Assembly: GCA_964607765.1 (NCBI GenBank)
Contig: CAZSNT010000035.1
Location: forward strand, 1,103 to 65,102
DNA from: an uncultured Victivallales bacterium
GTDB taxonomy: Bacteria > Verrucomicrobiota > Lentisphaeria > Oligosphaerales > JABHEG01
Direction: 5' to 3'
Length of the DNA stretch: 64,000 nucleotides
How positions within the stretch are numbered: position 1 is the first letter of the stretch; every line of letters starts with the position of its first letter. The notes beneath the pieces are model-generated. The model was not told the DNA's origin. It worked only from the letters and a program-made list of their open reading frames with translations, and did not search any database. The position numbers were made by a program, and so were the translations under genes. Below are positions 1 through 64,000 of the stretch, piece by piece.

Positions 1-2
1 TC

Positions 3-1805
3 ATGATCGCGGGCAGCACCAAGAGCGCCGTGGACACCCCGGACCCGCATGTCGTGCCGCCATATCTCAAGGACCGCACGGCACTTTACCAGAAGCACAC
101 GGAAGCGCTGTTCAACGAGTCGTTCGAGATGATGCGCGTCGCGTATGCGACCGACACGGCGACCTTCCAGGACCTGCAGCTGCCCGAGCGCCCCAATGCG
201 AAGTTCGCAGGCTTGTGGGAGCAGTTCCTGCGCGAAACGGAACTGCCGTTCTACGCCTACATGATCGGGGAGACACACGCGCCGCGCTCGCGCGGCGTGC
301 TGCCCTTCCGCCTGCGCCAGTTCAAGGCCGAGATGGTCCAGCGCTTCGACGGTGACATCAAACGGTTCAACGAAGAAATGCAGTCGGAGTATGTGAACTG
401 GAACGCGTTCTACGTGCTGCCCGAGGAGTACCTGCTGCGCCGGAGCAAGCCGACCATGCGCCCTATGGACCAGGCATTCCGTGCGTTCAAAGCACGCCAA
501 CCGCTCTCGAGCCGGTACGTGTTCAGCGTCGAGGGGTACTACCGCATGGCGTTCCTTTACTCGAAGTTCTCCGGGGACATCGCCAAGTACAACGCCGCGC
601 ACGGCACGGAGCTGACCGGCTGGGAGCAGGTCCGCCTCACCCGCGCGTGTCCGCCAGAAAGTGCGAGCACCGTTCAGGAACGCGCAGACTGGGAACTGTT
701 CCTACGCACGCTCCTGAACCTGTACTGGATCCGTGCGGACTCCGCAGCGGCCGGCGAGTACCGCGCATTCCTGGCGGCGAAATACCAGACCATCGGCGCT
801 CTCAACCGCAGCTACTCGACCGACTACGCGTCGTGGGCGGCCATCCCACTTGTCGGCGAACCGCCTGCCGCCGGGCTCGTCCAGGCCGACTGGGCCTCCT
901 TCATCGAGGGCTGGCGCGACCCGAACACGCAGAAGACGCACCGAATTGCGCTCGAGCACCTGCGCGTACACAGCGTTGACTTCATGTTCCGCGACTGGCT
1001 GAACGAGCGATTCGGAACACCCGCAGCCATGAACGCCGAGGCCGGGACAGCGTTTGCGGACTGGGCCGAGATCCTCGGGCCTCAACAAGACATGCACGTC
1101 ATTGCTTTCACCGGGGCCGAGGCGGCGCTGCGCCGCGAGTTCACCACCCGGAACTTCGTCACGGTCATCGATTTCATCGTGCTCCACGGTCGCGGTATCC
1201 TCAACACCGTGATCTACTGCGGACTGGCGATTCTCGCCGCACTCATTGTCAACCCGCTCGCAGCGTACGCACTGAGCCGGTACAAACCGCCGTCCACGTA
1301 CAAGATCCTGCTGTTCCTCATGATGACCATGGCGTTTCCGCCCATGGTCACACAGATCCCCAACTTCCTGATGCTGCGTGAGCTCGGGTTGTTGAACAGT
1401 TTCTGGGCGCTGATTCTGCCGGGGCTCGCCAACGGCTACTCGATCTTCCTGCTCAAAGGCTTCTTCGACAGTCTGCCGCAAGAGCTCTATGAGAGTGCAG
1501 CCATCGATGGGGCGGGAGAATTCCGCATCTTCTGGCAGATCACCATGAGTCTGAGTACGCCGATTCTCGCGGTGATCGCGCTCAACGCCTTCACTGCCGC
1601 CTACTCGAACTTCATGATGGCACTGCTTATCTGTCAGGACGAGAGCATGTGGACGCTCATGCCCTGGCTTTACCAGCTTCAGATGCGCAGCGGCGAAGGC
1701 GTCGTGTTCGCGTCCCTGCTCATCGCTGCAATCCCGACGTTCTTCGTCTTCGTCACCTGTCAGAACGTGATCATGCGCGGCATCGTGGTGCCAGTGGAGA
1801 AGTAG
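3..1805 (+). CDS. Carbohydrate ABC-transporter permease (MalG / BPD_transp_1-like), 5'-partial, with a >380-aa hydrophilic segment before the membrane domain
   Basis: The ORF is open from the window edge. The last ~215 aa are hydrophobic helices carrying the EAA-type loop 'ESAAIDGAGEFRIFWQITMSLSTP', typical of binding-protein-dependent permeases. The preceding ~385 aa are hydrophilic. Confidence 0.8.
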   Translation: MIAGSTKSAVDTPDPHVVPPYLKDRTALYQKHTEALFNESFEMMRVAYATDTATFQDLQLPERPNAKFAGLWEQFLRETELPFYAYMIGETHAPRSRGVLPFRLRQFKAEMVQRFDGDIKRFNEEMQSEYVNWNAFYVLPEEYLLRRSKPTMRPMDQAFRAFKARQPLSSRYVFSVEGYYRMAFLYSKFSGDIAKYNAAHGTELTGWEQVRLTRACPPESASTVQERADWELFLRTLLNLYWIRADSAAAGEYRAFLAAKYQTIGALNRSYSTDYASWAAIPLVGEPPAAGLVQADWASFIEGWRDPNTQKTHRIALEHLRVHSVDFMFRDWLNERFGTPAAMNAEAGTAFADWAEILGPQQDMHVIAFTGAEAALRREFTTRNFVTVIDFIVLHGRGILNTVIYCGLAILAALIVNPLAAYALSRYKPPSTYKILLFLMMTMAFPPMVTQIPNFLMLRELGLLNSFWALILPGLANGYSIFLLKGFFDSLPQELYESAAIDGAGEFRIFWQITMSLSTPILAVIALNAFTAAYSNFMMALLICQDESMWTLMPWLYQLQMRSGEGVVFASLLIAAIPTFFVFVTCQNVIMRGIVVPVEK

Positions 1806-1874
1806 CCGGGGCCCGGAGAAAGCGGAATGACGCACCCACTCACCAGCCAGCAACCGGCAAGCAAGGAGCCTACC

Positions 1875-2579
1875 ATGACTCGTCCAGCAATCCTCGTCTC
1901 AATCGTCCTCCTTTCCCTCGCCGTCACGGCCCGGGGCCAGTCCGCCGCCACCCGAGTTCACTACACCTTCTCCCAGGCCGAAGCCTGGACCGCCGAGAAG
2001 CTGGCCGAGGCCTTCCAGCTCAACCAAGACGCCAAAGAGCCCAAAGCGCTCCAGACGCACGCCAAGAGGTCCGCCAACATGAACGGCTGGCTGGAACTAA
2101 CGGACGTCGGCCCGGGCATCCCACACCTGACCGTACCGTTGACCGCGCCCGCCGCGTCCGGCAGACTCGAACTGCAGCTCGGGACCAACGGCACACAAGG
2201 GCAACACGTGGGCGTCGAGCTAATGCGCGGCAAGACGATCTTGGCCGCCCTGCAACTGCATAACAACACCACCGGCGCGCTGGTCATCGGCAAAGACAAG
2301 AGCCGCACGTTCTACGACGCTGTCTCGTGGTACCGCAACGTCCGCCGCTTTGTCCTTTCCTGGGAGGGGGCCGACGCAGAGCAGGCCGGGCGCGTCTCCC
2401 TGCGCTTCGAGCCGAAGGGCGAAGATCTGACGCCCATAACATTCGAGGACGTCACGGTCGCAGCGGCCGGACGCCCCGACGCCATTCGTTTCCGGGCCGG
2501 TTTCAACACTGGCGTCACCAAGGGCCTCGTCCTCGACGAGCTCAAGCTCGACGCCCCGGCCCGAAGGAAGGCACGGTAG
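1875..2579 (+). CDS. Hypothetical secreted protein
   Basis: ATG 1875 is preceded by AAGGAG (1863-1868). 'MTRPAILVSIVLLSLAVTARGQS' looks like a Sec signal peptide. No family recognised. The ORF-track start at 1827 is an alternative. Confidence 0.55.
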   Translation: MTRPAILVSIVLLSLAVTARGQSAATRVHYTFSQAEAWTAEKLAEAFQLNQDAKEPKALQTHAKRSANMNGWLELTDVGPGIPHLTVPLTAPAASGRLELQLGTNGTQGQHVGVELMRGKTILAALQLHNNTTGALVIGKDKSRTFYDAVSWYRNVRRFVLSWEGADAEQAGRVSLRFEPKGEDLTPITFEDVTVAAAGRPDAIRFRAGFNTGVTKGLVLDELKLDAPARRKAR

Positions 2580-2583
2580 GGCC

Positions 2584-4401
2584 ATGCGCAATGGCGACCC
2601 CAATGATCCGCGAAGCGAGACCCCAGCCGCGATGACCACTGACGACAGAGGTACTGACATGCTCGGGTGGTGGCGCGAAGCGCGTTTTGGGTTGTTCATT
2701 CACTGGGGGTTGTACGCAATCCCGGCAGGTGTATGGAAAGGCGAGGAAATCCCGGGCATTGGTGAACAGATCATGCGCTTCGCCGAGATCCCGGCGTCCG
2801 AATATGCTGAGCTTGCCGGCCAGTTCAACCCGCACCGGTTCGACGCTGAGCAATGGGTGGCCATCGCCAAGTCAGCCGGCATGAAATACCTCGTGATCAC
2901 GGCAAAGCACCATGATGGGTTCGCACTCTTCAAATCAGCTCACCCGTTCAATGCCGTGGATGCAACGCCGTTTGGGCGCGACATCATCGCGGAACTGGCC
3001 GCGGCCTGCGACAAAGGCGGCATCAGGTTCTGTGTCTACTACTCGCAGAGGCAGGACTGGAGCCATCCCGACGGGACCTGGAACGAATGGCCGGACCAGT
3101 TTCCTGTACCCGTGGAGAAACGCGGCTATGACTTCAGCCGCTGCATGAACGAGAAGAGCATTCCGCAGGTGAAGGAATTGCTGACCCAGTACGGCCCGAT
3201 CGGTCTGGTCTGGTTCGACACCCCACATGACTCCACGCCGGAACAGAGCCGGACCTTCAGAGACCTGGTGCATGACTTGCAGCCTGAATGTCTTGTGTGC
3301 AGCCGTGTCGGCAACGGGTACGGCGACTATACCAGTCTCGACGACAATGGGTCCCTGTACTGCGGCAGCAGGAATCTCGATGGAGAAATCCCAGCCACGA
3401 TGAACCACACATGGGGGTACAAGAGCACTGACCACGATTGGATGAACGTTGAGGATGCGCTGCACTCATTGATCCATTCCGTTGCCAATGGATGCAATTA
3501 CCTGCTCAATGTGGGGCCCAAGGGCGACGGTCAGATCCCTGAAGAGAGCGTCGAGCGTCTCAAGGCCATGGGGGAGTGGATGCACGTCAACGGCGAGGCC
3601 GTATATGGTGCAGGTATGGCGCCGTTCCCGAACCCGTTCTCGCATGGGGTGATAACAGCAAAGGGAGACAGCCTCTACTTGATCTGCTCGGAATGGCCTG
3701 GCTCTGAGGTCGTGCTTCGGGGACTCAAGACAAAAGTCTTGAACGCTGTGTTGCTGGCGGATCCCAACCGCAGCATCGAGTGCCATCAGGAACGACACAG
3801 CGACGGCCTGGTTGTGCACGGCTTGCGGATCTCCAACCTGCCGCCGGCTCCTCCCGAAGGGCGTTTCCCGGTAATCAAACTTGAGCTTGCGGGTAAACCG
3901 GAGGCCGAACAGGTGACCGCGGCCTCAGGTGACGGCACAATTCATCTGTTTGCCGGCTGTGCAGATATTGAGAGGTCGGAAGGGAGCAAACTCACCGTTG
4001 ACGAGGCAAGCGGAGTCCCCGAAGCGTTCCACGAGAACAGCGGATCGTTGAGCTGGACGTTCGCTGTTGAACGGCCTGGGACGTACTGCCTTGAAGCCCT
4101 GACCAACCGTCGCCGAGCGCATCCGTGGATCGCCGGGGTGTTGGTAGAGATAGAGACAGACGCCGGCGTATTGAAGGCAGAGCTGAAACCGGACCGCGCA
4201 TTGGACAATCTCCAGAAGCACTACCATCCGGAGACGATCAGTGAGATCGGCGACATCGAGTTCTCGGCCGCCGGGATGCACCGGCTGTGCCTTCGCGTAG
4301 CTGATATGCCTAAGGACAAGGAAACGCTGGCATGTTTCTGGGGCAAGGAAGAGAAGCGAACCGTCAAGCTGGTCGAGCTCCGGCTATTGCCTCAACACTG
4401 A
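2584..4401 (+). CDS. Alpha-L-fucosidase, GH29
   Basis: GH29 motifs are present: 'WWREARFGLFIHWGLYAIPAG', 'KYLVITAKHHDGFALFKS' and 'YGPIGLVWFDTP'. No signal peptide. The start could be ATG 2632. Confidence 0.9.
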   Translation: MRNGDPNDPRSETPAAMTTDDRGTDMLGWWREARFGLFIHWGLYAIPAGVWKGEEIPGIGEQIMRFAEIPASEYAELAGQFNPHRFDAEQWVAIAKSAGMKYLVITAKHHDGFALFKSAHPFNAVDATPFGRDIIAELAAACDKGGIRFCVYYSQRQDWSHPDGTWNEWPDQFPVPVEKRGYDFSRCMNEKSIPQVKELLTQYGPIGLVWFDTPHDSTPEQSRTFRDLVHDLQPECLVCSRVGNGYGDYTSLDDNGSLYCGSRNLDGEIPATMNHTWGYKSTDHDWMNVEDALHSLIHSVANGCNYLLNVGPKGDGQIPEESVERLKAMGEWMHVNGEAVYGAGMAPFPNPFSHGVITAKGDSLYLICSEWPGSEVVLRGLKTKVLNAVLLADPNRSIECHQERHSDGLVVHGLRISNLPPAPPEGRFPVIKLELAGKPEAEQVTAASGDGTIHLFAGCADIERSEGSKLTVDEASGVPEAFHENSGSLSWTFAVERPGTYCLEALTNRRRAHPWIAGVLVEIETDAGVLKAELKPDRALDNLQKHYHPETISEIGDIEFSAAGMHRLCLRVADMPKDKETLACFWGKEEKRTVKLVELRLLPQH

Positions 4402-4476
4402 GTGCCCGGGATGCCAAGACGTCATCGGATCACGTGACCGTCATTCCGACGGGCGACAACCTCAGAGGGTCGTTTC

Positions 4477-7400
4477 ATGAAGCACACGGTCAGCCTTGGA
4501 ATCGCCTTACTGTTTGTCATGTCGCTACATGCGGACCAGGCCCTGATCGACAGGTCGGGCATCTCGGGCGGCCTGCTGGTGCGGATCGGCGCCCACGACG
4601 CCAGGGAACTGGCCACGCCCCAGATCACCAACAGGTTCGTCGTCCACGTGCTCGACACGGATGCGACCAAGGTCGCAGCAGCTCGTGCGGCGTGCAAGGG
4701 CGAATTGTACGGCCGGGTCAGCGCTGACACGTTCGACGGCAGATCTCTGCCGTACGCCGAGAACCTGGTGAACCTGTTCATCGCGGACACGAGAGGCGAC
4801 ATTCCCGATGCGGAGATTCGCCGCGTGCTGGCGCCGGGGGGCATCGCTTTCATAGAGGGCGACAGGCTCCTGAAACCGACGCCTTCGAACACCGACGAAT
4901 GGACCCACTATCTGCATGGGCCGGACAACAATGCGGTGGCCAGCGACGCGATGGTCGGTCCGCCGCGACACCTGCAGTGGGTGGGACCGCCGCGCTGGAC
5001 GCGCGATCATCACATCCTCAACAGCGTCAGTTCCGTCGTCACCGCCGGAGGACGCCTCTTCTTTATCCTCGACGAGGCCACCGGACGCGACCTGAACGCG
5101 CCGGGGGAATGGGCGTTGATCGCGCGGGACGCTTACAACGGCATCGATCTGTGGCGCGTGCCCATGGGGTCCTGGGCCCACCACAGGTTCCGATTCCGGT
5201 CCGGCCCGCCCCAACTCCCTCGGCTGCTGGTGGCGTCAAAGCAGCACGTGTATGCGCCGCTTGGGCTCAGCGAACCGGTGTCACAGCTCGACGCACGGTC
5301 GGGGGACGTGCTGCGCACGTTCGAGGCGACGACCGGTGCCGAGGAAATCCTGTTGCTCGACGGGACGCTCCTGGTGCTCAAGAGTGCTCCGGTAGCCACG
5401 CATGCGGCGAAGCACCCCAAGTTCAAGGGCGTCTACGCCCAGCCGCGGAACAAGGCGATTGTCTCTGTGGACACCAGGACCGGGAAGACGCAGTGGTCCA
5501 TGCCGCTTGTCGGCAGCGTCCGCGCTGAGACGCTGGCAGCCGATGACGGGAATGTGTTTGTCCAGGTCGACCAACAGGTGATCTGCCTTGATCGCGCCTC
5601 CGGCAAGGAGCGCTGGCGTCACGGCGAGGCGGCCAACGCCGCGACAGCCGTGCCGACAAAGAAGCCAAAAACGCGGAAGCCTCCAGGGCTGAGCTTCGGC
5701 ACACACGTTCTGGTCGTGTCGGATGGCGTTGTCCTGTGCCGGCTGGGCGCGGAGCTGGTCGCCATCGATGCCGAGAGGGGGGAGAGACTGTGGTCCACAA
5801 AGGGGGGACAGGGCTTTCACGCGCCCCTGGACGTGTTCGTCATTGACGGCAGCGTCTGGACCGGCAGCCACCCCTCTGATTCGACCGCACCGCCGCCGGT
5901 GGCGGATTTCAGTGTCCAGCGCGACCTGAAGACGGGCAAGGTCCTGTCGCGCAACTCCACCATGGTCGACCTGCAGAGCGCGGGGCATCATCACCGGTGT
6001 TACCGCAACAAGGCGTCGACGCATTACATCATTTCCGGAAAGCGCGGGGTCGAGATGCTCCACGTCACGGGCGACAACCACTCCCGAGACAACTGGATCC
6101 GCGGCACCTGCCAATACGGGATCATGCCGGCCAACGGTCTGGTATACGCGCCGCCGCACTCCTGCGGGTGCTACCCGGAGTCGATGGTGCGCGGCTTCCA
6201 CGCCATGGCAGCCAGGCGCAGCCGCGAGCTCGAGTACAGGTCGCGGGCCGCGGAGAGGGGGCCGGCCTACGGCAAGACCGACGGTGCGGTCGCCGCGCTG
6301 ACAGATGCGGCCTGGCCGACGCTCCGGGGAGATGCACGGCGGACCGGCACCGTGGCGACCGAGCTCCCCGGCAGCCCGTCGCAAGCCTGGACAACGTCGA
6401 TCGGCGGGCAGCTGTCCCAGCCCGTGGTCGCCGGAGACATGCTTCTGGTTTCCGCCGTCGACCGACACGCCGTGTATGCGCTCGACGCCAAGTCGGGCAA
6501 AGAGCGCTGGTCACGGACCGTCGGCGGGCGGGTCGACTCACCGCCGACCATTCACCAGGGGTTGTGCTTGTTCGGCTGTACGGATGGATACGTCTACTGC
6601 CTGCGTCTGCGCGATGGGGCGTTGGTATGGCGGTTCCTCGCCGCCCGCACGGATCGGCGCACGATTGCCTGGGGCCAACTCGAGTCGCTCTGGCCTGTGC
6701 ACGGGAGCGTCCTGATCCAGAACGGTCTCGCGTATGTGTCCGCCGGCCGCTCGACTTGGTTCGATCACGGTATCGACTTGTACGCGCTCTCACCTGAGAC
6801 CGGCGAGGTCGCACACCACACCCAGTTCGAGACGAAGCCGCCCAAGTTCGGCAAGGGGAAAAGGGACGAGCAGCTCACAGCGAGGGCGGAGGAGTTCAAG
6901 AAGTCGATCCTCGCCAAAACAGCGCGCGGCTCAAGTCGCGCGGACTATAAGACGTTTGCGCAGAGCGACCGATCAGTTTCGTTCTCCATGGCCGGCGGCA
7001 CCATCTCGGATGTCCTGGTCAGTGACGGGAGCGACGTATTCATGCACCAAGTCCGGTTCAACAGCCGGTTGGAGAGGCAGGCGGAACGGGCTCGGCACCT
7101 GATGGCCACCGGCGGGTTCCTGCACGACCCGAGTGAAGAATCGCGCCTGCACTGGGTCGTTGGCGACGGCGACTTCAGCCAGTATCCCCTGCCCTACCCT
7201 CGTTACGTTGGCACCGGCGAGAAGAACCCGGCCTGTGGCCTTATCCTCGCCTACACCGCGGACACCGCCTGGGCGATCCTGCGCGCCCGACGCTACAGCA
7301 AAGTGTTCGACTGCAACCTGGTCGCTTTCGACCTGAAGAACAACGCCCAGGCCTGGCAGGCGCCGCTCGGCAAGTTCATCGCCCGGTCCATTCTCAAGGC

Positions 7401-7587
7401 CGGCGACCGCCTGATCGTCTGCGGCATACAGAATGGCAAGAGCGTGCTGCAGCTTCACGTTGCAGCCAACGGCAAGCTCCAGGCCACCGTGCCCTTGGCG
7501 CAGCCGCCCGTGTGGGACGGCGTCGCCGCCGCCCACGGCCGCCTCTATCTCGCGATGGCCGATGGCAGGATCACCTGCCTGGAATGA
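4477..7587 (+). CDS. Secreted PQQ/BamB-like beta-propeller protein with a degenerate N-terminal SAM-methyltransferase-like module (paralog 1 of 3)
   Basis: Signal peptide '[19 protein letters not shown]'. It has '[19 protein letters not shown]', but motif I reads 'VRIGAHDA'. Propeller repeats include '[38 protein letters not shown]'. It also carries the invariant '[11 protein letters not shown]' and '[22 protein letters not shown]'. Confidence 0.75.
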
Positions 7588-7784
7588 CCGCGCCGCCGTC
7601 AACGGGGAGCCGCCGCCGGCACCGACAAGAACCCAAAGGAGCCCGTTCCGTGGAGCAGCAGAGGCCCAACATCATCTACATCCTCGCCGACGACATGGGC
7701 TATGGCGACATGGGATGCAACAACCCCGACTCCAAGATCCCGACCCCGAATAGGGCCTATGTGGGCAGGAGGGCCAAACAATGA
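7584..7784 (+). pseudogene. N-terminal remnant (~55 aa) of an S1 sulfatase
   Basis: The ATG overlaps the stop of 4477..7587 (ATGA). '[30 protein letters not shown]' is a canonical sulfatase N-terminus. Similarity ends at about 7752, before the C-x-P-x-R motif, and the frame stops at 7784. Confidence 0.7.
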
Positions 7785-9253
7785 TCAACAGGATAACACT
7801 GCTGTTTGCCGCATTGCACCTTATCTGTGCGGGAGCTGAAGCAGAATCACTCAAAGGCACGCGTCCCAATATTATTCTGGTGATGACGGATGACCAGGGA
7901 TCGGATCTGTCCTTTACCGGACACCCGATTGTGAAAACACCGAATATTGACCGGTTGGCTGAACAGTCGTTACGACTGAATGATTTTCATGTCAGCCCGA
8001 CATGTTCGCCAACGCGTGCGGCGCTGATGAGCGGAAGGCATGAATTCAAGAATGGTGTAACACATACCCATTACGAACGTGAGCTTATGGCACTCTCCAC
8101 AACGACCTTTCCGCAGATTCTGCGGCAGGCCGGTTATGAGACCGGGATTTTCGGGAAATGGCACCTCGGGGATTTTGAGGAATATCAGCCTGGCAGACGC
8201 GGGTTCTCGGAAGTCTTCATCCATGGAGGGGGAGGGATAGGACAGAAGAATCCGAGTAGCTGTGCAGACTTCCCCCCAAACCGAGGGGAAGGATGCTATT
8301 TCGATAACGTATTGCTCCACAACGGCACCGTTGTCAAGACCAAGGGATACTGCACTGATGTCTTCTTCCTGGGGGCTCTGGGATGGATCAAAGAGAAACT
8401 CACATCTCAAGAACCGTTCTTCGCCTTTATATCCACGAATGCGCCGCATGCGCCTATGATTGCACCGGAAGCATCTATCAAGCGCGTTCTTGCGCGGACG
8501 GGTGGCAAGAAGATCACCGGAGCCGTGAAACGCCTGGCCATGATAGAAAACATAGATGACAATTTCGGACTGATGATGCGGAAACTGGGAGAATGGGGCG
8601 GGTTAGATAACACTCTCATCATATTCACTAGTGACAATGGTGCTGCGCTGGGTAAGAGGAATCAAAGGAGCAAGGTGTGGAATGCCGGGTATCGGTCGGG
8701 GAAGGGAACTCCTGGAGAGGGGGGAACACATGTGCCTTGTTTTTGGTACTGGAAGGGGATTCTTCAGGCGAGGGAAGTTGGTGCGCTGACAGCCCACATT
8801 GACCTCTATAGGACGTTCTGCGACTTGGCCGGAGCAACAATTCCCGAAGGGATTCAGGAATTGGACGGTCGCAGCCTGCTGCCACTTCTGGAAAGCCCTG
8901 ATGCCGAATGGGAAGACCGTATGCTGTTTGTTCATGTAGGCCGTTGGGGGAAAGGCCGGGAACCACGGAGAAATGACTCGTATGCGGTACGTACGCAACG
9001 CTGGCGCATGGTGGGGAAAGAGCTCTACGACATTTCAAACGACCCCTACGAGAAAGAGGATGTATCCGCACAACATCCGGAAGTTCTTGATCGTCTCAAT
9101 GCTGCCTACATGGAATGGTGGAAAGAAGTTCTTCCGCTGATGGTCAACGAGAAGCGTGAATTCAAAGAAGAAGCCCCTCCCTGTTTCAAGCAGTACAACA
9201 GACAGGAAAAGACAAAGGGCATTCCGGAATGGGTTCCGCCTGAGATTGAATAA
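7781..9253 (+). CDS. S1 sulfatase, Cys-type (formylglycine)
   Basis: Motifs '[13 protein letters not shown]' and '[12 protein letters not shown]'. Signal peptide '[21 protein letters not shown]'. AGGAGG lies upstream, and the start overlaps the remnant's stop (ATGA). GC is visibly lower than the upstream DNA. Confidence 0.9.
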
Positions 9254-9367
9254 CCCGAGGACTGCGCGCATGTCGCCTGGATATAGAAGAGCTGTACTTC
9301 GGGACTGTTCAGCGATTACGGACATCCCGGATCACGGGGTGACCCTCGACACGGAGAATCAATAGCC

Positions 9368-11674
9368 ATGGACAAACTGGAAACCAGGCTATACGCAAAG
9401 CACATCCGGCCGGATACGGGGACGCGCTCGGAGTGCGATCTGTATGCCAACACATATCCCGGGCCAAGTTGGCCTTTCGGCCTGGTTCAGCCCGGGCCGG
9501 ACAACATCACGGGTGAAATTTTCGGGTGTGGCTACTCGTGTGAGCTGCGATTCATTGAGGGTTTCTCAATGATCCGCATGAGCGGGACCGGCTGGTACGG
9601 GGAGTTTGGCAACTTCCTGGTCATGCCGACCACGGGCCCATTGAACACGTATCGCGGTTCCGGAAGAGAGCTCAAACAGGATCGTCAAGTTCCGCCGAGC
9701 TGGCACTCGGAGTTCTTCCATCCCGACGAGACCATCCTGCCCGGGTACTACGGTGTGTTGCTCCATCGCTACAATATCTACTCCGAAGTTACGGCAGCGC
9801 GGCATTGCGGGATGATGCGGTTCACCTTTCCGAAGGATGAGCTCAGCCGGATTCAGATCGACCTTTCCCGGCGTATTGGCGGCACCTCCACAGAACAGGA
9901 AGTGGCTGTAGTTGACAGCAATGCCATAGAAGGTTGGATGCGCTGCGGACCGGAAGGCGGCGGCATGGGGAACGGACATCCCAAGGATCTCAAGTATACG
10001 GTCTATTTCCGCGCCGAGTTCAGTAAGCCCCTGGTGGCATTTGGCACTTGGGAGATTGATTTCCCTGAAGCGCCGAGGCGGGATCGTCTGTTCATCGAGA
10101 GCAAGGAGTACGCGGAGCTCTGCCTTAACGCAGACGTGTTCCCAGGCAGAGCTGCGGCTCACGGGCAGCATGTGGGGTTCTACACTGAATTCCAGACAGA
10201 GAAGGATGAGCAGGTGCTGCTCAAGGTCGGCATTTCCTTCGTCGACATTGAGGGGGCCCGCGCCAACCTGCGGACAGAGATTCCTCACTGGGACTTTGAT
10301 CTTGTCCGACGACAGGTTGTTGAGGCATGGGACGAGGAGCTTTCCGGCCTGGAAATTGGAGGTGCTACGGAACATGATCGCTCGGTGGCGGCCACGGCAC
10401 TCTACCATTGCTGCCTGGACCCGCGCCGGATAGATGATTGCGACGGTCGCTTTGTCGATGGCAACGGCAATGTAAGGAAGGTCGCCGAGTTCTTGCCTCG
10501 GACAGTTTTCAGCGGCTGGGATGCTTTCAGAAGCTATGTCCCGCTGATGACGTTGCTGAATCCGGAGATGGTCAATGACCAGGTAAACACCCTTCTGGAT
10601 GTGGCTGAAACGACCAACAAGGGGCTTCCAAAGTGGGAGTTAATGGGTATTGACATCGAGTGCATGGTCGGTGACCCAGCTGTCGGGACTATTGTCGATG
10701 CCTACATGAAGGGAATCCGGGATTTCGACGTTGAGTTGGCGTACCAGCTCTGCCTGGAAACAGCCTTTGGTCCCCGGACCCATCGTGATGACTGGAAACG
10801 ATACGGCGAGCTCGGCTACTGCCCGAACCGTGTATCGACGACACTTGAGAACTGCTATTTCGACTGGTGCATCTGCCAGTTTGCCAGAGCGCTGTGCCGG
10901 AGGGGCGATGTTCAGGCTTTGCTGCCGCATCAGAAGAACTATCAGAATATATACTGCCCGGAAGTTGGCCTCATGCGGGCAAGAGATGAAGAGGGAAACT
11001 GGCTTCCTTGGAAAGGCCCCACGACATTCGGCCAGGGATGCATTGAGTCGAATCCACTGCAGCAGACGTTCTTTGTTCCCCATGACCCTGTCGGATTGAT
11101 GGAGCTCATGGGCAAAGACCGTTTCTTCAATACGCTGGAAGACATGTTTGCCAAGACCCCGGCAAGCTGCTTCTGGAATCCCTACTACAATCATTCCAAC
11201 GAACCCGTACATCAGTTGATCTACATCTTCTGCTGTACCGGGCGCCCATGGCTGGCTCAGAAATGGAGCCGGTCAGTTCTCAGACATGCTTACGGACTGG
11301 GCCCGGAAGGGCTCTGCGGCATGGATGACGTCGGTCAGCTCTCTGCCTGGTATCTGCTCAGCGCCATGGGAATACACCCCTTCTGTACCGCCAGCAACAT
11401 CTACTGCATAGGCAGCCCTCTGTTCAAGGAGACCGTCTTACAGCTGAATCCAAGATTCCATGAGGGCGATGCATTACGGATTCTCGCGCACAGCAATTCG
11501 GATGACAACATCTATGTACAGAGCGCAACCATCAATGGACGGGCTCTGAACCGGGCATGGGTCACCTATGACGAACTTACCTCAGGAAGTGAGATCGAGT
11601 TTCAGATGGGACCTGAGCCGAACGAAGAGTGGGGCAGCGCACCTGAGACTTGGCCGAGTGTTCTCATAAGATGA
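9368..11674 (+). CDS. GH92 family glycosidase (alpha-mannosidase-like)
   Basis: GH92 motifs are present: 'FSGWDAFRSYVPLMTLL', 'MVGDPAVGTIVDAYMKGIRDFD', 'TLENCYFDWC', 'FVPHDPVGLMELMG', 'NHSNEPVHQLIYIF' and 'GMDDVGQLSAWYLLSAMGIHPF'. No signal peptide. Confidence 0.88.
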   Translation: MDKLETRLYAKHIRPDTGTRSECDLYANTYPGPSWPFGLVQPGPDNITGEIFGCGYSCELRFIEGFSMIRMSGTGWYGEFGNFLVMPTTGPLNTYRGSGRELKQDRQVPPSWHSEFFHPDETILPGYYGVLLHRYNIYSEVTAARHCGMMRFTFPKDELSRIQIDLSRRIGGTSTEQEVAVVDSNAIEGWMRCGPEGGGMGNGHPKDLKYTVYFRAEFSKPLVAFGTWEIDFPEAPRRDRLFIESKEYAELCLNADVFPGRAAAHGQHVGFYTEFQTEKDEQVLLKVGISFVDIEGARANLRTEIPHWDFDLVRRQVVEAWDEELSGLEIGGATEHDRSVAATALYHCCLDPRRIDDCDGRFVDGNGNVRKVAEFLPRTVFSGWDAFRSYVPLMTLLNPEMVNDQVNTLLDVAETTNKGLPKWELMGIDIECMVGDPAVGTIVDAYMKGIRDFDVELAYQLCLETAFGPRTHRDDWKRYGELGYCPNRVSTTLENCYFDWCICQFARALCRRGDVQALLPHQKNYQNIYCPEVGLMRARDEEGNWLPWKGPTTFGQGCIESNPLQQTFFVPHDPVGLMELMGKDRFFNTLEDMFAKTPASCFWNPYYNHSNEPVHQLIYIFCCTGRPWLAQKWSRSVLRHAYGLGPEGLCGMDDVGQLSAWYLLSAMGIHPFCTASNIYCIGSPLFKETVLQLNPRFHEGDALRILAHSNSDDNIYVQSATINGRALNRAWVTYDELTSGSEIEFQMGPEPNEEWGSAPETWPSVLIR

Positions 11675-11720
11675 TCGGCCAACGAGGGCGAACAATGATC
11701 CATATAAGGACATATGACCA

Positions 11721-12794
11721 ATGGCTGATCCGGTATACCTTGCTTTCATGGGAAGAGGCGAAGATCGCGTTCTGCACTGGGAGAACTTCTCCAATCCGGA
11801 CGCGGCAACGCACATTTCTGGTATTGATTATTACCAGCAGCCCAGGACCTGTATCCTGAAGGTCAATGAGATGTATCCATTTCTGCGTCTTCGGGCGCCG
11901 GCCAAAGACACGCCGATCCCCCGGCCAGAGGAACAGGAGGATACAGGAAAGGGCCGCTGGGGGGCGCACTTCCGGGACCATTGGCAGCAGGGCGAAGCAG
12001 GAAAGCGGTTTTCATCCCACGAGGAAATGCTCAAGTTCAGCCCGCTGGAACAGGGCGACTTCACAGGCTGGCACATCATGGCGGATGGCGACTATTCCAG
12101 TGAGGAGATTATCTATGAGCGACTGCGGAAGGCATACCCGCCGGAGTGGGAGGACCAGGGCCCGAAAGGGACCTTCAATTGGACTGGCTTCTACAACACC
12201 ATGTTCATGTGGCCATTGGTGCTCTTCGGCTATGAGAACTTCATGTACCTCTGCCTGGAACCCGAGTTCGAGCGCATCATGGATGAATTTGCCGAACTGA
12301 GTCGACGCGTCTTCAAGGCCATTGCCCGATTGCCCGTGAACTTCGTCTGGTGTCATGACGACATTGTCCTGGCCAACGGACCGGTGGTCTCTCCACAGTG
12401 GATGCACAAATACATCTTCCCCAGATATGAGGAGTTCTGGGGCCTCCTAAGGGCGGCGGGCAAGGAGGTCGTCTTTGTGGCGGACGGCTGTATGGATGCG
12501 TTTGCAGATGACGTTATGGCTTGCGGTGCACGTGGCATGCATACGGAGCCCTTTACTGATTTCCGCGCCATTGCCCGCAAGCACAAGGACTGTGTCCTGG
12601 CGGGCGAAGGGGATTGCCGCATTCTGATGAGCAACGACAAGCCGGCCATCCGCAAGATGGTCGAGAAGATGGTCGAGACGTCAAAGATGAGCAGGGGCTA
12701 TCTGATGGGCATTGGCAACCACATCCCCTTCAATGTGCCCCCTGAGATGGTCAAATACTACTTTGATCTGTCCGCCGAGCTGGGTCACCGGTGA
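11721..12794 (+). CDS. URO-D (uroporphyrinogen decarboxylase / MtaA-like) fold protein, subfamily A
   Basis: The C-terminal half matches the URO-D TIM-barrel pattern: 'CHDDIVLANGPVVSPQWMHKYIFPRYEEFW', 'VVFVADGCMDAFADDVMACGARGMH' and 'GYLMGIGNHIPFNVPPEMV'. The reaction cannot be inferred. Confidence 0.6.
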   Translation: MADPVYLAFMGRGEDRVLHWENFSNPDAATHISGIDYYQQPRTCILKVNEMYPFLRLRAPAKDTPIPRPEEQEDTGKGRWGAHFRDHWQQGEAGKRFSSHEEMLKFSPLEQGDFTGWHIMADGDYSSEEIIYERLRKAYPPEWEDQGPKGTFNWTGFYNTMFMWPLVLFGYENFMYLCLEPEFERIMDEFAELSRRVFKAIARLPVNFVWCHDDIVLANGPVVSPQWMHKYIFPRYEEFWGLLRAAGKEVVFVADGCMDAFADDVMACGARGMHTEPFTDFRAIARKHKDCVLAGEGDCRILMSNDKPAIRKMVEKMVETSKMSRGYLMGIGNHIPFNVPPEMVKYYFDLSAELGHR

Positions 12795-12843
12795 CAGCGG
12801 AGACGGCCGTGAAGAGAGTAGCAAAAGAGCATGAGGCCATCAT

Positions 12844-14127
12844 ATGAGCGCAATACTTGATCCGGAAAGAGACATCGCGATTGTCCAGGGGTTGGCACGA
12901 GACGTGGCCGAGATCGCCGCACTGCCGGTACAGGAAGAAAAGCGTGGGCTCTGGCGGCGCCTGAATGGCCTGCAGCCGGTCCGTCCGATGGTTACGATCA
13001 ACCAGATTTGCTGGAACGAAATGGACATTGGCGATGAACTGACTTTGCAGTGCAAGGGAAGGGAATGCCGCGGCTACGAGAGACACTTGCGGCGGATCTT
13101 GTACATGTGGCGCCATTTCCCCGTCGACATGGTAGTGGAGCCTTTCATAGATGTGCCGATGGCGGTGACCAACACGAAGTTCGGGGTTGAGCGTAAGGAC
13201 ACCACCGCCGTCTTGGATCCTACCAGTGCCGTGGTGGGGCACCTCTTTGAAAACCAGTTTCAGACGGAAGCTGATCTCGACAAAATACGTGAGCCGCGGA
13301 TCAGTCATGACAGCGCGGAAACCGAACGGCGACTTGCAGTCGCGCATGAGCTCTTTGACGGCATTCTGGATGTCAGGCGCGTCGGGTACAATCCGTACAT
13401 CGGGTTCTGGGACCCCATCGCGACCTGGATGAGCGTTCAGGATGCGCTCTATGCACTCGTCGACCGCCCCGACTTCATTCATCGCATGCTGGCCCGCATG
13501 CTTGACGGCTATCTAAGCATGCTCGATCAGCTTGAGGAGCAGGGATTGCTCTGCGGTCCGCAAGACATGATCCATTGCACCGGGGCCTATACGGATGAGT
13601 TGCCCCTGTCGGATTACAACCCGGAGAAGCCGCGGACCAAAGACATCTGGGCTTTCGGTCTGGCGCAGATGCTGGGGTCCGTGTCGTCGGCGATGTACAA
13701 GGAGTTCGAGGTCGACTACGCATCTCGGATATGCGAACGATTCGGCTTGGTTTACTACGGTTGCTGTGAGCCGTTGGACATGAAGATGGACGTGGTGCGT
13801 GAACTCCCCAATGTGCGCAAGGTGTCCATGAGCCCATGGGTGGACCAGGCGCGCGGCGCGGCTGGGATCGGCAAGGACTACGTCTACTCGCGCAAACCGA
13901 ATCCGGCGTTGCTGGCTGCCACCCGATTCGATCCCGATGCTGTGCGTCGGGACCTTGCCGAGACAATGGAGTTGTCTGCCAAATACGGCTGCCCTGTGGA
14001 GTTCATCCTGAAAGACATCAGTACGGTCTGCTACGAGCCTCAACGCCTGGAGGAGTGGGCCAAGGTTGCCATGGCGATCGTGGAGCAGGAGCAACCGGCG
14101 GAACATACCAGTGAGGTCAACACATGA
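12844..14127 (+). CDS. Distant URO-D-like TIM-barrel protein, subfamily B (paralog of 29143..30396)
   Basis: It shares 'W.RL......RP', 'YYGCCEPLD.K.D.....PN.RK.S.SPW' and 'E..LKD..TV' with 29143..30396. The URO-D fold assignment is tentative. Confidence 0.45.
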   Translation: MSAILDPERDIAIVQGLARDVAEIAALPVQEEKRGLWRRLNGLQPVRPMVTINQICWNEMDIGDELTLQCKGRECRGYERHLRRILYMWRHFPVDMVVEPFIDVPMAVTNTKFGVERKDTTAVLDPTSAVVGHLFENQFQTEADLDKIREPRISHDSAETERRLAVAHELFDGILDVRRVGYNPYIGFWDPIATWMSVQDALYALVDRPDFIHRMLARMLDGYLSMLDQLEEQGLLCGPQDMIHCTGAYTDELPLSDYNPEKPRTKDIWAFGLAQMLGSVSSAMYKEFEVDYASRICERFGLVYYGCCEPLDMKMDVVRELPNVRKVSMSPWVDQARGAAGIGKDYVYSRKPNPALLAATRFDPDAVRRDLAETMELSAKYGCPVEFILKDISTVCYEPQRLEEWAKVAMAIVEQEQPAEHTSEVNT

Positions 14128-17100
14128 GTGGATGTCCCGATGCCCTGCCCAGGACTTCCGACAGAATCCTGAGCTTTGAGACGCCGGAGGAGATGGCTCA
14201 GGTTCGAGCCACTGGGTCGACCGTCCGGCAGAGCGATACACTCGCCCGGCTCGGAACCCACAGTCTCCAGTGGGACTGGCAAGCCGGGGCGACGATCACC
14301 ATGCCGCTGTTCCACCACTATGCGAAGAAGACGAGACTATCTACCTTCCCTCAAGTCCAGTGCCTGGTAATCTGGCTCTACAATGACCGGCCGAACGCCG
14401 GCCATTTTACGCTTGAACTGGGCTCGAACGGAGCGTTCCCGATCTCCTGCAGCTTCCATCTCAACTACACCGGCTGGCGCACGGGTCACATCCCGCTGTC
14501 CCAGATGGAAGGCGGCGCGCCGCAGGCGGGGGACTACACCGAGTATGAGCATCTACGCATCTGCGTGCCCGACGACCATCCGGAATGCAGCGGCCGTCTC
14601 TTCATTGACGACGTCTACACCACGATGCTCGATGCGCGGCATCCCTCGGCCGATTACCAGGCGCCCTATGTGCGCTGCTGCTTCAACGGGGCGCCGCACG
14701 TCACTCAGTGGCTCAATCAGGCAGCCCTGCCCAGCCGGGAGGACTTGCGCATCAAGCAGATCCCGATTTCCGACGGAGATCTGCAGGCCTCCCGTCGGTT
14801 GTACGAAGCCGAACTCCAGAACCAGGTCGGCAGATTCAGCGGGGACGGGCTGAGTCCGGCGGAATGCGGAGCTGCGCTGCGGCAGCTCGAGGAACTGGGG
14901 ATTCGGGAAGTCGAGTTCGAGGACAAGACCTATCTGCAGAGCCCTTGCATCGGCCTTCGTGGGGAAGGGCTGCCGCCAAGTGTTCTCGATGCGGAAACCC
15001 GGAAGGGGCGGTTCCTGCCCGTCCATGTTTTCCAGAAGACGCTTCATGCGCTGGCCTGCTCGTACCACACCAGTACGGACGATGCTCAGCGATCTGCCTT
15101 GCGCGATGCCTTTCTCCTGGCTACACGCGCCTACCTGCAGTCCGGCTGGGCAGCCGGCAGCAACATGGGCAGCATCCACCACCTCGGATACGCCACACGA
15201 ACAGTGGCCCCCAGCTTCTTGATGATGAAACAGGAGCTCGCCGATGCCGGGCTGCTCCAGGAGGTCTCGGACAGCCTGAACTGGTACGTGGTCGCGCACG
15301 TGGTGAATGACGAGACGCACACCGACCCGGACCTCGACCTGTTCAACACCGTTCTGCAATCGCACTGCCTCGTGTCCATGCTGCGCCTGACCGAGGAGGA
15401 TTGCGCCCGACACGCCATGCTCCTGTCGCAATGGCTGTCCCGCACCGTCGCTGACGGCAGCACATGGGGCGGATTCCGGCCTGACGGCACGGCCTGGCAC
15501 CATTGGGGGCATTACCCGGCGTACACCGGAGGGGCGATTGACAGCGCCGTGAAGGTCGCCAATGCTCTGACTGGCGCAGGCTTCCCGCTCACCCCCAAAG
15601 GCCATGCTGCGCTGCAGAAGGCCGTCAAGGCGATCCTGCTCTACAGCGAGGGGAACCGGTTTCCGCGCAGTCTCTGTGGCCGCCATCCCTTGCGAGGTTC
15701 GCACAAGCGCTTCATCGAGGCCCCCTACACGGCGGCTTTCGTCGACCTGGCCCCCGTGGACGAGGAACTGCAGCGTCTGCACGCCTACCACACGGCCGAC
15801 GGCTCCATCGCGGGTCACTGGACGCTCCCCTACTCCGACCTCAGTCTCCACCGGAGAGATGACTACCTGGCCGCCGTCCGGGGCTTCGACGTCAACTGCT
15901 GGGGAGCGGAGATCTACGGGGTCGTCAACCGCTTCGGGCGCTACCAGTCCTACGGCACACTGGACATCCTGTACAAAGGAGAGCCCGCGCTTCCCTACGA
16001 AGGCTACGACTGGAACCTGAATCCAGGCACCACCATCACCTACCTGCCGCTCGAAGAGCTGGAAGCGCCCATCCCCGTCTGGATGGTCACCGCCACCACG
16101 CGCTTTGCCAACGGAGTGCACGACCGCGACCACCGCAACGGTGCCCACGGCTTTGAGCTGGACGATGCGATGTTCACCAACAAGGATCCGGGCTACGAGG
16201 AGATATCCACGAGGGAGAAGCTCACGGCCCGCAAATCCACCTTCTTCATGGACGACCTGATTCTCTGCCTCGGCACGGGCATTTCCGGGCAGCACGACGC
16301 CGCGCCGGTGTATACCGTGCTCACTCAAAGAGGGATCGACCCACCGACCGGCACGGTGGTGGTAAACGGCGAAGACGCCTCCTTTCCTTACGAACAGCAA
16401 CTCACCGGCCCTGCCACGCTCTTTGATGGCAACCGCACGGGTTTCCTGGTCATGGGCAAAGACACCCGGGTTCTGGTGAGGAAGCAGGAGCAAGTCAGCC
16501 GCGGCGATGCCGTGACGTTCATACCAGGGCGCCAGGCAAAACCCCATCGCGACAAATCCCGTGCCCCCCGCTACCTGGCGGAGACCCGCGGCAACTTCCT
16601 GTCGGCCTGCATCGATCACGGCGTACAACCCCGCGACGCCCGTTACGAGTACGTGGTGTGCCCTGGCGTGGACCGGAGCTCTTTCCAGGCCAAGGCCACA
16701 CGGCTCCAGGCGAATCCCAGGCTGTTCTACCGAATCATCTCATGGAAGAACGCGCTGCACGCCGTGCACGACGTGCGGACCGGCACGGACACCTACGTAC
16801 TCTACGAAGCTCAGGACCTGATTCCCCACGCCGCCCTGCACGCGGTGTCTGAGCCCTGCCTGCTCATGTGCAAGGAAGACGAAGCTGGCGGCTACATGCT
16901 CAGCGTCGCCCTCCCGGACCTGCACGTCACCGCCTTCTCACGAGAGCACAAACACAAGTCATTCGAGAGCCGGCCTCACGAACTGAAGCTGATCTTCGGC
17001 GGGCTCTGGACGTTGCCGGCGGACGCTCCGGATGCTGTCTGCATCGAGCAGGCAGACGGACGGACCACGGTCACCATCCGCGCCCGGCACGGGCAGTCGT

Positions 17101-17225
17101 ACCATGTCCAGCTGAACTCGGACGTGGCCCCATCGGGAAGTGTCAGGAGTTCTATGAAAAGGAAGAATCAATTCACAGGCATCCCACGGAAAAGATCAGG
17201 GCGAAGGATTGGGGCGAAGGATTAA
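14124..17225 (+). CDS. Chondroitinase-ABC-like polysaccharide lyase (PL8-type), paralog P1, no signal peptide
   Basis: Colinear with Proteus chondroitinase ABC I as I recall it. Matching segments are 'HSLQWDWQAG', 'VIWLYNDRP', 'LNYTGWR', 'GSNMGSIHHLGYATR', 'RPDGTAWHHWGHYPAY', 'CGRHPL', 'NRFGRYQSYG', 'YEGYDWNLNPGTT', 'ARKSTFFMDDLILCLGTGIS' and 'IDHGVQPRDARYEYVV'. The start overlaps the previous stop (ATGA). Confidence 0.8.
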   Translation: MSGCPDALPRTSDRILSFETPEEMAQVRATGSTVRQSDTLARLGTHSLQWDWQAGATITMPLFHHYAKKTRLSTFPQVQCLVIWLYNDRPNAGHFTLELGSNGAFPISCSFHLNYTGWRTGHIPLSQMEGGAPQAGDYTEYEHLRICVPDDHPECSGRLFIDDVYTTMLDARHPSADYQAPYVRCCFNGAPHVTQWLNQAALPSREDLRIKQIPISDGDLQASRRLYEAELQNQVGRFSGDGLSPAECGAALRQLEELGIREVEFEDKTYLQSPCIGLRGEGLPPSVLDAETRKGRFLPVHVFQKTLHALACSYHTSTDDAQRSALRDAFLLATRAYLQSGWAAGSNMGSIHHLGYATRTVAPSFLMMKQELADAGLLQEVSDSLNWYVVAHVVNDETHTDPDLDLFNTVLQSHCLVSMLRLTEEDCARHAMLLSQWLSRTVADGSTWGGFRPDGTAWHHWGHYPAYTGGAIDSAVKVANALTGAGFPLTPKGHAALQKAVKAILLYSEGNRFPRSLCGRHPLRGSHKRFIEAPYTAAFVDLAPVDEELQRLHAYHTADGSIAGHWTLPYSDLSLHRRDDYLAAVRGFDVNCWGAEIYGVVNRFGRYQSYGTLDILYKGEPALPYEGYDWNLNPGTTITYLPLEELEAPIPVWMVTATTRFANGVHDRDHRNGAHGFELDDAMFTNKDPGYEEISTREKLTARKSTFFMDDLILCLGTGISGQHDAAPVYTVLTQRGIDPPTGTVVVNGEDASFPYEQQLTGPATLFDGNRTGFLVMGKDTRVLVRKQEQVSRGDAVTFIPGRQAKPHRDKSRAPRYLAETRGNFLSACIDHGVQPRDARYEYVVCPGVDRSSFQAKATRLQANPRLFYRIISWKNALHAVHDVRTGTDTYVLYEAQDLIPHAALHAVSEPCLLMCKEDEAGGYMLSVALPDLHVTAFSREHKHKSFESRPHELKLIFGGLWTLPADAPDAVCIEQADGRTTVTIRARHGQSYHVQLNSDVAPSGSVRSSMKRKNQFTGIPRKRSGRRIGAKD

Positions 17226-17286
17226 GGGACGCGAGCGGGGCAATTGCCCTGATCTTTCGCCCTGATCTTTCGCCCTAATCTCTTCC
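17189..17286. repeat. Imperfect ~40-nt inverted repeat built from tandem 13-nt units, straddling the stop codon of P1
   Basis: The left arm is 'gatcagggcgaag gattggggcgaag gattaagggacgc'. The right arm is 'gccctgatctttc gccctgatctttc gccctaatctctt'. The arms are about 75-80% complementary by eye, with a ~18-nt loop. The stop TAA (17223-17225) lies in the left arm. Confidence 0.6.
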
Positions 17287-17421
17287 GTCGCCCCTGCGGT
17301 GCTAAGTGGGTGGCCGAAAAATGTGCAAACACGGGTCTCCGCGGCGTCCTCCGGCTTCAGGCTCACGAGGTCGCCAGAACCTACGGTTTTGAGCAGTTAT
17401 GGGATGACAGTGGAATCAATT

Positions 17422-17492
17422 GACGATTACGGACGAGGATTACGGTTGACGACCCGCCCGCTCGTGATCCGTAATCGTCGCCCGTAATCGTC
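17422..17492. promoter_or_regulatory. Near-perfect 24-nt inverted repeat (duplicated GATTACGG half-sites) about 55 nt upstream of the P2 start codon
   Basis: 'gacgattacggacgaggattacgg' is followed by 23 nt and then 'ccgtaatcgtcgcccgtaatcgtc'. 22 of 24 positions are complementary. It lies in the only long (320-nt) intergenic gap of the window. It could be an operator, a hairpin or a repeat element. Confidence 0.55.
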
Positions 17493-17545
17493 CGCCGAAT
17501 CGCGCCAGGAGAACCAATGGTCACACGGAGAGAGAGAAACTCCAG

Positions 17546-20500
17546 ATGAAGACTAGAAGCATCCTCCACTCCTCTCTGATGGTTTGCGCATCTGTCGCAT
17601 GCTGCCGGACTGCCGGCGCGGCACACGTCACCTTCGAGCATGACGATGCCCTGGCGCACTGGCACGCTGACGAGGGCTCGTCGAGATTGCTCAGCACAGA
17701 CACCTCCCGGTCCGGGAAGCGCAGCTTGGCCTGGACCTGGGCGAAAGAGCGGAGCGTCTTGACCTGGACTTCGCCGGGAAAGGGCGTCTTCGCCCAGCCA
17801 GGATCGACGTTCACGCTGTTCGTGTACAACCTCACCCCGATTAAAGAGCAGAAGCTGCAGTTCGAGATCGGGACCGCTGAGGCGACCCAGGCCTCGTTTG
17901 ACTTCGGCCTGAACTACAAGGGCTGGCGGGTGCTGCACTTCCTGTACCATGACGACCTGCCCACGCGTCCTGACGCGTCCGCCGACACCTTGCGGATCAT
18001 CAGTCCGGCATCGGTCCCGGAAGGTCGCCTCTATTTCGACATCCTGGACACCGCCTCCCGGTACGGCAGTCAGCACGCCGGCGACTACCAGATGCCCTGG
18101 GTGGCCAACGTCGCTGCCGGCAAACGCGTCAACCATTGGGTCCGCAACTACCACAACGACCAGCTTCCCTATCCATTCGAGCCGTTCACCGCGGACGACG
18201 TCACCGCCGAGATGCAGGCGGCGCTGAAGAAACTGCGAGATCACTACCTGCTCCCCTTGAAGCCGCCTGCGGCAACCGGCATCTCCGAGGAGCAGTACCA
18301 GGGCGTCCTTCGCGACGTGGCGACCTTCGAGATCAAGCGCCGTGGTCCATTCATCACCGGGCGTCCGATCTGGCGGACCGCCAACGAGTTTCTGCACCTG
18401 GTCGAGGACCCGGTCATGGTGACGTCAAGAGGCCGGGGCCGCGGCGGAGTTGGGGTTGTAAACACGATGGGGCACGTGGCCTCGCTGTATTGCGCCGCCA
18501 AAGACCCCGAGCGGAAAGCTCACCTCAGGGAGATCTTCTTCCTGCTCTGCGACTACCTGGCAGAACAGGGGTGGTGCCACGGCAGTGCGGGCGTCCCTGA
18601 AGTCCACCACTTCAATGCCGGCCCGCTGGAAAGTCCCATTGTCCTGATGGAGGACGAGCTGAAAGCGACCGGACGCTACGAGAAACTGGTCAACACCTCC
18701 AAGTGGTACAAGCACTTCGGGCTGGCTCGCGACAGGGCCCCTCAGGGCAATGCGGACCAGTACGGCGGGAACTTGACGAATCTCTGTCGGCTGGCCGCCC
18801 TGTCAGGCGACCCGGTTACGCTGGCCAACGACTTCCGGACCATATCGAGATACGTGGGGGAATCCGTCTTCAGCGTGTCCGACGCCGACGGCTCTCTCTA
18901 CCACCACAACATGGTGCATCCCGGATACACCTATTCCGCGATCCAGAACCTGGCCGCGACCGTGAACAGCTTCTCCCACACCCCCTTCCGCGTTTCAGCC
19001 AAAGGCCATGCCCGCATCAAGAAGGTTGTCTCCGTCATGACGCGCACTGCCTGGCCGGCGACGCCGCGCAGTCTGGCGCATCGCTGCATCGGGGCGAGGC
19101 CTTTCATGGCGGAGCGGACGACCCTGCGCATGGCGCTGGCGGGGACGCCGGACGGCGCCCGGCGCATCGACCCCGACATGGCAGGCCTTTACTTGAGCGT
19201 GATGGCTGCCCAGGGCAAGGAAGACGAACACACGCGCGACTTCCGCCAGCGGGGGATCGCGCCGGTCCCGCTCACCGGTCACGAGCGCCTGGCCAACGCG
19301 GTCTTTTCCAGCCACCGGCGCGACGACTGGCAGGTCGCGATCGGCGGCATGAGCAAGTACTACTTCGGTAATGAGTTCTACGGATGGGGCTGGACCCGGC
19401 ATTGCCTGGCCCGCCATCTCAACACGGGGAATATCCAGGTACTCACCGAGCGGGAGCCGCAGCTCCCCACCGACGGCTGGGACCACAATCACTGGCCCGG
19501 GACGACCGCGCCACTCCTCTCAGAGGCGGAGCTCTACACCCATTGCGCCATGGTGCGGAACACCTCGGTGCTGGCCGGCAATTCGGCTTCCTCCCGCAAT
19601 GGTGTCTGGGGGATGGAATTGAGGCTTCCAGTGCAGCCGCCGGAGGCCGTGATCATCGACGACCCCAGAGTTCCCACGCTTGTGAGCAAGACGAACCCAA
19701 GGGGGTACAAGTCCGCGTTCTTCTTTGGTGAGCACATCATTCTCCTGGGCTCCGGCCTGTCCAGCGAGGTCGAGCAACGTCTGCACACCACGGTGTTGCA
19801 GAGCAGACTGTCGGACGGGGCCGAGCCCTTTGTGGTCAACGGCCAGGACCAGCTGTTTCCTTCGTCGCAGGCCCATGCGAACTCCGCGAAGTACCTGCTC
19901 GGCGACCGCCGCATTGCCTACTACATCCCCGAGGGGAACGACACGCTGGTGATCCGGCGCGGCGAGCAGGAGACGCTCTACTTTCTGCCCTCGGAGTACA
20001 AGCCCGGCAAGGACGCCTACATGCAGAAAGTGATCAGCAACAAGGGCGGACCGGATCGAAGCCAGTTCGACATCAAGGACTTCGAGGTGACGAAGGGGAA
20101 CTACAACCTGGCCTATTTCGACCATGGGAAGAATCCCCAGGGCGCCCGGTACGAGTTCGCCATGCTGATGAACGCCACAGCGGAGAGTGCGGCGGCATTC
20201 ACCGAGAATCCTGCCTACGAGGTGCTGCAGCATGACAACACGGCGCATGTCGTACGCCACAACTCGGGCGACACCGGGTACGCCATTTTCAAGGGCGATG
20301 CGCCGCTGAATGGCGGAGTCCGCAGCGCGAACCGTCCGCTGTTCATCTTGGACGAGAACGGGGGCGGAGTCCGCGCCCTGTATATCGCCTCCAGCGAACG
20401 GGACCGGCGCGACCCCATCGTCCTGGCGGTCGAGGGGACCTTCTCCCAGGTTGAGGGTGGCCGTATCCTGGCCGCGGATGGCGCTACGACGATGATCGAA

Positions 20501-20563
20501 ATTCCATTCGTGCACAGCGTGGTCATTCCTGTACGTCTGAACAAAGGAGAGACTGCCGAATGA
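17546..20563 (+). CDS. Chondroitinase-ABC-like lyase (PL8-type), paralog P2, secreted
   Basis: Signal peptide 'MKTRSILHSSLMVCASVACCRTAGA'. Motifs 'RSLAWTWAKE', 'FTLFVYNLTP', 'LNYKGWR', 'DGSLYHHNMVHPGY', 'DGWDHNHWPGTT', 'YKSAFFFGEHIILLGSGLSS' and 'FDHGKNPQGARYEFAML'. Confidence 0.8.
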   Translation: MKTRSILHSSLMVCASVACCRTAGAAHVTFEHDDALAHWHADEGSSRLLSTDTSRSGKRSLAWTWAKERSVLTWTSPGKGVFAQPGSTFTLFVYNLTPIKEQKLQFEIGTAEATQASFDFGLNYKGWRVLHFLYHDDLPTRPDASADTLRIISPASVPEGRLYFDILDTASRYGSQHAGDYQMPWVANVAAGKRVNHWVRNYHNDQLPYPFEPFTADDVTAEMQAALKKLRDHYLLPLKPPAATGISEEQYQGVLRDVATFEIKRRGPFITGRPIWRTANEFLHLVEDPVMVTSRGRGRGGVGVVNTMGHVASLYCAAKDPERKAHLREIFFLLCDYLAEQGWCHGSAGVPEVHHFNAGPLESPIVLMEDELKATGRYEKLVNTSKWYKHFGLARDRAPQGNADQYGGNLTNLCRLAALSGDPVTLANDFRTISRYVGESVFSVSDADGSLYHHNMVHPGYTYSAIQNLAATVNSFSHTPFRVSAKGHARIKKVVSVMTRTAWPATPRSLAHRCIGARPFMAERTTLRMALAGTPDGARRIDPDMAGLYLSVMAAQGKEDEHTRDFRQRGIAPVPLTGHERLANAVFSSHRRDDWQVAIGGMSKYYFGNEFYGWGWTRHCLARHLNTGNIQVLTEREPQLPTDGWDHNHWPGTTAPLLSEAELYTHCAMVRNTSVLAGNSASSRNGVWGMELRLPVQPPEAVIIDDPRVPTLVSKTNPRGYKSAFFFGEHIILLGSGLSSEVEQRLHTTVLQSRLSDGAEPFVVNGQDQLFPSSQAHANSAKYLLGDRRIAYYIPEGNDTLVIRRGEQETLYFLPSEYKPGKDAYMQKVISNKGGPDRSQFDIKDFEVTKGNYNLAYFDHGKNPQGARYEFAMLMNATAESAAAFTENPAYEVLQHDNTAHVVRHNSGDTGYAIFKGDAPLNGGVRSANRPLFILDENGGGVRALYIASSERDRRDPIVLAVEGTFSQVEGGRILAADGATTMIEIPFVHSVVIPVRLNKGETAE
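17633..20563 (+). repeat. Copy 1 of a tandem segmental duplication (partner 22176..25043)
   Basis: The nucleotide and protein sequences are nearly identical to the partner over roughly the first 1.8 kb, then diverge progressively. The offset is 4,543 nt. Confidence 0.85.
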
Positions 20564-22041
20564 GCGGACTAGCCGGACCAGTGTTTCCGAAGACGGTTGG
20601 GGCGGGCCCCGCGGCCAGTGAGGAGCAGCAGGTGAGAAATGTGGTGCTCGTGTACGTGGACGACCTCAGGCCGGAGATCAACTGCTATGGCAGGAGCAAA
20701 CTGATCACGCCGAACCTGGACAGGCTTGCGGCGCGGTCAATCGTCTTTGACAAGGCCTACTGCCAGATCCCCGTCTGTATGCCTTCGAGGGTCAGCACGC
20801 TCAGCGGAATGTACCCACGCAGCGTGAGGCAACACCGCTTGCGCAATCTCCTCCCGGAAGGGAACCCGTCGCTTCCCGGCCACTTCAAGGCAAATGGCTA
20901 CGACACGATCTCGATCGGGAAAGTCTATCATGCCAACGACGATGATCCGGAATCATGGACGAAACGGTACACGCACACGTTCCATGAGCAGGAGCTGGTC
21001 TGTCACGGGTACTGTTCCGGGTATCAGCTGAAAGAAAACCTGGACGGCAGGAGGCTCGCGAAGACCCGCCGCAACACGTCTGCACTCACCGAGTGTGTGG
21101 ACGCTCCAGACAGCGCCTACCCGGATGCAGAGTCGGCGGACAAGGCGGTTGCCGACATTGAGGCGTACAGCAAGTCGGACACCCCTCTCTTCCTCGCGGT
21201 AGGATTCTACCGCCCGCACCTTCCGTGGGCTGTGCCCAAGAAGTACTGGGACTTGTACAAGCGCGAAGAAATCGACCTGGCGCAGAGCCAGTTCCTCCCC
21301 AAAGGAGCCATCAGCCGCAACTGTTGGGGCGACTTGATGCACTACGGCGACGAAGTCGTGAACGCCGCAGACGCGCAACGTACAGACTTGGATGCGAAGA
21401 CCTTCCCTCTTCTGCCCGAGGACAAGCAGCGTGAGCTCGTTCACGGCTACTGGGCCTCTGTCAGCTTCCTCGACGCGCAGGTCGGGCGAGTGCTCGACGC
21501 TCTGGACGAGACGGGGATGGCCGACAACACGATGGTCGTTCTGGCCAGCGACAATGGCTGGCACTTGGGAGAACACTTGCTGTGGTCGAAATGCAGCAAC
21601 TACGAGGAGTCCGCGAGGGTCCCGTTGATGATCGCAGCGCCTGGAATCGCGGGCGGGAAGAAGACTGGGGCGGTGGCTGAGTTGGTGGACCTGTATCCAA
21701 CCCTGTGTGAGTTTGCAGGCCTGCCGCTGCCCGGTCATCTCGAGGGAGTCAGCATGATGCCGCTGCTGCAGGATCCGTCGCGAGAATGGCGGAAGGCGGC
21801 ATTTCACATCTGGGGCGGAGCACGTTCCATGCGGACGGAGAGATATCGCCTCACCGTCTACGACGAGCCGATGCCGGATGGCAACGGCTTCCAGTTGCCG
21901 GGCAACGGGCGCTATGAACTGTATGACTATGAAACCGACCCGGACGGCAATGTGAATATTGCTGAAGACCCGAAGAACAGGGCGTTGCTGAGTGAGCTCA
22001 TTGAGCAGATGGACGCCGGCTGGGAAGGAGCCCGACCATGA
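20560..22041 (+). CDS. S1 sulfatase, iduronate-2-sulfatase-like, Cys-type
   Basis: 'VVLVYVDDLRPEINCYGRSKLITPNLDRLA' and 'CMPSRVSTLSGMYPRS' resemble the DDLRP...CxPSR pattern of iduronate-2-sulfatase. ATGA overlaps at both ends. Confidence 0.88.
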   Translation: MSGLAGPVFPKTVGAGPAASEEQQVRNVVLVYVDDLRPEINCYGRSKLITPNLDRLAARSIVFDKAYCQIPVCMPSRVSTLSGMYPRSVRQHRLRNLLPEGNPSLPGHFKANGYDTISIGKVYHANDDDPESWTKRYTHTFHEQELVCHGYCSGYQLKENLDGRRLAKTRRNTSALTECVDAPDSAYPDAESADKAVADIEAYSKSDTPLFLAVGFYRPHLPWAVPKKYWDLYKREEIDLAQSQFLPKGAISRNCWGDLMHYGDEVVNAADAQRTDLDAKTFPLLPEDKQRELVHGYWASVSFLDAQVGRVLDALDETGMADNTMVVLASDNGWHLGEHLLWSKCSNYEESARVPLMIAAPGIAGGKKTGAVAELVDLYPTLCEFAGLPLPGHLEGVSMMPLLQDPSREWRKAAFHIWGGARSMRTERYRLTVYDEPMPDGNGFQLPGNGRYELYDYETDPDGNVNIAEDPKNRALLSELIEQMDAGWEGARP

Positions 22042-25000
22042 GACGACTGCACTGTTTTGCCTTGTTGGCCGTAGCCGTGTTGGCAGGTTGGCAGACCAGC
22101 GCCGAGGAGAGCGTTGGCCGCGGGAAGAAGGACGCGGCGCCGACCTTGCGGCCCGTGCGACCGGGACACGAGAGCTTCGAGCATGACGACGCGCTGGCGC
22201 ACTGGCACGCTGACGAGGGCTCGTCGAGAGAGCTCAGCGCGGACACCTCCCGGTCCGGGAAGCGCAGTCTGGCCTGGACCTGGACGAAAGAGCGGAGCGT
22301 CCTGACCTGGACCTCGCCGCAGAAGGGCGTCTTCGCCCAGCCAAGATCGACGTTCACGCTGTTCGTGTACAACCTCACCCCGATCAAGGAGCAGAAGCTG
22401 CAGTTCGAGATCGGGACCGCTGAGGCGACCCAGGCCTCATTTGACTTCGGCCTCAACTACAAGGGCTGGCGGGTGCTGCACTTCCTGTACCATGGCGACC
22501 TGCCCACGCGTCCCGACGCGTCCGCCGACACCTTGCGGATCATCAGCCCGGCATCGGTCCCGGAAGGTCGCCTCTATTTCGACATCCTGGATACCACCTC
22601 CCGCTACGGCAGTCAGCACGCCGGCGATTACCAGATGCCCTGGGTGGCCAACGTCGCTGCCGGCAAACGCGTCAACCATTGGGTCCGCAACTACCACAAC
22701 GACCAGCTTCCCTATCCATTCGAGCCGTTCACCGCGGACGACGTCACCGCCGAGATGCAGGCGGCGCTGAAGAAACTGCGAGATCACTACCTGCTCCCCT
22801 TGAAGCCGCCTGCGGCAACCGGCATCTCCGAGGAGCAGTACCAGGGCGTCCTTCGCGACGTGGCGACCTTCGAGATCAAGCGCCGTGGTCCATTCATCAC
22901 CGGGCGTCCGATCTGGCGGACCGCCAACGAGTTTCTGCACCTGGTCGAGGACCCGGTCATGGTGACGTCAAGAGGCCGGGGCCGCGGCGGAGTTGGGGTC
23001 GTGAACGCGATGGGGGATGTGGCCTCGCTGTATTGCGCCGCCAAAGACCCCGAGCGGAAAGCGCACCTCAAGGAGACCTTCTTTCTGCTCTGCGACTACC
23101 TGGCAGAACAGGGGTGGTGCCACGGCAGCGCGGGCGTCCCTGAGGTCCACCACTTCAATGCCGGCCCGCTGGAAAGCCCCATCGTCCTGATGGAGGACGA
23201 GCTGAAGGCGACCGGACGCTACGAGAAGCTGGTCAACACCTCCAAGTGGTACAAGCACTTCGGGCTGGCTCGCGACGAGGCCCCCCATGGCAATGCGGAC
23301 CAGTACGGCGCGAACTTGACGAATCTCTGTCGGCTGGCGGCTTTGTCAGGCGACCCGGTCACGCTGGCCAACGACTTCCGGACCATCTCAAGATACGTGG
23401 GGGAATCCATCTTCACCGTGTCCGACGCCGACGGCTCTCTTTATCACCACAGCATGGTGCATCCCGGATACACCTACTCCGCGATCCGGAACCTGGCCGC
23501 GACCGTGAACAGCTTCTCCCACACCCCCTTCCGCGTTGCAGCCAAAGGGCATGCCCGCATCAAGAAGATCGTCTCCGTCATGACGCGCACTGCCTGGCCG
23601 GCGACGCCGCGCAGTCTGGCGCACCGCTGCATCGGCATGAAGCCCTTCATGGCCGAACAGACGACCCTGCACATGGCGCTGGCGGGGACGCCGGACGGCG
23701 CCCGGCGCATCGACCCCGACATGGCGGGGCTTTACCTGACCGTGATGGCTGCCCAAGGCAAGGAAGACGAGCACACGCGCGATTTCCGCCAGCAGGGGAT
23801 CAAGCCGGTCCCGCTCACCGGCCACGATCGCCTGGCCAACGCGGTCTTCTCCAGCCATCGGCGCGACGGCTGGCAGGTCGCGGTCGGCGGCATGAACAAG
23901 TACTTCACCGGCAACGAGTTCTACGGATGGAACTGGAGCCGCCACTGCCTTGCCCGGCATCTCAACAAGGGCAGCATCCAGGTGCTGACCGAGAGGGAGC
24001 TCCAGGTCCCCACCGACGGCTGGGACCACAATCACTGGCCCGGGACGACCGCACCGGTTCTCCCGGAAGAGAAGCTCTACAGGCAGTACGGCGCGATGAA
24101 GAGCTACAGCACGCTTGGCGGCAATACAGCTTCAGCCCGGAACGGGGTCTGGGGGATGGAATTGGACTTCCGCGAGATACCCAGCTTGCGAGTCCGGGGC
24201 CGCAAGTCCGCATTCTTCTTCGGGGAGCATGTCATTTTTCTGGGCTCCGGCCTGTCGAGCGAAGATGGGCAAGGTCTTCATACCACGATCCTGCAAAACA
24301 GGCTGTCGGACGGGGGCGAGCCGTTTTTGGTCAGCGGCGTCGGGCAGGCGTTTCCTTCTGCGCAGACCTACCCGGATGGCGCGCGCTTCCTGCTCGGCGA
24401 TCGGCGCATCGCCTATTACATCCCGGCAGGAAACGACCCGTTGACGGTACAACGCGGCGAGCAGGAGACGCTGTACTTCCTGCCCTCGGAGTACAAGCCC
24501 GGCAAAGACGCCTACATGGAGAAAGTGATCCACAACAAGCGGGGACCGGATCGAAGCCAGTTCGACGTCGAGGATTTCAATGTCACCCGCGGCAACTACA
24601 ACCTGGCCTACTTCGACCACGGAGAAAACGTCCAGGGGGGCCGGTACGAATTTGCCATGCTCATGGACGCCACTGCGGAGAGCGCAGCGGCGTTTACCCG
24701 AAGTCCTGCCTACGAGGTCCTCCAGCACGATGACGCGGCGCATATCGTGCGGCATGACTGCGGCGACACAGGCTATGCGGTGTTTGAGGGCGGTGCGCCG
24801 CTCAATGGCGAAGTCCGCAACTCGAACCGTCCGGTGTTCATTCTGGACGAAGAGCGGGGCGACTCCCGCACCCTCTACATCGCCTCCAGCGAACGGGACC
24901 GCCCCGACCCCGTCGTCCTGGACATCGCGGGGACCTTTGCCGAGATCCGCGGCGGCAAGATTCTGTCCACCCATGGCGACACGACACGGATCGAGGCGCC

Positions 25001-25043
25001 CTTCGTACACAGCGTTGTCATCCGCGTGGGGCTCAGCCGATGA
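22038..25043 (+). CDS. Chondroitinase-ABC-like lyase (PL8-type), paralog P3, secreted; recent duplicate of P2
   Basis: Signal peptide 'MRRLHCFALLAVAVLAGWQTSA'. Same motifs as P2. The N-terminal ~600 aa are almost identical to P2. Confidence 0.8.
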   Translation: MRRLHCFALLAVAVLAGWQTSAEESVGRGKKDAAPTLRPVRPGHESFEHDDALAHWHADEGSSRELSADTSRSGKRSLAWTWTKERSVLTWTSPQKGVFAQPRSTFTLFVYNLTPIKEQKLQFEIGTAEATQASFDFGLNYKGWRVLHFLYHGDLPTRPDASADTLRIISPASVPEGRLYFDILDTTSRYGSQHAGDYQMPWVANVAAGKRVNHWVRNYHNDQLPYPFEPFTADDVTAEMQAALKKLRDHYLLPLKPPAATGISEEQYQGVLRDVATFEIKRRGPFITGRPIWRTANEFLHLVEDPVMVTSRGRGRGGVGVVNAMGDVASLYCAAKDPERKAHLKETFFLLCDYLAEQGWCHGSAGVPEVHHFNAGPLESPIVLMEDELKATGRYEKLVNTSKWYKHFGLARDEAPHGNADQYGANLTNLCRLAALSGDPVTLANDFRTISRYVGESIFTVSDADGSLYHHSMVHPGYTYSAIRNLAATVNSFSHTPFRVAAKGHARIKKIVSVMTRTAWPATPRSLAHRCIGMKPFMAEQTTLHMALAGTPDGARRIDPDMAGLYLTVMAAQGKEDEHTRDFRQQGIKPVPLTGHDRLANAVFSSHRRDGWQVAVGGMNKYFTGNEFYGWNWSRHCLARHLNKGSIQVLTERELQVPTDGWDHNHWPGTTAPVLPEEKLYRQYGAMKSYSTLGGNTASARNGVWGMELDFREIPSLRVRGRKSAFFFGEHVIFLGSGLSSEDGQGLHTTILQNRLSDGGEPFLVSGVGQAFPSAQTYPDGARFLLGDRRIAYYIPAGNDPLTVQRGEQETLYFLPSEYKPGKDAYMEKVIHNKRGPDRSQFDVEDFNVTRGNYNLAYFDHGENVQGGRYEFAMLMDATAESAAAFTRSPAYEVLQHDDAAHIVRHDCGDTGYAVFEGGAPLNGEVRNSNRPVFILDEERGDSRTLYIASSERDRPDPVVLDIAGTFAEIRGGKILSTHGDTTRIEAPFVHSVVIRVGLSR
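22176..25043 (+). repeat. Copy 2 of the tandem segmental duplication (partner 17633..20563)
   Basis: See the entry for 17633..20563. Confidence 0.85.
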
Positions 25044-26839
25044 CGACCCACACCACACCCGCCGACAGACTCGCCTGGTGGCGCGAGGCCCGTTTCGGCA
25101 TGTTCATCCACTGGGGACTGTATGCGATCCCCGCCGGCGAATGGAAGGGCAAACGCATCAAGGGCCTCGGGGTATGGCTCCAGAAACAGGCGCGCATTCC
25201 CCATCCTGAGTACGCAGAGCTCGCAGGGCAGTTCAACCCCGTGGACTTCGACGCCGACTTCATCGCCAAACTCGCACACGACGCAGGCATGCGCTATCTG
25301 GTCTTCACTGCCAAGCACCATGACGGCTTTGCCATGTACCACTCCCGCGTCGATCCCTTCAACATCACGGAGGCGTCCCCGTTCGGTCGCGACCCGACCG
25401 CCGAACTGGCCGCGGCCTGCCATCGACACGGGCTCACCTTTTGCCTGTACTACTCGCAGGATCTCGACTGGGCGCATCCCGACGGCGGCGGCAACGACTG
25501 GGACTACGCCCCGGAATCCAAGTCCTTCGAGACCTACTTCAGGGACAAGTGCCTCCCGCAGGTCGAGGAGCTTCTCACCCGCTACGGTCCCATCGGCTTG
25601 ATGTGGTTCGACATGGCAACCAACATCACCCGCGAACAGAGCATCCGCCTGAGAGACCTGGTCCACCAACTCCAGCCCGATTGTCTGGTCAGCGGTCGCG
25701 TCGGTCACGGTGTGGGCGACTACGGCTCGTTGGGCGACAACCAGTTGCCGTTGGGCACGCCCGAGGGCGACTGGGAAACCCCCGCCACCCTCAACGACTC
25801 CTGGGGCTTCAAGCACTACGACCACAACTGGCGCGCGCCCGACGCGATCGTCGGCGCCATTGTGGACACTGCCGAGAAGGGCGTCAACTACCTGCTCAAC
25901 ATCGGCCCCGACGACGCCGGCGCCGTACCGCCGCCCAGCGTGGACATCCTTCGTCGCACGGCGGACTGGATGATCGTCCACGGCGAAGCGATTCACGGCA
26001 CTGCCGCGAATCCCTGGAACTGCGAGTTCTCCTGGGGGCGCGTGACCGTCAAGGGCACGAGACTGTACCTGTTCTTCCGCGACTGGCCGGGCTCCGCGTT
26101 CGAGCTCCGGGGGCTGACCACCGAGGTCGCGAGCGCGGCTGTGTTGGGCGGCACTGCAATCGGCTGTCAGCAAAGAATGGTGGGCGACACGCCCGTCCTC
26201 AGCCTGACGTTGCCTGGCACAGCCCCTGCGAAGCCCATATCGGTCGTCAGGCTGACGTGCGCCGGCCCGCCCGCGGTCATCGCCGGTTGCTGCCAGCAGA
26301 GCGACGGAACGCTGACCTTGCCGCCGCAACTTGCCACGCCCCACCTGCACAGTGCGCCGATCTCGCGCGAGGCCGTCGGCCTGGGCGGCGCGCTCGCCGC
26401 CGCGGAAGCAGCCGAAGCACAGAACGAAGTCAGGGCCGGTCCGCGCATGGGCGTCGGGCCATCCGGGGTCGTCGAGAACTGGTACAGCGAGGACGACTAC
26501 CTCACCTGGACCTGCCACATCCTCCAGCCCGGAACCCACGAGGTGTCCTTGCAGACCATGGCGCGCAAGTACCAGCCGTGGGAAGGCGGTCACGACGTGG
26601 TGGTGGAACTGGCAGGGCAACGCATTGCCGCCAGCGTCCAGGACCACGCTCGCTTGCACACCTTGCGCAATCAGCACTTCGAGGAAGCGCTCTCGCGTCT
26701 GGGCACGCTGACGATCGACGCGGTCGGGACCTACGAGCTCACCCTGCGCGCCTCCCACATCAACCCGACCATCGACCACGGCCTCTGCGTCTCACGCCTG
26801 GCTCTGTGGTCCCTGGCGCCGACATCGGAGAGACCATGA
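25040..26839 (+). CDS. Alpha-L-fucosidase, GH29
   Basis: Motifs 'WWREARFGMFIHWGLYAIPAG', 'YLVFTAKHHDGFAMYHS' and 'YGPIGLMWFDM'. It is a paralog of 2584..4401. No signal peptide. ATGA overlaps at both ends. Confidence 0.9.
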   Translation: MTTHTTPADRLAWWREARFGMFIHWGLYAIPAGEWKGKRIKGLGVWLQKQARIPHPEYAELAGQFNPVDFDADFIAKLAHDAGMRYLVFTAKHHDGFAMYHSRVDPFNITEASPFGRDPTAELAAACHRHGLTFCLYYSQDLDWAHPDGGGNDWDYAPESKSFETYFRDKCLPQVEELLTRYGPIGLMWFDMATNITREQSIRLRDLVHQLQPDCLVSGRVGHGVGDYGSLGDNQLPLGTPEGDWETPATLNDSWGFKHYDHNWRAPDAIVGAIVDTAEKGVNYLLNIGPDDAGAVPPPSVDILRRTADWMIVHGEAIHGTAANPWNCEFSWGRVTVKGTRLYLFFRDWPGSAFELRGLTTEVASAAVLGGTAIGCQQRMVGDTPVLSLTLPGTAPAKPISVVRLTCAGPPAVIAGCCQQSDGTLTLPPQLATPHLHSAPISREAVGLGGALAAAEAAEAQNEVRAGPRMGVGPSGVVENWYSEDDYLTWTCHILQPGTHEVSLQTMARKYQPWEGGHDVVVELAGQRIAASVQDHARLHTLRNQHFEEALSRLGTLTIDAVGTYELTLRASHINPTIDHGLCVSRLALWSLAPTSERP

Positions 26840-29097
26840 ACGAGGAACGACTGGAAGCGCCATCAGGCCAACTGTGCTTCGAGGCTCCGCCGCAGGAGTT
26901 TCCGAGCACCGTGTCCACCGACGCGCCGTTGCTGGGCAACGGCTCCCTGCTGGCGACGATAGGCGGCCCTCCAGAGGATCTGCAGCTCATTCTGGGCCGC
27001 AACGACTTCTGGCGCCTGGAACAGCGCCATGAACGCTGCATTCCGGTCCCGGTCGGTTGCTTCCGCATCCAATCCGAGGCGCTCAAGGGCGCCAGCTACC
27101 GCGTCCGGCAGGATCTCCGCACGGCCACGACCCGCGGCGCCTACAAGCTGCCGGGAGGAGCGGGGCTGGCCCTGGAAGCGTTCGTGGCCGCCACGGAGGA
27201 TGTTCTGGTCCTGCGACTGACGCCCGCGCAGGACGCTCTCGCAGTCAGCCTGTCTCTGACCATCGAATCCAACCTTTACACGCGCACGAACCCGGGCAGT
27301 GACGGTTGGGAATTGCGTGAGGAATACAAGAGCCATCCGCCGGTCCCCTACCAATCGGACAACAGCATGGAATGGGCGGACCCGGTCTTCCTCGGGACCC
27401 GCGCGTTCAACGAGCATGTCGGGCAACCCACGGCGGCCAGCCTGGCATGGCGGATCTTCGGTGGCCGCGACCACGCGCCCCTGCACGTCCGGAAAGACGA
27501 GAAGCGGCACGTTCGGATGGGGCAGCGACTATCCGTCCCCGCCGGCGAAACGGTCACCGTTGTACTGGCCTCGAGCAGCCTGTTCAAGTCGCCCGACTAT
27601 CGGCAGCACGCCAAGTCCCTGGTGCAGGACATGGCGTCCGCCGACGACCTGCAGGAGCTGGAACGTGCCCATCGGGAGTGGTGGGAGGCGTTCTGGGAGC
27701 GCGGCTCGACCATTGCCGTGGACGATCCGGCGCTGGAGAAGAGCTACTACCGGGCCCAATACACCATGGCGAGCGCCTCGCGGGACCCGTCCTTCCCGCC
27801 TGGCCTTTTCGGCTGGACCACGCATGACTCCCCCAAGTGGATGGGGGACTACCACATGAACTACAACCACATGGCGCCCTTCTACGGCCTTTACACGACC
27901 AACTGCCTCGACCAGGCTCGGACACACTATGCGCCCATCCTCGATTTCGTGGAGCGCGGGCGCGAGTATGCGAGGTCCATTCTCGACACGGGCGGCGTGT
28001 TCTATCCGGTCGGCATCGGCCCGCTCGGCTACACCACGGGGTACAAGCCATTCCTGCAGTGGTATGTCGAGCACGGCCTGGAGGGTGAGGACATCTTCCT
28101 GATGCAGCGCTCGAACGCTGCCTACGGGCTGGTGAACATGGCGACCGACTGGCACTACACCCGCGACCTTGCGCAGGCCGAGAGGATCTATCCGTACGCC
28201 CGTGAGGTCGTGCGCTTCTGGGAAGACTACCTCGCCTGGGAGGACAACGCGCAGGGCGGTCGCTATGTCGTCCGGAACGACGCCGTTCACGAAGGCTCCG
28301 GCACGGACACGAATTCGATCCTGAGCTTGGGCCTGGTCCGGAACAGCCTGGAACTGCTCCTCGACATGAGCGAGGCGCTCGGGAAGGACGAGGGTCAGCG
28401 TGCGCGGTGGCAGGAGATTCTCGAGACGCTCTCCCCATTCCCCACCCAGGAACGAGAGGGGAAACAGGTCTTCCGTTATACCGAGGACGGGATGGCCTGG
28501 GCCGACAGCAACACGCTGGGCATCCAGCACATCTTCCCAGGCGGGCAAGTGCATCTGGACAGCCCCGCCGGGCTTCTCCAGGTGGCGCGCAACACGATCG
28601 AGGCGATGGGACGTTGGGTGGACTTCAACGGCTCGAACAGCTTCTTCATGGCCGCGATCCGCTCCGGCTACGATCCGGAGATCATCTGGAAGCAGCTGCA
28701 CGTCTTCCATGATGCCTGCCGCGAGAACGGGTTCCTCAAAGACAATCCCCACGGCATCGAGGCATGCAGCGTCGTGCCCAATGCGGTAAACGAGATGCTC
28801 TGCATGAGCCATCGAGGCGTGATCCGGCCCTTCGCCATGTGGCCCCGGAGCTGCGCGAACGCCCGCTTCACCAACATCCGCGCCTGGGGCGCCTTCCTGG
28901 TGTCGAGCGCGCTGCGCGACGGCGAGGCGCAGTACGTGAAAATCCACAGTGAGCGTGGCAGCGACTGCACCGTGGTCAACCCCTGGCCGGGGAAACGCGT
29001 GCTCCTCACCAGCGAAGAGCGCAGCGAGATCCTGAGCGGCGCCCGCTTTACGTTCAAGACGAAGAGTGGCGAAACACTGGAGCTCAGAAAAACATGA
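26836..29097 (+). CDS. GH95-like six-hairpin glycosidase (possible alpha-L-fucosidase)
   Basis: 'PLLGNGSLLATIGG...LILGRNDFW' resembles the GH95 N-terminal domain, and 'WMGDYHMNYNHMAPFYGLYTTN' resembles the GH95 'NxNxQMNYW' region. The start is set at the ATGA overlap. The 1,218-aa ORF in the track runs upstream through an out-of-frame part of the GH29 gene. Confidence 0.55.
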   Translation: MNEERLEAPSGQLCFEAPPQEFPSTVSTDAPLLGNGSLLATIGGPPEDLQLILGRNDFWRLEQRHERCIPVPVGCFRIQSEALKGASYRVRQDLRTATTRGAYKLPGGAGLALEAFVAATEDVLVLRLTPAQDALAVSLSLTIESNLYTRTNPGSDGWELREEYKSHPPVPYQSDNSMEWADPVFLGTRAFNEHVGQPTAASLAWRIFGGRDHAPLHVRKDEKRHVRMGQRLSVPAGETVTVVLASSSLFKSPDYRQHAKSLVQDMASADDLQELERAHREWWEAFWERGSTIAVDDPALEKSYYRAQYTMASASRDPSFPPGLFGWTTHDSPKWMGDYHMNYNHMAPFYGLYTTNCLDQARTHYAPILDFVERGREYARSILDTGGVFYPVGIGPLGYTTGYKPFLQWYVEHGLEGEDIFLMQRSNAAYGLVNMATDWHYTRDLAQAERIYPYAREVVRFWEDYLAWEDNAQGGRYVVRNDAVHEGSGTDTNSILSLGLVRNSLELLLDMSEALGKDEGQRARWQEILETLSPFPTQEREGKQVFRYTEDGMAWADSNTLGIQHIFPGGQVHLDSPAGLLQVARNTIEAMGRWVDFNGSNSFFMAAIRSGYDPEIIWKQLHVFHDACRENGFLKDNPHGIEACSVVPNAVNEMLCMSHRGVIRPFAMWPRSCANARFTNIRAWGAFLVSSALRDGEAQYVKIHSERGSDCTVVNPWPGKRVLLTSEERSEILSGARFTFKTKSGETLELRKT

Positions 29098-29142
29098 GCC
29101 CCTGGAGAGAGCCATGAAGCGAGAATCCGCAGATACGATCAC

Positions 29143-30396
29143 GTGGAGAGACTAATGACAATGGCGACCGACGCACAGATCCTCCGAGACCTGGCCCAGC
29201 GCTACATGGACGCGGCGGCGAGTCAGGACAGCGAGAAGACCAAGGACCAGTGGCGCAGGCTGCACGATCGCGACATGGAACGGCCCATGGTCTGGATCTG
29301 GGTCATCCTGTTCACCGAGGAGCTCGAGGAGATCACCAGGCTCCAATGCACGCACCCGCTTTTTCGGGCGAAAGAGAAGGAGCTCCGTACCGAGCTGTAC
29401 CACCACTACATCGGCGACGACTACCTGCTCGAACCGTACCTGCCGTTGCGCGCGTCCTACGCAAGCATGGAGAACGGCGCATGGGGAGTCGCCTTCCCGC
29501 CGCCGGAGACGAAGGGACGCCGTCCGGTTGACGGGGTCGCCGCCGACGTCTATCGCGACTCGCCGTTGAAGTCCCTCGACGACCTGAGCGTAATCCGGCC
29601 CGTTGAACACCGTATCGACGAGGCCAGGACAGCCGAGAACCTGAAGCTCCTGGAGGATGCAGTCGGCGACGTCCTGCCCGTCCACGTGTCGCGCCCCCCC
29701 GTCTACTTCCGCGAGTCCTTTGCCCCGACCGTCACCCGCATGCGCGGCATGACCCAACTCATGATGGACATGATCGAGGACCCCGAAGGCTTGCACCGTC
29801 TTCTCGGCCTCATGCAGAAGACGGTGCTCACCGCCCACGAACAGGCCGAAGAACGGGGTGGGATCTGTTCTGCAGACCAGTACATACAGTCCTGTCCCTA
29901 CAGCAACTACACCGTTGACCCCACGCCCGTCGCACCCGCCCGACACCGGGACCTGTGGTGTTTTAAGGCGGCCCAGGAGTTCACCGGCATATCGCCGCAG
30001 ATGCACAAGGAATTCGCCCTTGACTACCAGAAGCCGATCATGGAGATGTTCGCGGCGAGCGCCTACGGGTGCTGCGAGGACTTGACCCACAAAATAGACA
30101 TGCTGCGCGAGGTGAAAAACCTCAAGCGCATCTCGGTGACCCCCGCGGCGGACCTGGAGGAGTGCGCGGAACAGATCGGCAGTGACTACATCATATCCTG
30201 GCGCCCCAATCCTACCGACCACGTGTGCGCCACCTTCGATCGCAACCGTGTGCGTCGGCTCATTGCGGAGGGCCGGGACGTGCTGGAGAAGTACGGTTGC
30301 CAGTATGAGATCAACCTCAAGGACGTGCTCACCGTCCAGGGCGACCGTGAGCGTCTGCGCGAGTGGGTCGAGATCGTCCGCAGCGTGATCGAGTGA
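29143..30396 (+). CDS. Distant URO-D-like TIM-barrel protein, subfamily B (paralog of 12844..14127)
   Basis: Colinear with 12844..14127: 'DQWRRLHDRDMERPMVWI', 'AYGCCEDLTHKIDMLREVKNLKRISVTPA' and 'YEINLKDVLTV'. The start is uncertain (GTG 29143, ATG 29155 or ATG 29161). Confidence 0.45.
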   Translation: MERLMTMATDAQILRDLAQRYMDAAASQDSEKTKDQWRRLHDRDMERPMVWIWVILFTEELEEITRLQCTHPLFRAKEKELRTELYHHYIGDDYLLEPYLPLRASYASMENGAWGVAFPPPETKGRRPVDGVAADVYRDSPLKSLDDLSVIRPVEHRIDEARTAENLKLLEDAVGDVLPVHVSRPPVYFRESFAPTVTRMRGMTQLMMDMIEDPEGLHRLLGLMQKTVLTAHEQAEERGGICSADQYIQSCPYSNYTVDPTPVAPARHRDLWCFKAAQEFTGISPQMHKEFALDYQKPIMEMFAASAYGCCEDLTHKIDMLREVKNLKRISVTPAADLEECAEQIGSDYIISWRPNPTDHVCATFDRNRVRRLIAEGRDVLEKYGCQYEINLKDVLTVQGDRERLREWVEIVRSVIE

Positions 30397-30490
30397 CGGA
30401 GCCCCGCGAGCTCCGGACGTCCGCGCGACGGTCCCCGGAGAGCAATACATGGCCGAAGCCAGGACCGAGGCCAACACGGACGGATAGAAG

Positions 30491-33400
30491 ATGAACAACA
30501 TGAACCGCAAGTACTTCCTCCTCTGGGCCCTTCTGGCCCTCGGCGCATTCGCCGCCGAGGACTTCGAACAGGGCGCCGCCGTGCCGGGCGGCTGGTCGGC
30601 TGCGGGCGGCGCGTCGGTTCGCATCGTCCGCGAACGCTGCAAGTCCGGCCAACAGAGCTTGCTCTGGTCCTGGTCGTCGGCAGGCGACTCCCTGGTCCAC
30701 GCCGACCCGGCGGCCTTTCGGAAGCTGACCGCAGACAATGGCCGGGGGTTTGGCAGTTGCCTGGGCATGTGGGTGTACAACGAGACGCCAACTGCCGCGC
30801 CCATGCGTTGCGAACTCCGCAACGGCGACCAGACCGTGGCCCGCTTCTGGTTCTGGATGGATTTCCGCGGCTGGCGCCCCTTGATGGTGCGCTACTCGCA
30901 GATCGGCTGGAGCAAGGGCCAAGCGGTCACGGGGTTGCGGATCATGCCTCCCGAGGGGCTCGAAAGCGGTCGGCTCTACATCGACGGGTTCGACGCGAAC
31001 TTCATCCATCGCGGCCCGGCGCGCGACTATCAGATGCCCTGGGTCGGGCATGAGAACGGCCTGGCGGACCCGGCTGCGGTCGCGCTGAGCAGCACCAACA
31101 TCGCACAGAACCGGCCGTGGTTGCCCGAACTGAAGCCGGTCGCGGCATTCACGGCGGCTGAGCGTGCGGACCTGGCGCGGCTGGCCGAGGCCTTGCCGAA
31201 ACTGCGGGAGCGTGTTCGCGTACCCGTACTCGCCAAGGAAGAGTCGTCCCCGGGCACGGACGACATGCGTCCGGCGGCTGAGCCAGTGGCCGCCATGCGG
31301 GCCAAGCTCAAGGCGTGGGGCATCGTGCGCGAGAACGGCGTGCTGCGCGGCCCCGCCATCGGCAACACCTCGCCCATGAAACCCGCGGAAGCCGTACACA
31401 TGGCCGAATACATGAAGCTCTGCGGCCAGGTGCGCAACGCGTTCCAGCGCGCCCGCGACCCCGACGACGCGGGCGACCTGGCGCGGATGTTCGTGGACCT
31501 GGCGGAGCACCTGCTGGACCAGGGCTGGGCAGAGGGCTCCGGCAACATGGGCTCGTTGGGCAACGGCTACGGCCTGCGTGACTGGCCGCCGTATTTCTAC
31601 TCCATGCGCGATGTCTTGGCAGAAGCCGGCATCTTGCGTGAGGTCGCGCTGGGCCTCAGTTGGCACATGGGCTGGGGACATTCGGCGATGAGCGAACACC
31701 CCGGCGGCAGCATGGACACGCTGAACAACTACAACCGCGCGTTGCTGCCGTGCGCGCTCATGATGCCCGACGAAGCCGAGCGTCTGCAGCGCCTACGCGT
31801 GGTCCAGCGTCACTTCAGTCTCGCCCTGACCAATCCCCGCATGCTCGGACCCGACGGCTCTGCCTACCACCACGGCATGCACCATTTTGCCTATGCGTCG
31901 TATTCCATGGGGGTGGCATTCCGCACGGCCCACCGCCTGCGGGACACCGTCTTCCGCCTCTCCCCCGAAGCCCACGAACACCTGCGCGCCCACGTCCACG
32001 CCATGACGTTCGCCACGGTCAACGGCCAGCAGCCCCCAAACATGAATGCTCGGGCGGGCGCCCCGCTCAACTGCGACATGAGCAAGTGCCGGACCATCCT
32101 GGCTGACATTGACGCTTCGGCGCCGCCAGCCGAAGAGCGCGACCGCCGCTGCCCGCAGTCTGCATCGGGCCATTGGACGATGAACGGCACGGCTGCGTCG
32201 TTGCACCGTCGGGACGACTGGCTGGTGAGCATCGTGGGCATGATCAAGTTCTGGCGCGGTCTCGAGATCTACGGCTGGACCCAAACGAACAACTACGGGG
32301 AGTATGCACGCTACGGTTCCGTGCTCGTCTGCGCCTCTGGCGACCCGGTGTCGCTGGCCGAGAGCGGCATGGTCCACGACGGCTGGGACTGGTGCAAGTG
32401 GCCGGGAACAACAGCCTTGCAGCGGCCGTCCCATGAGATCTTCCGGGGCTACGCAATGCGCGGCAACCCCACCGCTTTCGCCGGCGGCACGCGGCTGGAA
32501 GACGACGGGGTCTGGGGAATGGACTTCCAGGGCAGAGACGTGCACTTCCGCAAGTCTGTGTTCTGCTTCGACAAACGCGTCACCGTGGTCACCACCAACA
32601 TTCGCAGCGACGAGGACAGACCGGCGCTCACCACGCTCTTCCAAGCCGCGATCGACCCTCAAGCGGAGGCCCTGACCGTGAACGGCGAGAGCATTGCGCA
32701 GTTCCCCTGGGAGTCGCAGTTGCCTGCGGACAGACTCCAGTGCCTGACCGACGGCAAAGGCAACGGCTACCTCGTCCACCCGGGTGAGAGCAGCCTGCGC
32801 CTGCACCGCAAACCCCAGGAGTGGGTCTACATGACAGAGAAGTACCTGAGGGATCCTGCCGACAACCCGATTCAGGACTACCGCCGACGTCGGTACCGGC
32901 ACCGGAACGTCGTCGAAAACGAGGCGTACTTCACACCCTCGACGAACAACTTCGCAACCGCCTGGTTCGAGCACGGCGCGAAGCCGACCGACGCGGCCTG
33001 TGCCTACACCATCTTCGTGCAGTCTTCCCCCGAAGAGCTGGTCGCGGCCGCTGCCACTCCCCCATACACCGTGCTGCGCCAGGATGAACAGGCCCATATC
33101 CTACACGATCACCCGACCGGCACCACCGCCTACGTCATCTTCGACGAAACCGTCGAGCTCACCGCAGCGCCCTCCAGACTGCCCCCCATCCCCCATCAAT
33201 CCGCAGTCCGCAATCTGCAACCGAGCCAGAAGCGAGCTCGACGAGGTCAGCCTCCAATCTGCAATCTGCAATCTGCAATCTGCAATCTTCAATCTGCAAT
33301 CTGCAATCTGCAATCCGCCTCCCGTCCCTGCCTCGTCATGCTTCGCCGGCATGGCAGGAAACGCCTGACCCTCAGCGTTGCGTCGACGGACAAGGCCCTG

Positions 33401-33580
33401 ACGGAACCGATCGTCCTGGCCGTCCCGGGACGATGGCGTCTGGCAGGTCAGTTCCCCGAAGGAGTCACCGCCACGGCCGAGGAGAATCTGACCCGTGTCC
33501 ATGTCCCCTACCGGGACTACATGCCGGTTCAACTTGATCTGAGAAGACGCAGCTGGTTCGACGCCATTCTGGGACGGTAG
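30491..33580 (+). CDS. Chondroitinase-ABC-like lyase (PL8-type), paralog P4, secreted
   Basis: Signal peptide 'MNNMNRKYFLLWALLALGAFAAE'. Motifs 'QSLLWSWSSAG', 'GMWVYNETP', 'MDFRGWR', 'GSGNMGSLGNGYGLR', 'DGSAYHHGMHHFAY', 'DGWDWCKWPGTT', 'FRKSVFCFDKRVTVVTTNI' and 'FEHGAKPTDAACAYTIFV'. Confidence 0.8.
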   Translation: MNNMNRKYFLLWALLALGAFAAEDFEQGAAVPGGWSAAGGASVRIVRERCKSGQQSLLWSWSSAGDSLVHADPAAFRKLTADNGRGFGSCLGMWVYNETPTAAPMRCELRNGDQTVARFWFWMDFRGWRPLMVRYSQIGWSKGQAVTGLRIMPPEGLESGRLYIDGFDANFIHRGPARDYQMPWVGHENGLADPAAVALSSTNIAQNRPWLPELKPVAAFTAAERADLARLAEALPKLRERVRVPVLAKEESSPGTDDMRPAAEPVAAMRAKLKAWGIVRENGVLRGPAIGNTSPMKPAEAVHMAEYMKLCGQVRNAFQRARDPDDAGDLARMFVDLAEHLLDQGWAEGSGNMGSLGNGYGLRDWPPYFYSMRDVLAEAGILREVALGLSWHMGWGHSAMSEHPGGSMDTLNNYNRALLPCALMMPDEAERLQRLRVVQRHFSLALTNPRMLGPDGSAYHHGMHHFAYASYSMGVAFRTAHRLRDTVFRLSPEAHEHLRAHVHAMTFATVNGQQPPNMNARAGAPLNCDMSKCRTILADIDASAPPAEERDRRCPQSASGHWTMNGTAASLHRRDDWLVSIVGMIKFWRGLEIYGWTQTNNYGEYARYGSVLVCASGDPVSLAESGMVHDGWDWCKWPGTTALQRPSHEIFRGYAMRGNPTAFAGGTRLEDDGVWGMDFQGRDVHFRKSVFCFDKRVTVVTTNIRSDEDRPALTTLFQAAIDPQAEALTVNGESIAQFPWESQLPADRLQCLTDGKGNGYLVHPGESSLRLHRKPQEWVYMTEKYLRDPADNPIQDYRRRRYRHRNVVENEAYFTPSTNNFATAWFEHGAKPTDAACAYTIFVQSSPEELVAAAATPPYTVLRQDEQAHILHDHPTGTTAYVIFDETVELTAAPSRLPPIPHQSAVRNLQPSQKRARRGQPPICNLQSAICNLQSAICNLQSASRPCLVMLRRHGRKRLTLSVASTDKALTEPIVLAVPGRWRLAGQFPEGVTATAEENLTRVHVPYRDYMPVQLDLRRRSWFDAILGR
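33196..33316 (+). repeat. Heptanucleotide tandem array (consensus GCAATCT) inside the P4 coding sequence
   Basis: There are 9 contiguous 7-nt units at 33254-33316: ccaatct, gcaatct x4, tcaatct, gcaatct x2, gcaatcc. About 4 degenerate units lie at 33196-33223. The array is translated as 'ICNLQSAICNLQSAICNLQSA'. Confidence 0.9.
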
Positions 33581-33682
33581 CTGAAGACACCTGGATCGGC
33601 CATCCCAACGCGAATGCTTCGAGGAGTGAATCAACCGGGACCACACCGAAACCGGTCCGAGCAACTAAGAGAGTTCAACACG

Positions 33683-36025
33683 ATGAGCAGGAATAGCGAG
33701 ACCATGAACACGGCCTGCCGCACGCTTCCGGCGGCGGCAGTACGCCCGGACACCGGCATCCGCTGTGCGGGAAACATGTACGCCAGGACGTACCCGGGGC
33801 CTTGCTGGCCTTTCGGTATGGCGCAGCCTGGGCCGGACAACATCACCGGCTGGGATTTCACTAACGGCTATTCCAGCGACATGCGCTTCATCGAAGGTTT
33901 CTCGATGATGCGAATGAGCGGCACCGGGTGGTTCGGCGATTTCGGCAGCCTGCAAGTCATGCCCACCACCGGCCCCATGCAGACCTACCGTGGCAACACC
34001 CTGGCGCGGGGCGGCGAACAACGTCGGAATGGCTGGCATTCGTCCTTCCTCCAACGCGATGAGGAGATCCGTCCCGGATATTACAGCGTCCTCCTGCATG
34101 ATTACCGCATCCGCGCCGAGTTGACGGCTACTCGCCACTGCGGGATAATGCGCTTCACCTTTCCCGAGCATGACCAGAGCCGCATTCAGATCGATCTGGC
34201 CCGGCGAATTGGCGGCACCACCAGCGAGCAAGCCTTCTCCGTGGTTGGGGACCGTGCCGTGGAAGGCTGGGTGCGCTGTGGACCGGAAGGCGGCGGCATG
34301 GGCAACGGAAGGCCTGAAGACCTCAAGTACCGGGTTCACTTCCGCGCCGAGTTCAGCCGCCCCTTCGACTCGGTCGGCTGCTGGGAGGCCACCTTCCCGG
34401 AAGGCACCAAGCGCGACCTCCGCTACATCGCAACTGACGAGTACGCCGACGCGTGCCGAAACGCCGAGGTCCGCCCCGGAACGCGGCAGGCACACGGGCA
34501 GCATCTTGGCTTCTACACCGAGTTCGCAACACGGGCCGACGAGCAGGTGCTCCTCAAGCTGGGCCTCTCCTTTGTTGACATTGACGGGGCGCGGCGCAAT
34601 CTCGAGGCGGAGCTGGACCACTGGGACTTCGACCGCGTCAGACGCGAGCTCGTCGCGGCCTGGGAGCAAGAGCTCAAGAGCCTGCGAGTCGCTGCCGGCA
34701 CGCCGCGCGACGAGGCGATTGCTGCGACAGCCGTCTATCACACGCGCCTGGACCCGCGTCGAATCGATGATGTCGACGGACGCTACGTCGACGGCAACGG
34801 ACAGCCCCGGCAGATGAAGGCCTGGCGACCACGCACGGTCTTCAGCGGCTGGGACGCCTTTCGCAGCTACATCCCCCTGATGACACTGATGGCCCCGGAC
34901 CTCGTCAACGATCAGGTTAACACACTGCTCGAAGTGGCAACGACAACTGGCAAGGGCCTCCCGAAATGGGAGTTGATGGGAATCGACATCGAGTGCATGG
35001 TCGGCGACCCGGCCGTCGGCACGATTGTCGACGCCTACCTGAAAGGAATCCGGGATTACGACGTCGAGCTGGCCTACCAGCTCTGCCTGGAAACGGCTTT
35101 CGGCCCGCGCACGCATCGGGACGACTGGCAGGTCTACCGGGACCTCGGCTACTGCCCGATGCGCCGCCGCCCGGACGGTCGCTACGTGGGCGCCGGCGTG
35201 TCCACCACCTTGGAGAACTGCTATTTCGACTGGTGCGTGTACCGCTTCGCCAAAGCGCTCGGGCGCGAGGAGGACGCCGCGCGACTGCGCCCGTCCCTGA
35301 CGAACTACCGCAACATCTACTGTCCCGACGTGGGACTGATGCGGGGCCGCGAGGAGAACGGGGACTGGATTCCCTGGCAGGGCGCGACGACATTCGGCCA
35401 GGGCTGCGTCGAGTCCAACCCGCTCCAGCAGAGTTTCTTCGTTCCCCACGACCCGATCGGCCTCATGCAGCTGATGGGGGAAGACCGGTTCTTCGACACC
35501 CTCGAGGACATGTTTGCCAAAACCCCGGCAAGCTGCTTCTGGAACCCCTACTACAACCATTCCAACGAGCCCGTCCACCAGCTCGTGTACATCTTCGCCT
35601 GCACGGGACGACCGTGGCTGACACAGAAGTACGCCCGCTGGGTGCTCAAGAACGCGTACGGCCTCGGGCCCGAGGGGCTCTGCGGCAACGACGACGTGGG
35701 CCAGATGTCGGCTTGGTACCTGCTGTCCGCCATGGGGCTCCACCCGTTCTGCACCGCGTCGAACACCTACGTCATCGGCAGCCCCCTCTTCCCCGAGATC
35801 GAGCTCGACCTCGACCCGCGCTACCACGCCGGCGAGACGCTACGGATCGTCGCCCGCGACAACTCCGACACGAATGTCTACGTCCAGCATGCCGAGCTCA
35901 ACGGCAAGCCGCTGAACCGTGCATGGGTGACCTATGAGGAACTGACGTCGGGCTGCACACTCGAATTCCACATGGGCCCCAAGCCCAACATGGAATGGGG
36001 CACAGAGAACGAAGGGACAGAATGA
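33683..36025 (+). CDS. GH92 family glycosidase (alpha-mannosidase-like), high-GC paralog of 9368..11674
   Basis: Same motif set as the paralog: 'FSGWDAFRSYIPLMTLM', 'TLENCYFDWC', 'FVPHDPIGLMQLMG', 'NHSNEPVHQLVYIF' and 'GNDDVGQMSAWYLLSAMGLHPF'. The start was chosen by alignment to the paralog. ATG 33614 and ATG 33704 are alternatives. Confidence 0.88.
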   Translation: MSRNSETMNTACRTLPAAAVRPDTGIRCAGNMYARTYPGPCWPFGMAQPGPDNITGWDFTNGYSSDMRFIEGFSMMRMSGTGWFGDFGSLQVMPTTGPMQTYRGNTLARGGEQRRNGWHSSFLQRDEEIRPGYYSVLLHDYRIRAELTATRHCGIMRFTFPEHDQSRIQIDLARRIGGTTSEQAFSVVGDRAVEGWVRCGPEGGGMGNGRPEDLKYRVHFRAEFSRPFDSVGCWEATFPEGTKRDLRYIATDEYADACRNAEVRPGTRQAHGQHLGFYTEFATRADEQVLLKLGLSFVDIDGARRNLEAELDHWDFDRVRRELVAAWEQELKSLRVAAGTPRDEAIAATAVYHTRLDPRRIDDVDGRYVDGNGQPRQMKAWRPRTVFSGWDAFRSYIPLMTLMAPDLVNDQVNTLLEVATTTGKGLPKWELMGIDIECMVGDPAVGTIVDAYLKGIRDYDVELAYQLCLETAFGPRTHRDDWQVYRDLGYCPMRRRPDGRYVGAGVSTTLENCYFDWCVYRFAKALGREEDAARLRPSLTNYRNIYCPDVGLMRGREENGDWIPWQGATTFGQGCVESNPLQQSFFVPHDPIGLMQLMGEDRFFDTLEDMFAKTPASCFWNPYYNHSNEPVHQLVYIFACTGRPWLTQKYARWVLKNAYGLGPEGLCGNDDVGQMSAWYLLSAMGLHPFCTASNTYVIGSPLFPEIELDLDPRYHAGETLRIVARDNSDTNVYVQHAELNGKPLNRAWVTYEELTSGCTLEFHMGPKPNMEWGTENEGTE

Positions 36026-36068
36026 CGACGAGCCAGAGACCGCGGTGTTGTGAAAGGAGAGGAAAACG

Positions 36069-37796
36069 ATGACTAGAATGACACTGGTCCCGGTAGTGCT
36101 CGCCGCGTGCTGCTGCCTGCATGCGGAAACGCCGAACATTGTCTTGATGCTGACGGATGATCAGGGGTATGGCGACTTTGGCGCAACCGGGAACCACCTG
36201 ATCAAGACGCCGCATATCGATACTCTGGCAGCTCAGTCATTTTCGATGACCCGTCTTTACGTCAATCCGGTGTGTTCGCCGACGCGAGCTGCCTTACTGA
36301 CGGGGCGGAACAGCTATCGGACCGGCGTCACGGATACCTGGAGAGGGCGCTCGACGTTGCGGGAGCAGGAGTTCACCATTGCCGAAATGCTCAAGACGAA
36401 AGGGTACTCAACAGGACTCTTCGGCAAGTGGCACCTGGGCGACAATTACCCGCACCGACCGATGGAGCAGGGCTTTGACAAGGCGATCTACCATCAGGGC
36501 GGCGGACTTGGCCAACCGTCGGACCCGCTTGAAAACAGGAACCGATACACCGACCCGATTCTGTTCGACAACGGCAAAGCGTACCAGGCGAAAGGCTACT
36601 GCTGCGACATCTACTATGACGAGGCCATCAAGTGGCTTACGGCGGAACACAAGAAAGGCAGGCCCTTCTTTGCGTACATCGCGACGAACACGCCTCACGC
36701 GCCGTTTCACGACGTCCCAGAGAAATGGTATGAGCACTACAAGCAGATGGACCTGTCCAACAGGGATTTCAAGAATCGCAGCGGACATGCCATACCCGGC
36801 AACCCCGGCGGCGACACGACTGCCCGGATCTACGCGATGGTGTCCAACATCGACGACAACGTGGGCAAACTCACCGCGGCTCTCAAGGCGTTGGGAATCA
36901 AAAACGACACGATCATCGTCTACCTCACCGACAACGGCCCCAACGGGTATCGCTACGTCGGCGGATTTCGAGGGAAGAAGGCGATGATCACCGAGGGCGG
37001 AATTCGCAGTCCGGGCTGGTTTCACTGGCCGGCACGATTCAAGGCCGGCGGCTCGTCAGACTTGCTTACCGCTCATCTTGACCTGATGCCCACGCTGGCA
37101 GACCTGACCGGCGCCGAACTGCCGAAGGACCGAGGCATTGACGGCAGGTCGATTCTCCCGGTGTTGACAGGGCAGGACCCGACGCTGCGCTGGGACGACC
37201 GCATGATGGTTTTCCAGTGGCATCGCGGCGACCGACCACAGCGGCTGCGAAACGCGGCAGTCGTCTCACAGAACTGGAAGATTGAGGCGAGCAGCAAGGA
37301 CAAGATGTCCCTGTTCGACATGCGGGACGACCCGTATGCCATGCGCGACCTGGGGGACGGCAGGCCGGAAGTCAAACAACGCATGCTCGATTTCTACGAT
37401 CAGTGGTTGCGCGGGTTGGACAGCGAATACCCCAATATGTGGGAAACGCGACACGTCCTCCTTGGCGCGACCGACGAAGAAGTCTTCCTGACCAGGATGG
37501 AAATGATCTTCACGAGAGGCAAGTGGCACAAACCCGAGTCGCTTGGCTACTGGAACGTCAATTTCAGCAAAACCGGGAACTATGACGTTGCTTTCCAGTT
37601 GGCCACAGTAGCGAAACACGTCAAAGCAAAGTTGCTGGTCGACGGCAGCGCGACCCAGAGCAAGGAGTTTCACAACCAGCAGAGAATGCACTTCGATGCA
37701 GTCGAGATAGCGAAAGGCAAGGTCAAACTTGCGTTCGACATTACGGCAGATGGCAAGAGAATGGGCGTCTGGCACGCGTTCGTAAAGAGCGAGTGA
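36069..37796 (+). CDS. S1 sulfatase, Cys-type, secreted
   Basis: Signal peptide 'MTRMTLVPVVLAACCCLHA'. Motifs 'NIVLMLTDDQGYGD' and '[12 protein letters not shown]'. It is a paralog of 7781..9253. GC is lower than in its neighbours. Confidence 0.9.
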   Translation: MTRMTLVPVVLAACCCLHAETPNIVLMLTDDQGYGDFGATGNHLIKTPHIDTLAAQSFSMTRLYVNPVCSPTRAALLTGRNSYRTGVTDTWRGRSTLREQEFTIAEMLKTKGYSTGLFGKWHLGDNYPHRPMEQGFDKAIYHQGGGLGQPSDPLENRNRYTDPILFDNGKAYQAKGYCCDIYYDEAIKWLTAEHKKGRPFFAYIATNTPHAPFHDVPEKWYEHYKQMDLSNRDFKNRSGHAIPGNPGGDTTARIYAMVSNIDDNVGKLTAALKALGIKNDTIIVYLTDNGPNGYRYVGGFRGKKAMITEGGIRSPGWFHWPARFKAGGSSDLLTAHLDLMPTLADLTGAELPKDRGIDGRSILPVLTGQDPTLRWDDRMMVFQWHRGDRPQRLRNAAVVSQNWKIEASSKDKMSLFDMRDDPYAMRDLGDGRPEVKQRMLDFYDQWLRGLDSEYPNMWETRHVLLGATDEEVFLTRMEMIFTRGKWHKPESLGYWNVNFSKTGNYDVAFQLATVAKHVKAKLLVDGSATQSKEFHNQQRMHFDAVEIAKGKVKLAFDITADGKRMGVWHAFVKSE

Positions 37797-37855
37797 GCGG
37801 TTGACGTTCAAGACAAGTGAGAACGAGCAGGTCGAACTCAGAATGGAGCAGTAGC

Positions 37856-40800
37856 ATGAGCAGAGCAACCCATGGATTTCTAGGCCTGTGGTTACTGGTC
37901 GCCGCGGGGCAGGCAGCGGAGGGCGTTCCTCATGCCAGTGGTGGGGCCGACATCCTGGCGAAAGCAGGTTTCGCGGGCGGTTTGGTCGTGCACGTCGGCT
38001 GCGGCGACGGCCGGCTGACGGCCGAACTGCGCTCTGACACGGGGTCGCTGACCCACGGGCTCGACGCCGACCCGGCCAATGTCGCCAAGGCGCGGCAGCA
38101 CATTCATTCGACCGGGCAGCATGGGCGGATTGTCGTCAGTCACTTCGATGGCCGGTCGCTGCCCTATTGCGACAACCTGGTGAACCTGGTTGTGGCCGAC
38201 GAACTCGGCGCAGTTCCCATGGCCGAAGTGACGCGCGTGCTGGCTCCTTTGGGCGTCGCTTATGTGGGCGGAAAGAAGACAGTCAAGCCGTGGCCGAAGG
38301 AGATCGACGAGTGGACGCATTTTCTGTATGATGCGAGCGGCAATGCCGTGGGACACGACAGCGTTGTCGGGGCCCCGCATCACGTGCAATGGGAGGCGGG
38401 ACCGAAATGGGCGCGCACGCACGACCACCTCGCCAGCATCAGTGCCCTGGTTTCGGCGAACGGACGGCTCTTCTACATCATAGACGAAGGGTCCATCGCG
38501 TCGGCCGCGTTGCCGCCCAAATGGAAACTGGTCGCGAGAGATGCCTTCAACGGGATCGTGCTGTGGAAAAGGGCCATCGCCCCCTGGGAGGGGCACCTCA
38601 GGGCGTTCCGCAGCGGGCCCTCGGAAATCCCGCGGCGGCTGGTGGCGAAGGGAGATCGGGTTTACGTGACCTTGGGGTATGGGAAGCCCGTGACGGCCCT
38701 TGATGCGGCAACGGGCGAGACCCTGAGGACCTATGACGACACGGACGGGACGCATGAGATCTTGTGTGAAGACGGCGTTCTGTATCTTGCCGCAGGGGAG
38801 ATTCCAGCGCCGCAGTGGAGGAAGGCCCGAAAGCGACGCGGGGCGGTCCCCACGCCGCGCGAGAAGCGGATTCTGGCGATTGAAGCCGACACGGGCCTGC
38901 AACTGTGGAGCAAGTCGGATGAGGATACGCGCGAGTTGTTCCCGCTCTCCCTTGCTGTCGGTGGCGATCGGGTCCTTTTTCACAGCCCGAGCCACTTGAT
39001 CTGCCTGGACAAGCGGTCCGGAAAAGAGTCTTGGCGCACACCTCGGCCGGTCAACATGAGACGGCCCGGGTATTCGACCCCCACCCTGGTCGTGTGTGAC
39101 GACGTTGTCCTGGTCGCCGAGCGCAACATCCCCCCCGAGCAAACGAACACGAGTGAGACGGTGCGATGGGACGTGACGTATCGGGCAGCCATGAAGACAG
39201 GGCTGGGCCGGTTGATCGCCTATTCGGCGGCGACGGGCAAAGAGCTGTGGTCCTGCCCATCTTGCGAGGCGTACACGTCGCCGACGGACCTGTTTGTCGC
39301 CGACGGGCTCGTGTGGGTGTCCAATGTCCCGGATCGAAAAACCGCGGATTTCAGGGAGGGACGCGACCTCCGCACAGGTGAAGTGAAGAGGCGGCTTGAC
39401 ACGACAGAAGCGTTTACCGCCAATCATCATCACCGCTGTTACCGAAACAAAGCGACGGACCGCTACGTGTTTCTTGGCCGAAGCGGGACCTCGACCATCG
39501 ACCTGCAGGGCGGAGAGCACTTGCGCCATTCATGGGTACGTGGCGGTTGCCAGTTCGGGATCCTGCCCTGCAACGGGCTTCTGTACGCGCCGACACACCC
39601 CTGTGCCTGTTACATCCAGAGCAAGCTCAGCGGCTTCTTCGCGCTTGCCCCCAAACGGACTGCGGACAGCGCACGGTGGGAGCAGGACGGAGAGGCGCTG
39701 GAGCAAGGCCCTGCCTATGGCTCTCTCGACGGGCGAGAAGTCAGCGCGTCCCAGGACTGGCCCACGTACAGGGGAGACAATGCTCGCAGCGGCGTGACGA
39801 AAACAGCCGTTCCCACGAATCTGTCAAGATCATGGACCGCAAAACCGGGCGGACGACTCACGGCGCCCGTGGTCGCCGACGGACGGGCCTATGTGGCATC
39901 GGTCGACCGGCATGTGCTGCACGCGTTGAACGCGGACTCGGGAGACGTGCTTTGGACTTTCGCGGCAGGCGGCCGCATCGACTCGCCGCCCAGTGTCGCC
40001 AACGGGATGGTTGTGTTTGGCAGCCGAGACGGGACGGTCCATTGCCTCCGCGCCGACGACGGTCGGCTGATCTGGCGCTTCCGGGCAGGGCCGGCGAGAA
40101 GGCTGGTGGTCTCCTACGGGCAAGTGGAGTCTGCCTGGCCCGTCCACGGGAGCGTGCTGCTCCACGAGGGCACGGTCTATTTTGGCGCCGGGCGGTCGTC
40201 GTATCTGGACGGCGGCATGGCGGTCTACCGGCTCGACCTGGCAACCGGACGACAACTGTCGAAGACGCATCTGTACGACCGGGACCCCGTAACCGGCGCT
40301 CAGTTCAAGGACCGGACGAAGGACGACTACGACATGCCCGGCGGACTGCTGGACATCCTGTCGTGCGACGGCTCCTCCGTCTACATGGGCGAGATGCGTT
40401 TCGATCTGCGCGGCAATACTCAAGAGCCAACCGTCCCCCACCTGTTCAGTTCGGCGGGGTTTCTGGACGACACGTGGTGGCACAGAACGTATTGGCAATA
40501 CGGCATTCACATGCTTTCCGGCCCCTATGAATGGTCCATGGTAGGCAACACGCTACCAGCCGGACGCATCATGTCCGTCGACGACTCAACCATCTTCGGA
40601 TTCGGCCGAGACAAGTACGCGGCCGGTGGGCACGTCGGGCTCGGGAGCAGCGCCCTCCGGGCTTCCTATGATCGAAACAAAGGCGGGCGCTACACGCTGT
40701 TCGCCGTGGCCAAGGAGCCCTATGTCACGGCGGAGCCTTTTCAGAAGGCGAGAAAGACATTTTCCCGCAAACGCCCCAACGAGAAGACCGACTACTTGTG

Positions 40801-41083
40801 GCAACTGCAGATTCCCTTATGGGTGAGAGCCATGGTCCTCGCTGACAAGGCGCTGTTCATTGCGGGGCACCCCGACGAGCGCGACAAGGCCGACCCGTAT
40901 GCCGCCCTGGACGGCGCGAAAGGGGGCATGCTGTGGGCGGTCGCCGCAAAGGACGGAAGCACTATGTCGAAATATGCGCTGGATGCGCCTCCGGTCTTCG
41001 ACGGAGTCGCGGCCGCGGGTGGAAGACTCCATCTGTCCCTGACAGACGGCTCGCTGACGTGCATGGAAGGCGACAGGAAATGA
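37856..41083 (+). CDS. Secreted SAM-methyltransferase-like + PQQ/BamB-like beta-propeller protein (paralog 2 of 3)
   Basis: Signal peptide 'MSRATHGFLGLWLLVAAGQAAEG'. Class-I methyltransferase motif I 'LVVHVGCGDG', followed by 'HGLDAD' and '[20 protein letters not shown]'. Invariant '[11 protein letters not shown]' and 'CQFGILPCNGLLYAPTHPCACY'. Propeller repeats are present. GTG 37817 is an alternative start. Confidence 0.75.
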   Translation: MSRATHGFLGLWLLVAAGQAAEGVPHASGGADILAKAGFAGGLVVHVGCGDGRLTAELRSDTGSLTHGLDADPANVAKARQHIHSTGQHGRIVVSHFDGRSLPYCDNLVNLVVADELGAVPMAEVTRVLAPLGVAYVGGKKTVKPWPKEIDEWTHFLYDASGNAVGHDSVVGAPHHVQWEAGPKWARTHDHLASISALVSANGRLFYIIDEGSIASAALPPKWKLVARDAFNGIVLWKRAIAPWEGHLRAFRSGPSEIPRRLVAKGDRVYVTLGYGKPVTALDAATGETLRTYDDTDGTHEILCEDGVLYLAAGEIPAPQWRKARKRRGAVPTPREKRILAIEADTGLQLWSKSDEDTRELFPLSLAVGGDRVLFHSPSHLICLDKRSGKESWRTPRPVNMRRPGYSTPTLVVCDDVVLVAERNIPPEQTNTSETVRWDVTYRAAMKTGLGRLIAYSAATGKELWSCPSCEAYTSPTDLFVADGLVWVSNVPDRKTADFREGRDLRTGEVKRRLDTTEAFTANHHHRCYRNKATDRYVFLGRSGTSTIDLQGGEHLRHSWVRGGCQFGILPCNGLLYAPTHPCACYIQSKLSGFFALAPKRTADSARWEQDGEALEQGPAYGSLDGREVSASQDWPTYRGDNARSGVTKTAVPTNLSRSWTAKPGGRLTAPVVADGRAYVASVDRHVLHALNADSGDVLWTFAAGGRIDSPPSVANGMVVFGSRDGTVHCLRADDGRLIWRFRAGPARRLVVSYGQVESAWPVHGSVLLHEGTVYFGAGRSSYLDGGMAVYRLDLATGRQLSKTHLYDRDPVTGAQFKDRTKDDYDMPGGLLDILSCDGSSVYMGEMRFDLRGNTQEPTVPHLFSSAGFLDDTWWHRTYWQYGIHMLSGPYEWSMVGNTLPAGRIMSVDDSTIFGFGRDKYAAGGHVGLGSSALRASYDRNKGGRYTLFAVAKEPYVTAEPFQKARKTFSRKRPNEKTDYLWQLQIPLWVRAMVLADKALFIAGHPDERDKADPYAALDGAKGGMLWAVAAKDGSTMSKYALDAPPVFDGVAAAGGRLHLSLTDGSLTCMEGDRK

Positions 41084-41109
41084 AACCCCGAGCACATAGG
41101 AGTCCGGTC

Positions 41110-44100
41110 ATGAGAAGAAGCCTGAGTGTTCTGTGTACGATTTTCCCTTTGGCGTGGGCGACTGTCCTCCGCGCAGATCCGGGTGACGAAGTACTCACAA
41201 AGACTGGGACGACCGGCGGTCTGATCGTACACGTCGGGTGCGGTGACGGCCAGTTGACCGCCAAACTGCGCACCGCGCAGGGGGCGTTGGTGCACGGGCT
41301 CGACACCAACTGGTCGAACATCGCCAAGGCGCGCCAGCACATTCATTCGACCGGGCAGTATGGACGGGTTGCCGTCAGTCATTTCGACGGCCGATCGCTG
41401 CCGTATTGCGACAACTTGGTGAACCTGATTGTGGCCGATGAGCTCGGCGCAGTTCCCATGGCCGAGGTGACGCGCGTGCTGGCTCCGTTGGGTGTCGCCT
41501 ATGTCGGCGGCAAGAAGACGGTCAAGCCGTGGCCGAAGGAGATCGACGAGTGGACGCACTTCCTGCACGGGCCTGACAACAACGCCGTGGCGCGCGACAC
41601 GCGTGCCGGGGCTCCACGGCACATGCAGTGGTTGGCGGACCCGATGTGGAGCCGCAACCATCACAAGCTGGCCAGCATCAGTTCGGTGGTTTCGTCGGGC
41701 GGGCGTCTCTTCTACATTGTCGACGACTCAACCGGGGCAAGTATGAAGGTCCCGGGGCAGTGGTCGGTCACGGCCCGGGACGCGTTCAATGGCGTGCGCC
41801 TCTGGAAACGTTCGCTCCCCGACTGGGCCTGGACGGGACACAAGTTCCGTTCCGGCCCCGTGCAGCTGCCCAGAACCCTCGTTGCCGAAGGAGGGCGCGT
41901 CTATCTGCCGCTCCGCGGCGGCGCCCCTGTTTCGGTGCTGGACGCGGTGACGGGCGACGTGGTGCGGACGTATGACGCGACCAAGGGCGCCGAAGAGATC
42001 GTGCTGTACAACGACGTCCTGTACGTGGTGACCGGCTCGCCGACAGCGGAGCAGGCTCTGATCGGGCCGAAGAGAGGCGCGAAAATCCCCGCGAAGACTG
42101 TCGTAGCCGTTGACGCGGCGAGCGGGGATGTCCTTTGGCGGTGGTCGGATGGGGAGCGGGGCGCCCTCCTGCCCATGACCCTCGCCGTGTCAGGCGGGTC
42201 GGTCTTCCTGGCCACGGGCCAGGGCGTGGCCGCCTTGGCTGCTGACTCCGGGGCAGAACGCTGGTTTGCCGATGCAGCCTACCTGGAGGGAGCCGGCAAC
42301 CCGAAGAGAATCACCCACGACGCCCGCTACGAACGGATGCCCGAATGGATGTCGCCCCAGCCCGGCAGCGTGGGAAGCGCGCGCGGCCTCGGCTGGTCGT
42401 TGGCGACGCTGGTGGTGCGTGACGAGGTCGTCCTGTGGGCCGGCACCCACCGACTGAGAGCCCTGGCGGCAAAGGACGGCAAGAGATTGTGGGAGGCGCT
42501 CTGTCGCCCGGGTTACTGCAAGTCCCCCGTCGACGTGCTGGCGGTGGACGGCACAGTCTGGGTCGGCCCGGACTTCAACAAGGGGCGCGATCTCCGCACG
42601 GGCGAGGTCACACGCGAGAACGCAGTGTTCGAGGATCTCTGGACAGCCGGGCACCATCACCGCTGCTACCGGAACAAGGCCACCTCGCGTTACATCATGA
42701 CCGGTCACCGCGGCGTTGAGTTGATGGCGTTGCAGGGAGAGGACCACGGGCGCAACAACTGGACGCGCGGGATCTGCCAGTATGGCATCATGCCCTGCAA
42801 TGGGCTGCTCTACGTCCCCACGCACATCTGCGCCTGCTACATCGAGGCGCAGCTGAACGGCTTCTGGGCCTTCGCTTCCGAGCTGGCGTCCCCCATTCCT
42901 CCGCCCGCCGCACCCGCCCTCGACAAGGGCCCCGCCTATGCATCTCCAATTCGGCAATCGGCAATCGACATTCGGCAATCGGCGGACTGGCCGACCCATC
43001 GCGGGAACGCAGCGCGGACGGCGTGTACCGACACTGCCGTACCGCCCGGCCTGTCCCAGGCGTGGCGCACCGAGTTGACCGGGCCGCTCAGCGGCGTGAC
43101 GGTCGCCGGCCGTCGCGTGTTCGTCGCCACGGTCGACTCGCATCAGGTTCGCGCCCTCGACGCCCAGTCCGGCGAGACGCAGTGGCGTTTCACAGCGGGG
43201 GGACGTATTGACTCCCCGCCCACGATTCACGGCGGTCGGGCGTACTTCGGGTCGAATGACGGTTGGGTTTACTGCCTGCGCGCGTCGGACGGCGCGTTGG
43301 CATGGCGCTATCGCGTTGCGCCCGCGGCCCGCTATACCGTGGCCCGGGACGGCGTTGAGTCCCTCTGGCCTGTGCACGGGAGCGTCCTGATCCAGAACGA
43401 CACGGTCTATGCCGTGGCGGGACGATCGTCCTACCTGGACGGGGGACTTCGCTTCGTCGGCCTGGACCCCGAGACGGGGGCGGTCCGTCACGAGACAGTG
43501 TTCGCCAGCAAGCACCCGGACTACGCGAGCATGATGGCGGCCAAGGAAACCGCGTCGAAAGAGCACCCGCTCACGCACACCACTGCGCAGTTCGCAACCG
43601 ACTGGAAGACGTTCACCGATCCGGACAAGAGTGATTCGTTCACAATGGAAGGCGCGATCGACGACATCCTCGTGGGCGACAGCTCCCAAGTCTACATGAA
43701 GCACCTGTGTTTCGACGACGCTCTCGTCCGCCAGGAGCGAGTCGGGCGCCACCTGTTCTCAACCACCCGTCTCTTGGACGACGCCGAGCACCATCGTACG
43801 TTCATGATGCTCGGCACAGCGAACATCAAGCGCGCCCACGTCTCCTACTCGTGGATCGCCAACCGGCGGCATGGCGCGAGAGGGTACTTCTTCGACGTGC
43901 CCTACGGATTGCTCCTGGCCTGTGACGAGACCACGGCCTACGGGATCTGGAGCGGCTACCAGGTCTTTGCCGAGACGATTCGCCCGCAGCCGCAGGATGG
44001 TCCCACGCGGAGCGACATTCAGACAACCCCCGAGCGAAAAGGCAAGGCAAAGCCGGAGTTGCACACCATGCGCTGGCAGACGAAGCTGGCCTTCCGCCCG

Positions 44101-44376
44101 CGCGCCATGCTGCGCACGAAGGACGTCCTTTTCATCGGCGGCATGGACGGGACCCGCGGCCCGGAAGACCTCGTCGAGGCCTATGAAGGCAGGAAGGGCG
44201 GCGTGCTCTGCGCCGTATCTGTGGCGGACGGCAAGGTGCTGGCGGAGCACAAGATTCCGTCGCCGCCTGTGTGGGACGGCATGGCCGCCGCGCGCGGGAG
44301 ACTCTACCTGGCGACCGAGGAGGGCGCCGTTTACTGCTTTGCCGCCGCGGACGAGGCCCGTCCCGGCGGCCAGTGA
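41110..44376 (+). CDS. Secreted SAM-methyltransferase-like + PQQ/BamB-like beta-propeller protein (paralog 3 of 3)
   Basis: AGGAG lies 8 nt upstream. Signal peptide 'MRRSLSVLCTIFPLAWATVLRA'. Motifs 'LIVHVGCGDG', '[11 protein letters not shown]' and 'CQYGIMPCNGLLYVPTHICACY'. ATG 41080 (ATGA overlap with the previous stop) is an alternative start. Confidence 0.75.
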   Translation: MRRSLSVLCTIFPLAWATVLRADPGDEVLTKTGTTGGLIVHVGCGDGQLTAKLRTAQGALVHGLDTNWSNIAKARQHIHSTGQYGRVAVSHFDGRSLPYCDNLVNLIVADELGAVPMAEVTRVLAPLGVAYVGGKKTVKPWPKEIDEWTHFLHGPDNNAVARDTRAGAPRHMQWLADPMWSRNHHKLASISSVVSSGGRLFYIVDDSTGASMKVPGQWSVTARDAFNGVRLWKRSLPDWAWTGHKFRSGPVQLPRTLVAEGGRVYLPLRGGAPVSVLDAVTGDVVRTYDATKGAEEIVLYNDVLYVVTGSPTAEQALIGPKRGAKIPAKTVVAVDAASGDVLWRWSDGERGALLPMTLAVSGGSVFLATGQGVAALAADSGAERWFADAAYLEGAGNPKRITHDARYERMPEWMSPQPGSVGSARGLGWSLATLVVRDEVVLWAGTHRLRALAAKDGKRLWEALCRPGYCKSPVDVLAVDGTVWVGPDFNKGRDLRTGEVTRENAVFEDLWTAGHHHRCYRNKATSRYIMTGHRGVELMALQGEDHGRNNWTRGICQYGIMPCNGLLYVPTHICACYIEAQLNGFWAFASELASPIPPPAAPALDKGPAYASPIRQSAIDIRQSADWPTHRGNAARTACTDTAVPPGLSQAWRTELTGPLSGVTVAGRRVFVATVDSHQVRALDAQSGETQWRFTAGGRIDSPPTIHGGRAYFGSNDGWVYCLRASDGALAWRYRVAPAARYTVARDGVESLWPVHGSVLIQNDTVYAVAGRSSYLDGGLRFVGLDPETGAVRHETVFASKHPDYASMMAAKETASKEHPLTHTTAQFATDWKTFTDPDKSDSFTMEGAIDDILVGDSSQVYMKHLCFDDALVRQERVGRHLFSTTRLLDDAEHHRTFMMLGTANIKRAHVSYSWIANRRHGARGYFFDVPYGLLLACDETTAYGIWSGYQVFAETIRPQPQDGPTRSDIQTTPERKGKAKPELHTMRWQTKLAFRPRAMLRTKDVLFIGGMDGTRGPEDLVEAYEGRKGGVLCAVSVADGKVLAEHKIPSPPVWDGMAAARGRLYLATEEGAVYCFAAADEARPGGQ
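42946..42980 (+). repeat. Short heptanucleotide array (GGCAATC-like, 5 units) inside the propeller paralog 3 coding sequence
   Basis: The units are 'ccaattc ggcaatc ggcaatc gacattc ggcaatc', translated 'PIRQSAIDIRQSA'. They sit in a linker that differs among the three paralogs. Confidence 0.8.
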
Positions 44377-44462
44377 ATCGACTCCAGACGCTCGCCGGCC
44401 GTCGCTTCACGTTCGCGACCCGTCCCGGCGAAACAGTGACCCTCCGCCCTACGGAGTAGAAG

Positions 44463-45566
44463 ATGAGCGCTGAGCGGGAGACAACAGACATGGCGCCACG
44501 AGCATTCGCGCCGGACTACCGGAACATCGTCGATGCAGCGCGGAACAGGCGGCCCAAGCGGTTGCCTCTGTACGAGCATATCATCTGCCCCGAGATCATG
44601 GAGACGATCCTCGAGGTCGAATTCCTGGACCTGCACGAAGGCGACGGCGCGGACCTGCGTGCGTACTTCGCACGCTACTGCCAGTTCTTCCGTGAGATGA
44701 CCTATGACACGGTCTCGTACGAAGTCTGCGTTGGCGAAGTCCTGCCTGGCGGCGGGGCCCTGCTCCATCCGTCGCGGGGGAGCGCCATCACCTCGCGTGC
44801 GGAGTTCGACGCCTACCCGTGGGACGACCTGCCGCAGCTCTACTGGAAGCGCGCCGCGCCGCGCTTCGAAGCCCTGGCAGCCGTTTTGCCCGCGGGCATG
44901 AAGGCTGTCGGCGGCGTCGGCAACGGCATCTTCGAGATCGCCCAGGACCTGGTCGGCTACGAGAACCTCTGCTTCCTGATGATCGACGACCCCGAGCTCT
45001 TCGCCGAGTTGATGGTCAGGATCGGCGAGGTGCATGTGACGCTTTGGTCCGAGTTCCTGCCGCGGTTCGGTGACGCGTTTGCGGTCTGCCGCATCGGTGA
45101 CGACCTTGGCTTCAAGACCAGCACTCTCCTCCAGCCGGACGTCTTGCTCGCCCACGTCATCCCCCAGTATAGACGCGTCATCCAACTTGTTCACGACGCG
45201 GGGCTTCCCTATTTGCAGCACTCCTGCGGCAGGATCTTCTCGGTGATGGACGCCTGGATCGAGGCCGGCATCGACGCCAAGCACTCCAACGAAGACGCCG
45301 TCGCCCCGTACGACGAGTGGATCGAGCACTACGGCGACCGCATCGGCCTTTTCGGCGGCATCGACACCGACCGGCTGTGCCGCATGGCGCCCGACGACCT
45401 GTTCGAGTTCGTCCTCGACGCCGGCGCCCGTTTCCGCCGAGACGCCCGAGGCTACGCGCTCGGCTCCGGCAACTCCATCCCCGACTACGTCCCCGTCGAC
45501 GGCTACCTGGCCATGATCCGCGCCGGCGGCGAGATCCGGGCGCGCGAAAGCAAAGGAGCATCATGA
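44463..45566 (+). CDS. URO-D / MtaA-like fold protein, subfamily A
   Basis: 'RLPLYEHI', 'PYLQHSCGRIFSVMDAWIEAGIDAKH' (an H-x-C motif) and 'YALGSGNSIPDYVPVDGYLAM' fit the URO-D family pattern. Confidence 0.7.
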   Translation: MSAERETTDMAPRAFAPDYRNIVDAARNRRPKRLPLYEHIICPEIMETILEVEFLDLHEGDGADLRAYFARYCQFFREMTYDTVSYEVCVGEVLPGGGALLHPSRGSAITSRAEFDAYPWDDLPQLYWKRAAPRFEALAAVLPAGMKAVGGVGNGIFEIAQDLVGYENLCFLMIDDPELFAELMVRIGEVHVTLWSEFLPRFGDAFAVCRIGDDLGFKTSTLLQPDVLLAHVIPQYRRVIQLVHDAGLPYLQHSCGRIFSVMDAWIEAGIDAKHSNEDAVAPYDEWIEHYGDRIGLFGGIDTDRLCRMAPDDLFEFVLDAGARFRRDARGYALGSGNSIPDYVPVDGYLAMIRAGGEIRARESKGAS

Positions 45567-46606
45567 CTCACAAAGAACGCGTGGCCGCCGCCATCGCCCA
45601 CCGCCACCCGGACCGGACGCCGCGCGGCGAACTGGGCTACGGGAACGACATCGTGCGACGGCTCATCGGCGCCGAACGCTTCGCCTCCCTCAGCCCGAAC
45701 GAGCGCACACTGGCAGTGATTCGCGAGCTGGGCGCAGACTTGGTCGACGTCCATCAGTTCCCCATTGTCCGCGTGGGCGAGACGCCGTCCGGTTCGGTCT
45801 TCCGCAGCGTGCTCGGCGAGGAGCACGTCATCGTCAACGGCAGCTCCGCCCTGCACAAACCGGCGTTCCAGGACATCGAACAGGCCCGCGACTTCCCGGA
45901 GATCGACCCGGCCACCTGCCTGACCGACAACCTGGACTGGTTCCTCGCCAACAGCGACCTGTATGTCTTCGCCCAGGTGATGGGGCCGGTCAGCGCGTTG
46001 GACTGGATGCTGGGCACTGAGGACTTCATGATCTGGGCCATGACCGAGACCGAGGTCATCCGCGACGTCGTCGAGAAGGTCATCGCGTACGAGATCGCGC
46101 GCGCCTGCATCTTCGTCGATCACGGAGCGGAGGCGATCTTCGTTGCCGACGACATCGCCTTCAACACCGGGCTCTTCCTGCCGCCGCGGATCATGGACGC
46201 GCTCGCCTGGCCGTTCTACAAGAAGATGATCGCGGCGGTCAAGGCGCGACGCGACGTGCCGGTGTTTCTGCATACGGACGGCGACATTCGCAAAGCGCTT
46301 GCGGAGATCGCAGCTTGCGGCTTCGACGGGCTCCACTCGCTCCAGCCCAGCGCCGGCGTGGACATAGACGCGGTCAAACGCGACTACGGCGACCGGCTCT
46401 GCCTGATGGGCAACATGGACCTGAACCACCTGATGCCGTTCGGGACGCCTGCGGAGGTCGCACAAGAGGCACGGCGTCTGTGCCGGGAGATCGGCCACGA
46501 CGGCGGCCACATCCTCGCCACCTGCAACGTCATGACGGACGCCGTGCCGGCAGAGAACGCACGCGCCATGTACGCGGTACAGACCAAGAAGGACGGAGGA
46601 GCATGA
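45563..46606 (+). CDS. URO-D-like fold protein, subfamily A
   Basis: The ATG overlaps the previous stop (ATGA) and AAAGGAG lies upstream. Motifs 'MTHKERVAAAIAHRHPDRTPRGE', 'VFLHTDGDIRKALAEIAACGFDGLHSLQP', 'LMGNMD' and 'GGHILATCNVMTDAVPAENARAM'. The Arg/Pro-rich upstream extension in the ORF track was rejected. Confidence 0.7.
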   Translation: MTHKERVAAAIAHRHPDRTPRGELGYGNDIVRRLIGAERFASLSPNERTLAVIRELGADLVDVHQFPIVRVGETPSGSVFRSVLGEEHVIVNGSSALHKPAFQDIEQARDFPEIDPATCLTDNLDWFLANSDLYVFAQVMGPVSALDWMLGTEDFMIWAMTETEVIRDVVEKVIAYEIARACIFVDHGAEAIFVADDIAFNTGLFLPPRIMDALAWPFYKKMIAAVKARRDVPVFLHTDGDIRKALAEIAACGFDGLHSLQPSAGVDIDAVKRDYGDRLCLMGNMDLNHLMPFGTPAEVAQEARRLCREIGHDGGHILATCNVMTDAVPAENARAMYAVQTKKDGGA

Positions 46607-46929
46607 TTCTCGACATTTTCATCATTCTGGTCTACTTCGCCGTCGTCATGATCGGCGGGTTCTGGGCCCAGCGGCGGGCCGGCAAGAACATGGAGTCGTA
46701 CTTCCTCGGCAACCACAGGCTGCCCTGGTGGGCGCTGGCCATGTCCGGCTCGGCCTCGAACTTCTCCCTGATGGGCACCATGTGGATGTATACGGTGCTG
46801 TTCGTCATGGGCATCGAACCCTGTTCTCACCGTGCACATGCGCAGGAAGCCGAGGTCCTGACCGGGGAGCGAGTTACGCTGAGAACGGGAATGGCGGAAC
46901 ACATCCGGCTTGCCCCTGCCGGCGGTTGA
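46603..46929 (+). pseudogene. N-terminal remnant (~70 aa) of a sodium:solute symporter (SSS) family transporter
   Basis: The ATG overlaps the previous stop (ATGA) and GGAGGA lies upstream. 'MILDIFIILVYFAVVMIGGFWAQRRAGKNMESYFLGNHRLPWWALAMSGSASNFSLMGTMWMYTVLFVMG' resembles the first two SSS helices. From about 46813 the sequence is hydrophilic and unrelated, and it stops at 46929. Confidence 0.6.
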
Positions 46930-46948
46930 ACAGAGAAGCAGGGAATCG

Positions 46949-49087
46949 ATGAACAGACGATCAAGCAGCAATGTACTGTTGGGATTGTGCGCACTGGGCC
47001 TCATGACGACGGGCTCTCGCGCGTCCACAGCAGAAGGAGGGAAGATGCCGACTTACCTTAAGGGATACGAATCGCGTTGGAAGGAAGATCCCCATGCCGC
47101 CAACCTGGCCTGGTTCAAAGACGCCGGGTTCGGGATGTTCATCCATTTCTCACCAGCCAGCGGGATTGGGGCCTCTGGCTGGCGGAGGGTGGACAAGCGT
47201 TGGGCAGGCGCGCATGGCCGTAATGCAAGACTGAGCCAGGAGGACTATGACACATACCTCCTCGACAAATTCGAGCCGCAGTTGATGGACCCCGCCGCCG
47301 AGGAACGGATTCAGGCCTTCCGGGGGGAGAAGTTCGATGCGGATGCGATTGCCGATTTGGCTGTCGCCGCCAACATGAAGTACATCACCTTCACGGGGCA
47401 GCATGTCCTGGGGCGCATGTTCCTCTATGACACGAAGGCATCGGAGTTGAACAGCATACGTATGGGGCCGCAGCGCGATTTTGTCGCCGAACTGGCGGCG
47501 GCCTGCGAGAAGCGCGGTCTGGGCCTGTTCCTGTATGTGATGCCGCCCTATTCGGAGCCTGTCATCCGGGAGCGCCATAACACGATGTTGACCGACCTGT
47601 TGACGAAATACGGCCCCCTGGCCGGGGTGTGGTTCGACGGCATAGCGGAGGCTTACAAGAGGCCGGCGTCGTTTACGGATGTGTCAAAGACGTATGCGTT
47701 GGTTCGCTCGCTCCAACCGCACTGCCTGATCTCTTACAAGCAAGGCTACACCGGAGAGGAAGACTTTGTGGCTCCTGAATGGCACAAGGGCAAGCAGGGC
47801 GTGTTTGACGAACAGGGGAAACCCACACAGAGGCGCAGTGTACGCCCGGAGCATGTCCGAGCGGCCCTGCGACGCAAACACGTTGAGCGTTCGTTCACGT
47901 TGATGCACGGCAAGTGGTTTGATGAGCCGAAGGCGGGTCATCGTGATGCGGACGATGTGATGAGGGCGCATGACTTGGCTAGAGGTCTGAAGCAGAACTT
48001 CTTGCTGAATACCGGGTTGCGGTGGGACGGTTCCATTCATCCCGACGACGCACGCGTTCTGCCTGAAGTAGGGAGGCGGCTGCGCGCGCGCAGCGAGGAC
48101 TCAGCAGCATCGGGTCCTGCCGCCTGGTTTTCCGGGAAATGGGGCGTGATGCTCTGCTACTTGGCAGTCCCGGCCAGTACGGCAGGCAAGGGCAAGAGCG
48201 CGGAGGAGTGGAGTCGGCAAGTGGACGGCTTTGACGTCGAAGCTCGCGCGCGACAGCTCAAGGAAGTGGGCGCCTCCTACTTGCTCATCACCATCGGGCA
48301 GGGCTCCGGGCACTACTGCGCCCCCAATCCGGTGTACGACAAGTTGACCGGCATCGCGCCGAGCAAGTGCTCGCGCCGCGATCTCGTCGCGGACCTGGCC
48401 GATGCGCTGAATCCGCTTGGCATCAAGGTGATCGTCTACTCGGCTTCAGATGTTGGCTGGGGCGACCTGGCGGCCCGGAAAGCCCTGGGGATGACCAGTC
48501 ATCACAACGACCACCTCGTCGGCCTACGCAAGCGCGGCCAGAAGAACAGCTGGCAAGCAAACCGCGAGGGACAGGTTGAGTTCTTGCGGAACTCGATCAG
48601 GTTCCACGAGCAGTGGTCGAAGCAGTGGGGAACGAAAGTGGCGGGCTGGTGGATCGACGGCTGCTACCATCCGGAGATCCGGTTTCCGGAGGATGAGCCG
48701 CCCAATCTAGCGACCTTCAAGAAGGCCATCCTGGCGGGGAACCCGGATTCCATCGTCACGTTCAACGCGGGCGCGAAAGGCTCCTACGTGGCCACTGCGT
48801 ACGAAGACTACACGCCGGGAGAAGTCTCCCCCCGCAAGTCGTCACCCGGCCCCGCATGCCCGGGAGGCCTGGTCGAAGGCAAAGGCATCCGCTCGCGTTT
48901 CCACATCATGACGTGCTTGGGCAGGAGCTGGGGCCAAGGCGCCAAGCCGCGCTTCCCGGACGAGGTCGTGATCAAGTATACGAAGAATGTGACCTCCCAA
49001 GGAGGCTTCGTCTCGTGGGACGTGCCGCCGACCGAGAAAGGGCTGATCCCCGAAGCATTCATGAAGCAGTTGCGAGCCCTGAAGTAG
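46949..49087 (+). CDS. Secreted protein with two tandem divergent GH29-like (fucosidase-fold) domains
   Basis: Signal peptide 'MNRRSSSNVLLGLCALGLMTTGSRAS'. Domain 1 has 'AWFKDAGFGMFIHFS', 'KYITFTGQHVLGRMF' in place of KHHDGF, and 'GPLAGVWFDG'. Domain 2 has 'WFSGKWGVMLCY', 'ASYLLITIGQGSGHY' and 'VAGWWIDGCY'. Confidence 0.5.
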   Translation: MNRRSSSNVLLGLCALGLMTTGSRASTAEGGKMPTYLKGYESRWKEDPHAANLAWFKDAGFGMFIHFSPASGIGASGWRRVDKRWAGAHGRNARLSQEDYDTYLLDKFEPQLMDPAAEERIQAFRGEKFDADAIADLAVAANMKYITFTGQHVLGRMFLYDTKASELNSIRMGPQRDFVAELAAACEKRGLGLFLYVMPPYSEPVIRERHNTMLTDLLTKYGPLAGVWFDGIAEAYKRPASFTDVSKTYALVRSLQPHCLISYKQGYTGEEDFVAPEWHKGKQGVFDEQGKPTQRRSVRPEHVRAALRRKHVERSFTLMHGKWFDEPKAGHRDADDVMRAHDLARGLKQNFLLNTGLRWDGSIHPDDARVLPEVGRRLRARSEDSAASGPAAWFSGKWGVMLCYLAVPASTAGKGKSAEEWSRQVDGFDVEARARQLKEVGASYLLITIGQGSGHYCAPNPVYDKLTGIAPSKCSRRDLVADLADALNPLGIKVIVYSASDVGWGDLAARKALGMTSHHNDHLVGLRKRGQKNSWQANREGQVEFLRNSIRFHEQWSKQWGTKVAGWWIDGCYHPEIRFPEDEPPNLATFKKAILAGNPDSIVTFNAGAKGSYVATAYEDYTPGEVSPRKSSPGPACPGGLVEGKGIRSRFHIMTCLGRSWGQGAKPRFPDEVVIKYTKNVTSQGGFVSWDVPPTEKGLIPEAFMKQLRALK

Positions 49088-49130
49088 TGTCCTGGGAAAG
49101 GTGGCGGAGAACTCAACTGGAATCAAAGGA

Positions 49131-50558
49131 ATGACGATGAGTGACAGCAGCAAACCCAACGTACTCATGATCGTCGCAGATGATCAGCGCTTCGACACGA
49201 TCGCGGCGCTCAACAACCCGGACATCATCACCCCCAATCTGGACCGGTTGGTGAGATCGGGGACGGCTTTCACCAACGCCTATTTCATGGGCGGGACGAT
49301 GCCCGCGGTGTGTTGCCCGAGTCGCGGCATGATGCTGTCCGGGCGGTATCTCTACAACCTCAAGGACTCAGGGAGAGAGATCCCCGCGACCGACGTCTCG
49401 CTGCCGGAAACGCTGACCAGGGCAGGCTACGACACCATCGCCGTCGGCAAGCAACACAACGGCCAGGCGTTCGTCAGACGCGCCTTCCATGAAGCTCGGC
49501 ACGTCTTCAACAAGCCCTGGTGGGGGTACTACAACCACGGCGTCCATTTCGACATGCTCCGGGACAAGACCTGCGTGCCTCCCGAGCGCTGGTATCCGGA
49601 ATATGAGATGAAGCACACGGACGAAGCGTACACGGACGCTGCGGTATCCTACCTCTGCCGGCGCGACAAGACCAAGCCCTTCTTCATGCACCTGGCCTTC
49701 GTCCAGCCGCACGACCCCATCGAGGCGCCGGAGCGATTCCGCAACATGTATCCCCCCACGGGCGTAGACCTGCCGCCCAACTATCTCTCAGATCCCGTGT
49801 TCAACAACGGGTCGCTCTTCGTCCGCCGCATGCAGCAGTCCATTCGCGGCGAGGTCCTGGGCGAGGGAAAGATCAATGTCAACTGGCGCCCTCTTGTCGA
49901 AGAAGAAATGCGCAACCATCTGGCCACCTACTATGCCATGGTCACGCATCTTGATCATCTCGTTGGTCGGGTCCTCAAGAAGCTGGAACACGACAATGAG
50001 CTGGAGAACACGATCGTCGTCTTTGTCGGCGACAACGGCATCGGCATGGGGCAACACGGGCATCTCCACAAGCAGACCGTCTACGACCACGACGTCCATG
50101 TGCCGCTTCTCTTCTGCGGCCCCGGCATTCCCAAGGGCGAACAGCGGGATACCCTCTGCTACATCGGCAGCATCTACCCGACCCTGTGCGACCTGCTCGG
50201 CGTCGGCATCCCGGGAACGGTCGACTTTCAAAGCATTCTGCCCTCGATCCAGAATCCCGCCGAAAAGGCCCTGGAGCGTCTCTACTTTGCCCACAACGAG
50301 GTCCAACGGGCGGAGTTCGACGGTCGCTACAAACTGATCGAATACAACGTCGGCGCCGATGCGAACGCCGCAGGAGACTACCCCCCGCCTGGCCGCAAGA
50401 CCCAGTTGTTCGACCACGCAGACGACCGCTGGGAGCTCCATGATCTGTCCGCCATGCCGGAGCACGGCCAGACCATCGCCCGTCTGCGCCAACAGATGCT
50501 GGACGACAAAGCGCATTACAACGATCATCGGCCCTTCTGGGACGGCGTCGAGCTGTGA
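49131..50558 (+). CDS. S1 sulfatase, Cys-type
   Basis: AAAGGA lies upstream. Motifs 'KPNVLMIVADDQRFD' and 'CCPSRGMMLSGRY'. No signal peptide. GTG 49101 is an alternative start. Confidence 0.88.
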   Translation: MTMSDSSKPNVLMIVADDQRFDTIAALNNPDIITPNLDRLVRSGTAFTNAYFMGGTMPAVCCPSRGMMLSGRYLYNLKDSGREIPATDVSLPETLTRAGYDTIAVGKQHNGQAFVRRAFHEARHVFNKPWWGYYNHGVHFDMLRDKTCVPPERWYPEYEMKHTDEAYTDAAVSYLCRRDKTKPFFMHLAFVQPHDPIEAPERFRNMYPPTGVDLPPNYLSDPVFNNGSLFVRRMQQSIRGEVLGEGKINVNWRPLVEEEMRNHLATYYAMVTHLDHLVGRVLKKLEHDNELENTIVVFVGDNGIGMGQHGHLHKQTVYDHDVHVPLLFCGPGIPKGEQRDTLCYIGSIYPTLCDLLGVGIPGTVDFQSILPSIQNPAEKALERLYFAHNEVQRAEFDGRYKLIEYNVGADANAAGDYPPPGRKTQLFDHADDRWELHDLSAMPEHGQTIARLRQQMLDDKAHYNDHRPFWDGVEL

Positions 50559-50678
50559 GTGAAGCCCTCCCGGAGCAGGTTTCGCGGAGACCGCAATGAC
50601 GTCAACTGAGCACAACAAAAACTCCATCTGTAGGCCGCGGAACTGGTTCGTCAATCACTGAAGAAGGGCGCCGTCGCC

Positions 50679-52577
50679 ATGTGGACACGTTTGACCACCG
50701 TCGGGATTCTGATCATGCTTTCTCTATCTGACATCGCCAATGCGGAATCTGCCTCCGTTCGCATGAAATGGGACGACTTCCTCTACATCGACATGGCAGA
50801 GGAAGCCGACCCCGTCCGTTTCCCACTGCCTCCAGGCATTACGGCGGAGACCATTGAGCGGGTGGAGATTCACGAGGCAGCCCGCCCGGCGGTCCATCGC
50901 GTAGAGGGCGCCGAGTTGGTGATCGAGCCGTGCGGCGTATGGGAGAATGACCTGAACCTGATTGAACTGACCACTAGGGCTGGAGAGCGTCGCGACTTCT
51001 TCGTGTGCCGCTACCGAGGCAATGCAAACAAGGTCCACGCCGAGGATCGCGAAAGACGCATCGCTTTCGCGAGACGAGAGGCCATCCTGAAAGGGTTGCA
51101 GGAAACGGTTGACGCCGGCTACACCGAGGATCCGCGAGCTTGCGTCACATTCGAACGCGAGGCCTTTACGGCGGGCTCTGTCAACGGGATATCTGTGAAT
51201 GGCGTCGACATACCGGCGGCGCCCGTCCTCGAGCCGGGCCGACTGCGCATCACGCCGCCGGGGCAGTGGAAAGAGGGGCTGAATACCATCGTTGTGGACC
51301 TGGCTTCCGGTTCTTCCTGTACCTACTACCTGACCCACTATACCGGCATTGTGCCTGTTGTTTACGACCAGCAGACCTGCACGGTCGGCGGCGACGCGTT
51401 CTATCCCCGGGCTATCTACACCGTGGGCGAGGATCAAATAGAAGAGGTGGCCGACCTGGGAATCAACCTTGTTCACAATTACGGCCTCGCCAAGCCTGCT
51501 CCAGAAAAGACTCGGCGGTATTTCGATGCCGCTCAGCGCCATCACGTACGGGTCTTCTGCCACATTGCCTGCGACGCAATGCGGAAGGGAGACATCCACG
51601 CGTTTGTTGAGAAGATCGCGGCTTTCATGAACCATCCGGCGCTTTTCGGCTGGTACGTCTGGGATGAGCCTCACCCGGCAGACTTCTCCTCCGCCTATTG
51701 GGAGTTCTTCACGCACATCCTGCGCCGTGTCGACCCCTTTCATCCACAGATCAGTTCGCACTGGTACGTCAAGCACTATGCCGACTCCGGCGGCATGGAC
51801 ATGCGGCAGATCTATCACGGCAGCGCTTCCGCGGCTGCCGCCATGCTGCAGCGCTACGAGCGGAACATGCGGCGGTACGAGAAAATGTCCTGGGTTGCGA
51901 TCCTGAATACGCACGAGGGGTTTTGGCCCCGCGGCATGCTTCCCTATTCGGCAACATGGCTCTCGAAGACGTTCAGCGGCTCACCGCAGCCTGAAGCGGA
52001 GGTCCTTGCCTTCCGTCAGGCCCATGTGGACCTGGTCAACGCCAGCATCGAGGCCCCCCCGTTCCCGCCCCCGCCAGGCCTCCCTCTGACCCGGCATCAG
52101 ATTCGCGGCCAGGCTCTGTCGGCCATCGCCTATGGGTCCAACGGTCTCTTCTACTGGCCCTACATCGTCGGCAAACAGTCCGTCGACTATGGATGGTATA
52201 CGCTCTTCAATCAGCCGAAGTCCCGGGGCTATTTCGAGGAGTTGATGAATGACCTGAGGCGCCTCGGACCTTTCGTCTACGACCCGACCAGCAACAGTGT
52301 CACCTGGCGTACGGACGGTTTCTTCTTCCGGCAAAAACGGGTGGGCAACAATGCGATGATCATCGCGGTGAACGAGAATCCGCACGATCATCGGTTTGCC
52401 ACTCACGTGCATGCCTACGATGATTTGAGGCCGGGAGGAACGCTGCAGGTTTTCAATGAGCCCGGGATCACGGCGATTTCGCTGAAGCAACTTGCTCTGC
52501 AAGACTCCCTGCGGAAAGACGAAGCCCGAGTCTACCTGTTCAAGCCAACATCAAGTGAGGATCGTGATGGAAAGTAG
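50679..52577 (+). CDS. Secreted hypothetical protein: two repeated ~90-aa N-terminal modules plus a TIM-barrel glycosidase-like C-terminal region
   Basis: Signal peptide 'MWTRLTTVGILIMLSLSDIANA'. There is an internal repeat: 'AELVIEPCGVWENDLNLIELT..FFVCRY' versus 'GRLRITPPGQWKEGLNTIVVDL..YYLTHY'. 'DLGINLVHNYG' and 'NHPALFGWYVWDEP' resemble clan GH-A strand motifs. The family is not identified. Confidence 0.35.
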   Translation: MWTRLTTVGILIMLSLSDIANAESASVRMKWDDFLYIDMAEEADPVRFPLPPGITAETIERVEIHEAARPAVHRVEGAELVIEPCGVWENDLNLIELTTRAGERRDFFVCRYRGNANKVHAEDRERRIAFARREAILKGLQETVDAGYTEDPRACVTFEREAFTAGSVNGISVNGVDIPAAPVLEPGRLRITPPGQWKEGLNTIVVDLASGSSCTYYLTHYTGIVPVVYDQQTCTVGGDAFYPRAIYTVGEDQIEEVADLGINLVHNYGLAKPAPEKTRRYFDAAQRHHVRVFCHIACDAMRKGDIHAFVEKIAAFMNHPALFGWYVWDEPHPADFSSAYWEFFTHILRRVDPFHPQISSHWYVKHYADSGGMDMRQIYHGSASAAAAMLQRYERNMRRYEKMSWVAILNTHEGFWPRGMLPYSATWLSKTFSGSPQPEAEVLAFRQAHVDLVNASIEAPPFPPPPGLPLTRHQIRGQALSAIAYGSNGLFYWPYIVGKQSVDYGWYTLFNQPKSRGYFEELMNDLRRLGPFVYDPTSNSVTWRTDGFFFRQKRVGNNAMIIAVNENPHDHRFATHVHAYDDLRPGGTLQVFNEPGITAISLKQLALQDSLRKDEARVYLFKPTSSEDRDGK

Positions 52578-54036
52578 AAACGAGAGTAGTCGGCCTTCCC
52601 CTGAAGGGGCGTCGGGTGAAAAGCCCAACATTGTCCTCATCCTGACAGACGACCTGGGCTACGGGGATGTCCGCTGCTACCACCCCGGCTCTCTGGTCCC
52701 CACGCCGAGCATCGACCGGCTGGCCGCCGAAGGCATGTCGTTCATGAATGCCCACACGTCCTCGTCTGTCTGCACACCGACGCGCTACTCCCTGTTGACG
52801 GGCCGGTACTGCTGGCGCACCAGGCTCAAAGAAGCCGTCCTGTTCTACTACGAACAGCCGTTGATCGAGCAGGGGCGCATGACCATCGGCTCGCTCCTGA
52901 AACAGGCGGGATACCACACCGGGTATGTGGGCAAATGGCATCTTGGGCTTGACTGGGCCACGCTGGACGGCAACCCGGTCTACCCGCCGGAGCACATCCC
53001 GGGATCCAAAGCGCAAGACGCGAGCTGCGAGAAGAGGATCGATTTCGACAAGCCCATAGCCGGCGGCCCCGCGGACCTTGGCTTCGACTACTTCTTCGGT
53101 ACGTCGGACTGTTCCACGTGTCAGCCCCCCTATGCGTTCATTGAGAACCGGCAGTTCTACCAGAAACCGACAGAATACAGAGGGGGAGATTGCATCCGCC
53201 CAGGGATGATGGCCAGCGACTGGAATGACGCGGACGTCGACGTCCATTTCGCGGAGAAGTCGCGGGAGTTCCTCGACAACCACAAAGAGAGCCAACCGGA
53301 CACTCCGTTCTTCCTCACGCTCGCGACGTCTGCCGTCCACGTGCCGTTTACGCCTCCTGCCTTCATCAAGGAGAAGACAACGGACTACGGACGCATGATC
53401 TGTACAGTCGACTGGGTGGTCAACCAGGTAATGGAAGCACTGGAGGCCCATGGGTACGCCGAGAATACCATGATCATATTCACCAGTGACAACGGGCCGA
53501 TCACGACGGAATCTGCCGGCAGGTACCGAGGGACGAAATGGCGGATCTATGATGGCGGTTTCCGGGTCCCGTTCATTGTCCGCTGGCCAGGCAAGGTCAT
53601 CCCCGGGACTGTTTCCCAGCAGACGCTCTGCCTCACCGACATGCTGGCCACGTTTGCTGCATTGACGCAGCAGCCTCTCCCGCAGGACGCCGGCGAAGAC
53701 AGCTTCGACATGCTCCCGGCATTCCTCGACCCCGAGCTCGAGTCCCCCATTCGCAATCTCACGATCCATCAGTCGGTCGACGGGACCTACACCCTCAAGA
53801 GTGGCGACTGGAAGATCATCTTTGGCGACACGGATGGCAGAATCAGCGACAGGGAGCATCGGCTTTACAACGTCGTCACCGGGAATGCGGGGCAGCTGTT
53901 CAACATTGCGGCAGATCCTGAGGAGACATGCGATGTCTGGTCGGAGTACCCGGAAGTCGTCGCTCGGCTCACCCGAGAGTTCGAGGGGCATCGGGCCTCG
54001 ACGGGAACTGCCCTGACCGAGCGTGGGCGACAATGA
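52567..54036 (+). CDS. S1 sulfatase, Cys-type (arylsulfatase-like)
   Basis: GAGGA lies 6 nt upstream. Motifs 'KPNIVLILTDDLGYGD' and 'CTPTRYSLLTGRYCWR'. It overlaps the previous gene by 11 nt. No signal peptide. Confidence 0.88.
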   Translation: MESRNESSRPSPEGASGEKPNIVLILTDDLGYGDVRCYHPGSLVPTPSIDRLAAEGMSFMNAHTSSSVCTPTRYSLLTGRYCWRTRLKEAVLFYYEQPLIEQGRMTIGSLLKQAGYHTGYVGKWHLGLDWATLDGNPVYPPEHIPGSKAQDASCEKRIDFDKPIAGGPADLGFDYFFGTSDCSTCQPPYAFIENRQFYQKPTEYRGGDCIRPGMMASDWNDADVDVHFAEKSREFLDNHKESQPDTPFFLTLATSAVHVPFTPPAFIKEKTTDYGRMICTVDWVVNQVMEALEAHGYAENTMIIFTSDNGPITTESAGRYRGTKWRIYDGGFRVPFIVRWPGKVIPGTVSQQTLCLTDMLATFAALTQQPLPQDAGEDSFDMLPAFLDPELESPIRNLTIHQSVDGTYTLKSGDWKIIFGDTDGRISDREHRLYNVVTGNAGQLFNIAADPEETCDVWSEYPEVVARLTREFEGHRASTGTALTERGRQ

Positions 54037-54130
54037 CGAGGTTGATGAGATGATCTCCCAAAGGAGCTTCTGCCGGCCACGCTGGGCAGGTTTGGCCGCT
54101 GGCCTTCCGGGCGCCGATGAAGGAACGACT

Positions 54131-54208
54131 ATGAGCAGAAACGACAAGCCCCACGGACTCATGATCGCTGCGGATCATCAGCGCTTCGACACAGATCCCA
54201 ATTGCTGA
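54131..54208 (+). pseudogene. 25-aa N-terminal remnant of a sulfatase, paralogous to 49131..50558
   Basis: Compare 'MSRNDKPHGLMIAADHQRFDT' with 'MSDSSKPNVLMIVADDQRFDT'. The DNA also matches ('actcatgatcg..gc.gat.atcagcgcttcgacac'). A stop follows immediately after. Confidence 0.65.
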
Positions 54209-54226
54209 CAACTACAGGAGAGCAGT

Positions 54227-56533
54227 GTGAAGAACATCGCGTCGGTACTGATGGTGGCGGCATGTGCCCAGATCTGCCGAGGGGCGGAAGTGGAGGTGAG
54301 CGATGCGGCGGGACTGGTGCGTGCCGTCGGCCACGCCCAGCCGGGGGATCACATTGTCCTGGCAGACGGCGAGTATCGCGATGTTGTGCTGGATGTCGTG
54401 AAGCCCGGGGCCGCCGAGGCCCCGATCACGATCGCCGCGGCGAACGCAGGCAAGGCTGTCGTTGTCGGGAAGACGAGATTACGGTTTGCCTACGGAGCGG
54501 ATCACTGGATCGTCAAAGGAATCTCATTTGGCAGAACGGCGGGCGGCGAGAAAAAGACCGCGGCGCTGGAGCTCTCTTCCAGCCATGTCCGTATCTCCGA
54601 GTGTTCGTTCTTTTCAGATGGTGTGAGTCGTGGGGAAACGCTGGTCTTTCTGGAGATTCTCGGCGGGGGCATGAAAGCGCCCAGGTACATCCGGGTTGAC
54701 CATTGCAGTTTTGTCTACACGGGCGCCCCCCCCAGCGTGAAAAGGGGCGTGCAACTCATTCGGATCGAGACCCGGGAGAAGTTCCCCTATGATTTCGAGT
54801 TCACGTTGGACAAGTTCGAAGACCCCGAGGTCCTGGCGAACTTGAGAACGCCCTGCTATATCCGCTTCGATCACAATTACATCGCCCAGGCGCCTCATAG
54901 TGGCGTTACCGACATACGTCATCGCAATGACCCGGCGGACATCGAGTTCGGTCTGATTGCCAAGATCCTCGAGGTCCCCCTTGAGACGTTCCCGGCGGAC
55001 ATGAGAGGCCCGTTCTTCACCAGCGGGGCGTTGCTCTTTGACTCGAACCTATTTGAGGGCGGGTCCATCTATGAGCACTCCACCGAAAATGTCTATCTGA
55101 ACAACACCTTTCTTAACCGTCCCGGCAGGATTGGCATGGCGACGCACTTCATGCACAATTTCTGGGTGGGCGCAGAGCGGCGGAACTCGGGATTGGTCGC
55201 CTCTGGAGAAGGGGCGTATGTCGGGAACTACTTCCAGATCGGGGGGAGCCCGGAGAGTCCTGCCGGCGGGATGCGCCTTCTAGCCGGTTCGGAAGCGGAC
55301 CCGGAGAACTTCCGCCAAGTCGACCATCACGGCGGGGCGCATCATCTCCACGACGGGGTTGTGGCAAACAACGTCTTTGATGTCATTGGCGAGGTGGAGT
55401 CGATCTTCCCTTCGGATCCCATTCGCCGCAGGCCGCTCAATTCCATACGGGCGAACAAGCTGGACGACAACTACCGCAATCCGGAACTGTATACCATGCC
55501 GACACGAAACCACATCTCGGGGAACCTCGTGTACAAGAACGGCGATGTAGGGCAGGTCAGTCTCTTCGGGAGAGCCTACAAGCAGCTTTTTGCCCGGAAC
55601 ACCTGGACCAACAACTTCTGTAACGAGGTCGCGTCGGGGAGCCTGAACGAGCAAAAGGCCCGTGCCTGGGACGAAACGGACTATGGAGAAGAGCGCGTCT
55701 CAGACCGTTTCGACCTAGCCCTGGCGGGCTTCAAGAAGATCGACAGTGGGGCCCTTGAGCGCGATGAGCACGGACTGCTGAAGTTCGAGAAACTGCCGGT
55801 GGCCGCGCCGGTGCCGAACCATGTCGGTTTCCCGGTCGACATGAAGGCCTATGCGAACAAGCAGGTGAAACTGCTGCCCCCCGGAGAGCGTCCGTACGGG
55901 GCCCGGGACTTCGACCTGGGCGACCTGGGAGATACGCTTCCGCTTTCCCGTCCACTGGGGAGGAAAGACGTCGGGCCGAAGTGGCAGGATTGCGGTGCTT
56001 TGCTGGGTCAGGCCGGAACTGTCGCAGCCACGGGCTCCGAGAGAAGAGGCCGGCGGCGGAAGAAGTCCCTCAGAGGCATTCCCAGTCCCTGCGAAAAAGC
56101 TCCCATCTCCGATCAATACCTGGTGAAGTGGTTCAGCGGGGATCTCGATGCCGCTGAGTACTTCACGCATGCCAATCTCCGCTGGCAGGTCGGTCGTGGC
56201 CCTCTGGATATGAAGAACGCCGGGATTGAGGGGATCATTGTCCACTCGGTGATCTACAGGAGATTCCAGGACGCGAAGACGGAAGAAGAGAAACTGAGGT
56301 CGGCGCGGAAGCTCTTCGAGTTCAGGATGAGCCGCACCGATCTCATCAAGCTCGTGTACGACGAGTTGAGCGAAGAGGATCAACAGAAGATCATCAGGCA
56401 TTTCTGCAGCATGATCGAAGCCTATCTTGCCGGAGAAGCGGTAGAAGGGCATCCCTTCCTTGCTCCGTACAGGGCCGGCAATGCCTCTGAGCCCTCCCGC
56501 AGCGCCCCGTCCGCGAGGAGACAACGACAATGA
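54227..56533 (+). CDS. PL6-like right-handed beta-helix protein (chondroitinase B / alginate lyase family N-terminal region) with an unassigned ~200-aa C-terminal region
   Basis: GTG start with GGAGAG upstream. Signal peptide 'MKNIASVLMVAACAQICRGA'. 'VEVSDAAGLVRAVGHAQPGDHIVLADGEYRDVVLDVVKPGAAEAPITIAAANAGKAVVVG' matches the PL6 N-terminal pattern. The C-terminal ~200 aa match nothing I recognise. Confidence 0.55.
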   Translation: MKNIASVLMVAACAQICRGAEVEVSDAAGLVRAVGHAQPGDHIVLADGEYRDVVLDVVKPGAAEAPITIAAANAGKAVVVGKTRLRFAYGADHWIVKGISFGRTAGGEKKTAALELSSSHVRISECSFFSDGVSRGETLVFLEILGGGMKAPRYIRVDHCSFVYTGAPPSVKRGVQLIRIETREKFPYDFEFTLDKFEDPEVLANLRTPCYIRFDHNYIAQAPHSGVTDIRHRNDPADIEFGLIAKILEVPLETFPADMRGPFFTSGALLFDSNLFEGGSIYEHSTENVYLNNTFLNRPGRIGMATHFMHNFWVGAERRNSGLVASGEGAYVGNYFQIGGSPESPAGGMRLLAGSEADPENFRQVDHHGGAHHLHDGVVANNVFDVIGEVESIFPSDPIRRRPLNSIRANKLDDNYRNPELYTMPTRNHISGNLVYKNGDVGQVSLFGRAYKQLFARNTWTNNFCNEVASGSLNEQKARAWDETDYGEERVSDRFDLALAGFKKIDSGALERDEHGLLKFEKLPVAAPVPNHVGFPVDMKAYANKQVKLLPPGERPYGARDFDLGDLGDTLPLSRPLGRKDVGPKWQDCGALLGQAGTVAATGSERRGRRRKKSLRGIPSPCEKAPISDQYLVKWFSGDLDAAEYFTHANLRWQVGRGPLDMKNAGIEGIIVHSVIYRRFQDAKTEEEKLRSARKLFEFRMSRTDLIKLVYDELSEEDQQKIIRHFCSMIEAYLAGEAVEGHPFLAPYRAGNASEPSRSAPSARRQRQ

Positions 56534-59500
56534 GCCCCCGCCCTCCGACTCAAGCCAATTGTACTAAAGCCCTCTCGTGTTTCAGTGGGAGTCTTATCAT
56601 GTGTGTCTGCACCGCTCTGGCAGTTGGCCCGGCTCCGTTTGAGGTCCGCGCGCCGGATTTCCAGACTTACGACTTCGGCGAAACCGTGCCTGCGGAGTTC
56701 GCAGTGGACGGCAAAGTGACTCTCGCCATCGACCGCGCCGTTTTTAAGGGGCAAGGGGGGAGCCTCAAGTGGTCTTGGGCAGAGCCAGGCGCCGCGCTGA
56801 CCTTCCGGCATCCGGACGCGTTCAAGCGCCTGACCGGCCGCGCCCCCGACCCGATCGTCTACGAATGGATCACGTTCACCAGGCTCAGCACATTCTCGCT
56901 CTGGGTCTACAACGACGCCCCGATCGAGGATGTGCTCTGGTTCGAGATCGGCGACGGGGCCCGCGTCGACTGCCGGTTTTGGATGTCCCTGAACTTCGCC
57001 GGCTGGCGCCCGCTCAAGGCGATGTATGGCCGCGACATCGAGCCACTCGGCGGGTTCCCCAACCAGGACAACGCCGACACCCTCCGCATCCTCGCGCCCA
57101 AGTCTGCGGTGCAGGGCACGCTGCGATTCGACCTGTTCTGCCCGCGCAGCGAGCAGGACGTGCGTTTCGTGCGCGCCACGGACGAGGCCCCGTGGGTGCG
57201 TCCCCGTGATCGGGACGGGGCGTTCATCGATCCCGGCCAATACGTCAAAGGCCGCCACCACGACGGCCTCCCGAATCAAGCGCCCACGCTTGAGTTGGAC
57301 CTGCCGGAGACACTGTCCGCAGAGCAGACCGCCGTGATCCGGCGCCTGCGCAGCACCTACCTGGCCCGGGCCGCGGCAGCGCCGAAACCCCGCGAGGTGA
57401 CCGAGAAGACCGTGGCCGCCCTGCGCGCCAAGCACGCCGAGCACGGGTTCGTGCGCAGCCCCGACGGTACGGTGAGCGGCTCGGTCGGGCATCCCGGGCG
57501 GTTCTGGCGCGCAGCAAACGGCTTGACGGGTGTCTGGCACCAGGCCGCCGGGCAACCGGACGTTCAGGCTGAGCTGTGGAAGCTCTACCAGGATTACGTG
57601 GACTTGTGCATCCAGCAGGGCCACGGCGCCGGCTATGGTCTGCGCACGGCGTTCGTACGCCCGGTCCGACTCATGCGCGACGAGCTCGCCGCACACGGCC
57701 GCTGGCGACCGCTCCTCGACCGCCTCCGCGCAATCAACGGAATCGACGACCTCTACAACACGCGCACCCAAGCCAATGCCGACGTCTACAACACCATGCT
57801 CGCCGGGCGATTGAGTGTGGTTCTCCTCGAGTCCGACGACCGGGTTGTCCATCGCGACCTGCTCGCCCTGCGGCACTGGCTCGAACGCACGGCGCGCTAC
57901 GGCGAGATCAAGCCCGACGGCTCGCTCTTCCACCACCGCCAGACCTACAGCGGCTACAACCTCCCCGCGATCAGCCCCTGGGTCGACGCACTCCACGTCC
58001 TGCGCGACACCGAGTACTTCCCGCCGACCAGCCACCTCTATGCATATCGCACCGTCTACGCCATGCACTGGTACAGCTGCATCACCGACATGCCGCACAC
58101 CCTCAGTGGCCGCTGGCGCAACAGCGGCAGGTTCCATTGGGGCCTGGCGCAGAACTGCCGGAAACTCGCGGAGATTGCAGAATGCAGATTGCAGATTGCA
58201 GAATGCAGATTGCCGGATGGGGGGCGCGGCCTTCCGCCAGGCGACGGCGTGCCGGATCACGGATTACGCTGCTCCTCAGTCGGCCCGTCCATGGGTCTGT
58301 CCTCCCGCCCACATTCCGCATTCTGCACTCTACATTCTGAATTCTGCATTCAACATTCTGCATTCAACCAGATGGCGGCGATCTACCTCTACTATGCGCG
58401 CCATTTCGGTAAACAAGACGAGTGGACGAGGCGCTTCTCGGAGCTGGGCGTCGAGCCGGCCGACACCAACGGGCATCTGGCGCTGAACTACACCGTCGCG
58501 GCGATCCACCGGCGCGACGACTGGATGGTCTTCTTCCGCGGCCAGCGTCATCCGTTCTTCTCCACCGACATGTACCCGTTCCAGGCAGGCAACACCATCG
58601 GCCGATACATCAACTTCGGCCATATGGCGATCTACTCCGCGGGCGAGCCCACGAGCACGGTCGGCAGCGGCTGGGGCCCGCCCAAAAATGCGCTGGGCGG
58701 CTTCAATCCGAACTTCTGGCCGGGCACAACCGCGCGGGAGATCCCGCTGGATGCACTGCGCTCGCCGTTCTCCGTCGAAGAAGCCATGACCGCCGAGACC
58801 TTCGCCGTCGGCACGCACCTCGACGGCAACGGCGTATTCGGCCTCAAACTGCAGGAAGACGAAGTGCACGAGATCGACCCGAGGCGCATTGGCCCGGTCA
58901 AGTACTGGCTGGGCGAAGCCGAATACCAGCGCCGTATCAAGGCGGCCATGATCGACACCAGCTTCCGAGCGCGCAAGTCCGTGTTCTGCTTCGACAACCG
59001 CATCGTCTGTCTCGGCAGCGGGATCCGGGCCGACGACCCTGACCACCGCGTGGCGACCACCTTGTTCCAGCACCATCTGTCGGAGGATCGGAAAGGTGGG
59101 TTTCAGGTGTCAGGTGTCAGGTTTCCGGAAGGAGGTCAGGCAGCGTTTCCCTTGGAGACGCGGCTGGCCGGGGCGGAGGGCAGCTGGCTGATCGACAGCA
59201 TCGGCAACGGCTACGTACTCCCCGCCGGGCACGCGCCTCTCGAGATCGTGCGCAAACACCAGAAGCTCCCCTACCACACGCACCGGAACGACCGCCAACC
59301 CGAGTTGAACCAGGAAATCGACCCGAACGAAGGCGACACCGAGCTTGCGCTGCTCGACCACGGCCCCGCCCCCGACGGCGCCAGCTACCACTACACCGTC
59401 CTCATCCGCACGACGCCCGACGAGTGCGCGGAGCTCGCGGCAGACCTGCGAGCCGCGCAACAAGCGCCATATGCCGTGCTCCACCAGAGCGACGGCGCGC

Positions 59501-59958
59501 ACATCGTTCACCATCACGCGAGCAACAGCACCGGCTATGTTCTCTTCGAAGCCACCGCTCCGCAAGTGTCGGGCGCCACACCTCAATCTGCAATCCCCCC
59601 TCCTCAATCTGCAATCCACAATCTGCAATCTGCAATCTGCAATCTACAATCTGCAATCCTCCACGTTTCCAAGCCCTGCGTGGCGATGGTGCGCCGCGTC
59701 GATGCCAAGCGCATCCGTCTGAGTGTCTGCGACCCTGAGCTCGGCCCTGCCCCTGACGACGCCGAGCCCTTGGCCGACCCGCATGCTGACACCACCCTGA
59801 CGGTGACCCTCGCGGGCAACTGGAGGCTCGGCGTGCGCAATCCGCAAGTTGCGGAGACCGCGACCGAGCGCGGCCGGACGAGCCTGACGTTCCGCTGTCG
59901 TCACTTGCGCCCGATCGTCGTCGAGCTTGTCACGGCCGGGCAGGAGGAGGCGCCATGA
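56530..59958 (+). CDS. Chondroitinase-ABC-like lyase (PL8-type), paralog P5, carrying two repeat-element insertions
   Basis: Motifs 'GSLKWSWAEPG', 'FSLWVYNDAP', 'LNFAGWR', 'DGSLFHHRQTYSGY', 'FWPGTT', 'ARKSVFCFDNRIVCLGSGI' and 'LDHGPAPDGASYHYTVLI'. ATGA overlaps at both ends. The signal peptide is weak or uncertain. Confidence 0.75.
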   Translation: MSPRPPTQANCTKALSCFSGSLIMCVCTALAVGPAPFEVRAPDFQTYDFGETVPAEFAVDGKVTLAIDRAVFKGQGGSLKWSWAEPGAALTFRHPDAFKRLTGRAPDPIVYEWITFTRLSTFSLWVYNDAPIEDVLWFEIGDGARVDCRFWMSLNFAGWRPLKAMYGRDIEPLGGFPNQDNADTLRILAPKSAVQGTLRFDLFCPRSEQDVRFVRATDEAPWVRPRDRDGAFIDPGQYVKGRHHDGLPNQAPTLELDLPETLSAEQTAVIRRLRSTYLARAAAAPKPREVTEKTVAALRAKHAEHGFVRSPDGTVSGSVGHPGRFWRAANGLTGVWHQAAGQPDVQAELWKLYQDYVDLCIQQGHGAGYGLRTAFVRPVRLMRDELAAHGRWRPLLDRLRAINGIDDLYNTRTQANADVYNTMLAGRLSVVLLESDDRVVHRDLLALRHWLERTARYGEIKPDGSLFHHRQTYSGYNLPAISPWVDALHVLRDTEYFPPTSHLYAYRTVYAMHWYSCITDMPHTLSGRWRNSGRFHWGLAQNCRKLAEIAECRLQIAECRLPDGGRGLPPGDGVPDHGLRCSSVGPSMGLSSRPHSAFCTLHSEFCIQHSAFNQMAAIYLYYARHFGKQDEWTRRFSELGVEPADTNGHLALNYTVAAIHRRDDWMVFFRGQRHPFFSTDMYPFQAGNTIGRYINFGHMAIYSAGEPTSTVGSGWGPPKNALGGFNPNFWPGTTAREIPLDALRSPFSVEEAMTAETFAVGTHLDGNGVFGLKLQEDEVHEIDPRRIGPVKYWLGEAEYQRRIKAAMIDTSFRARKSVFCFDNRIVCLGSGIRADDPDHRVATTLFQHHLSEDRKGGFQVSGVRFPEGGQAAFPLETRLAGAEGSWLIDSIGNGYVLPAGHAPLEIVRKHQKLPYHTHRNDRQPELNQEIDPNEGDTELALLDHGPAPDGASYHYTVLIRTTPDECAELAADLRAAQQAPYAVLHQSDGAHIVHHHASNSTGYVLFEATAPQVSGATPQSAIPPPQSAIHNLQSAICNLQSAILHVSKPCVAMVRRVDAKRIRLSVCDPELGPAPDDAEPLADPHADTTLTVTLAGNWRLGVRNPQVAETATERGRTSLTFRCRHLRPIVVELVTAGQEEAP
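58173..58366. repeat. Two heptamer arrays in inverted orientation flanking a 96-nt GC-rich spacer, in frame inside P5 (MITE-like or hairpin element)
   Basis: The left array (58173-58214) has 6 units of 'agattgc/agaatgc'. The right array (58311-58366) has 8 units 'acattcc gcattct gcactct acattct gaattct gcattca acattct gcattca'. The reverse complement of gcattct is agaatgc. Translated, it gives a ~65-aa segment absent from the other paralogs. Confidence 0.8.
59583..59659 (+). repeat. Heptanucleotide tandem array (GCAATCT-type, 11 unit positions) inside the P5 coding sequence
   Basis: The units are 'tcaatct gcaatcc (cccctcc) tcaatct gcaatcc acaatct gcaatct gcaatct gcaatct acaatct gcaatcc', translated 'QSAIPPPQSAIHNLQSAICNLQSAI'. 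Confidence 0.9.
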
Positions 59959-62882
59959 GGACGGCAGTCTTACTTGCGCTCACGATTCTGCTTGGCGCCT
60001 CGTGCACGACTGTCCGCCAGCGCGTCGAGGTCCGTGGGCAGTACCCTCAACGCGCGGCAGCCAATGCGGCGCTGCTCGCCGGCGACCTGCCGCGGACGGC
60101 GACGCACGACCTGAGCGACGAGGACGCGCGACGCTTCGAGGGCAACGGGCCCGCCTACTCGGAACGACACTTCCGCAGCGGGACCAAGTCGCTCCGCTGG
60201 GCTTGGAACCAGCCGGATTCGCGGCTCGTCTGGCACGTCCCCGTGCCCTACCGTCCCAAGGGACGAGATCCCGGGGCGGCCTTCGCCCAGGTCTCCGTCT
60301 TCCGCCTCTGGGTCTACAACGAGGTCGCACAACCGAGCGGCACGCTGCGGGTGAGCTTTGGTAACCGCGCCAAAGGCAGGGAAGACTGCTCGTTTCCCTA
60401 CGGCCTGAACTTCACCGGCTGGCGGCTCATCGCCTATAAGTTCGACCAGATGGACGGCAACCCCCAAGGCGACACGAACGCGGTCACGCTCACCACCAAC
60501 CTGGCCAGCGGCATCCTCTTCTTCGACGACCTGACGCCCGCAAACCGCGAAGACGCCCGCTGGCAGTGGCCCGACTACCAGACGACGGCCCTCCTCGGCA
60601 AGGGGCGCGTCCCGACCGCGCTCCACATCAACTCGCCGGAGATGCAGGCGCTCCGCCGGCAGCCGATGACCGCTGACCAGGCGCGCGATGTCCGCATGCT
60701 CAAGCAGACTGTTCTCGACAGCCTGGCGCTGCCTGCGTATTCGCCCGGAAAGGCGGCAGCTGCCGAGGCGTTCTTCGCCAGCTACTGCATCGTGCGCGAC
60801 GGCCTGTCCATTCGCGGCAAGGCCCTCGAAATCCACGCCATCAGACCCTTTCTCACGGGCTACTACAGCCTCGCCGTGCTCTGCCGAACGGCCCCGCCCG
60901 ACCAGCAACCGCGCCTCCTGGAGACCTTCCTCGACGCCTCCGAGTTTCTCCTCGACCAGGGGGTGGCCGAGGGCAGTGCGCTCAATGCCCTCCACCACTT
61001 CGGCTACAAGTCGCGAAAGTGGGCGCCGGCCATGCTGCTGATGGAGAACGAGCTGCGCCAGGCAGGCCTGCTCGACCGGCTGACCATGGCGCTGATCTGG
61101 TGCGGACGCGACTTCACCGATTTCACCGCCCCTTACGACCGCTTGCCGCGGGACACGAAGCAGGCGTTGGCCGCTCGTCTCGCCGACTACCTCAACACCT
61201 TCGCTAACACCCACCTCTGCTCCCTGCTGCTGCTCCCCGACAGCCAGGCAAAATCCCGCTGCCTACGCCAGTACGCCGACTTGCTCAACCACCTGCTGCT
61301 CCTCCCCAACGCCTCGATCAAGCCCGACGGCTCCTTCTATCACCACCACATGCACTACGCCGGCTATGCGATCCCCGCACTCATGAGCTTCTCCGGCGTG
61401 GCGGCCACGCTCGACGGCTCTGCCTTCGAGATCTCGCCGGCGGCCTATGCGCGGCTCAGAAACGCCCTTTGGATGGCCTACATCTGGGGCTATCCCGGCT
61501 TTGCCTTCAATGCCTTTGGCCGGCACCCGCTTGGCGGCAGCGCGTTGCGCCTCCGGCACGCTCTCAAAGCGGCGGCTCGTTCCGTCCCCGGCAGCGACGC
61601 GGTCGATCCGGACCTGGCCAACGTGCTGGCGGTCATGACGGGCGAGGGCGTCGCCAGGCCACAGGGCTACTGGAGCATGAACTACCACGCCAGCGGCATC
61701 CTCAGACACGGCGACTATTCAGTCGTCGCCAAAGGCTTCCACGACCACGGCGTGCGATCTCACGAGACCTATGGCCGCGACAACCGCTACGGTCGCTACG
61801 GCAGTCACGGCAGCGTTACGGTCTTTCGCGAGGGCGCGCCCAACCACTCCGGCTACCAGCACGACGGCTGGGACTGGTCGCTCGTCCCCGGCGCCACCAC
61901 CCTCCGGCTGCCCTTCGACGTGCTCGAAGGCGGCGCCTCCTTCTACGGCTGGCGCCCCCCTCAGCAAGTCCCCTTCGCCGGCAGCTCCCATCTCGACCAC
62001 GAAGTCGGCGTCTTCGCCTTCCAAGTCGACGGAACCAGCCACGAACAGTCGCTCCAAGCGCGCAAATCCGTCTTTGCCGCCCGCGGCCTCCTCGTCTGTC
62101 TCGGCAGCAACATCCGCAACACGTCGGCCCGCTACCCCACCGTCACCGCCCTCGTCCAAAACGGCCTGAAGGGCGCATTGCGGCACCCACAGGTAGGTCG
62201 GACTTCCAAGTCCGACCCAGCCGACGCGCAGGGGGTCGGACTTGGAAGTCCAACCTACTCCCAGTGGACCATCGACGTCACCGGCGTCGGCTACCGGGTC
62301 GCGCCCGGCAACAGCCCACTCAAGACCGCGACGAACGACCAGGCATCCCGCCACAACAAGACCAAGGAGCCGACGCAAGGGCGTTTCTTCACCGCCTGGC
62401 TCGACCACGGCGCCGCCCCGCAAGACGCCGCCTACGAATACGCCATGCTCCTCGACGCAACCCCTGAGCGACTCGCCGCGGACCTGCCCTACGAAGTTCT
62501 CCACAAGACCCGCACCTGCCACGCCGTGCGCTTTCCGCAACGCCGGACCGACGCCTACGCCTTCTTCGCCGAACCCGCGAACTCCGCAGCCCAGCTGCCT
62601 GCCGCGCCGACCTACATCGCCGTCGATGCACCGGGTCTGGTCATCCTCAAGCGTACCGACTCCGGGGTGGTACTGAGCGTCTGCGACCCGGTCCCGCCGA
62701 TCAAGCGCCCCTTCGACGAGCCGGCTGCGCCCACGCGCTTCCGCGTCCAGCTCCGCGACCATTTCGGCCTCGCCCACGCCAGCCGCCCGACCCGGATCCT
62801 CTCCTCCTCCGCCGACGCGACCGTTCTCGAGGTCGAAGTCTGCGACGGCTTCCCCACCCGTGTCGAACTCAACACCCCGTAG
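59955..62882 (+). CDS. Chondroitinase-ABC-like lyase (PL8-type), paralog P6, secreted, possibly a lipoprotein
   Basis: AGGAGGAGG lies upstream and the start overlaps the previous stop (ATGA). 'MRTAVLLALTILLGASC' looks like a signal peptide followed by Cys. Motifs 'KSLRWAWNQPD', 'FRLWVYNEVA', 'LNFTGWR', 'GSALNALHHFGYKSR', 'DGSFYHHHMHYAGY', 'FGRHPLGGS', 'NRYGRYGSHG', 'HDGWDWSLVPGATT', 'ARKSVFAARGLLVCLGSNI' and 'LDHGAAPQDAAYEYAMLLDATPE'. This is the closest of the six to chondroitinase ABC I. Confidence 0.85.
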   Translation: MRTAVLLALTILLGASCTTVRQRVEVRGQYPQRAAANAALLAGDLPRTATHDLSDEDARRFEGNGPAYSERHFRSGTKSLRWAWNQPDSRLVWHVPVPYRPKGRDPGAAFAQVSVFRLWVYNEVAQPSGTLRVSFGNRAKGREDCSFPYGLNFTGWRLIAYKFDQMDGNPQGDTNAVTLTTNLASGILFFDDLTPANREDARWQWPDYQTTALLGKGRVPTALHINSPEMQALRRQPMTADQARDVRMLKQTVLDSLALPAYSPGKAAAAEAFFASYCIVRDGLSIRGKALEIHAIRPFLTGYYSLAVLCRTAPPDQQPRLLETFLDASEFLLDQGVAEGSALNALHHFGYKSRKWAPAMLLMENELRQAGLLDRLTMALIWCGRDFTDFTAPYDRLPRDTKQALAARLADYLNTFANTHLCSLLLLPDSQAKSRCLRQYADLLNHLLLLPNASIKPDGSFYHHHMHYAGYAIPALMSFSGVAATLDGSAFEISPAAYARLRNALWMAYIWGYPGFAFNAFGRHPLGGSALRLRHALKAAARSVPGSDAVDPDLANVLAVMTGEGVARPQGYWSMNYHASGILRHGDYSVVAKGFHDHGVRSHETYGRDNRYGRYGSHGSVTVFREGAPNHSGYQHDGWDWSLVPGATTLRLPFDVLEGGASFYGWRPPQQVPFAGSSHLDHEVGVFAFQVDGTSHEQSLQARKSVFAARGLLVCLGSNIRNTSARYPTVTALVQNGLKGALRHPQVGRTSKSDPADAQGVGLGSPTYSQWTIDVTGVGYRVAPGNSPLKTATNDQASRHNKTKEPTQGRFFTAWLDHGAAPQDAAYEYAMLLDATPERLAADLPYEVLHKTRTCHAVRFPQRRTDAYAFFAEPANSAAQLPAAPTYIAVDAPGLVILKRTDSGVVLSVCDPVPPIKRPFDEPAAPTRFRVQLRDHFGLAHASRPTRILSSSADATVLEVEVCDGFPTRVELNTP
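62193..62258. repeat. 66-nt REP-like palindromic element inserted in frame in P6
   Basis: 'gtaggtcggacttccaagtccgaccc' is followed by 14 nt and then 'gggtcggacttggaagtccaacctac'. 25 of 26 positions are complementary. Each arm also contains the sub-palindrome tcggactt/aagtccga. Translated 'VGRTSKSDPADAQGVGLGSPTY'. Confidence 0.85.
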
Positions 62883-62897
62883 ACAAGGAGCCAGCGC

Positions 62898-64000
62898 ATG
62901 CAAGACGCCCCAATCGCTGCGCCCCCCAACATCGTCCTCATCCTCACGGACGACCAAGGCATCGGCCAGGCGCCGTGCTTCGCCGACGGGCTGAGTGTGG
63001 ATGACCTGATCGCCACGCCAACGCCGCGCTACCGCTGCGCCCCGGGGCGGGCGTTGGCCGCCGCCCGAGACGCGATGCCGGCCCTCGGTGCGATCGCGAA
63101 CGACGGCGTCGTGTGCACCGATGCGCACGTCAGCTCGCCGGTATGCGGGCCCTCACGCTGCGCGCTGATGACCGGCCGGTACAACCAGCGATTCGGCGTG
63201 TACGGCAATGCCGATGCCAACCAGGGACTGCCGACGACCGAAACCTGTCTCGCCGCGCCGCTCCAGGCGGCGGGTTACGAGACCGCCGTGATCGGCAAGT
63301 GGCACTTGGGCAAACGCACGTGGCAGAAGGTGGATTCGGACAGCCGCGACTATCATCGCACGGCAACCGTGGGATGCATCCCCGAGCATCATCCGCTGGC
63401 GCGCGGGTTCGACTACTACTTCGGCTTCAACAGCACGGGCACGTCCTACTACGACAGTCCGAGCCTGTTCCGCAACCGGACGCGCGTCCGGGCCGAAGGG
63501 TTCCTGACCGATCAGCTCAGCGAAGAGGCCGTAGCCTTCGTCAAGCGCGCCCAACGGCCCTTCTTCCTGTATCTGCCCTACAGTGCCCCGCACATTCCCC
63601 TCGAGGACAGGGCCCCCGAGCACTACAGCAACCGCTTCGACACCGGCAACGCCGAAGCCGACAACTACTACGGGCACCTGGCCGCCGTTGATGACGGCAT
63701 TGGCCGCATCGTCAGCGCGCTCAAGGCCAAGGGCCAGTACGAGAACACGCTGGTCTTCTTCCTCAGCGACAACGGTGGCGTGGTGGATTCGCCGCAGCCG
63801 CTTAATGGGCCATTCATCGGGTTCAAAGGGCGCCAGCGACAGGGCGGCTGCCGCACCCCGCTGATCGTGTCATGGCCATGTCGGTTCCCGGCCCGAACGC
63901 GCTGTGAAGCGCTTCTCTCCAGTCTCGACGTCATGCCCACTGCCCTACGAGCTGCCGGCCTGTCCCTGCCCGAAGACCTGGACGGCATCGACCTGGTCCC
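62898..64000 (+). CDS. S1 sulfatase, Cys-type, 3'-partial (not in the supplied ORF track)
   Basis: I translated it by hand. ATG 62898 has AAGGAG 7 nt upstream, and there is no stop before the window end. Motifs 'PNIVLILTDDQGIG', 'CGPSRCALMTGRYNQR', 'VIGKWHLG', 'FFLYLPYSAPHIP' and 'LVFFLSDNGG'. Confidence 0.85.
   Translation, partial: MQDAPIAAPPNIVLILTDDQGIGQAPCFADGLSVDDLIATPTPRYRCAPGRALAAARDAMPALGAIANDGVVCTDAHVSSPVCGPSRCALMTGRYNQRFGVYGNADANQGLPTTETCLAAPLQAAGYETAVIGKWHLGKRTWQKVDSDSRDYHRTATVGCIPEHHPLARGFDYYFGFNSTGTSYYDSPSLFRNRTRVRAEGFLTDQLSEEAVAFVKRAQRPFFLYLPYSAPHIPLEDRAPEHYSNRFDTGNAEADNYYGHLAAVDDGIGRIVSALKAKGQYENTLVFFLSDNGGVVDSPQPLNGPFIGFKGRQRQGGCRTPLIVSWPCRFPARTRCEALLSSLDVMPTALRAAGLSLPEDLDGIDLV

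Follow-up and report, generated by a model that had tools for sequence, protein, structure and literature searches.

Three exported double-propeller proteins in a glycan locus belong to a large family from PVC-group bacteria with a conserved Cys4/His/Arg module

What are three exported proteins that join a methyltransferase-like domain to two beta-propellers doing among genes for glycan breakdown? The question arises from the window (the whole 64-kb stretch of DNA that we analyzed), which is one co-directional, glycan-catabolic locus: it encodes six PL8-like lyases, one PL6-like protein, three GH29 proteins, one GH95-like protein, two GH92 proteins, five sulfatases, and an ABC permease. The three genes form part of it, and their junctions with adjoining genes are short or overlapping (Table 1).

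The preliminary description of this DNA proposed that the three open reading frames share one architecture, and they do align from end to end, with pairwise identities of 40-48%. Each encodes a Sec signal peptide, a class I methyltransferase-like domain of about 115 amino acids, and two 8-blade propellers of the PQQ/BamB type, with a conserved module between the propellers. PQQ_2 matches all three strongly (E = 7e-30 to 1e-32), and classic Sec signal peptides are present in 3 of 3 copies and in 53 of 61 relatives. The gene layout was also largely as described: copy 1 is coupled by ATGA to a truncated sulfatase, the stub being followed by a lower-GC block, and the distance from the preceding sulfatase to copy 2, given as about 60 nt, measures 59 nt. 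That sulfatase is a neighbor of copy 2 and not a demonstrated partner. Copy 3 does follow copy 2, but its start is most likely the ATG at 41080, overlapping the copy 2 stop (ATGA), rather than the ATG at 41110; the extended N-terminus is also found in its closest relative (P0001). One tract of copy 3 is nearly identical to copy 2, as against about 50% identity outside it, and looks like the product of gene conversion between the tandem paralogs. The full-length sulfatases of the window are of the Cys type (CxPxR), as claimed; the number of sulfatases had been put at six, but there are five full-length proteins plus the stub.

Table 1. Coordinates of the three paralogs, their parts, and adjoining sulfatase genes in the window
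Feature	Position (nt)	Strand	Description
Copy 1	4477..7587	+	1036 aa; signal peptide aa 1-19; two PQQ-like propellers
Copy 1 methyltransferase-like domain			Degenerate: GAHDA replaces GxGxG
Copy 1 EWTH linker motif	4897-4908		
Copy 1 Cys/His module	5986-6174		aa 504-566
Sulfatase stub	7584..7780	+	65-aa S1 sulfatase N-terminus, ATGA-coupled to copy 1 stop
S1 sulfatase	36069..37796	+	Cys-type (CSPTR); ends 59 nt upstream of copy 2
Copy 2	37856..41083	+	1075 aa; signal peptide; two propellers
Copy 2 Methyltransf_25/11 domain	from ~37976		GCGDG intact
Copy 2 EWTH	38309-38320		
Copy 2 Cys/His module	39425-39613		aa 524-586
Copy 3	41080..44376	+	1098 aa from ATG 41080; 1088 aa from ATG 41110; signal peptide
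Copy 3 Methyltransf_25/11 domain			GCGDG
Copy 3 near-identity tract	41365..41559	+	aa 86-150; versus copy 2, protein 90-100% and DNA ~90% identical
Copy 3 EWTH	41548-41559		
Copy 3 Cys/His module	42652-42840		
Copy 3 propellers			Propeller 1 ~aa 169-600, propeller 2 ~aa 648-1080 (numbering from 41110)

The module between the propellers carries two stretches, [10 protein letters not shown](S/T)..Y and W.RG.CQ(Y/F)GI(M/L)P.NGL.Y.P.H.C.CY, that are identical across the three copies, as had been noted. Judging from the alignments, this motif is conserved far beyond chance, because it does not vary among 61 relatives, and 285 to 287 of 287 full-length relatives retain its core. In this larger set (residue numbers are those of copy 3), the four cysteines C519, C556, C574, and C576 are kept in 285 proteins, R518, R553, and W148 in all 287, H516 in 286, K523 in 277, and Y520 in 268. 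Three histidines had been described as invariant, but H515 is kept in only 79% of the relatives (the position is H, M, F, S, A, or P) and H517 in 88%. Instead, the invariant set consists of the four cysteines with H516, R518, K523, W551, and R553. In an exported protein, such a set may just as well amount to two disulfides or a structural zinc site.

Coevolution links the three motif segments (A524-G554, R521-Y558, N522-I578, H533-Y577, and G554-P570, with z of about 3.5-4.4), which fits a single compact site; it also recovers the strand pairs L538-L567, L566-A589, and M530-V536 of the AlphaFold2 model. In that model of copy 3 (pTM 0.86, mean pLDDT 80.7), a Rossmann-like domain (aa 24-140) is followed by two blocks of four-stranded blades, and the motif occupies the loops surrounding strands 528-531, 537-540, 566-569, and 584-590. 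Confidence is high in the methyltransferase-like domain and low in the module. When aa 160-650 were excised, the module's confidence fell to about 40-59, so the module requires the rest of the protein. The best 50 Foldseek matches in the PDB were without exception generic 8-blade propellers, namely BamB, PQQ dehydrogenases, and tetrathionate hydrolase; their TM-scores, normalised by the target, reached about 0.63 at most, and no structural or sequence match linked the family to a known propeller lyase, hydrolase, or lectin.

The module has no match in Pfam, NCBIfam, the PDB, or the literature, which bears out the earlier view of a genuine family that is still unassigned and has a strongly conserved center containing His and Cys. 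The family is large and so far unstudied. It comes from PVC-group bacteria (Planctomycetes, Verrucomicrobia, and relatives), clustering at 90% identity yields more than 5,600 clusters, and its members are currently annotated only as "PQQ-binding-like" or "BamB family." The module itself forms 929 clusters at 50% identity and occurs in this architecture only, always at about aa 470-650 of proteins of 1000-1300 amino acids. Genome labels among the matches include Sedimentisphaerales, Kiritimatiellia, and Brocadiaceae, which are mostly anaerobic groups.

The exported SAM-type domain is an oddity that calls for explanation. A class I methyltransferase-like module had been claimed for all three copies. 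The homologous region is indeed present in each, but Methyltransf_25 and Methyltransf_11 exceed the gathering cut-off of 27 bits only in copies 2 (36.2 bits) and 3 (35.5 bits), which have the GCGDG form of motif I and an acidic residue (D65) at the end of strand 2; copy 1, with GAHDA, has no methyltransferase match in Pfam at E ≤ 0.1. We considered whether the family might consist of genuine SAM-dependent methyltransferases working outside the cytoplasm, with the propellers presenting a glycan (at a hydroxyl or carboxyl), a thiol, or a protein for methylation. The Pfam scores and the confidently modeled domain would agree with this, as would the retention of GxGxG in 223 of 287 relatives (78%) and of the acidic residue after strand 2 in 258 (90%), and MtaA/CmuA-like genes lie directly downstream of copy 3. 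However, the Sec signal peptides place folding outside the cytoplasm, and we know of no SAM pool where Sec-exported proteins fold; the phrase "periplasmic methyltransferase" was not found in the literature searched, and the family consensus shows no conservation at the position of the usual adenine-binding Asp. Also, the SAM loop has been lost repeatedly and independently: it deviates from GxGxG in 22% of members, and in about 7%, copy 1 among them, it is grossly degenerate. The deviant members are scattered throughout the family; of 64, 13 have a degenerate protein as nearest neighbor, where chance would give 14.3. All of them keep the four cysteines. Given these scattered deviations of the SAM loop and the constant presence of the Cys module, methyl transfer is probably not the core function of the family, and we consider exported methyltransferases quite unlikely.

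The module might instead be the active site of an exported redox metalloenzyme, with Cu, Fe, or Zn at H516/H517, H/D572, and C574-x-C576, that oxidises a glycan or a small molecule or transforms it in another way, as other propeller enzymes with metals do. Position 572, within the H-x-C-x-C string, is His in 251 of 287 relatives (87%) and Asp in 22 (8%), and replacement mainly by Asp is a pattern typical of metal ligands. The coevolutionary coupling of the segments and the low confidence of the modeled module, which is often seen at sites that require a cofactor, would also fit, and TAT-type Gfo/Idh/MocA oxidoreductases recur nearby in 13 loci. On the other hand, the histidines are less conserved than the cysteines and arginines, position 572 can also be N, Q, or E in the most diverse set of relatives, and the family is not similar to any known metallo-propeller. 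The mostly anaerobic host groups also speak against O2-dependent chemistry as a general function. We consider a redox metalloenzyme improbable.

In the window each copy lies beside a sulfatase or a sulfatase stub, and a redox or methyl function that modifies sulfatases or substrates had been raised as speculation. As a maturase or assisting enzyme, the family would act on neighboring S1 sulfatases after export, by making formylglycine from Cys or by activating them in another way. In the formylglycine-generating enzyme (FGE), two cysteines hold Cu(I), and the CxC pair of the module could in principle do the same. However, neither FGE-sulfatase (PF03781) nor Radical_SAM matches copies 1-3. As reported earlier, neither domain is found by Pfam in any main open reading frame of the 64 kb, nor does CxxxCxxC occur in any frame of at least 150 amino acids. 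The absence of a maturase from 64 kb is itself uninformative, because sulfatase-rich PVC strains with hundreds of sulfatase genes encode a single anSME, which can serve many sulfatases, besides genes with FGE domains (PMC6388578).

The neighborhoods of family members in other genomes do not support a special link to sulfatases either. Of 87 loci, only 21 have a sulfatase at a distance of 10 kb or less. Sulfatases are the single most frequent neighbor family (10/94). They make up 11 of 145 immediate neighbors (7.6%), compared to 15 of 431 neighbors at greater distance (3.5%; odds ratio 2.3, p = 0.06). The 11 adjacent sulfatases show no strand preference, 5 being encoded on the same strand as the family gene and 6 on the other. 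Much more often, in about 39% of loci, the family forms tandem arrays of its own, which reach six copies, unlike maturases. Other neighbors include GH95 (with a 4-nt overlap in locus L084), GH29, GH51, heparinase II/III, PL11, and Gfo/Idh/MocA. Many loci have no glycan genes nearby (such as L086), and some look biosynthetic (L002 has fucose kinase/pyrophosphorylase and nucleotidyltransferases). The tie to sulfatases is therefore weak and not specific, and a role in sulfatase maturation is very improbable.

Another possibility is that the proteins are not catalytic at all, but are scaffolds, chaperones, or binding proteins that dock other exported proteins or polymers, as BamB or the lumenal propellers of EMC1 do, with a purely structural role for the four cysteines. 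The best sequence and fold matches are to BamB, there are weak matches to EMC1 propellers, and disulfides are the simplest account of four invariant cysteines in an exported protein. However, dozens of charged or polar residues are invariant across the linker, both propellers, and the module (for example, H150, D163, R182, H184, E296, H516, R518, R553, E750, R772, D852, D857, H881, and R896), and such a spread looks more like an enzyme. Furthermore, BamB is only one third as large as these proteins, which have no lipobox and score far under its family cut-off (69 versus 285 bits). We consider a pure scaffold rather unlikely.

The explanation that we tentatively prefer is that the family comprises exported enzymes or receptors for anionic, often sulfated, glycans or surface polymers, with a basic pocket stabilised by the four cysteines. 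The working part would be the double 8-blade propeller together with the module, which sits in the last blade of propeller 1, ahead of propeller 2. C519, C556, C574, and C576 would be joined, as a Zn(Cys)4-type site or through a pair of disulfides, into a structural knot that holds an invariant, putative basic and aromatic pocket (H516, R518, Y520, R521, K523, R548, W551, R553, Q557, and N564, with H/D572 nearby). This pocket is predicted to bind a sulfate ester or the carboxylate of a uronate, and it might either cleave the glycan, by a lyase- or hydrolase-like reaction, or merely recognise it. If it cleaves, His and Tyr would be the base and acid, and Arg and Lys would neutralise charge. The N-terminal methyltransferase-like domain would be an accessory ligand-binding or structural part, dispensable for the core activity. 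In their tandem arrays the paralogs would diverge from one another, much like the sulfatases and glycoside hydrolases of PVC bacteria. This glycan-pocket model leaves unexplained why 78% of relatives have the canonical GxGxG and 90% the acidic residue of strand 2.

Planctomycetota, Kiritimatiellia, Lentisphaerae, and Verrucomicrobiota are main degraders of recalcitrant sulfated algal glycans, and many steps of these pathways have no assigned enzyme. It is possible, though doubtful, that the family represents a new exported enzyme class for sulfated or anionic marine glycans or the first bacterial methyltransferases outside the cytoplasm. A new class could be a lyase or hydrolase family or a desulfating enzyme that is independent of formylglycine, and a metal or basic site between the propellers, stabilised by Cys4, could be its foundation. 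Either a new glycan enzyme or an extracytoplasmic methyltransferase would add a missing activity to the degradation of fucoidan/FCSP-type glycans in PVC bacteria, and the family, should it be catalytic, would form a new class of enzymes with a bearing on marine carbon turnover. Should it not be, the present analysis at least does away with the tempting but unsupported idea of a sulfatase maturase. The Cys4/His/Arg module offers a precise target for mutations, and the family is worth experiments.

Among known systems, BamB (PQQ_2, PF13360) has the same type of blade and the same extracytoplasmic location, and it is the best match for both propellers in Pfam, NCBIfam, PDB sequences, and Foldseek. 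BamB, however, is a lipoprotein with a single propeller of about 390 amino acids and has neither the methyltransferase-like domain nor the Cys4/His/Arg module. We rejected copies 1-3 as BamB: they score 69-80 bits against TIGR03300 (cut-off 285) and have 1036-1098 amino acids, two propellers, and no good lipobox. PQQ-dependent alcohol and glucose dehydrogenases share the 8-blade fold and periplasmic location, with weak matches at the level of repeats; short repeat stretches align to copies 1-3, and no cofactor-site match was seen in this repeat-level comparison. They were also rejected as an assignment (TIGR03075, 22-50 bits versus 480; TIGR03074, at most 20 versus 833). The class I methyltransferases of Methyltransf_11/25 (UbiE/RebM-like) share GCGDG, the strand-2 acidic residue, and the strand-4 pattern LPY.DN..N/D.. 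with copies 2 and 3, but the family's domain is exported, is only about 115 amino acids long, has no substrate lid, and is fused to 950 amino acids of propellers. Tetrathionate hydrolase (PDB 6l8a), a recurrent Foldseek match, is a cofactor-less PQQ-like 8-blade propeller enzyme that acts on a sulfur oxyanion; it consists of only one propeller, however, lacks a methyltransferase domain, and has no motif in common with the family (TM-scores of about 0.32-0.49, 11-14% identity). The polysaccharide lyases of PL22, PL24, PL25, and PL42 have no sequence similarity to the family and are not among the best 50 Foldseek matches in the PDB. They are single propellers with seven blades, and they are exported enzymes for anionic glycans that rely on His, Tyr, and Arg, some with metal sites ligated by His or Cys. 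By analogy, the family may work like these beta-propeller lyases.

The three copies, which are paralogous exported proteins with a methyltransferase-like domain and two propellers, lie on the + strand, as do all of the major genes in the window (62.7% GC). They align from end to end at 40-48% identity, and each has a Pfam match to PQQ_2 (BamB-type propeller repeats; E = 7e-30 to 1e-32), which bears out the shared architecture proposed in the preliminary description; the two motif strings that it reported are identical across the alignment. The methyltransferase domain that it proposed was above the gathering cutoff (Methyltransf_25/11) in copies 2 and 3 but not in copy 1, which retains the homologous N-terminal region with the glycine loop GAHDA instead of GCGDG. 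NCBIfam gave only sub-threshold matches to BamB, quinoprotein, and methyltransferase models. Copy 3 most likely starts at ATG 41080, overlapping the stop of copy 2; the N-terminus of P0001, its closest relative at 69% identity, matches (MKPQLRRSL...). Copies 2 and 3 also share a tract of ~65 aa (38111..38320 and 41365..41559), comprising the C-terminal half of the methyltransferase-like domain and the EWTH linker, with 90-100% protein identity and ~90% DNA identity versus ~50% elsewhere; this is probably due to gene conversion between the tandem paralogs.

Features of the three copies, with predicted structure and conservation (287 full-length members); residues are those of copy 3, numbered from ATG 41110
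Feature	Position	Strand	Result	Basis
Copy 1	4477..7587	+	1036 aa	ORF
Copy 2	37856..41083	+	1075 aa	ORF
Copy 3	41110..44376 (more likely start ATG 41080)	+	1088 aa counted from 41110	ORF
Signal-peptide helix	N-terminus			AlphaFold2
Rossmann-like domain	aa 24-140		confident	AlphaFold2
Linker	E-W148-T-H150		sequence-invariant, low confidence	AlphaFold2
First block of four-stranded blades	~aa 169-600			AlphaFold2
Second blade block	~aa 648-1080		helical insert 805-850	AlphaFold2
Four Cys	C519, C556, C574, C576		kept in 285/287	conservation
Arg and Trp	R518, R553, W148		kept in 287/287 each	conservation
His	H516		kept in 286/287	conservation
Trp	W551		kept in 284/287	conservation
His	H150		kept in 281/287	conservation
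Lys	K523		kept in 277/287	conservation
Tyr	Y520		kept in 268/287	conservation
His	H515		kept in 79%	conservation
His	H517		kept in 88%	conservation
His or Asp	H572		His 87%, Asp 8%	conservation

Relatives of copy 3 at E ≤ 1e-10 number at least 5,600. The best 120 of these are 47-69% identical over their full length, come from metagenome-assembled genomes of Planctomycetota and Phycisphaerae, and, where named, are described only as "PQQ-binding-like beta-propeller repeat protein," "BamB family," or "hypothetical." In species-representative genomes, at least 556 relatives were identified, from Planctomycetota, Kiritimatiellia, Lentisphaerae/Victivallales, and Verrucomicrobiota, along with a few bins that are otherwise labelled. 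When the module (the conserved Cys/His/Arg segment of 116 aa between the two propellers) was searched alone against 1.84 billion representatives, it matched 929 clusters at E ≤ 1e-3, or 746 with the cutoff set to 1e-10. Every full-length match has the module at aa ~470-650 of a protein of 1000-1300 aa, so the family has a single architecture. No entry in Pfam, NCBIfam, or PDB covers the module, and the family is not mentioned in the literature that we searched. It is a real family that is uncharacterised.

Across 287 full-length members, conservation supports part of the proposed His/Cys cluster: the four cysteines and one histidine (H516) stand, but not three invariant histidines, as H515 and H517 both vary. 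These counts describe a center in which four cysteines and one histidine are accompanied by clustered Arg, Lys, Tyr, and Trp residues, rather than a histidine triad. A more divergent set of sequences showed the same pattern, with N, Q, or E as additional residues at position 572. In the AlphaFold2 model of copy 3 (61-sequence alignment as input; pTM 0.86, mean pLDDT 80.7), the motif lies in loops near strands 528-531, 537-540, 566-569, and 584-590; these strands make up the last blade of the first propeller. The pLDDT of the motif is only 54-76, and that of the module falls to ~40-59 if aa 160-650 are modelled alone, so the module depends on the remainder of the protein. We also analyzed mean-field coevolution within aa 496-600 (358 near-gapless sequences, effective number ~254). 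This recovered strand pairs of the AlphaFold2 model (L538-L567, L566-A589, and M530-V536) and showed coupling among the three motif segments (A524-G554, R521-Y558, N522-I578, H533-Y577, and G554-P570; z of ~3.5-4.4), which is indirect support for a putative compact site formed by the Cys, His, and Arg residues.

When the full and aa 160-650 models were compared to PDB with Foldseek, the matches were all generic 8-blade propellers (BamB, PQQ dehydrogenases, and tetrathionate hydrolase), and the target-normalised TM-scores reached ~0.63 at most. We rejected a structure-based assignment to a family. Searches of PDB by sequence, with single sequences or with a profile of the module, gave no module-specific match. 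A non-catalytic scaffold or binder is unlikely, and a redox metalloenzyme very unlikely. Among 61 N-termini, 53 have classic Sec signal peptides, 4 are TAT-like, and 2 are lipobox-like; with an RR-type motif in so few, TAT export as a cofactor-carrying route was rejected, as was lipoprotein anchoring.

By sequence, the N-terminal domains of copies 2 and 3 qualify as class I methyltransferases, but an extracytoplasmic location would be unprecedented: Sec export puts the domain where we know of no SAM pool, and the phrase "periplasmic methyltransferase" was not found in the literature searched. Of the 287 members, 78% keep motif I (GCGDG) and 90% keep the acidic residue that follows strand 2. 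The glycine loop deviates in 64 members, of which ~20, including copy 1, are grossly degenerate; all 64 retain the four cysteines. The deviating members do not form one old subfamily: the nearest neighbor was also degenerate for 13 of the 64 (14.3 expected by chance), so the losses are scattered and independent. SAM binding has thus been repeatedly dispensable, and the module never. Even with motif I so often kept, a real extracytoplasmic methyltransferase seems quite unlikely.

All three copies belong to one co-directional locus with six chondroitinase-ABC-type (PL8-like) genes, one chondroitinase-B/PL6-like protein, three GH29, one GH95-like, and two GH92 genes, three URO-D/MtaA-like genes, and one ABC permease. 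As for the six Cys-type sulfatases reported previously, the type was correct, but the window contains five, plus a stub of 65 aa (7584..7780). The start of this sulfatase N-terminus overlaps the stop of copy 1 (the proposed ATGA coupling), and copy 2 begins 59 nt past sulfatase 36069..37796, close to the proposed ~60 nt. The window indeed lacks any FGE or radical-SAM protein. This absence means little: sulfatase-rich strains of Kiritimatiellales have a single anSME and 11-20 FGE-domain genes, and in Bacteroides, one anSME was shown to mature multiple sulfatases (PMC6388578).

Using an HMM built from the window's sulfatases, we scanned 83-87 related loci, and 18-21 of them have a sulfatase within 10 kb. 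A sulfatase is the immediate neighbor in 11 of 145 cases, as compared to 15 of 431 for the genes at ranks 2-8 (odds ratio 2.3, p = 0.06), and of the 11, 5 are on the same strand and 6 on the opposite strand. This ~2-fold enrichment is not significant and shows no strand bias, so the proposed partnership with sulfatases did not hold up, and a sulfatase-centred reading is not supported. That the family matures sulfatases is extremely improbable. In a Pfam census of 94 immediate neighbors, Sulfatase ranked first (10), followed by a heterogeneous tail of 115 families, including Gfo/Idh/MocA, GT2, HZS_alpha, GH51, heparinase II/III, and GH95. Co-occurrence with fucosidases or other enzymes was rejected as well: window-derived HMMs for GH29, GH95, PL8, GH92, PL6, and URO-D match 0-3 loci each. 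On annotated contigs, family genes occur in glycan-catabolic settings and in unrelated or biosynthetic ones. In the catabolic locus L084, four family genes accompany a sulfatase, a GH95 with a 4-nt overlap, and a 3-keto-disaccharide hydrolase; L087 contains both a sulfatase and a PL11; L002 has a fucose kinase/pyrophosphorylase; and L086 is an unrelated setting. The strongest regularity is self-association in tandem: 32 of 82 loci have at least two family ORFs, with up to six consecutive (L023). Large propeller proteins with an HZS_alpha domain (PF18582), which to our knowledge are poorly characterised in PVC bacteria, and TAT-signal Gfo/Idh/MocA oxidoreductases (13 loci) recur near family genes (L001, L005, L084/L085, and ~8 other loci).

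Several other features of the window were noted. Within 7584..14127, the sulfatase stub is followed by a block of lower GC (0.55-0.57 versus 0.62-0.66) that contains sulfatase 7781..9253, GH92 9368..11674 (paralogous to GH92 33614..36025), a URO-D-like gene, and one gene without an assigned function; the pattern resembles an insertion or recombination event in which the sulfatase following copy 1 was truncated. The three URO-D family genes (11721..12794, 44463..45566, and 45563..46606) are cytoplasmic, and the latter two directly follow copy 3. The product of 44463..45566 has an HSCG string similar to the zinc motif HxC in MT2 enzymes, and that of 45563..46606 scores 97 bits against MtaA/CmuA methyltransferases (cutoff 235). 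URO-D-like genes are also near family genes in three other loci (L025, L035, and L041). Genes 12844..14127 and 29143..30396, which lie among lyase, fucosidase, and URO-D genes, encode two proteins of ~420 aa that are paralogous (31% identity, E = 4e-54) and match nothing in Pfam or NCBIfam; one relative is near a family gene in L046. Similarly, 50679..52577 (632 aa) and 1827..2579 (250 aa), between sulfatases and fucosidases, have N-terminal signal-peptide-like sequences and no match in Pfam or NCBIfam. In the ORF entering from the left edge (3..1805), a weak GH42-like stretch is joined to an ABC permease domain (BPD_transp_1); it is an unusual fusion or possibly a mis-joined ORF. The chondroitinase-ABC-type genes (Lyase_N, Lyase_catalyt, and Lyase_8) lie within 14124..33580 and 54227..62882, together with the chondroitinase-B-like, GH29, and GH95-like genes. 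This combination points to a fucosylated and sulfated substrate that contains uronic acid, for example fucosylated chondroitin sulfate or a comparable glycan of algae or invertebrates.

Overall, the data are consistent with a family that is exported and rich in paralogs, and in which the double propeller and the Cys4/His/Arg module carry the conserved function. The many Arg, Lys, His, Tyr, and Trp residues that are invariant, along with the glycan-degrading setting in the window, suggest that the family recognizes or cleaves anionic glycans (sulfated or uronate), and our leading but tentative proposal is that it may be an exported enzyme or receptor for them. The analysis establishes the export signal, the architecture and its uniformity across the family, the pattern of conservation, the coupling between segments, the tandem arrays, and the weakness of the sulfatase linkage; the make-up of the Cys site, the binding of anions, and any catalysis are predictions. 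Membership tests place the family outside BamB, quinoprotein dehydrogenase, FGE, and anSME; by fold, it belongs to the PQQ_2/BamB-type propeller superfamily.
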